32,696 nt of DNA, taken from positions 1-32,696 of the IMG/VR virus record IMGVR_UViG_3300037307_000155. One strand, written 5' to 3'. The stretch is from a virus. Its lineage: Duplodnaviria > Caudoviricetes. Shown here piece after piece: positions 1-32,696 of the stretch. The translations under genes and the position numbers were made by a program. How positions within the stretch are numbered: the stretch's first letter is position 1; each line of letters begins with the position of its first letter. The notes beneath the pieces are model-generated. The model was not told the DNA's origin, made no database searches, and worked only from the letters and a program-made list of their open reading frames with translations.

Positions 1-1
1 T

Positions 2-162
2 GTAGTCAGGTAGTCAGGGCACAACTTCTTCCCTCCTTACTGTATTTATAAAGTTTTAGAAAAACAGGTGACTACACTGACTACACGCTCAGAACCCTTA
101 CGCAGCAAGGCTCTCGGGTGTAGTCACCTACCTGACTACGGGGGTGACTACACCCTGACTAC
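2..162. repeat. Array of 8 TGACTAC heptamers (3 inverted, 5 direct) around an AT-rich core; origin-like or protein-binding site
   Basis: GTAGTCA at 2, 10 and 120; TGACTAC at 69, 78, 133, 145 and 156; AT-rich stretch at about 39-65 (tactgtatttataaagttttagaaaaac). Confidence 0.85.
116..155 (-). terminator. 13-bp perfect inverted repeat just after the last gene of the operon; possible terminator
   Basis: GGGTGTAGTCACC (116-128) pairs with GGTGACTACACCC (143-155), 3 nt past the TAG at 159-161. No U-tract follows. Confidence 0.4.
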
Positions 163-3100
163 GGCCTCGGTGCCTCGATGGGCGGGTTCGGGATGCCGTT
201 CACGTAGGCCACGTTCGGCCCGTACAGCACATTCGCCCCGTACTCGAACGTCTCGATGCTGCCGTACTCGTAGCCCACGTTGACGCTGACCGGCGTGTAG
301 CGGTACTGGATCAGGCTGATCTGGCCGGAGCTCGGCTCATCGGTGGAGCGCGCGTAGAAGTGCCACTCCTTCATGTCCCGACGGATCAGCAGGTAGTCGT
401 CGGTGTCCCAGAGCATCCGCTCCCCGAGGATGGGCGAGTCATCCGTGAACCGCTTGTTGATGTCGATGGCCGTGCCGCTCAGGGTCAGCCCGCGCAGCCC
501 GTACTCGGCCTCGCCCTGCCAGTTCCCGAACGTCACCTGGAGCTGCTGCAGGTGGCACCACGCATCGTGGGCCTTGTTCGCCCCCTGCGTGTTCGTCTCG
601 AACATCCACGGGATGGAGCGCTGCTTGACCTCGTAGGTGTCGGGATCGACGTAGTCGTCCATCCTCGCGTCATGGTCGAAGTAGTACAGGCCGTCAGGCT
701 TGGTGACCGACATGTACTGGTGGTTGCCGTACTCGATCGTGCGCAAGGCCCTGCCCTGCACGAGCAGCCGCGACCAGACGCCGGCCTCCCCGGCCTGCAC
801 GTCGTAGACCCAGATCTCGTTGCCCTTGCAGCCATCCTCGAGCAGCTCCCCGTTCGGGTTGTGGACGAGGTAGAACAGCCGGTTGTCCAGCTGCGCCGAC
901 ATGATCCAGTTCTTGGAGTCGAGCGCCTTCCACATGTTCTCGATCGCATCGGTCAGCGACTTGTGGTTGATGTTGTAGTTCGAGGCGGTGGACTTCAGCA
1001 GCGACTGGTCGATCGGCCGGTAGAGCGCGTTGTTCAGCACCTCGGCCGCGTAGGGCGACACGGTGCCTGGGGTGTTCGTCGTCTCCTCGAACCCCATCAC
1101 CGCGAGGCTGCCGGACTGCGCGCTCACCGAGGCGGGGTGCATGTAGTAGCTGGACGACAGGCCATCCACCCCCATGCACAGGACGGTGATGGTGTCGACG
1201 GACTGCGGGTTCTGCCACAGCACGACCGACGCCGGCACGAACAGGTTGCCCGACACCAGCGTCTTCACGCCGCCGCCCTTGATGGCGGAGAAGTTCGTGT
1301 ACTCGCCCATCCGGTTGGAGGACCAGCGGATCGAGGCGAGGTCGGAGGGGTCGGCGACGATGATCATGCGGTCGCCGGCGACGAGGCCCGTCCGGCCACG
1401 CGACGGATCCGAGTAGTTCCTCCGGTTCGTCTTCGTCGGCAGCAGCATCTCGTCCTGCCCCACCTTGCGTGCGGGGGTGACGGAGATCCATCCGCCGTCC
1501 TTGTACGCGACGGAAGTGCCGGAGCGGGCAGCCATGAGCATGGCCTGCTGGTCGGAGTAGAGCTCCTTGGAGGTGAGGTGCAGTGCGGTGACCGGCACAG
1601 GGTCCTGGTCGGTCCATGACATCGCATAGAGGTTCCAGCGCAGTGCTCCTTCCGCGAGTGCCCGGTCGTACACAGCCGGGGGGAGCATGGCGACGAGCTG
1701 GTCGGCACACTTCTCCGCGATGCTGGAGACCGTGCCGGACGGCTCGCCGACGGAGTTCGGGATCTCCCACAGCCAGTCCGACCACGGGCGCTTGGTGCGG
1801 ACCTCGACGATCTTCGAGGCCGCGGACTCACCCACCTCGTTCTCGAAGGTGTAGAAGAACGCCATCTTGTACTGGTTGGCCGTCGCCCCGCCCGTGGCGA
1901 TCAGCGTGTTCGACGTGGGCGTCTCCGGTGTCGGTGCGGTCAGCGGTGCGCCGAGCTGGTACATCGAGCTGGCCGACTCGTGCGGCTTGCGCGGGTCATC
2001 CCACTGGTACGCCTCAGTCTCGGTCGGCGGGGTGGCCCCGTCGAAGTAGGCACCGGGCACGGTGACCCCGGGCTCGAGCATCGCCGCGTCGATGTAGAAC
2101 CGCTCGCCCCGGCCCACCCCGTTGATCCGTACCCGGAATCGGGAGAGCACGGCATCGGACCTGCCCGAGGCGAAGGAGGCGTGCATCCGGGCGAAGGACC
2201 CGTGCGGGGCGGTGACCGTGCCATCGACACCATCGAGGAAGGTGCTGTCCCGGTTGTACCGGCGGGTGGTGATCATCGCCGTCTTGGCCGAGTTCACTCC
2301 GGCCACGTAGACTGAGCCGCACAGCGGCTGGCTGCCGGGGATCGGGACGTGCGCGCAGTAGATCCAGATGTCCCGCGGCGGGTGGTACTCGGACGGGGAT
2401 GCGTTGGGCGTGCCGGTCCAGTGGTAGTCGGTGCCGCTCGATCCGCTGAACGGGTCGGTGGACTCGCCAGCCTCGCACAGCACCACGTCCTTGACCTTGA
2501 TGTACGTGGCGTTCGACTTCTGGTTCGTCCCGCCGAGCGAGACACGCACCGAGGTCGTGCCGGTCGGGGCGGTGATCGAGTCGCTAACGAACCGCCTGTT
2601 GTTGCCCGGCATCACGAGGTCGGTGCTGTCGGCCACCTTCTGCCCGTTGGCCCCGTAGAACGTGAGGACCACACGGGGCACGGTGTCCGACGCATGGGAG
2701 TGGGTGACCGCCACCTTGTACTTCGTGCCGGCCTTGGCCGGGGCCTTCGCCGCGTAGGCCAGGTACAGGCCCTTGCCCGAGCGGTCGGTGATCTTCATCC
2801 AGCCCTGCGTCTCGGTCAGGGTCGGGTTGCCCCAGGTGGCGTGCGGCTTCCACCCGTTGAGCCCGGTGATCGTGGTCCGGTCCAGCGGTGACGGGCACAG
2901 GTTGGTGCGCGTGGGCGTGGACCAGATCTCCAGCACGCGATCCCCGGAGACGGGGGAGATCGTCGGCTCCTTCTGCCACTTCCACGAGGTGCCCTCGGTG
3001 GCGTGGATCCAGTACGCGAGGCTGTCCTCGAAGGACGGGTTCAGCACCTTGTTGGTGCGGAAGGCCGTCGGCTGCTTGCCGAGGATCCACGACTCCTCCG

Positions 3101-3719
3101 GGTGCATGACGGTCAGCTTGTGCCCGTCGTCCCACTCCGGCACCGAGATGGAGCCCAGCTTCTTGGCCAGCTTCTCCGTGCCCACCATGAACAGGCGCAT
3201 GTTCTCCGCGTTGTCCGACAGGGCGAAGATCTTGTTGTCGATCTGCAGGTACTCGATGTGCGTGGTGTCCGCGCTGAAGTTCAGCACGGCCTCGCCCTGC
3301 GGGATCCTGAACCCGATCTCAGGATCCGTCAGGTTGTGGACGATGGTGCTCACGCCGGAGAACAGCAGCGCGCGGAAGCCCACCGTGCCGTCGTTCTCGC
3401 GGACGCCGAACAGCAGCGCCTTGCCTCCGCCCTCGACGAAGAACGGCTCCTGGTTGCCGACCAGCTCGAACGGGTAGGCGTAGCCGCCCGCATCGTCGGT
3501 CGTGTCATAGTCCGGTGGCAGGATGTAGGACAGGAACTGCAGGCCGGGCCGGACGCACAGCGCTCCGTTGCGATCGACCAGCATGTTCTCCATCAGCCGG
3601 CAGGAGGCCGGGTTCGACTGTCCGGGCGGGAACGCCGTGGACCAGCCGGTGAAGCTGCGCACGTACGCGCGGGACAGCGGCCTGTCGATCGGGGGCGCGA
3701 CCTTCGCCTTGCCGGGCAT
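159..3719 (-). CDS. Tail nozzle / tail tubular protein B-like protein (1186 aa) with inserted carbohydrate-binding-like modules
   Basis: Follows the adaptor-like gene. The N-terminus (SFTGW...MENMLVDRNGALCVRPG) resembles T7 gp12/P22 gp10-type nozzles. Propeller-like strands are present (IRWSS, IWVYD...W). Internal TNxxxNPSFE and YFDG...W modules. Confidence 0.7.
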   Translation of the reverse strand: MPGKAKVAPPIDRPLSRAYVRSFTGWSTAFPPGQSNPASCRLMENMLVDRNGALCVRPGLQFLSYILPPDYDTTDDAGGYAYPFELVGNQEPFFVEGGGKALLFGVRENDGTVGFRALLFSGVSTIVHNLTDPEIGFRIPQGEAVLNFSADTTHIEYLQIDNKIFALSDNAENMRLFMVGTEKLAKKLGSISVPEWDDGHKLTVMHPEESWILGKQPTAFRTNKVLNPSFEDSLAYWIHATEGTSWKWQKEPTISPVSGDRVLEIWSTPTRTNLCPSPLDRTTITGLNGWKPHATWGNPTLTETQGWMKITDRSGKGLYLAYAAKAPAKAGTKYKVAVTHSHASDTVPRVVLTFYGANGQKVADSTDLVMPGNNRRFVSDSITAPTGTTSVRVSLGGTNQKSNATYIKVKDVVLCEAGESTDPFSGSSGTDYHWTGTPNASPSEYHPPRDIWIYCAHVPIPGSQPLCGSVYVAGVNSAKTAMITTRRYNRDSTFLDGVDGTVTAPHGSFARMHASFASGRSDAVLSRFRVRINGVGRGERFYIDAAMLEPGVTVPGAYFDGATPPTETEAYQWDDPRKPHESASSMYQLGAPLTAPTPETPTSNTLIATGGATANQYKMAFFYTFENEVGESAASKIVEVRTKRPWSDWLWEIPNSVGEPSGTVSSIAEKCADQLVAMLPPAVYDRALAEGALRWNLYAMSWTDQDPVPVTALHLTSKELYSDQQAMLMAARSGTSVAYKDGGWISVTPARKVGQDEMLLPTKTNRRNYSDPSRGRTGLVAGDRMIIVADPSDLASIRWSSNRMGEYTNFSAIKGGGVKTLVSGNLFVPASVVLWQNPQSVDTITVLCMGVDGLSSSYYMHPASVSAQSGSLAVMGFEETTNTPGTVSPYAAEVLNNALYRPIDQSLLKSTASNYNINHKSLTDAIENMWKALDSKNWIMSAQLDNRLFYLVHNPNGELLEDGCKGNEIWVYDVQAGEAGVWSRLLVQGRALRTIEYGNHQYMSVTKPDGLYYFDHDARMDDYVDPDTYEVKQRSIPWMFETNTQGANKAHDAWCHLQQLQVTFGNWQGEAEYGLRGLTLSGTAIDINKRFTDDSPILGERMLWDTDDYLLIRRDMKEWHFYARSTDEPSSGQISLIQYRYTPVSVNVGYEYGSIETFEYGANVLYGPNVAYVNGIPNPPIEAPRP

Positions 3720-3728
3720 CAGCGCCTC

Positions 3729-4487
3729 CTAGATGAAGTCGGAGTGGGGGTGCCGGTGGTACCCACTGCTCGGGGCCAGCCCGTTCTCCAGCGGCAGGGT
3801 GAACGAGTTCTGGTACGGGGTGTCCGTGTGGTTGGTGTCCCGCTCGATCAGCTGGTACATCAGGTCCTTGTAGCCCTGCTCCAGCACCTGCGCCCGCGGC
3901 TGCATGACCGGGTCCGACTGGGCGTAGTAGAACGCCGCGCGGGCGATCACGACGTCCGGGTACGGGAAGTCGATCTGCTGGGTGCGGATGTTGCGGGAGA
4001 CGGTGGCGCCCTTGTTGGGCAGCCGGAACATGCGCGGCTCCCGCATCACCGGGACGTGGACGGTCAGGCCGGCCTCGCCCTCGTGGATCTCGCGGGAGAA
4101 GTAGATGCTGCGCCGGGTGACCGCGCACCACAGGCCCATCCGGTCCTCGTACTTGTACAGGGAGTCACGGGGCAGGTAGTACACCCAGCGCACCGTCTTG
4201 CCGTCGGAGTCCACCAGCCGCACCGCGTCGTCCCCGATGATCCGCGGGCGCTGCGTGGTGGGCAGGATGACCTCCCGCTGGCCCTCGCTCAGGGTGCCGA
4301 GGTCGAGGAACGCGGCATAGTACGACCACTCGTTCTCGAGTGCGTTGGCCCGCAGCGCCCGGTTGATCTGCCTAGTTATGGCCCGGTACCGATCCAGCTC
4401 AGGCTCATAAGATAGGTCCAGCCCGGTGAGCAGGCCGAGCACCTCACCGACAGCCTCGTCGAGGGTGATCGTGGTCTCGGGGTTCAT
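3729..4487 (-). CDS. Probable tail adaptor / tail tubular protein A-like head-tail connector (252 aa)
   Basis: Size and position directly before the nozzle; helical N-terminus (TLDEAVGEVLGLL...INRALR...W) and C-terminal helices typical of podovirus adaptors. Confidence 0.55.
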   Translation of the reverse strand: MNPETTITLDEAVGEVLGLLTGLDLSYEPELDRYRAITRQINRALRANALENEWSYYAAFLDLGTLSEGQREVILPTTQRPRIIGDDAVRLVDSDGKTVRWVYYLPRDSLYKYEDRMGLWCAVTRRSIYFSREIHEGEAGLTVHVPVMREPRMFRLPNKGATVSRNIRTQQIDFPYPDVVIARAAFYYAQSDPVMQPRAQVLEQGYKDLMYQLIERDTNHTDTPYQNSFTLPLENGLAPSSGYHRHPHSDFI

Positions 4488-4488
4488 G

Positions 4489-5547
4489 TCACCACTTCCT
4501 CAACGAGGCGCCTTCGGCCTTCTGCGGTGCCTCCACCGTCACGGCCGAGGCGAGGTTGGTGTTCGACTTCCTGCGCTCGAGCGGCTTCTTGCCCTCCCAG
4601 TCCTGGATCCAGTCGGGGATCCCGGGGCTGTTGTAGGACTTGCCGACCTCCTTGGCCGAGGCGTTGAAGTTCTTCTTCATCGCAGCCTTGGCCTTCTTCT
4701 CCGCACCCTTCGGGGCGCTGACGTCCATCTCCTTGGCCATCGCGTAGTAGTCAGCCTGCTGGCCCTTGATGTTGCCGAGCTGGGTGAAGGCGTCGGCCCG
4801 ACGGTTGTAGTAGTCCTGCCAGAGCCGCTTCTTCTCCGACTCGGCACTCGTCGCGGTGTTGGCCATCGCGTTCTGCGTGTCGATGTTGAGGTCCATGATG
4901 CCGGCGTTCACCGTGTGCATCTGGTCGAAGTAGGCGCGGTTGGCCTCCTGGGTGTTGGCGGCCCAGTTGCGCGCTGACAGCGCCATCGACCGCAGTGCAT
5001 CAGTCTCGCCGGCTCCCTGCTCCAGCACGGCGCTCATGGTGTCCTGCCGCTCCCGCACGAGGTTCGCCAGGTTCTCGTTGCCGGTACCGGCGCGCGCCTT
5101 CTCCGCATCCGAGGCGTTCTCGAGGAACGTGGCGAACCTGTCCTTGTGACCCTCGAGCAGTATCTGCAGCTGCTGGCGCATCACCTGGTTGACGTCGCGG
5201 ATGTGCTGCTTGCGCGCCTTGGCGAAGCTCTTGTTCAGCGCAGTCTTGAGCGCCTTGGCCTGGTACTCCAGGTTCTTGGCCTGCTCGAGGTACTTCTTGC
5301 CAGCCTTGGTCTTCGCCTCGTTCTCGCGGGCGATGGCGCGCTTCTCCGCGCTGCTGGCCCCACCACTCGAGCCGCCGCTCTTGCCGGAGCCGCCGCTCTT
5401 GCCGGAGCCGGAGCCGGAGCCGGAGCCGCCGCTCTTGCCGGAGCCGGAGCCGCCGCTCTTGCCGGAGCCGGAGCCGGAGCCGCTGTTGGTCCCCTTGGGC
5501 GGCTTCTTCTTACCCGTGGTGTCGGGCTTGACCGGGATGTAGACCAT
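4489..5547 (-). CDS. Hypothetical virion protein, possible internal core/ejection protein (352 aa; Gly/Ser/Lys linker followed by Ala-rich helical region)
   Basis: Clean ORF coupled to the upstream stop (TGATG at 5547) with a GGAGGAG RBS; no Cys seen; coiled-coil-like composition. Confidence 0.6.
   Translation of the reverse strand: MVYIPVKPDTTGKKKPPKGTNSGSGSGSGKSGGSGSGKSGGSGSGSGSGKSGGSGKSGGSSGGASSAEKRAIARENEAKTKAGKKYLEQAKNLEYQAKALKTALNKSFAKARKQHIRDVNQVMRQQLQILLEGHKDRFATFLENASDAEKARAGTGNENLANLVRERQDTMSAVLEQGAGETDALRSMALSARNWAANTQEANRAYFDQMHTVNAGIMDLNIDTQNAMANTATSAESEKKRLWQDYYNRRADAFTQLGNIKGQQADYYAMAKEMDVSAPKGAEKKAKAAMKKNFNASAKEVGKSYNSPGIPDWIQDWEGKKPLERRKSNTNLASAVTVEAPQKAEGASLRKW
5369..5482. 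repeat. Coding minisatellite: four gagccgccgctcttgccg units interspersed with (gagccg)n, encoding a GSGSGKSGG linker
   Basis: Directly visible tandem units at 5369-5482. Confidence 0.9.
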
Positions 5548-7334
5548 CAGATCTCCTCCAACCCAAGAGCCACGCGGATCTTGTTGATCTTGTACGGGTT
5601 CTCGATGACCTGGCCCTCACGCCCGTACAGCTCGCCCCGACCGTACTGCTTCTCGTTCCGGGTGCGCTGGTCCACGTAGTCGATGAAGATCTTCCGGTCC
5701 TCCGGCGTCCACTCGAACTCGTCCATCGCCGCGGAGACCTGCTTCCACTGCTCACCGGGAGTGGCGCTGGGATCCGCGAGCTGGATGTAGCCCGACTGCA
5801 GCATGTCGTCGAAGTGCTTCCGCTTGACGTCGCGGCCGCCGATGATGTTCTCGTCCGTGCCGTACCCGAGCGGAACCTCCTCCGTCTTCCACTGCTTGGC
5901 GGGCGAGGTGGCCGGCACGATGCCCCAGAGCTGGGGGTTGAACGAGTCGGCGTACATGTCCTTGATCAGATCACGCGACGTGGTGACGAGGGAAGCGTCG
6001 AGCGCCTCCATGTTCCTGTTGGAGCGGACGTCCTCGTAGTTGGACTTCACCGCGGCCTGGGTCGTGCGAGCCTGCTCGCCCATCGGGCCTGCGTGCTTGA
6101 CCTCTTCCCAGTCGACCTGGCCGGAGACGTTCTCGTCGAGCTGTGCCACGACCTCCGGGTCGATCGTGAGGTTCTGCAGGTCCTTCGCGCTGAAGGCCCG
6201 CTCCAGCGACAGGTACTCGTCGAGGTCCTGGCCGATCGCCTTGTAGTCCAGCTGCTTCAGCAGGGCCACGGTGTTCGGGGCGAAGATGTCGGCACCACCA
6301 CCCTCGCCGAACATCTCCGTGACAGCCTTCTCGTACGCCTTCTTCTTCTTGCCCTTGAGCTTGTACTCACCGGCGATGTCAGCCTCACGAGCAGCGACGA
6401 GCAGGGTGTTGGCGTCGACCGCGCCCTTCTCGTCCTTCGACAGGTTGTTGTACGCCTCGGCCGTCAGGGGCACGGCCTCGTTCTCGAAGGTGGGGTTGTC
6501 CTTGATCAGGACGCCCTTGATGACAGGGGCCGTGCCGGCTGTCAGCACCATGTCGTTGGGGTTCTCCATCATCCGCTGGATGTTCTGAGGGAGATCCTTG
6601 ATCGTCTTGGGTGCAGTCAGCCCGAAGTCCTTGGCCTTGTCCCCGCCGTACAGCTGCTGCAGCCGGGTCTTCTCCTGGTCGGAGATCCCATACTCGTACG
6701 GGCTCAGCTCCGTCGCGGCATCCACGTCGTACATGTCCGTGGGCAGCTTGACCTCGGACACCTCCCGGCCACCCCAGCCCAGCGAGTTCAGGAGATGGAG
6801 CGTCTCGTCGGAGATGGACATCGTTGCAGCATCCCGCTTGGCCTTGGCCTTGTATGCATCCAGCGTGACCTTGATCTGCTCCGGGGTGCGCCACGGCTGG
6901 GACGGGTCGACCAGGGCCTTCATCTCCTCAGCCTTCTCGGCCTCGAGCTGGGCGCGGGTCTTGTTGGTGCCGCCGGTGATGGTGTTGCCCGGGTTCGGCA
7001 GGCCGGAGGGAAGCTGGGCGGGAGCCGTGTCGGGGGCAGCCTGGTTGGGCACCGCCTCCGTGGGCTTGGTGGTGGGAGTGACCTCCATCGCCTTGCGCCG
7101 CTCAGCCTCCTTCTCCTGCCAGCTGACCCAGTCGAACTCAGGCTTCTTCGGTGCTGCTGTCGGGCGGCCGAGGATGCCGATGTTCCGCTGGCTGTTGTCG
7201 ACAGCGGGCGTGGAGGGGCTCGACTTCGGAGCAGTGGAGGGCTTCGAAGCCGTGGGCATGTGGTTTCTGATCCCCTTGCGGGTCAGCTCCTTGGGCAGCT
7301 TCCCACCGAACCCACCATCGGGACGCAGCAGCAT
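5547..7334 (-). CDS. Hypothetical virion protein, possible internal core/ejection protein (595 aa)
   Basis: Strong RBS (AGGAGG); Pro/Lys-rich disordered N-terminus and helical body; no Cys seen; lies in the structural operon. Confidence 0.6.
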   Translation of the reverse strand: MLLRPDGGFGGKLPKELTRKGIRNHMPTASKPSTAPKSSPSTPAVDNSQRNIGILGRPTAAPKKPEFDWVSWQEKEAERRKAMEVTPTTKPTEAVPNQAAPDTAPAQLPSGLPNPGNTITGGTNKTRAQLEAEKAEEMKALVDPSQPWRTPEQIKVTLDAYKAKAKRDAATMSISDETLHLLNSLGWGGREVSEVKLPTDMYDVDAATELSPYEYGISDQEKTRLQQLYGGDKAKDFGLTAPKTIKDLPQNIQRMMENPNDMVLTAGTAPVIKGVLIKDNPTFENEAVPLTAEAYNNLSKDEKGAVDANTLLVAAREADIAGEYKLKGKKKKAYEKAVTEMFGEGGGADIFAPNTVALLKQLDYKAIGQDLDEYLSLERAFSAKDLQNLTIDPEVVAQLDENVSGQVDWEEVKHAGPMGEQARTTQAAVKSNYEDVRSNRNMEALDASLVTTSRDLIKDMYADSFNPQLWGIVPATSPAKQWKTEEVPLGYGTDENIIGGRDVKRKHFDDMLQSGYIQLADPSATPGEQWKQVSAAMDEFEWTPEDRKIFIDYVDQRTRNEKQYGRGELYGREGQVIENPYKINKIRVALGLEEI

Positions 7335-7343
7335 GGCAACCTC

Positions 7344-8444
7344 CTAAGCCTTCTTCACGATGTACACCATCGCATACCACGGGGGCTCGTTCTCGTGAGT
7401 CTCAGCAGCGTTCGCAGCAGCCACGGCATCCACGGTGACCGTGTGGCTGTGGGACTGGTTGGTGGTGTTCACGGTGACCGAGTGGCTGTGGTTACCGTCC
7501 CACCCGATCTCGTGCTGGTGGTTGGTGTCCGTGGCCAGGATCGTCACGGTCCCGTTGCGGGTGGTGGCGGGCGAGGCTTCGTCCGCGGTGTCGATCCACT
7601 TGTTCGAGTCGCCGGTCGTGAGGCCCTCGTACGTGTGGGCGCCGTGGCTGTGGCTCCAGTTCTGGGTCATCCATCCGGTGTACTGCCCGTGGCGGTGGTT
7701 GCCGGAATCCCCGGTGCTGGCCGTGTGGCTGTGGTTGGTAGCCGTGGATCCAGAGCCGGCCGAGTGGCTGTGCGAGGGCAGGCCCGACTGGGCAGCGGTC
7801 AGCTGCACCCGACGGGAGCCGCCGGTCGCACCCCTGCTGTGGTTCGGGCCGACACCCACGATGAACCTGTCGCTGAGGTCCACGGTGTTCGGGCTGCCGC
7901 TGATGGCCTGCAGTGCAGCGGAGCCGTGCGCGGTGCCGTTGCACAGGTGCCAGCCGGGAGGGGCTGTGTTCCCCATGTAGGGCACGACGATCCCGATCGG
8001 CATGGAGTTGTCCACGTACTGCTTCGTGGCGATGCCGAGCGACGAGGTCGGATCCCCGGCCACCGTGAGCAGGCCGCTGACCCTGTCACCCACCAGCGCT
8101 ATCGTCTTCAGGACACCAGCATCCGAGTACGAGCTCAACTGGAACTTCGCCCCGGTGTCACCGCCAGTCTCCGCCACGTTGTCACCGAAGCTCAGCCGCC
8201 AGCGCCGGAGGCCCCCGGTGCTCAGGCCGATGACCGCGGTGTGCCCGCTGCCCTGCAGGTACAGGCTGGCGTCCTCGCCGGGCGGGTTGATGGTGATGTC
8301 GCCGCTGATGGAGCCGCCGGTGTTCTCCCCACCGAGTGCGGTGTCCAGCGCCTTGATCGCGGCCACCACCCAGTTGGTGTGCTCGAAGTGGCCGGGCATC
8401 CCCTCGACGGGCGGATCCGGCTCGGGCTGGGGCAGCAGTGTCAT
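7344..8444 (-). CDS. Tail fibre with tail-collar domain and HxH metal-binding needle (366 aa)
   Basis: ATKQYVD neck motif; tail-collar motif PIGIVVPYMG..APPGWHLCNG...VDLSDRFIVG; seven HxH motifs; C-terminal HENEPPWYAMVYIVK. Confidence 0.85.
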   Translation of the reverse strand: MTLLPQPEPDPPVEGMPGHFEHTNWVVAAIKALDTALGGENTGGSISGDITINPPGEDASLYLQGSGHTAVIGLSTGGLRRWRLSFGDNVAETGGDTGAKFQLSSYSDAGVLKTIALVGDRVSGLLTVAGDPTSSLGIATKQYVDNSMPIGIVVPYMGNTAPPGWHLCNGTAHGSAALQAISGSPNTVDLSDRFIVGVGPNHSRGATGGSRRVQLTAAQSGLPSHSHSAGSGSTATNHSHTASTGDSGNHRHGQYTGWMTQNWSHSHGAHTYEGLTTGDSNKWIDTADEASPATTRNGTVTILATDTNHQHEIGWDGNHSHSVTVNTTNQSHSHTVTVDAVAAANAAETHENEPPWYAMVYIVKKA

Positions 8445-8454
8445 CTCTCGCTCC

Positions 8455-8877
8455 TCACCAGTTGGCCACGTTCGTCTGGAAGGTGGCGAAGTCAGGGGAG
8501 TCGAAGACGATCTGCTTCAGCTCCGCCTTCACCTCGGCCTTCACCTCGGAACGCTGGAGGTCCGTGTACGCGGTCAGGTTGATCTCGGCCTGCGTCAGCG
8601 CGGTGACGTTGGCCTTGGTCGTGTTGAGGTTGCTGACCTGCGAGTCGACCTGCGCCTTGGTGTAGTACCGCACGTCACCGCGTCCAGCGTTCAGGTAGTT
8701 CGGGTGCGGGTCGGCAGCATCCTCGTGGGCCATCAGGTTCGTGTTCAGGTTCTTCACGAACTGCTTGATCCACCGGCTCCACGCGAAGTGGCCCGGCCGG
8801 CCGGCTACGGGATCCGGCGCCTCAGCCCCTGCTGTGCCCCCGGGGTAGGGGAAGACGGGTGCGCTATTGGTTCCCAC
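8455..8877 (-). CDS. Small fibre-associated protein (140 aa)
   Basis: GGAGG RBS with GTG start. PVAGRPGHF..W motif shared with the N-terminus of the 366-aa fibre; DPHPNYL...RGDVRY motif shared with the 254-aa collagen fibre. Confidence 0.7.
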   Translation of the reverse strand: MGTNSAPVFPYPGGTAGAEAPDPVAGRPGHFAWSRWIKQFVKNLNTNLMAHEDAADPHPNYLNAGRGDVRYYTKAQVDSQVSNLNTTKANVTALTQAEINLTAYTDLQRSEVKAEVKAELKQIVFDSPDFATFQTNVANW

Positions 8878-9076
8878 TGCTGGCCTCCTGTGTCACGGGG
8901 AGCGCCTGGCCGGAGGTGCGCGACCACAGGTCGTGCCACTCCCCGGTCCAGATCACTGTTGCCATCTCGTCCCAGATGTCGGTCCACGGGTCGGGCCAGA
9001 CGAAGGTTGCGCCGAACCAGATCCCCTGGATCTCGATGTCGTCGCAGACCGCCCGGCCCACATCCCGCAGGTCCAT
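8864..9076 (-). CDS. Small Trp-rich protein (70 aa), probable fibre accessory protein
   Basis: Start moved to the ATG at 9076, behind an AGGAG RBS that overlaps the lysin stop. Sequence MDLRD...IQGIWFGATFVWPDPW. Confidence 0.6.
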   Translation of the reverse strand: MDLRDVGRAVCDDIEIQGIWFGATFVWPDPWTDIWDEMATVIWTGEWHDLWSRTSGQALPVTQEASSGNQ

Positions 9077-9078
9077 GT

Positions 9079-9975
9079 CTACTCCTGTGCGCCCTTCGCG
9101 TACCGGGTGCCGACCAGCGCGTTCTTCGCATGGCCGACGAGGTTGAGGTGCCACCGGCCGCCGCGGCCGGCCTCACCAGTCTCCCAGTGAACGTGGGTCA
9201 CGAGGAAGCTCGAGCGCCACGGGGTGATGGTGAAGTCCTGGTACGCCGTGTTGTCCTCCGGCTTGCCGTTGTGCCGGGCGCGCTGGAATCGCACGCGCAG
9301 GCTGGCCGTCTGGAAGTAGTACATCGGGTCGGACTTGGGCAGCGCCCACTCGATGTTGCCGACGTTCAGGTACACCAGCCGGTCCTCGCGCTTGCCTCCC
9401 CGTGAGGGGCCGGCGACGTGCGCGTCGAGGGTGACGTACCTGCCGTCGCCCTTCAGCCGGATGTTCCCCGAGGGCTTGCCGCTGTACCCGAGTGTCGTCA
9501 CGTCAGCCTCCTGAGCTGCGGTCTTGAGGTACTTCTCCCATGTCTGGTTCACGTACTGCCGGGGGCCATCGTCACGCGCCCCGGAGGCCAAGCCGTTCCG
9601 GCCGTCGTAGTAGTTCTTCACCTGGTTCCATGCACCCGTGGACAGGACGCCCTTGTCGTTCCTACCGCCGGGCTGCACCGCGATGCCGTGGACGTGCCGC
9701 GGCCAGTTCGACTGCTGCGGCGTCCGGTGCCATGCGGCGAACCCGACCTTCCGCATCAGCGCGACCACCTTGTTGTAGTCGGACACCGACCACGACGGGT
9801 GCATCAGGTCGACGGCCCCGCCACCGTTGTGCGTGCCGGCCGAGGCTGCGACGCCGCCGGAGTAGGAGCCCTGCGTCGGGTTGATGTAGATCGGCCCGGA
9901 CAGCTTGGCGACCTCGGCGAGCATCCTGGCGGTGCGGTCATCGAAGACCCTGCCGCGCCAGGTGACCCTGCTCAT
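9079..9975 (-). CDS. Endolysin with an M15-like Zn-peptidase N-terminal domain and an unknown C-terminal domain (298 aa)
   Basis: SAGTHNGGGAVD (H-x6-D) and WPRHVH motifs typical of M15-type peptidoglycan peptidases; next to a holin-like gene. Confidence 0.8.
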   Translation of the reverse strand: MSRVTWRGRVFDDRTARMLAEVAKLSGPIYINPTQGSYSGGVAASAGTHNGGGAVDLMHPSWSVSDYNKVVALMRKVGFAAWHRTPQQSNWPRHVHGIAVQPGGRNDKGVLSTGAWNQVKNYYDGRNGLASGARDDGPRQYVNQTWEKYLKTAAQEADVTTLGYSGKPSGNIRLKGDGRYVTLDAHVAGPSRGGKREDRLVYLNVGNIEWALPKSDPMYYFQTASLRVRFQRARHNGKPEDNTAYQDFTITPWRSSFLVTHVHWETGEAGRGGRWHLNLVGHAKNALVGTRYAKGAQE

Positions 9976-10091
9976 GCCTCACCTCGCTCCACGCAGGCCG
10001 CCCACCTCTCGAAGATCCAGACGGCCGGGGTCAGCATCAGGATCAGCACGCTGGCGAGCGCCTTGTTCATCAGGTGATCAGGAGTGCGCAT
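9972..10091 (-). CDS. 39-aa single-TM peptide in the lysis cassette (MRTPDHLMNKALASVLILMLTPAVWIFERWAACVERGEA); not in the ORF track
   Basis: GAGGAGG RBS 9 nt before the ATG at 10091; its TGA overlaps the lysin start (ATGA); it fills the holin-lysin gap exactly. Confidence 0.65.
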   Translation of the reverse strand: MRTPDHLMNKALASVLILMLTPAVWIFERWAACVERGEA

Positions 10092-10581
10092 CGTCGCGCC
10101 CCTCCTCGTCGGAAAGGATCTCGGCCTCGGTCGCAGCCTCGAAGTCGTCGTCGAGCGTGGGCTCCACCCCGTCGCTCTCGTCGAGCTCGTCCTCGGGCCG
10201 AGGGACCTCCTCGGGCCGAGGGACCTCCTCGATCTCTACGGCAGCGTCGATAGGGGGGACGAACTCCAACACCTGCGCCTTCTGCGTTGGAGTGGTGTTG
10301 CGCTCTCCCCACACGGTCGTGACTGCCCCGGTCAGGCCGCCCAGTCCCATGCCGGCCAGCGTCGCCAGCTCGGTGCTCTGCTCCCCGGTGGTCTGGGTGA
10401 AGATGAACCCGATGATCGACACCATCGTCAGGATGCTCAGGGCGATGACCAGCGCGACGCTGGGCCGCAGGCTGCCGGCCTTCAGCAGCCCGTGGACCAG
10501 CAGCCAGAAGATCAGGCTGACGACAACCGCGAGCCCGAATAAGGCCACCAGCTCGAGCAGGGTGATGATCTCATTGGTCAT
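10078..10581 (-). CDS. Holin-like membrane protein (167 aa; about 3 TM segments, very acidic C-terminal tail)
   Basis: Three hydrophobic segments in the first ~90 aa; lies upstream of the endolysin; GGGAGG RBS. Confidence 0.65.
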   Translation of the reverse strand: MTNEIITLLELVALFGLAVVVSLIFWLLVHGLLKAGSLRPSVALVIALSILTMVSIIGFIFTQTTGEQSTELATLAGMGLGGLTGAVTTVWGERNTTPTQKAQVLEFVPPIDAAVEIEEVPRPEEVPRPEDELDESDGVEPTLDDDFEAATEAEILSDEEGRDDAHS

Positions 10582-10822
10582 GGTCTGATCCTCCCACCGT
10601 CTCCGGCTCCCTGACTACCTCGATGGTGCAGTCCTCCTTGGAGAAGATGAAGGTCATCGTGCCCTCCGCACCATCCCAGAAGTGGACGTACTGGCCAGCC
10701 CAGTTGACGACGAGGTCGTCCCTGGACTCGAACTGGTACTTGGCGACCTCGACCTCGAGCACCGAGTCGTCGTTGGCCCAGTGGCATCTGACTCGCTGGC
10801 CTGCCTTGAACGGTCCTTCCAT
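10571..10822 (-). CDS. Hypothetical protein (83 aa, MEGPFKAGQRVR...)
   Basis: Start moved to the ATG at 10822, behind a GGAGAGG RBS and right after the stop of the upstream collagen gene. Confidence 0.65.
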   Translation of the reverse strand: MEGPFKAGQRVRCHWANDDSVLEVEVAKYQFESRDDLVVNWAGQYVHFWDGAEGTMTFIFSKEDCTIEVVREPETVGGSDHDQ

Positions 10823-10824
10823 GT

Positions 10825-11303
10825 CTACCTCTCCCCGACTGCGAACCAGTCGATGCTCGTTGTGGTGGTGTTGGTCCTGTAGATCACGACGTCGAAGGCG
10901 TCTGCGGCCACGTTGTTCACGGCGACGTTCTTCACAGTAGTGCCGATCACCGAGGACCTGGCGGAGACGACGACCGTGGGGGTCCACTTGAACGGAGCCG
11001 AGTACCAGACCCGCATCGCCGTGTTCGTGTTGGCGGTCGGGTTGATCGAGGCGGTCCCGACTCGGATCTGCCAGTAGTGGTGGTTGCCCGTGGCCCCCAT
11101 CGGCCCGGTGTCGCCCGGGGGACCTGTGGCACCCTTGCCACCAGTGGCGCCCGTGGCACCCTTGGCGCCGGTGTCCCCTGTCGGTCCCTTGTCGCCGGTG
11201 GCACCCTTGGCGCCCTTGTCTCCGGTCGGCCCCTTGTCGCCGGTCGGGCCGGGCAGACCGATCTGGGTCCAGACGCCGTCGATCTTCGCCTTGAGGACAG
11301 CCA

Positions 11304-11304
<1 letters not shown>
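10825..11304 (-). CDS. Collagen-like fibre protein C (159 aa): 20 Gly-X-Y triplets plus an H-type-lectin-like C-terminal domain
   Basis: ATG at 11304 overlaps the upstream TGA; uninterrupted triplets GLP...GNH; C-terminal F..TPTVVVS...WFAVG. Confidence 0.8.
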
Positions 11305-11815
<511 letters not shown>

Positions 11816-11819
<4 letters not shown>

Positions 11820-12304
11820 GAGGACGGCCACCCCACTCCCACCGCGATCCACTGCACGTAGGTGGTGGTCGTGTTGGAGCGCCGGACGTTCACGGCCGAC
11901 CCGGTCGTGCTCGGACCCGCGTACACACCGCAGTCCGTGACGGTGCCGGGCACCGAGGTACGTGCTGCAGCGAAGATCGTCGGAGCACTGGTGAACCCGG
12001 AGTAGCTGATACCCACCCCGGTCGAGGTGTTCGCCACCGGGGTGAGCCCGACCTCCCCAATCCTGAACGTGACGCCAGGGGGAGCACCGCCGTAACCCTG
12101 CGGACCCTGACCGCCTGTGTAGCCCTGTGGCCCGGTGGCCCCGGTGTCACCCGTGGCACCCGTGGCACCCGTGTACCCGGTCGGTCCCTTGTCGCCGGTA
12201 GCACCCTTGGCCCCGGGATCCCCGGTCGGCCCCTTGGCCCCGGTCGGTCCCTTCGCGCCGACCAGTGGGATCAGCGTCCCGTCGGCCAGCTTGAGCGTGG
12301 CCAT
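11816..12304 (-). CDS. Collagen-like fibre protein A (162 aa): 20 Gly-X-Y triplets plus an H-type-lectin-like C-terminal domain
   Basis: TGATG coupling at 12304; triplets GAK...GAP; the C-terminal domain is clearly paralogous to that of 10825-11304. Confidence 0.8.
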
Positions 12305-13068
12305 CAGTAGTCACTGCCCGTGTCGATCCAGAGCAGGACGTTCGGATCCGTGGGCTGCGTAAGCCCGACCTCGACCTGGCGGTACAACGGGTGCGGGTTG
12401 GGGTCGATCAGGTGGGCTGCCATCTGGTTGTCGGAGTAGGTCTTCGCGTTCGACTCAGCAGTGCCGGCAGCCCCGGCTGCGTCGTAGCGGGCGTCCCCAC
12501 GCGCGTTGTTCAGGTACTGCGGATGGTCGTCATCCCCCAGCCCGGTCAGGTCGCCGTGGTCCAACACCCCGCCACCACCGACGCCGGGAATCCCGGTGTG
12601 GTCGATCAGCGCATGACCTGCAACGGTCAGCTCTCCGGGGTCTCCCTTCTCACCTTGGATCCCTTGGATCCCTTGGATCCCTTGGATCCCTTGGATGCCC
12701 TGCGGCCCCTCCGGTCCCTCCGGCCCAATGGGACCGGGGACAGTCGAGTCTGCTCCGGGATCTCCCTTGTCACCCTTCAGGCCCTGCGGTCCCTCTGGCC
12801 CAATGGGACCGGGGACAGTCGAGTCTGCTCCGGTGTCGCCCTTGTCACCCTTGTCGCCCTTGTCGCCCTTCGGCCCCTGGATCCCTTGGAGGCCGGGCGG
12901 CCCCTCCGGTCCCTCCGGTCCCGGCTCCCCACGGGGTCCGGCCGGCCCGATGCTCGGCTCGATCTTGACCGGGCCGGGCAGGGCGAACGTCAGCTCATGG
13001 ATCGTCGGCAGCTCGACGCGGACCTCTGCCGCTGCAGGTGGGGCAACCCTGATCTCGAGATCGGTCAT
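12304..13068 (-). CDS. Collagen-like tail fibre shaft (254 aa) with HPQY motifs and a C-terminal LWIDT motif
   Basis: Pro-rich Gly-X-Y tract with a duplicated [15 protein letters not shown] block; DDDHPQYL and DPNPHPLY motifs; ends in [16 protein letters not shown]. Confidence 0.8.
12653..12696. repeat. 9-bp tandem repeat (c)ccttggat x5, encoding (GIQ)n
   Basis: Directly visible. Confidence 0.9.
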
Positions 13069-13418
13069 GGCGAGATCCGGGTGACATCGGGATGCAGCCG
13101 GATCTCCCCATACGCGATCGTGGTCACGGGATCAGAGCCGTCTGCCTCTGCGAGCTGGACGTCCCACATGCCGGTGTACGGCCCACGCCGTGCCAGCTCG
13201 AGGCTGTCCGTGGAGTAGAGCACGAGGTCCACGCCCTCGGCCGTGGGGATGATGCCGAACTCCGCGTCGATCCTCGGCACCGCTGCCTTCGTGCGAACCT
13301 GCGCCTTCCACGTCCTGCCGGCCACGACGGCGGAATCGATGATGACATGGATCGTCAACGTGTCGCCCGCATAGTGGTCGATGTTGACCTCTTGCGGAAG
13401 CGTGTTGATGTCCGTCAC
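13065..13418 (-). CDS. Small beta-rich fibre-base protein, BppU-N/Ig-like (117 aa)
   Basis: Pattern YAGDT...WKAQVR...WDVQL...YGEIRL.PDVTR; overlaps both neighbours by 4 nt. Confidence 0.6.
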
Positions 13419-14119
13419 GGGGTCACCTCGTCGTCGACGATCAGGTAAAGAATGTGGCGCTTGTGCGCGATCGTGTCAAACTCCGCCTGCGTTCCTTTCC
13501 AGAACGGGTAGCCGGCGTTGTCCAGCCAGTCCTTCATCCGGTCGGCGTAGACGTTGGAGAGGCTGGCGCCCGCCTCAGCACGATCAGCAGCCGCGTTGGC
13601 CTTGGCGATCTCGGCAGCCACCGTGTCCACGAAGTCCTTGATGAGGCTGGTGACCACGAGGTACAGGCCGTCCAGCCGCTCCATCGTGATCTCGACGAGG
13701 TCGTTCTCACGCATGATCGCGGTGACGTCGCTGCCCACGTTCACCGAGTTGTAGACGTTGGACGAGTCGAGGTCGGCGTTGACGCCCACCTCGATGTTGC
13801 CCTTGAGCAGCGGGGTGGAGTACCCGCTGGGCGGCAGGAACGTCACGTCGTAGGAGTACGTGCCGGGATCCAGCGCCAGGTCCTCGGCCTGGAACTGGAA
13901 CTGGACGAAGCCAGCCACATCCGTGACATGGACGGCGACCATGTCCAGCACCTCGAGCCCACCACCCTGGGCACCCTGCGTCGCCACGAGACGGATGACG
14001 CAGTCCGTGATGTCGATCGGACGGTTCTCGACATCCTTCAGGTGGATGCCGAAGGCGTAGGACTTGTTGGCCTCGACCGCGATGTTCGTCTCACGGCGAG
14101 GAGTGTTGCCAAGGCTCAT
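13415..14119 (-). CDS. Fibre-base protein: BppU-N-like domain, helical stalk and C-terminal WxGTQAEFD...LYLI motif (234 aa)
   Basis: Pattern PIDIT...GFVQF...L.PGTYSYDV...LLKGNIEV; GGGAGG RBS. Confidence 0.65.
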   Translation of the reverse strand: MSLGNTPRRETNIAVEANKSYAFGIHLKDVENRPIDITDCVIRLVATQGAQGGGLEVLDMVAVHVTDVAGFVQFQFQAEDLALDPGTYSYDVTFLPPSGYSTPLLKGNIEVGVNADLDSSNVYNSVNVGSDVTAIMRENDLVEITMERLDGLYLVVTSLIKDFVDTVAAEIAKANAAADRAEAGASLSNVYADRMKDWLDNAGYPFWKGTQAEFDTIAHKRHILYLIVDDEVTP

Positions 14120-14134
14120 GGCCCAATCCTCCCT

Positions 14135-14171
14135 GTGAGGGGCGGGAGCTGCATCGACTCCCGCCCCTCAC
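14135..14171 (-). terminator. 14-bp perfect GC-rich hairpin after the capsid gene pair; partial terminator or mRNA stabiliser
   Basis: GTGAGGGGCGGGAG (14135-14148), 9-nt loop, CTCCCGCCCCTCAC (14158-14171); intergenic; no U-tract. Confidence 0.65.
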
Positions 14172-14177
14172 GAGACG

Positions 14178-14366
14178 TCAGCCCTGCTCGGGCGGGGGCT
14201 GCTTGCCCTCGGCCATCTCCTCCTTGGGAGGAGCCTCGCGGCCACCGCCGCCGCCACCGCCGGGCTCGCCCTCTGCGGGCGCACCCTCCGCAGCGCCCTG
14301 CAGCGCCTCGATGGCGACACCGGCCAACTCCTGGATCTGCTTCAGCAGCTCGATCAACTGCTCCAT
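14178..14366 (-). CDS. Small acidic protein (62 aa) directly after the capsid gene
   Basis: Strong GAGGAGGT RBS; amphipathic N-terminal helix followed by a disordered Gly/Pro/Glu tail. Confidence 0.75.
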   Translation of the reverse strand: MEQLIELLKQIQELAGVAIEALQGAAEGAPAEGEPGGGGGGGREAPPKEEMAEGKQPPPEQG

Positions 14367-14380
14367 GATCTGCTACCTCC

Positions 14381-15742
14381 TCAGGCCCAGGTCGCCAGGT
14401 CGCCGGCCTCCTGCACAGGCAGGTTGCCGTCGAGGAGCCCACCGCTGGTGTACGGCGAGTGGAACCACGTGGGCCGGGACTTGAGCGTGTCGACACCAGA
14501 CAGCGGGTAGGTGACCGGCGAGACGGACAGCTGGGCGCGGGCCGCAGCGACCTGATCGGCGACGAACTGGAAGGAGTCGTCGACGACCTGCAGGTTGGTG
14601 ACCGAGGCGGGGAGGAACAACGGGACCACTCCCTCCGAGAGCTGGTCGATGACCCAGCAGTCGTACGAGAAGTCCTGCACGTACTCGGTCCCCTTGAACC
14701 GGGTGCCGCCGTCCTGCTGGCGCTTCTGCGAGAAGTACTCGTACGTCTGGATCGCGTTCTTGTACGCGGCCAGGGCGACGACCTGACGCAGGGTGCGCGA
14801 GCCGGTGCCGGAGTTGGCGACCGGGTCGACCACCAGGTTGGCGTCCGTGTACACCTTCGGCAGGAACTCGGGGTGGATCTTGACCAGCTTCCACGACCCC
14901 TTCAGGGTGCCGAGGTAGCCGGCCGCGTTCGCGCCCGAGATGTCACCGTCGCGGTACAGCTTGAACGCCGACTCGGTGCCGGCACCCTTGTCGATGAGCG
15001 CGTTGATGAACACGAGCTCGAGGGCGCTGGTGATGAGCAGGAAGCGCTCGCTGTTGCCGAAGTTGCTGTCGAACCAGTTGTCCGAGAACAGCAGGGTGAG
15101 GGCGTCGAGCGTGCTCAGCGGATCCGTGTCGTCGAGGTACATGCCGGTGATCGTGGCGAACGACGGCTGGATCTGGTTGTCGTAGTCCTCGCCCGGCTCC
15201 GCGATCCAGCGGTAGTCGGCGGCGTTGCCGGTGCAGGCGATGCGGTCGGCGTCATCCGTCTCCGGGGGCGGGACGTCGGTGCTGAGCCGCGGCACCAGCT
15301 TGCCGGTCATGTGGCCCATGACGGCGGCGAGGAGGCAGTACTTGTCGTGGTCGCGGAGCACCGTGGTCTGCATCTTGCGGCCGGTGTACTCCTGCACGAT
15401 GTTCTTGATCGGCGAGTACTGGAGCTGCTCGTCGAACACCGTGAAGCCGAAAGCGCGATGCCGGCTCATGGAGTACGTGCGCCACTCGATCGGAGGGATG
15501 CCGTTCTTCCACTCGGACGTGTACTCGGATCCCGAGTAGTGGTCCGCGCCGATGCGGCTGATGTCCGCGTCCACGATGTAGTCGTCGACCCGGATGTCCG
15601 GCACGCGGATGCTGCGGGCGTTGGGGTTGGGCTTGATCTCGTTGCCTGTGAACATCCCAGCCACGGGGCTGGTGATGCGAAGGTACGTGGCCAGAGCGAC
15701 CTGGTAGTCGGTCAGGCTGTCCTTCTGGACTGGTGCGACCAT
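14381..15742 (-). CDS. Major capsid protein, probable HK97 fold (453 aa)
   Basis: Follows the portal; AGGAGG RBS; strongly GC3-biased codons; capsid-like patterns (SIRVPDI..DY, TYSMSRHRAFGFTVFD, DHDKY, RFLLIT); followed by a hairpin. Confidence 0.75.
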   Translation of the reverse strand: MVAPVQKDSLTDYQVALATYLRITSPVAGMFTGNEIKPNPNARSIRVPDIRVDDYIVDADISRIGADHYSGSEYTSEWKNGIPPIEWRTYSMSRHRAFGFTVFDEQLQYSPIKNIVQEYTGRKMQTTVLRDHDKYCLLAAVMGHMTGKLVPRLSTDVPPPETDDADRIACTGNAADYRWIAEPGEDYDNQIQPSFATITGMYLDDTDPLSTLDALTLLFSDNWFDSNFGNSERFLLITSALELVFINALIDKGAGTESAFKLYRDGDISGANAAGYLGTLKGSWKLVKIHPEFLPKVYTDANLVVDPVANSGTGSRTLRQVVALAAYKNAIQTYEYFSQKRQQDGGTRFKGTEYVQDFSYDCWVIDQLSEGVVPLFLPASVTNLQVVDDSFQFVADQVAAARAQLSVSPVTYPLSGVDTLKSRPTWFHSPYTSGGLLDGNLPVQEAGDLATWA

Positions 15743-15776
15743 GTCGCATCCTCCTGTCGTTGCGGTTGCCTGATCC

Positions 15777-17762
15777 TCAGGCGCTGGCGGGCATCACGTT
15801 AGTAGGCTCTTGTGGGCCTGTCGACATACCTCCTTCGTTGTACGGTCCCTCAGCACCGGAAGAAGGCTCCACGGCACCTAGAGCTTGCAAGATGCTCTGC
15901 TGCGTCTCCCTGAGAAGGGCGATCTGCTCCTGCATCTGGCGCAGCGCGTTCTCGTTCATGAGCATCGCATCGTTCATGTTCGACGCCACATCGTTGATGG
16001 TGTCCTCGACAGTGCCGATGCGGGCGTCCCGCTCGTCCACAGCCTGCTGGTCGCCCTTGAACACGAGGCCGAGGTCCTTCGCCGAGGTCGAGCCCGACAG
16101 CTCGATCTGCTTGCCGATGATGTACTGCATCGCCTTCGCGGCCTGCGCGAGCATCTGCTGGTCCTGTGCAGCAGCCAGCGCCGGCATCGCCTGCGACAGC
16201 GGGACGAACAGCTCGTTCAGGATCCGCAGCTGCTTCTCGTCCTCCATCTCCACCAGCGAGCCGGGGACCACACGGACCCAGTACTCGATGGCGAGGTTGG
16301 CGAAGTCGATGTCGAGCGTGCCGTCCGGGTTCAGCACCTCGACCGGGAGGCCGGCCTTGAGCAGCTTGAGCCGGGCATCAGCGGTGGGCGTGACGCGCCT
16401 GACTGCCTTCAGCTCCTGGAAGTACATGGTCAGGGCGTACGAGCAGTAGTGGCTGAAGAAGGACTCGATCGCCTTCTGGTAGTTGTTCGTGGTGATGTCC
16501 ACCATCTGCTGCTGGGCCTCGACACCCTGCGGCGTGGCGGAGAATCCGTTGCCTGCCTGCGTCGCCATCTGCTGGTCGGCCGCCCCGATGAGGCTGACCA
16601 TCGAGCCGAGGTTCTGCTCGCTGATCGCACCGAACTGCATGAGCGTCTGGGTGTTCACCTCGAACGGCTCGATGCGGGCGTTCGGGTTGCCGATCTGCGT
16701 GTACTTGCCGGGGCTCAGGTTCGGGATCGCGTTGGTCGTGCCGAAGCCGATGATGCTCGGGTTGATGTTCCGGTACCAGAGCTTCATCGCCCCGTTGAGC
16801 ATCAGGTCCTGGAAGTCCTGCCGGCCGATCAGCAGCTCGACCTGCGACTTGCCGAGCGGCTGCTGGCTGTCCTTCTCGAGCACGAGGAAGTGGACCGGGT
16901 GCTGCTTGAGCGGGTGCTTGTTCTGCTCGATGCGCAGCAGGTGCTTGGTGTACGGGGAGAAGGTGAGGAACGGAACGCCGGTCGAGGAGTACCAGGTGAT
17001 GATCTCGTAGCCCTCGGGGACGATGCCGAACTTGTTGGTCTGGTAGTCGACCGACTCGTGGCTACGACCATAGGGCGCGGACTTCAGCAGCGACTTCAGT
17101 GCAGCGGGATCCCAGCCGGTGACGTTGCCGCGGATCAGGGCATGGACATCGCCCTTGGTCAGGTACCGGCGCACGAACACCTCGGTGGCCTGCCGCACGT
17201 CACGGGCGCCGGGCTCGGGGAAGACGTCCCGGTAGTGGATCGAGTCGTACTTCATGTACCAGCCACCGGCTGCGTCCTGCAGCAGCACGGGGATCACCAC
17301 GTCGAAGCCGAGCGTGAGCGCGGTCTTCGTCGAGGCGAACAGGTTCTGCTGCATGTCGTTGCTGTAGTTGTCGGTGCCGATGATCTTCGTGGTGAGGATG
17401 TGCTTGCTGAAGATCCCCATCGTCGAGTCGTCGTCGAACTTGGACAGCACCTCGACATTGGGGCAGTTTTGCACAAGATTGCGGGCGATCCGCCGGATCA
17501 GCCCAGCCGTCTCCCCGGAGGAGATGTTGGGCAGGTCGGGCTTCGGGGTGATGACTGAGCCGTCGGCCAGCTTCTCCAGCTTGTAGTAGTTGGCCACGCG
17601 CTTGTCCATCTCGGACTTGTACTGCTGGTACTGCTGGTACATGTGATGTCCGAATGGCGCAATGTTTCGGACATCGAGCGTGCCGTCCCTCGAGTCGATG
17701 CGGTACTCCCCGTACCAGTCCTCGAAGGAGCGGATCGGGCTCTCGTCCATCATCACTGCCAC
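15777..17762 (-). CDS. Portal protein (661 aa) with a C-terminal coiled coil
   Basis: Size, position before the capsid gene and podovirus-portal-like patterns (DVFPEPGA, KHPLKQHPV, PLGKSQVE.L...Q, SATPQGV); GGGAGG RBS before the GTG. An alternative ATG at 17753 is possible. Confidence 0.75.
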   Translation of the reverse strand: MAVMMDESPIRSFEDWYGEYRIDSRDGTLDVRNIAPFGHHMYQQYQQYKSEMDKRVANYYKLEKLADGSVITPKPDLPNISSGETAGLIRRIARNLVQNCPNVEVLSKFDDDSTMGIFSKHILTTKIIGTDNYSNDMQQNLFASTKTALTLGFDVVIPVLLQDAAGGWYMKYDSIHYRDVFPEPGARDVRQATEVFVRRYLTKGDVHALIRGNVTGWDPAALKSLLKSAPYGRSHESVDYQTNKFGIVPEGYEIITWYSSTGVPFLTFSPYTKHLLRIEQNKHPLKQHPVHFLVLEKDSQQPLGKSQVELLIGRQDFQDLMLNGAMKLWYRNINPSIIGFGTTNAIPNLSPGKYTQIGNPNARIEPFEVNTQTLMQFGAISEQNLGSMVSLIGAADQQMATQAGNGFSATPQGVEAQQQMVDITTNNYQKAIESFFSHYCSYALTMYFQELKAVRRVTPTADARLKLLKAGLPVEVLNPDGTLDIDFANLAIEYWVRVVPGSLVEMEDEKQLRILNELFVPLSQAMPALAAAQDQQMLAQAAKAMQYIIGKQIELSGSTSAKDLGLVFKGDQQAVDERDARIGTVEDTINDVASNMNDAMLMNENALRQMQEQIALLRETQQSILQALGAVEPSSGAEGPYNEGGMSTGPQEPTNVMPASA

Positions 17763-20700
17763 TGCTTCAGCCTCCCTCGCTCGGACGTGATTCGCTCACG
17801 ACGCACCTCGGAGCGACGGATGAGCGGAGTGTTCGTGTTGATCGCGTAGACGTTGTCGAACCGTGCAGCCGTCCCAGTGGGCAGGCGATCCATCCGGTCG
17901 AACCTCGGGCTGCTGCTGTACCCACCACCACCACCACCACCGTAGCCACCGCGACCATAGCGACGGTAGCCATAGCGACGGTAGCCGTACGACCCGCGGC
18001 GGGGGTAGAACTTCTTGGAGGTGGAGTTCTTGAGCGGATCGTCTCCGACGTCCTTCTTCTCCTTCTCCTCCTCCTCCTTGGGCTCGATCGGCTTCGGGAT
18101 GAGCCCGGCCTGCCCAGTGTTGATGCCGAGCACGTCGTCCACGACGTTGTATCGCGCGTCGAGGTGCGTGCCCTTCCTCGGCTTCCAGACCTGGTGCGGC
18201 GACGGGATGCCAGTGATGGCCTGGAACAGGGACTGCTTCTCGAACGGGGTGGCCCACGGCTTGCCATCCGGCCCGATCACGTAGGTCAGGTTGGCCTGCA
18301 GGTACTCCGCCTTGGGAGTGGTGGGGATCCGGTCGTCGTTCAGCAGCGCCTTCAGGCCGGGCTGGTCAGGGAACTGGGGGTCCCCGTACCAGAGCCGGTT
18401 GGCCATGTAGTTCGCCTGCTGCTGGGTCATCCCATCGTCGACACCCTTCTGGATGAGATCGTCCAGCAGCTCCTCCCCGATCTCCTTGCGCATCGGGATC
18501 GGAATCGCAACGCCACGCAGGGACGCATCACCGAGCTGGAGCTCGCCCTTCCAGAGCGCCCGGTAGACCGCAGAGCCACCGTCCTTCTGGATGAGCTCGC
18601 GTCCCTCATCATCCAGGATGCTGAGGATGTAGTCGCTGTCAGTCTGCGAGGCGTAGATCGCGTCGGCCTCGGCCTCGATGTCATCCTGGTCGTACCAGAT
18701 ACCAGCAGCCTTGGACTTCTCCTGCAGCGTCTTGATGATGTCCATCTTCGAGTACTCGGGAGCGCCGCCCAGACCGTGCCATGCGGCGAGGATCAGGGCC
18801 TTGGCCTCCGACTTGGTGGCCTCGTCGACGAACGCGGTCGGCGTCTTCGGCACCATGTTCCTGCGGAGGTAGGTGCTGCTGGTCCCCCCGGTGAACAGGG
18901 AGAGGATCGTGGCCGCGACGGCGTTGTTCTCCGAGTACTGGTGCAGGGTGGCCTGGATCCCCTCGCGCGTCAGGTAGGCGTTGCCGATCGTGCCGTCCGG
19001 CTTCACGTAGCCGTGGAGTGCGTCCGTCTCCTCGGGCACGCCCATGCCGTTGACCCGGAGGATGTTGCCCTCCTCGTCAGTCGCCGGGATCAGCCACGGG
19101 TTCCGGTCGTACTCGTCCTTCGCGTTACGGATCGAGTTGATCCAGTTGTTCTCGAAGATCGCACGCTCGTACATCCCAACGATGTGGGCGAACGTGCCCA
19201 TGTACGCAGCGTTGCCCTCCGGGGTGTCGAGGTCCAGGTCCTTCGCGTTCATCATCAGCATCCGGGCGGACACGTCGACCTCCCGGTACAGCCGGGTGAT
19301 GGAGTTGGGGATTGCCGCAGCGGCGTCCCAGAACCCCAGCCTGACCTCGTTGAAGTTCCCGGTGTCGAAGAACCTCTGCATCCCCATGATCGGGGAGAGG
19401 AACTGCTTCATCACCCAGTGGGGCTGGATGGCGGATCGACCTGTGGGGTCCTTGAACAGCCCGTTCAGGATCGGGATGTTGTCGAGGAAGATCGCGTCCT
19501 TCATCCTGAAGTCGTTGTTCGCCTTGTACGGGTCGTGGTAGTAGGGGATGTTGAGCAGCTCGGCCAGCTTGCGACGCTTCCGCTCCTCCTCATCCTCGCC
19601 ACCGAGGCCCAGGTTCGACGCGAGGAAGCCGGCGATGAAGAACTGGGTCTGGGTGACAGCGCCACGGACGAAGGCACGGGACAGGTCCACGCCGTCGAGC
19701 ACGTCGGAGTAGTCGAACCTGTTCTCCGTGTCCTGCTGGTACGCCTCGCCACGAGCCCGAGCCGCCATCCGCTTGAAGTACTCGGGCTTCTGCTTGCCGT
19801 CCAGCCACATGGCTGCCATCGTGTCGAACGCCTGCAGCCCAGTGACCGTCATGAACATGTTCATGTTGAAGCGGGTGAAGGCGAAAGGGATCTTGACCGC
19901 GTGGCCCGTGGTGTTGATCATCCAGCTGGAGCTCGAGGTCATGGCCTCGACCCGCTTCATCATGTGCTGCGCAACCAGCGTCTGCTTGGCACCACGGTTC
20001 TGGGCCACACGGTTCATGGCCATCTTGTGCGCGCCGCCCCGCTGGTCGGAGGTCATCTTCTTGAGCCAGAGCGGATCCCTGCGCATCATCTCGACGAACT
20101 GCTCGACGGTGATGTTGCTGTCCGTCAGGGACAGGACCTCCCACGCAGCGTCGATGTACCTGCGAACCACGGCCTTGCCCGTCATGCCCCACTTGGGGTC
20201 GGCCATGATCCGGGCCGCGGTGTGGGCCATCGTCTCGAGGCCGGATCCGAGCTTCGTCCGATGCTCGCGGTTCACGAACATCTGGTAGGACATCTCCTTG
20301 TAGAGCTCGCCGAACAGCTCGTTGCTGTGCGACAGGGTCTCCACCAACTGGTCGAGCATGTCCCGCTGCTGATTCGTGAAGTAGGGCTGGACCACGACCT
20401 CCTCGCGCTTATCGAGCCGACGGAGGACGTTGAGCAACTTGTTGATCTCCTCACGCGCGTTCTGCGCCTGACGAGATCCAGCACCCTGGTGTGCCCCGTA
20501 GATGAAGTTCGTGAAGTGCTCGATCTGGCTGCGGAACGGGACCTCGAGGATGGCCGACATGTACAGCTGGGGGTTGAACAGCCGGTTGGCGATCGAGAGG
20601 TGCATGATGTTGTGGAGCAACGCACTCGTGACGCGCGAGTTCTCCTGGTACGCAGCCCCGACCTTGGCGTACTGCTTCACCGAGAGCCGCTTCTGCTTGG

Positions 20701-23700
20701 CCATCTTCTTGCCAGCCAGCCACTCCCTCTGCTTCTCGATCTGTGCAGCCAGTGTGGAGTCAGGCGTGGTGGCCGCGGTGTCTGCGGTGTAGAGCGGGTC
20801 GATGCTGCCCGTCAGCGTCTCGAGGGTGTAGAGCATCCCGTCGATGACGACCGGGTTGCGCAGGATGGAGTCATGCCCCTCGCTGATCGAGAGGTAGTAC
20901 CTGTTCGTCTTCTCGTCCATCAGCTTCGCAGCCTTGGCCGCGTTCACCGACAGGTCCATCTCCATGAACAGGTCGGTGGCCCCCTGGTACGTGTGGTAGA
21001 AGCCGTCGAGCGCCGTGCCGAACATGCTGTGGAACGGGGAGTCCGACTCCCTCAGCTGCCCGTGGAGGCTCACGACCCACTCGTCCCAGCCCTTGGCAAG
21101 GGTCGTCGTCTTCCCGCCCTCGAGCGCAGCAGGAGCCCACCGCTCATCAGACCGTGCAGCAGGGATCCTGAGCTGGGCGTTGTAGACCATCTTCCAGAAC
21201 GACTCGTGCTCGAGCGGGACAGCCGCCCCATGCAGCGGGTGCCAGTTGTTCTGGATGTTGATCATCATCAGCTCGACAGCCTGCACGTACATCTCTGACG
21301 TCAGCTGGTCCTGGTACGTCCCATCCCTCTGCTGCTGAGCAGACGGAGCAGGAGCACCGAGGAACTGCCGCACGAGGAAGTCGATCTCGTCGATCATCTC
21401 GCTGCCGCCGAGCTGATCGAGGTTCAGCCTCTGGATCATCGACACTGCAGCGGAGCGAGCAGCAGCCTTCTCCTGCTTGCTCCACTTCTGCCACGGTGCC
21501 GTCGTCGCGTACTGGCGGACCTGGGCGTCTGCCTCCTCGACGTAGGCCACCTCCATCGGCTGCTTGCGGTCGTACGGGGAGTACGGGGAGCGGCCGGCGA
21601 AGTTGCGGATCAGGTTGTAGATCGTCTCGCCGTCACCGTTGTCGAACCGCATGACCTCGTTGTCGCCGTAGATCTCGTCGAGCTTGGTGCGCTCGGGGAT
21701 CGGGTTCCCGTCCTTGTCCCGCTTCAGCGGCCTGGTGGCGGTCAGGCCACCGATTGCGCTCTCCACCGTGCGCGCGATGTGCGGCGAGGCAGGGGCCTCG
21801 TTCTGCAGGGACGCCTGCGTCAGCGTCTGGTGATTCTCGTCGAACGGGATCGGCATGTGGACCTGGAGCGTGCCCTCCACATCCATCCAGCCGCCCTTGC
21901 CCCCATTGACCGTGTCGCTCCAGATCCTCTGGTGGAAGCGGAGCCGACGATCGAAGTAGTGGGTGAGGTTGCCCGCGGCGTCCCTCGGCATCCGCGAGTT
22001 GATCTTCCCGATCAGGTAGTCGCGCAGCTCTGGGTTCTTCGGGCTGTTCAGGGCATCCGTGAACAGCGGCGGCATCCTCAGAATCGAGTTCGCCGGCGAG
22101 TTCCGGTCCTTCACGGTCATCAGGCCCGAGGTAGACAGGACGTGCTCGAGCTTCATCCCCGGTGCAGCCAGGGTCACCATGACGATGCGGAAGATGTCCT
22201 GCTGCGGGTTCAGGCTGGAGCGGTTCGGAGTGGTCCAGTCCACGTCCGTCCAGTTGGTGCCGGCGACCCTGCGACCGATCGCATTGACCTCGGCGCCCAG
22301 CCCCGCCAGCACCGTGTCGGAATCCATCGCGCGAGCGATCTCCTCGGCGGTGAAGTTCTTGCTCACCTTCGACCAGATCTCGAAGACCTCTTGCAAGGTG
22401 TTCCACTGCGTCGAGGCGTCCGCAGGATCCCGGTTGGTGCCGAACGCAGCGTCGAGCAGGTCGTCCCGGAAGTCGATGCCGGTGACGGTGAAGATGTCGC
22501 GGAAGTTGTCGCAGAACCCCTGCCACGCTCCCTTGGCGACGGTGCTCGTCTCCGAGTAGAAGCGGGTGACATGGATCCCCTGGGCGTCCTGCGTCGCCTT
22601 CATCGGGTCCGCAGGGAACTTCCAGTGGCCGGGGATGTGCGTCATCCCGTCCTTGAAACCCACACCCTCGCGGCCCATCTTGACATGACTGTCGGTTACG
22701 GCCTTGCCGATAACTGAAAGTCCGTTGACGTCGGGGGTCACGGAGACCACCTCGAACGGCGGAGGCAGCGACTGCTTCTTGTCGACCTTGGCCTTGGAGA
22801 TGGACAGCTTCATGGGCAGGTTGCTCGCCAGATCGCCCGGAGTCTGGTTGTGCATCTTCGTCATCTCGTCGATGCTCGGATGCTCGAAGCCCACCCGGTA
22901 GATGTAGACGTCGCCGTTCTTGGAGACCAGCGGGATCATCGTGCCGGTGCGGATCGTGGTGCCCACATCCGTGGGCCAGATGCCGTTCTGCAGGTTGTTG
23001 ATCAGCTCCTCGAGCGCATCGTCGAAGGACATGATGCCGGGCTCGAGGATGTCGCTGTCCTTGTGGTACTTGCGGATCCTCGCGTTCTTCGGGTTGGACT
23101 GTGCGTCCCCGCCCGTCATCTTCTTCAGGGTCTTGACGACCTCGTCGTTCGTGAGCAGGGCGGGCAGCTCAGCAGTCAGCTTGGCACGCTGGTCGTGGCC
23201 ATCCCTGCCGATGCCGGCTGTCGGCACGTTGTACGACCGGCCGGGGCGCCGGCCCTGCTTGGTCGCATCCATCTGGACGGGCATGATCGTGTGGGTCACC
23301 CGGTTGAACTGCTCGTCCTTCTCGGCCCAGATGTGGGTGTTGTTCTCGCTGAGGTCGGTGGCCAGCCCGTTCGAGGCGAGGCCGAGAACGAGACCCCGTG
23401 CGGACATGGGGACGACCTCGGTGAGGGTGGACTCCGCAGCACGCTGGGCCTGCTCGTACTTCGAGTCGGGTGTCATCGGGGAGAAGATGTGCCCGGAGTG
23501 GGCCATCGCCTCGTAGCCGAGCCATCCGTTGGCCAGGGCCTGGGACACACCCACCCGCATGTCCTGCTCACCGGGCGGGTTCATGAGCGCGATCGTCACG
23601 CCGTACTCCGAGTACGCCTTCACCACGTCGAGCGCGAGCTCGAGTGCCTTCTCGTGGTTCTGACCCGTGGCGTCGAGGATGGATTGCATGTCGATGACGA

Positions 23701-26700
23701 CCACGTCGCCGTACATGGGGCGGAACGGGCTCTTGCGATCGAAGCCCTTCCTCAGGGACGCAGCACTCAGCCGGCCCTGCGACGGGTCGGAATCGGACTT
23801 GTGATCGTGGAGGAACACCATGTTGTTCGTGTCGGTCATGGTGTCACCGAGCCGTGCGACCATCGCCTGGCTGCGGGTGATCGCATCACCATTCGACAGG
23901 TCGGAGTGGGGCACGCCCATCCGGTTGAACAGCGGCTGCAGCGCCTCCAGCGAGATGGCCTGTGTCAGCCTGTCGATGTTCTCCTGGTTGATCCGGGTGA
24001 TGTCGAGGGTGCCCTTGCCCTTCTTGCGCTTGTCGAGCCTGCGCAGGGAGGTCTCCTCGCGCTCCTCGACCCACTTCTTGATCCGCAGGGTCCAGCGATC
24101 ATCGAGCGCCTTGGCCTCCTTGGACTTCCGCTGGCGAGCCCGCGGCAGGGCAGTCGTGGTGGCGAGCAGCGACTCCGCGAGCTCAGTGGTCTCGCCGAGG
24201 CGGGTGATGCCCAGTGCCTTGAGCCGGGCCAGAGAGAGATCCGGCTGGATCATCAGGTCCTTCAGCTGGAAGACCGGCTTGATCATCTTGCCCGACACGC
24301 CCATGTAGCCGGCTGCACCTCGCAGCGTCTGCGCCACGGAGTCGCTGAGCGGGATCAGCTGGACATCCTGGTACGGCAGGCTCTGGTTGGGGCCGAGCGC
24401 CTGCTCCTCAGAGATGATCTTCTCGGGCCAGACGAACTCGATCGACCCGTCATGCTGGGTGACCTTGACGACGTGCCGCATCCGCATCAGCTTGTGCAGC
24501 GAGGGCAGGTCCATCGGGAGCAGGGAGCCGGTGGGGTAGTCCTGGCTCCACATGTGCATGGCCTTGAGCATCAGCTGGTGGGAGATGGTGCCCTGCGACT
24601 CCATCTGCTCGACCTCGTCCAGCATGGTGGTGACGTGAGCCCGGAACTGCTTGCCCTTCTTGGCCGCCATGTCCAGCGGCTGCTGCTGCCCCAGCTTGTT
24701 CAGCCCGTTCACGCCGAAGAACAGGGCGGCGATGGCACCCACGCCGGAGCCACCCTGGTCCTCACGACCCACGCCGTCGAAGAAGATGTTGTTGGCCCAC
24801 TCCTTGGTGGCCGGCATCTTGTCGACGTCCACGTAGTCGAGCTCGATCTTGAAGTCGGTGGTCAGGATCCCGTTGGAGCGCAGCGTGTTGAGCGCCTGAT
24901 TCAGACGCTGCAGCGTGAACACCCGGTACCCGGACTGCTCGATCGCATCGTTCGTGGTGTTCACCCGGCCGATCATCTCGAAGAAGTCATTGGCCGCCAC
25001 GATCTCGTTCCCCTGCAGGTCGGTGATCTTGGCACCGCGGAGGAAGTGGCCCTGCAGCTTGACGTAGGACTCAGGGAAGCCGGGCTTCAGCAGATCAGGC
25101 GCACTCGAGGTGGCCTTGCCGGTGAGCGTGTGCTGCGAGTGGTGAACAGCCTCGGGCTTCTTCCAGGTGATCAGGCTGGATGAGACGTAGGACTCCATCT
25201 CCTTCGGGTCGTTGCCCTCGATCGCCACGGCCGCACCGACCGGGGCGGTCAGCATGATCTGCCGCGCCTTCATCGACTCGACCGGGATCCGGTCGGACCA
25301 CTTGCCGATCCGCTTCTCGCTGAGCAGGGAGTCGGTGCCCTCGGTCAGCTTCTTCTCGATCGACGAGATCGTCGGGTCCGTCCCCCCGTACGAGTGCTTC
25401 ATCGCCAGCTCACGGGCAGCATGGAGGACGTTCGGGTCGAACAGGGGCTCGGCCAGGTACCCCTGGGAGATGTCGAAGTACCTGCGCTGGCTCAGGGCGT
25501 CGTCCCCGAGCATGGCCGTCGGCAGCTCGTAGGTGGATGCACCACGGCTCATCAGGTCAGAGGTGTAGGCCGACATCGCCCAGCCACCGAGGACCTGCCA
25601 CTCCTTGTCCGTGATCTGGTCCGCGTACGCCTGGTCACGCTCCGCCTCGGTCGCCAGCTCACCGGGATCGTGGAAGATCAGCTTCTTCGCCTTGTGGTAC
25701 AGGTCGATGTGCTCCTTCGGGCGGAACCTGTTGATCCGGTTCCCCGACTCGAGCCACTGCATGATCGTCACGCGCTTCATCGCCTTGGCCGCAGGATCGG
25801 CGTTCGGGTCGAGCGTGAACATCTCGGTCATGGAGTTGAGATCACGCAGCGTCATCTTCGGCAGCTCGAGGAAGCCCGAGTCCGAGGTGAGCCGCTTGAT
25901 CGAATCCGAGAGCGCCGTCATCGACAGCTTGAGCTCAGCCAGCTTGTCGTTGATCTCCTGGATCCTTGCCGGGTCCGTGGCATTGCGCTTCTCGTCGTTC
26001 AGGATGTCGCGCTCGGCGTCGATCCGGTTCTGCTCGTGCTGGATGTACTTCTGCGCCTTCTGCATCAGGCCGAGGTGGATGAACTCCTTCTCCATCTCCG
26101 ACTGGAACAGGTCCTTGTACGGGCCGGCGTCGTCGGTCAGGCGGGCGTACATCTTCTCCTTGACCCGCTTGAGCAGGTCACCATGCAGAGCAGGATCGAG
26201 GCGGGAGATGTCCTTGATGGCGTCCGCCACCTCGACGATCAGCTTCTGCCGCATCATCTCCTTGTCGACCGTGCGGTTCGCTGGGCCGTGGGTGTAGGCA
26301 ACGAGGAAGTCGTTGATCATGTTCATGATCGGCATGTAGCCAGCCGACCGCTCCTCGGGCGTCCCGTTCGCCACGGCCTTCCTGACATGGCCCTCGATGA
26401 GCCCGATGTAGCGGTGGGCCTGCTTGACCTTGTCGGACCACTCGGACTTCTCGGCGAACAGGACGTTGCCGTTCACCGTCTCCTCGAGCATCTTGCCGAT
26501 GTCCCTGACATGGCTGCCGTCGAGGTCGATGTAGGTCTGCAGCACGCCGTTGTTGTCGACGTCGCGCACGGTGGGGGCGAGGATGGCCATCGCCAGCGGC
26601 TGGGTCCGCGGATCCGCCAGCATCGCCAGCGCCTGGTCCCCGTCCGAGACGTCGATCCGCACCGACGAGCCGTCCGGCATCATGATGCGCACCGGCCCCT

Positions 26701-29700
26701 CGACCAGCTTCGTCAGGTTCGTGGCCACGTCGGCGAAGTCCAGCATCGTCATGGCGTTGGCCTCCTGGCGCAGGCCGTCAGCCCAGCCGAAGCCGTCCAT
26801 CGTGACCGTCGCCTCGCCGAACGGGGCGGCGTTCGGGTCGCCCTTGCCCTTGTCGTGGGTGCGTGCGAGGGCGTGCTGCATCAGCGCCATGACCTGATCG
26901 CGGGAGATCTGGCCCTGCGTGTCGGGGAACTTCCGCCGGAACTTGATCAGGTCCTCGAGCAGGGCGTTGTACGTCGCGTGCGGGGCCGACACCGTCGGGT
27001 CCTTGCGGTTGGCCACCATGTTCGCCAGCAGCGACTCGTTGTTCTTGCGGATCACCTCGGTCTCCGCGGCCCGCTTGCCGTACACGGAGAGCTTCTTGCC
27101 CCACTGCTGCAGCGCCTCACGGGTCACGGTGCCCGGGGTGCCGGAGTTCCAGACGTCGTCGAAGTCCACCTCGAACATCTTGACGTCGTCGTGGTAGGCG
27201 AACAGTCGCTCCCGGTCCATCCTCCAGGCGTCCTGCTCGTTGATGTCGTCGAAGAAGTCCTGCAGGGTGCCCGGCTGCTCCATCAGCTTCAGCAGCTTCA
27301 TCAGCTCCATCTGGTCCGGCTGCTGGGAGAGGTGGTGGAGCAACTGCAGGAAGCGCGACTCGATGCGATCGAAGTGGATCTTGCCCGCTGCCTCGGCTGT
27401 GGTGTCAGCGTCGATGCTCTCCTCTTCCTCGAGGCCCCGGGCCTTGGTGCCGGCGAGCTGGTTCAGCTCTGCCAGCTTGGTGTGGACGAACCAGATCTTC
27501 GCTGCCTCGTCCGGCTTGGCCAGCAGCATCTTGTCGACCCACTTGGCGACCTTCACATCGTGGCCGTCGACCTCGAACACCCCGAGCTGGGACGCCTTCG
27601 GGATGATCTTGGCGACCTCCATCGCCAGCTCGGGCCGGGCGCGCAGCAACTCCTTCAGGATGTTGGCGTTGCTCACGTCCTTGCCGTACTTCTTCATGAG
27701 CGGCAGCGCGTTCTGGGTGCGGAAGTTGGCGATCTCCCGCTGCAGGCCGGACAAGCCCTTGGTGAAGGTGTTGTGGGCGCGCTGGTCTGCGTCCTCCGTG
27801 TCCTTCACCATCGTCCGCGCGACCGAGGCGATCGAGTCGACCATCATGGAGAAGGCGCTGACCTCACCGGTCTCGAGGACCTCCATCCCCCACGGCGGAT
27901 CCGCCAGCTTCGAGGGCTTGATGTACGCCGGGGAGCGGTGCAGGCGGGCCACGGTCTGGTCGCGCTGAATCTTGCCCATCCCGATGATGTGCATCTTCAG
28001 CTGGTTCAGCGTCATCGAGGGCGCGATGTACATCGAGGAGTCCCCGACGAGCTCGTGCAGCTGGCGGTCCCCGAACACCTCGAGCACGGCCTTGGCGTGG
28101 GTGACCGAGTGCGGCCCCTTCGGCACCGTCAGCGCCTTCAGCTTCTTGATCTTGGCGTGGATCGGATCGTCCGGCAGCGCCTTGCGGGAGTTGACCTCCT
28201 CGATCGCCAGGCTCTTGCGCAGCAGCAGCTGCAGCAAGGTGATCGAGCCCTCGGTCACCGTGTAGGTGCCGTCCTTCTCCACGAGGTTGGGCACCGACAT
28301 GTTGGCCAGCAGCATCCTGATCTCCGCCGGCGTCCTGGAGAGGGATGGCGTGTTCGCCATGATCTCCTCGACCAGCATGTCGATCCAGACGTTCACCCTG
28401 TTCTGGATGGCGTTGCGGCCCTGCACATGCGCGACGTCCGACTCCCACTGCCCGCTCTGCGCCGCGTACTGGTTGGCGAGGTCGAACTGCTGCTGGGAGA
28501 TCCCCGAGCCCTTCTTCAGGTACCCGGCATCCGTCAGCGACCGGAGGAACGGGGAGTAGTGCAGCACCTGCCCCTGCCGGACGGACACCACCGAGCCCAG
28601 CATGGACAGCGCCTGGCCCGCGTTGGCCGCGTTCAGCCGGGCGATGCCGTTCTGGAAGTCCCGCTCCTTGGCCACACGGGCCGGGTTGCCGACCGGGGCG
28701 TTCTGCGGCTGCAGCGCCTTGATATGGGCCAGCCCCTGCTGCACCGAGTCGAACATGATGTTGATCCGGTTCAGCATCCAGAGCATCTCCGGGCCGGCCA
28801 TCTCGCCGTTGACCGCCCGGTCGCCCATCTCGAACAGGCCCTCGGCGTTGTGGTTGAACAGCGTCTCCACCAGCGTCTGCCGGGCCGACACCACGCCCGA
28901 GCGCACGTCCACCTTGAACTGGTCGAGCGCCTTGGACAGCACCGCGTCCTCGATGGGGCCGTTGTTGCTCTGCGCGTACCTGGCCTGGAACGAGGAGCTC
29001 AGGTGGGTGAGCGCATCGTTCAGCTGCTTGTACCTGTCGGTGCCCGGCCCCGAGTCGTGCGCGGCCTTGAAGTAGTTCAGGAACGTCTGCTCGGAGTCCG
29101 GGGTGTCCGCGATCATCTCGAGGAACGTCTCGTCCCGGGACGGATCCATCGGCGAGGTGTCCGTCTTGTTCGCCCGAGCCTTGTACTTCGTGGAGACGTA
29201 CTGCGTCCCGCGCCGCATCTCGCGCATCCGGTCGCGCGGCAGGTAGATCTCGTGCAGCGGGATGGTGGTGTCACCGTCGTGGTCGGCACCCTGCGCCTTC
29301 AGGCCGCCCTGGTGGGTGTAGATCGTGTTGTTGATCCCCCACTTGGTCATCTCCTCGCTGATCTGCATGACCTTCACGGCGAAGGAGCCACGATCCATGT
29401 ACGGGTGCCGGCCGATCTTCAGCTCGACCGAACGGCGGATCAGCTCCTGCGTGGCATCGTCGACCCGGTTCCCCGCGTTGTCGACCCACTCGCCGGAGAA
29501 CGCGGCGCGCATCTGGGTGTTGATCGACTTGATGATCCGGGAGCGCTCGGCCGGGTCAGGCTGCGAGGTCAGGTCCGCGAACGCCTTCTCGAACTTGGCG
29601 AGGATCTGCTTGTTGACGCCCAGCAGGTCCTTCGTCTCGTCGAGGAGCACGTTGTTCGCGTCGATCAGGCGCTGCACCTCGTCGATCGCGTCCTGGTTCT

Positions 29701-32053
29701 TCGACTCCGTGGCCTTCTTCATCTCACCGTCGAGGCGGACCTTCTCATCCTCGAAGTTCTGGCGGGCCGCGGTGTTCCCCTGGTAGATCAGGCGCATCTG
29801 GTTCATGAACTCGGCAGCCGAGAGGATGCCCGCGTTGGCCGGGAACTCGCTCCGCTCGATCACACCGTGGGGGGTGACGATGTTCTTGCCGGACCAGCCC
29901 ATCGTGACGAGGCTGCCGTTGCCCTCCTGCAGCGCCTTCTTCCTCGAGGTCTCCCAGTCCGTCTTCATGACCTCCGCACCCGCCGCACCGATCGTGGCGG
30001 AGTGGACGTCGTCCGTGCGCTGGAGGTCGGTGAGCGTGTCAACGATCGTCTTGATGTCCTCGTTCTCCTGCTTGGTGGCCGTGGCCATCCGCGCCCGCTC
30101 CTCGGGCGTGGCGTTCTTCCAGAACTCGTTCCACTGGGCGTCGTCCGGCATCATGCCCGTGCGCATGAAGACGTTGACCTTGGCCCGCGCCTCCTGCTGT
30201 TGCGCGATGGAGGGCCGCGCCATGCTCCCGCTCATGCCCATGCCGATGCCGGACGCCGCGCCGTACATGCCGGCCTCGAAGATCTGGTCCCACGTCGCCG
30301 TCTCGCCCACGGTCATCGGGTCGAGGACGGCCTGGAAGACCTCCTCACCACCCTCCGCCCAGCCGAGGATCACCGCATCACCCAGCCGGGTGCCGTAGCT
30401 CGCCGTCTTCTGCGCGGCCTGGAACAGGTCATCCCTGGTGACGATCTTCCGCCCGTCGCGCAGCGCCATCCGCTGGGCCATCCAGCCGGTCGGCACCCAC
30501 CGCAGGAACTCGCTGGGGACCAGCGCCTCCAGCGTGGTCTTGCTGCTGACCACCTCGAGCTTGTCGTTGTACTTGTAGACCCGCCCGTTCAGGGTGACCT
30601 CGTACAGGTCATCCGCCACCTTGTTCGCGTCATCGAACGGACCCTTGGCCCAGGCCCGTGCCTTCTCGCTCGCGGAGTGCAGCTTGCCCGCCACGCCCAT
30701 CTGCAGCACGTCGATGCCGACCGAGCCGGCCAGGGAGAGCCCCTCGGGGATGGACTCGATGTTGTCCCATGCACCGCGGGAGTCGTTGAACGTCGTCCCA
30801 CCGAGCCCGGTGATGAACTTGCCGCCCGCCACCGCCGCCATGTTGCCCATGTAGAACATGCGGCCGAACGGGTTGGCGAACTGCAGCATGGAGTCGCCCA
30901 CCGTGGCCACCAGGTCCAGCCCGCGCACCCACTTGTTGGCCTCACGCCGGCCAGTGCTGCTGTAGGCGTAGAACTCCGACTCGCCGTCCCCGATGCCGCC
31001 CTCGCTGCTGGCATCGACGATCCCCTGCGTGACGTTGCTCAGCGGCGCCATGAACTTCATGCCGAGCTCCCCGACGCCCATCGCCGCCGAGCCGGTCACC
31101 GCAGCGACCTGCTGCCACCTGTTGAACGTGCCGTCACCCTCGACCCGCTCCGTCGAGTACCGCTCGGCCGCCTGCTCCGTCCTCGACCATGCACGGGCGG
31201 TGATCTCCGTCAGCTGGTCCTGGTTCATGTACCCGCCAGCAAGGCCCGCAGCCGTGGCGACACCCGCGATGACCGCAGCACCGATGGCCCCGGGACCAGT
31301 CCACGAGAAGCCGGCCGCGGCCAGCCCCATCGAGGTGAGCACCGTGCCGCCCCATGCCATGCCGCCAGCCGTGGCACCGCCGGCCAGCGTCATCAGCGCG
31401 CCGCCGCCGTGCTCCCGGATGGTCTCCTGCTTCTTCTCGACGTCGTCCTTGTAGTCCTTGGCGCTGCCGGCCCAGACCGCCCGCTCGTTCCCCCGCTTCC
31501 GCTCCGACTCCACCTTGTCGCGGAACAGCTGGACCCGGTTGTCATCCTCGAACATCCGCTGCTTGTCGACCCGGTTGAACATGAGCTCGCCCATGAGCAG
31601 GTCGGCCGTGTACTCATCGTGGACGTCGTAGAGGTTCTGGCCCTTCTGGACCTTGCCCTTGACGAACACGTCGCCGAACTTGAAGCGACCCTCCGGGTCG
31701 TCCCACATGGCGACGCCCGTGGCCCTCTGGTTGCCCGGGACCAGCCACTTGTAGAACTGGGTGGGATCGTCGCGCTCCGCGGCGAGGCGCTGGTAGTGGT
31801 CCACCTGCCGGAACATCTCGTTGTAGAAGTCCGTGTCCCAGCCGTTCCTGCCGCTGGTGGGATTGGCCCCGGAGTACCAGCTGTAGGCGGACTCCGCCAT
31901 CGAGGTGGTGGGCGTCCACGGGGTGAACCCGCCCGGCTGCGGGCCGGCCGCGACACCGCCACCGACCCGCTCGTACGTAGCAGTGAGCCCGGTGGGGTTC
32001 GCCGGGTTCCTGGCCGCCCGCTCGTAGTCAGCGACCTTGTCCCAGTTGACCAT
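17753..32053 (-). CDS. Giant 4766-aa virion protein; putative ejected two-barrel (DPBB) RNA polymerase
   Basis: Uninterrupted 14.3-kb ORF heading the structural operon. N-terminal hydrophobic Gly/Ala segment; SGK (721-723), RHP (882-884) and DHDGD (924-928) motifs; Arg/Tyr/Gly-rich C-terminal tail. The ORF is secure; the function is inferred. Confidence 0.75.
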   Translation of the reverse strand: MVNWDKVADYERAARNPANPTGLTATYERVGGGVAAGPQPGGFTPWTPTTSMAESAYSWYSGANPTSGRNGWDTDFYNEMFRQVDHYQRLAAERDDPTQFYKWLVPGNQRATGVAMWDDPEGRFKFGDVFVKGKVQKGQNLYDVHDEYTADLLMGELMFNRVDKQRMFEDDNRVQLFRDKVESERKRGNERAVWAGSAKDYKDDVEKKQETIREHGGGALMTLAGGATAGGMAWGGTVLTSMGLAAAGFSWTGPGAIGAAVIAGVATAAGLAGGYMNQDQLTEITARAWSRTEQAAERYSTERVEGDGTFNRWQQVAAVTGSAAMGVGELGMKFMAPLSNVTQGIVDASSEGGIGDGESEFYAYSSTGRREANKWVRGLDLVATVGDSMLQFANPFGRMFYMGNMAAVAGGKFITGLGGTTFNDSRGAWDNIESIPEGLSLAGSVGIDVLQMGVAGKLHSASEKARAWAKGPFDDANKVADDLYEVTLNGRVYKYNDKLEVVSSKTTLEALVPSEFLRWVPTGWMAQRMALRDGRKIVTRDDLFQAAQKTASYGTRLGDAVILGWAEGGEEVFQAVLDPMTVGETATWDQIFEAGMYGAASGIGMGMSGSMARPSIAQQQEARAKVNVFMRTGMMPDDAQWNEFWKNATPEERARMATATKQENEDIKTIVDTLTDLQRTDDVHSATIGAAGAEVMKTDWETSRKKALQEGNGSLVTMGWSGKNIVTPHGVIERSEFPANAGILSAAEFMNQMRLIYQGNTAARQNFEDEKVRLDGEMKKATESKNQDAIDEVQRLIDANNVLLDETKDLLGVNKQILAKFEKAFADLTSQPDPAERSRIIKSINTQMRAAFSGEWVDNAGNRVDDATQELIRRSVELKIGRHPYMDRGSFAVKVMQISEEMTKWGINNTIYTHQGGLKAQGADHDGDTTIPLHEIYLPRDRMREMRRGTQYVSTKYKARANKTDTSPMDPSRDETFLEMIADTPDSEQTFLNYFKAAHDSGPGTDRYKQLNDALTHLSSSFQARYAQSNNGPIEDAVLSKALDQFKVDVRSGVVSARQTLVETLFNHNAEGLFEMGDRAVNGEMAGPEMLWMLNRINIMFDSVQQGLAHIKALQPQNAPVGNPARVAKERDFQNGIARLNAANAGQALSMLGSVVSVRQGQVLHYSPFLRSLTDAGYLKKGSGISQQQFDLANQYAAQSGQWESDVAHVQGRNAIQNRVNVWIDMLVEEIMANTPSLSRTPAEIRMLLANMSVPNLVEKDGTYTVTEGSITLLQLLLRKSLAIEEVNSRKALPDDPIHAKIKKLKALTVPKGPHSVTHAKAVLEVFGDRQLHELVGDSSMYIAPSMTLNQLKMHIIGMGKIQRDQTVARLHRSPAYIKPSKLADPPWGMEVLETGEVSAFSMMVDSIASVARTMVKDTEDADQRAHNTFTKGLSGLQREIANFRTQNALPLMKKYGKDVSNANILKELLRARPELAMEVAKIIPKASQLGVFEVDGHDVKVAKWVDKMLLAKPDEAAKIWFVHTKLAELNQLAGTKARGLEEEESIDADTTAEAAGKIHFDRIESRFLQLLHHLSQQPDQMELMKLLKLMEQPGTLQDFFDDINEQDAWRMDRERLFAYHDDVKMFEVDFDDVWNSGTPGTVTREALQQWGKKLSVYGKRAAETEVIRKNNESLLANMVANRKDPTVSAPHATYNALLEDLIKFRRKFPDTQGQISRDQVMALMQHALARTHDKGKGDPNAAPFGEATVTMDGFGWADGLRQEANAMTMLDFADVATNLTKLVEGPVRIMMPDGSSVRIDVSDGDQALAMLADPRTQPLAMAILAPTVRDVDNNGVLQTYIDLDGSHVRDIGKMLEETVNGNVLFAEKSEWSDKVKQAHRYIGLIEGHVRKAVANGTPEERSAGYMPIMNMINDFLVAYTHGPANRTVDKEMMRQKLIVEVADAIKDISRLDPALHGDLLKRVKEKMYARLTDDAGPYKDLFQSEMEKEFIHLGLMQKAQKYIQHEQNRIDAERDILNDEKRNATDPARIQEINDKLAELKLSMTALSDSIKRLTSDSGFLELPKMTLRDLNSMTEMFTLDPNADPAAKAMKRVTIMQWLESGNRINRFRPKEHIDLYHKAKKLIFHDPGELATEAERDQAYADQITDKEWQVLGGWAMSAYTSDLMSRGASTYELPTAMLGDDALSQRRYFDISQGYLAEPLFDPNVLHAARELAMKHSYGGTDPTISSIEKKLTEGTDSLLSEKRIGKWSDRIPVESMKARQIMLTAPVGAAVAIEGNDPKEMESYVSSSLITWKKPEAVHHSQHTLTGKATSSAPDLLKPGFPESYVKLQGHFLRGAKITDLQGNEIVAANDFFEMIGRVNTTNDAIEQSGYRVFTLQRLNQALNTLRSNGILTTDFKIELDYVDVDKMPATKEWANNIFFDGVGREDQGGSGVGAIAALFFGVNGLNKLGQQQPLDMAAKKGKQFRAHVTTMLDEVEQMESQGTISHQLMLKAMHMWSQDYPTGSLLPMDLPSLHKLMRMRHVVKVTQHDGSIEFVWPEKIISEEQALGPNQSLPYQDVQLIPLSDSVAQTLRGAAGYMGVSGKMIKPVFQLKDLMIQPDLSLARLKALGITRLGETTELAESLLATTTALPRARQRKSKEAKALDDRWTLRIKKWVEEREETSLRRLDKRKKGKGTLDITRINQENIDRLTQAISLEALQPLFNRMGVPHSDLSNGDAITRSQAMVARLGDTMTDTNNMVFLHDHKSDSDPSQGRLSAASLRKGFDRKSPFRPMYGDVVVIDMQSILDATGQNHEKALELALDVVKAYSEYGVTIALMNPPGEQDMRVGVSQALANGWLGYEAMAHSGHIFSPMTPDSKYEQAQRAAESTLTEVVPMSARGLVLGLASNGLATDLSENNTHIWAEKDEQFNRVTHTIMPVQMDATKQGRRPGRSYNVPTAGIGRDGHDQRAKLTAELPALLTNDEVVKTLKKMTGGDAQSNPKNARIRKYHKDSDILEPGIMSFDDALEELINNLQNGIWPTDVGTTIRTGTMIPLVSKNGDVYIYRVGFEHPSIDEMTKMHNQTPGDLASNLPMKLSISKAKVDKKQSLPPPFEVVSVTPDVNGLSVIGKAVTDSHVKMGREGVGFKDGMTHIPGHWKFPADPMKATQDAQGIHVTRFYSETSTVAKGAWQGFCDNFRDIFTVTGIDFRDDLLDAAFGTNRDPADASTQWNTLQEVFEIWSKVSKNFTAEEIARAMDSDTVLAGLGAEVNAIGRRVAGTNWTDVDWTTPNRSSLNPQQDIFRIVMVTLAAPGMKLEHVLSTSGLMTVKDRNSPANSILRMPPLFTDALNSPKNPELRDYLIGKINSRMPRDAAGNLTHYFDRRLRFHQRIWSDTVNGGKGGWMDVEGTLQVHMPIPFDENHQTLTQASLQNEAPASPHIARTVESAIGGLTATRPLKRDKDGNPIPERTKLDEIYGDNEVMRFDNGDGETIYNLIRNFAGRSPYSPYDRKQPMEVAYVEEADAQVRQYATTAPWQKWSKQEKAAARSAAVSMIQRLNLDQLGGSEMIDEIDFLVRQFLGAPAPSAQQQRDGTYQDQLTSEMYVQAVELMMINIQNNWHPLHGAAVPLEHESFWKMVYNAQLRIPAARSDERWAPAALEGGKTTTLAKGWDEWVVSLHGQLRESDSPFHSMFGTALDGFYHTYQGATDLFMEMDLSVNAAKAAKLMDEKTNRYYLSISEGHDSILRNPVVIDGMLYTLETLTGSIDPLYTADTAATTPDSTLAAQIEKQREWLAGKKMAKQKRLSVKQYAKVGAAYQENSRVTSALLHNIMHLSIANRLFNPQLYMSAILEVPFRSQIEHFTNFIYGAHQGAGSRQAQNAREEINKLLNVLRRLDKREEVVVQPYFTNQQRDMLDQLVETLSHSNELFGELYKEMSYQMFVNREHRTKLGSGLETMAHTAARIMADPKWGMTGKAVVRRYIDAAWEVLSLTDSNITVEQFVEMMRRDPLWLKKMTSDQRGGAHKMAMNRVAQNRGAKQTLVAQHMMKRVEAMTSSSSWMINTTGHAVKIPFAFTRFNMNMFMTVTGLQAFDTMAAMWLDGKQKPEYFKRMAARARGEAYQQDTENRFDYSDVLDGVDLSRAFVRGAVTQTQFFIAGFLASNLGLGGEDEEERKRRKLAELLNIPYYHDPYKANNDFRMKDAIFLDNIPILNGLFKDPTGRSAIQPHWVMKQFLSPIMGMQRFFDTGNFNEVRLGFWDAAAAIPNSITRLYREVDVSARMLMMNAKDLDLDTPEGNAAYMGTFAHIVGMYERAIFENNWINSIRNAKDEYDRNPWLIPATDEEGNILRVNGMGVPEETDALHGYVKPDGTIGNAYLTREGIQATLHQYSENNAVAATILSLFTGGTSSTYLRRNMVPKTPTAFVDEATKSEAKALILAAWHGLGGAPEYSKMDIIKTLQEKSKAAGIWYDQDDIEAEADAIYASQTDSDYILSILDDEGRELIQKDGGSAVYRALWKGELQLGDASLRGVAIPIPMRKEIGEELLDDLIQKGVDDGMTQQQANYMANRLWYGDPQFPDQPGLKALLNDDRIPTTPKAEYLQANLTYVIGPDGKPWATPFEKQSLFQAITGIPSPHQVWKPRKGTHLDARYNVVDDVLGINTGQAGLIPKPIEPKEEEEKEKKDVGDDPLKNSTSKKFYPRRGSYGYRRYGYRRYGRGGYGGGGGGGYSSSPRFDRMDRLPTGTAARFDNVYAINTNTPLIRRSEVRRERITSERGRLKQWQ

Positions 32054-32056
32054 CGG

Positions 32057-32224
32057 CTACTTCCCCTTCTGCGCCCGCAGCACCCGCTTCTGCGCCCGCA
32101 GCACCCGCTTCTGCGCCGGGCTCGGGTGCTTCGCCTTCTGCGCAGCAGCACCGAGGATCTTGCCCGCGCTCTCCTTGGAATAGCCCTTCTTCTGGAGCTT
32201 CCCCTGCTCGGACTTGAACGACAT
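32057..32224 (-). CDS. Small very basic protein (55 aa, MSFKSEQGKLQKKGY...), probably leaderless
   Basis: ATG at 32224 lies 6 nt after a TACGAT -10 box, with no SD sequence; Lys/Arg-rich; stop is 3 nt before the giant gene start. Confidence 0.7.
   Translation of the reverse strand: MSFKSEQGKLQKKGYSKESAGKILGAAAQKAKHPSPAQKRVLRAQKRVLRAQKGK
32066..32117. repeat. 21-bp tandem repeat x2.5, encoding AQKRVLR
   Basis: cttctgcgcccgcagcacccg at 32066 and 32087; partial copy at 32108. Confidence 0.9.
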
Positions 32225-32230
32225 GGGCTG

Positions 32231-32259
32231 ATCGTAGCGCCGTACACCCCGCCAGTCAC
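32231..32259 (-). promoter_or_regulatory. Sigma-A-like promoter for the structural operon: -35 GTGACT, 17 nt, -10 TACGAT, 6 nt, ATG
   Basis: Minus-strand reading GTGACT(32259-32254)-N17-TACGAT(32236-32231)-CAGCCC-ATG. Confidence 0.6.
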
Positions 32260-32489
32260 CCCGCCGCCAGCCTCTCTCGCAGGGCTGGACCCTCAATCGT
32301 AGGCCAACTGCCGGGGTGCACCCCGCGGAATACCTGCATAGGTGGGGTCACACCCCACTGCAATGCAGTGCCTGCGGGGTACAGCCCGGGAGCCACCCTA
32401 CGGATCCCTCGGTTCGGGTCCTGGTCTCGGGGACTGATCCTGGGGTTTCGTGCTTCCTCATGGGGTTGAGGACTGTGGAGTTGGACGGA

Positions 32490-32660
32490 TTAGGAAACTT
32501 TTGTGGGAGGTTCAAATAAAAAAGATAAATAAAAAAGAAACAAATTATACCCCCCTATACTATTATATAATATAGTATATATGTATATAAGGCTGTGATG
32601 ATAATGAATATATTATTAGGTTGTTTGTTTTGTATCTATTTTTGATATTGGGAGAACTAC
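32490..32660. promoter_or_regulatory. Extremely AT-rich non-coding island with a hairpin containing TATAAT, upstream of the divergent gene
   Basis: A-tracts on the left and T-tracts on the right; TATACTAT (32556-32563) pairs with ATAGTATA (32572-32579), with TATAAT at 32566-32571. Confidence 0.6.
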
Positions 32661-32674
32661 TGAAAGGACCACCC

Positions 32675-32696
32675 ATGTCAGATGTCAAGTCGAAGA
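32675..32696 (+). CDS. Start of a divergent gene (MSDVKSK..., truncated by the window end)
   Basis: GAAAGGA RBS at 32662-32668, 6 nt before the ATG at 32675. Confidence 0.55.

Follow-up and report, generated by a model that had tools for sequence, protein, structure and literature searches.

The giant gene of the window (here, the whole 32,696-nt stretch of viral DNA analyzed, a linear virus record that is 61% complete) probably encodes a virion-packaged two-barrel RNA polymerase, which would be injected with the DNA and would likely transcribe the divergent early arm of the genome. Given that a catalytic signature is kept in all relatives examined and a beta-prime-like fold is predicted, it is likely that a transcription enzyme of the phage's own enters the cell by injection. 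Judging from conservation and a structural model, the protein almost certainly carries a beta-prime barrel; it is very probable that it is a complete, active two-barrel enzyme, the second half of which likely lies ~2,200 residues further along the chain, and reasonably likely that this enzyme is injected and used early. The features discussed below are listed in Table 1.

Table 1. Features of the window, with nucleotide positions and, for parts of the giant protein, residue ranges.
Feature	Position (nt)	Strand	Remarks
Likely major capsid gene	14381..15742	-	80% to Araxxi gp29
Portal gene	15777..17762	-	Overlaps the giant gene end; matches the annotated portals Araxxi gp28 (56%) and Akoni gp32 (54%)
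Giant ORF, 4,766 aa	17753..32053	-	Homolog of Burro/Araxxi gp27, Akoni gp31, TinyTimothy gp28 and MissAmericana gp30
Strongly conserved C-terminal region, aa 3780-4766	17756..20716	-	Basic tail at its end is nearly invariant
Candidate beta-type barrel with flap-base hybrid motif, aa 2885-3190	22484..23401	-	Conservation, in-register profile match
Conserved G-P...H-x-K-G stretch, aa 1714-1736	26846..26914	-	Trigger-loop candidate by eye only; K1735 in 44/44
Helical region after the barrel, aa 933-1110	28724..29257	-	Superposes on the beta-prime/Rpb1 part after the barrel
Predicted beta-prime-type double-psi beta-barrel, aa 715-932	29258..29911	-	AlphaFold model, structure and profile searches
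D924-H-D926-G-D928, predicted Mg-binding loop	29270..29284	-	44/44 relatives and both held-out cultured phages
R882-x-P884	29402..29410	-	Aligned to E. coli beta-prime R425-x-P427; 44/44 relatives
Helical hairpin insertion in the barrel, aa 746-876	29426..29818	-	AlphaFold model
Conserved N-terminal region, aa 1-620	30194..32053	-	Gly/Ala-rich; moderately hydrophobic segments 238-276 and 441-459
Conserved single-copy non-coding element between the giant gene and the divergent arm	32495..32590		Candidate phage-polymerase promoter

The giant gene and its family

The 4,766-aa protein as a whole displayed no Pfam or PHROG match. Using blastp, residues 58-4766 aligned with Araxxi gp27 at 23.8% identity, a tblastn query with aa 601-1400 returned 20 phage records, every one from Microbacterium phages of the EM/EK clusters, and the last 1,000 aa matched 58 phage records (57 Microbacterium and one Arthrobacter). 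The tie to the giant genes of EK/EM phages, which the original prediction had drawn, is therefore correct, as both homology along the chain and the site before the portal gene place the protein in that family. The known members (Burro gp27, Araxxi gp27, Akoni gp31, TinyTimothy gp28 and TicTac gp33, together with gp30 of the Arthrobacter phage MissAmericana) are homologous along the chain at only 22-32% identity to the protein of the window, are likewise encoded by the first structural-arm gene directly before the portal, and share the core residues and the upstream element described below.

The genes that follow match the portal and likely capsid genes of EK/EM phages (60-80% identity to the counterparts for the latter), and the giant gene therefore opens the structural arm; in the available text of the Burro description, gp29 is the proposed capsid protein (PMC7302621). 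Elsewhere in the window, we noted three adjacent collagen-repeat tail-fibre-like genes (11304-13068) and an endolysin-like gene (9079-9975; PHROG E 0.006). Directly before the giant gene lies a small basic ORF (32057-32296) with a 21-nt tandem duplication and weak matches to DUF7218 and phrog_4974.

According to the same available text, the EK phages have a podovirus shape and their giant gene is the largest of any actinobacteriophage, similarity of its product to N4 was not found and its role was not known, and a ~250-kDa virion band in Burro is "presumably" gp27 or a processed part thereof (PMC7302621). The function of the giant protein was called elusive in 2026 (PMC13069448, available text). 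The term "RNA polymerase" is absent from the available text of six EK1 announcements of 2023-2026, and a literature search covering the main texts of openly accessible articles listed no paper giving an RNA polymerase function to the EK/EM giant protein; the family set in the supplement of the P23-45 paper could bear on the novelty of this reading.

A predicted beta-prime-type barrel

Three peptides originally read as beta-prime catalytic motifs start at aa 719, 876 and 909, and carry S721, R882 and D924-D928 (nt 29284-29270) as claimed. In the two-barrel RNA polymerase family, it is established that the aspartates bind Mg and the lysines bind NTP. DHDGD (D924) is the sole DxDGD in the 4,766-aa protein, and the expectation from composition is 0.125 for DxDGD, falling to 3e-4 with an R-x-P 42 residues upstream. 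Given this expectation of 0.125, the DxDGD motif alone is weak evidence and its conservation decides.

The AlphaFold model and structure searches predict a double-psi beta-barrel in the region where one had been proposed (aa 715-935), with six strands at aa 715-720, 741-744, 877-883, 891-898, 910-914 and 929-932, and the helical insertion of ~130 aa proved real, appearing as helices between the second and third strands. In the structure search, model residues 62-460 aligned to T. thermophilus beta-prime 623-946 and Pol I A190 488-841; among the matches listed, multisubunit beta-prime/Rpb1-type chains lead, with other families possible beyond these. The barrel and the helices following it are accordingly predicted, in the model, to be of beta-prime type. 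Jumbo-phage beta-prime chains (phiKZ gp55, AR9) and cellular largest subunits gave the best matches in both sequence and structure, having the barrel, R-x-P, DxDGD and following helices in common with the giant protein. Unlike multisubunit polymerases, the giant protein is a single chain of 4,766 aa whose barrel is interrupted by a 130-aa helical insertion; clamp and zinc regions were not detected upstream of its barrel, and no alpha-like genes were seen in the window (a 61% complete fragment).

Conservation was assessed in a protein set of 52 sequences, including the giant protein itself, of which 50 contain DxDGD and two are fragments whose match stops at or before the motif. Across 44 full-length sequences (42 from this set plus Araxxi and Akoni; 17.5-79% pairwise identity, median 25%), R882, P884, D924, D926, G927 and D928 are invariant, as is N845 within the helical insertion. 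There is some selection in these counts, because the set was retrieved with a region that includes the motif. TinyTimothy and MissAmericana, which were retrieved via the C-terminus, also keep all R-x-P/DxDGD core residues, and the conservation in homologous giants that the original prediction had named as a check was found (44/44, and 2/2 held-out phages). Two details of that prediction did not hold. The His in DxDGD, described as unusual, is not special (H in 28 sequences, Y in 7, F in 6, and R, T and N in one each), and GWSGKN does not have a conserved S-G among the 44; with the opening two strands of the barrel at aa 715-720 and 741-744, this peptide points to the correct place but is out of register.

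Some features of the family would suit an ejection or tape-measure protein with a solely structural job and an inactive barrel kept by inheritance, namely the annotation of Araxxi and Arete gp27 (RefSeq) and MissAmericana gp30 as tape measure protein, and a mostly helical sequence with hydrophobic segments. We consider this very unlikely, as the catalytic-type residues are all invariant at 25% median identity, and the phages are podoviruses whose giant proteins, in the available text of PMC13069448, lack similarity to tape measure proteins.

A motif-pattern search yielded 132 loci, comprising 48 true relatives (27 of 59 viral, 20 of 26 metagenome and one of 47 genome contigs) and 84 that were dropped. 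Selection by the motif limits what these loci can tell to positions beyond it, and there is partial overlap with the protein set. The sole family member among the genome contigs (L090, 52.8 kb and phage-sized) sits in a Chthoniobacteraceae bin and is likely a binned phage, not host evidence. The same pattern blindly retrieved seven beta-prime-like proteins of 512-528 aa, four of them on phage contigs of 237-241 kb. We did note that these large-phage proteins (L009, L020, L021, L023, L050, L053 and L062) share the 42-residue R-to-D spacing and a G-S with the giant family.

Outside the barrel, a profile of aa 1130-1830 matched no RNA polymerase chain in a search for the bridge helix and trigger loop. 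The conserved N-terminal region likely serves ejection or membrane passage, and the C-terminal region likely has a packaging or ejection role. At the very C-terminus (17756-17960), a Gly/Tyr/Arg-rich stretch precedes the nearly invariant basic tail, a possible packaging signal.

A candidate beta half and known polymerases

Residue conservation and order suggest that aa 2885-3190 quite probably form a beta-type barrel, marked by E2903, G-x-x-x-x-x-G-x-I-I-P-L (3031-3042), K3125, K3134 and K3174. Only five lysine columns are conserved in at least 97% of the 44 sequences (1735, 2497, 3125, 3134 and 3174), with K3125 and K3174 in 44/44, K3134 in 43/44 (one Arg) and, among the acidic residues, E2903 in 43/44. 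Since none of these columns lies before aa 1735, a beta-type barrel upstream of the beta-prime barrel found no candidate, and aa 2885-3190 is the sole one. Of 36 motif-pattern loci examined, 33 reach the three lysines and all of these keep them; E2903 is kept by 31 of the 36. Compared by eye with E. coli beta 797-1110, the region has the same order of motifs, and in a targeted profile comparison the three lysines align in register with the beta K-K-R triad (P 0.018). Blind scans over 58 windows of the chain ranked 2885-2894 first for beta 797-806 and 3028-3040 first for beta 871-883, and the other five of the seven beta templates, the K-K-R one included, placed other sites first. Library searches and three further scans for a beta half were negative.

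These negative searches favor a protein with the beta-prime half only, in which the lysine cluster at 3125-3174 does other work and the half pairs with host beta or another partner, or is a different nucleotidyl transferase. This is unlikely in our estimation: K3125, K3134 and K3174 are as invariant as the aspartates, with a spacing like that of beta K1065, K1073 and R1106, and the two upstream beta motifs (2885-2894 and 3028-3040) are collinear. We know of no half-enzyme of the beta-prime-only kind. Two further stretches of this part of the chain are conserved, namely aa ~2410-2540 (24440-24820; P2414, G2427, Q2456, K2497 and H2527), which scored best against a cellular beta profile in one scan, not significantly, and aa ~2775-2830 (23564-23735), a strand-helix-strand with invariant D2783 in an alpha/beta domain just before the beta-like module.

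Gp66 of phi14:2, a phage of the crAss-like group, is, as here, a very large virion protein of a podophage with a DxDxD loop. In the available texts, the barrels of gp66 and QDE-1 are linked by a connector of ~140 residues and polyprotein fusions are known in crAss-like phages (bioRxiv 2020.03.07.982082), and in gp66, QDE-1 and P23-45 a connector leads from the beta-type barrel into the beta-prime-type one (bioRxiv 2022.12.01.518664). By its lysine columns, the giant protein lacks this layout of beta-type barrel first and short connector; the candidate for its beta barrel is found ~2,000 residues downstream of the beta-prime one, which would reverse the order, and gp66 matched the family core at E 0.34 only. 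The crAss-like model put forward originally fits the likely biology and does not fit the architecture, where multisubunit chains give the best of the listed structural matches and the beta-barrel candidate is downstream.

Another giant is gp96 of the Thermus phage P23-45 (5,002 aa), an injected, tape-measure-fused virion polymerase that, in the available text, has DFDGD near residue 780 and an AT-rich promoter motif (bioRxiv 2022.12.01.518664). Its profile match to our family is weak (E 0.25) and it differs in belonging to a siphovirus, in having a compact enzyme (residues 327-1124) with an inter-barrel connector, and in its fusion to a true tape measure. We also noted an unrelated 5,608-aa ORF on a 62-kb contig (L039, locus 34% GC), carrying R-x-P...DVDGD at 3353 and weakly matching the family's beta-like core at 3840-3921, which is perhaps another beta-prime-first polymerase. 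The N4 virion polymerase is likewise giant, packaged and ejected by a podophage, with a T7-like fold unlike the two-barrel enzymes.

The upstream element and the proposed role

Read towards the giant gene, the upstream element comprises an alternating TA run, a run of four to seven G (C-run 32550-32555 on the plus strand) and a TTGT-rich tract. Of the 33 relatives whose upstream DNA was long enough, 32 have it, placed 86-502 nt ahead of the open frame, at a score cut-off of 50 that was set after the motif was seen; the 33rd scores 49 with the same motif. The element occurs once in the window and once in each of two 50-kb phage stretches, is also present in both held-out phages, and was found in none of 94 control loci (1.13 Mb). 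A sigma-70 consensus was looked for at the element and not found. We hold with slightly less than even confidence that it is a promoter for the phage enzyme, the rivals being a host-read late promoter, a packaging site or an unwinding element.

The divergent arm opens at the end of the window (ATG at 32675, preceded by a ribosome-binding-like GAAAGGA at 32662-32668), and in Araxxi and Akoni this arm encodes a helicase, DNA polymerase I and nucleases. These two phages have a second non-coding gap (L001, 14280-15180; L002, 11842-12795) rich in short GGTAAC/GTTAC and CCATGTCTC repeats and in inverted pairs, a candidate origin-like region.

In the mechanism we propose, the giant protein would be made late, packaged whole or cut, and ejected with the DNA, with its N- and C-terminal regions serving ejection and packaging. 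The signs of packaging and ejection are indirect, namely the ~250-kDa band of Burro and the place of the gene in the structural arm. The candidate beta-type barrel would pack against the beta-prime barrel (aa 715-932), where the three aspartates would bind Mg, K3125, K3134 and K3174 would bind NTP, and E2903 would lie near the second metal. The enzyme would then start at the conserved AT-rich element and read towards the replication genes of the divergent arm. Beta-prime and beta would be strung in one polyprotein between the hydrophobic N-terminal and conserved C-terminal regions, and a mid-chain cut would yield two pieces, each near the Burro band in size, gel estimates for such large proteins being rough. 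Somewhat less likely than not, this would be a new architecture, a polyprotein with beta-prime ahead of beta that is closer to the multisubunit enzymes of cells and jumbo phages than it is to gp66 and has ejection parts on either side. It might be cleaved inside the capsid to give two "subunits" of ~250 kDa, and it would be injected into actinobacteria and start from a single AT-rich/G-run promoter, shared across the family, between the gene arms.

An active two-barrel polymerase could instead have genome pull-in or replication priming as its main job, with host RNA polymerase making the early mRNA. The conserved element is single-copy per genome, compared with 14 start sites of the virion polymerase in P23-45, for which transcription-coupled genome entry has been proposed (bioRxiv 2022.12.01.518664, available text), and the WhiB-family factor encoded by Akoni points to use of the host enzyme for some genes. 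In the available texts, however, the precedents phi14:2 gp66 and P23-45 gp96 transcribe early genes, and the relatives carry their own primase/polymerase. We deem this job improbable as the main one, and it is compatible with the virion-packaged polymerase that we favor.

The polymerase reading provides a testable function for a giant gene to which dozens of cultured phages (58 records) devote a quarter of their genome. A compact promoter candidate accompanies the polymerase, and the cultured phages, which grow on harmless laboratory hosts, make rifampicin, mass-spectrometry and mutant tests simple. If true, these proteins would represent a separate lineage of virion RNA polymerases, one with reversed barrel order that belongs to phages infecting Gram-positive actinobacteria, and that order would bear on the origin of single-chain and multisubunit polymerases.
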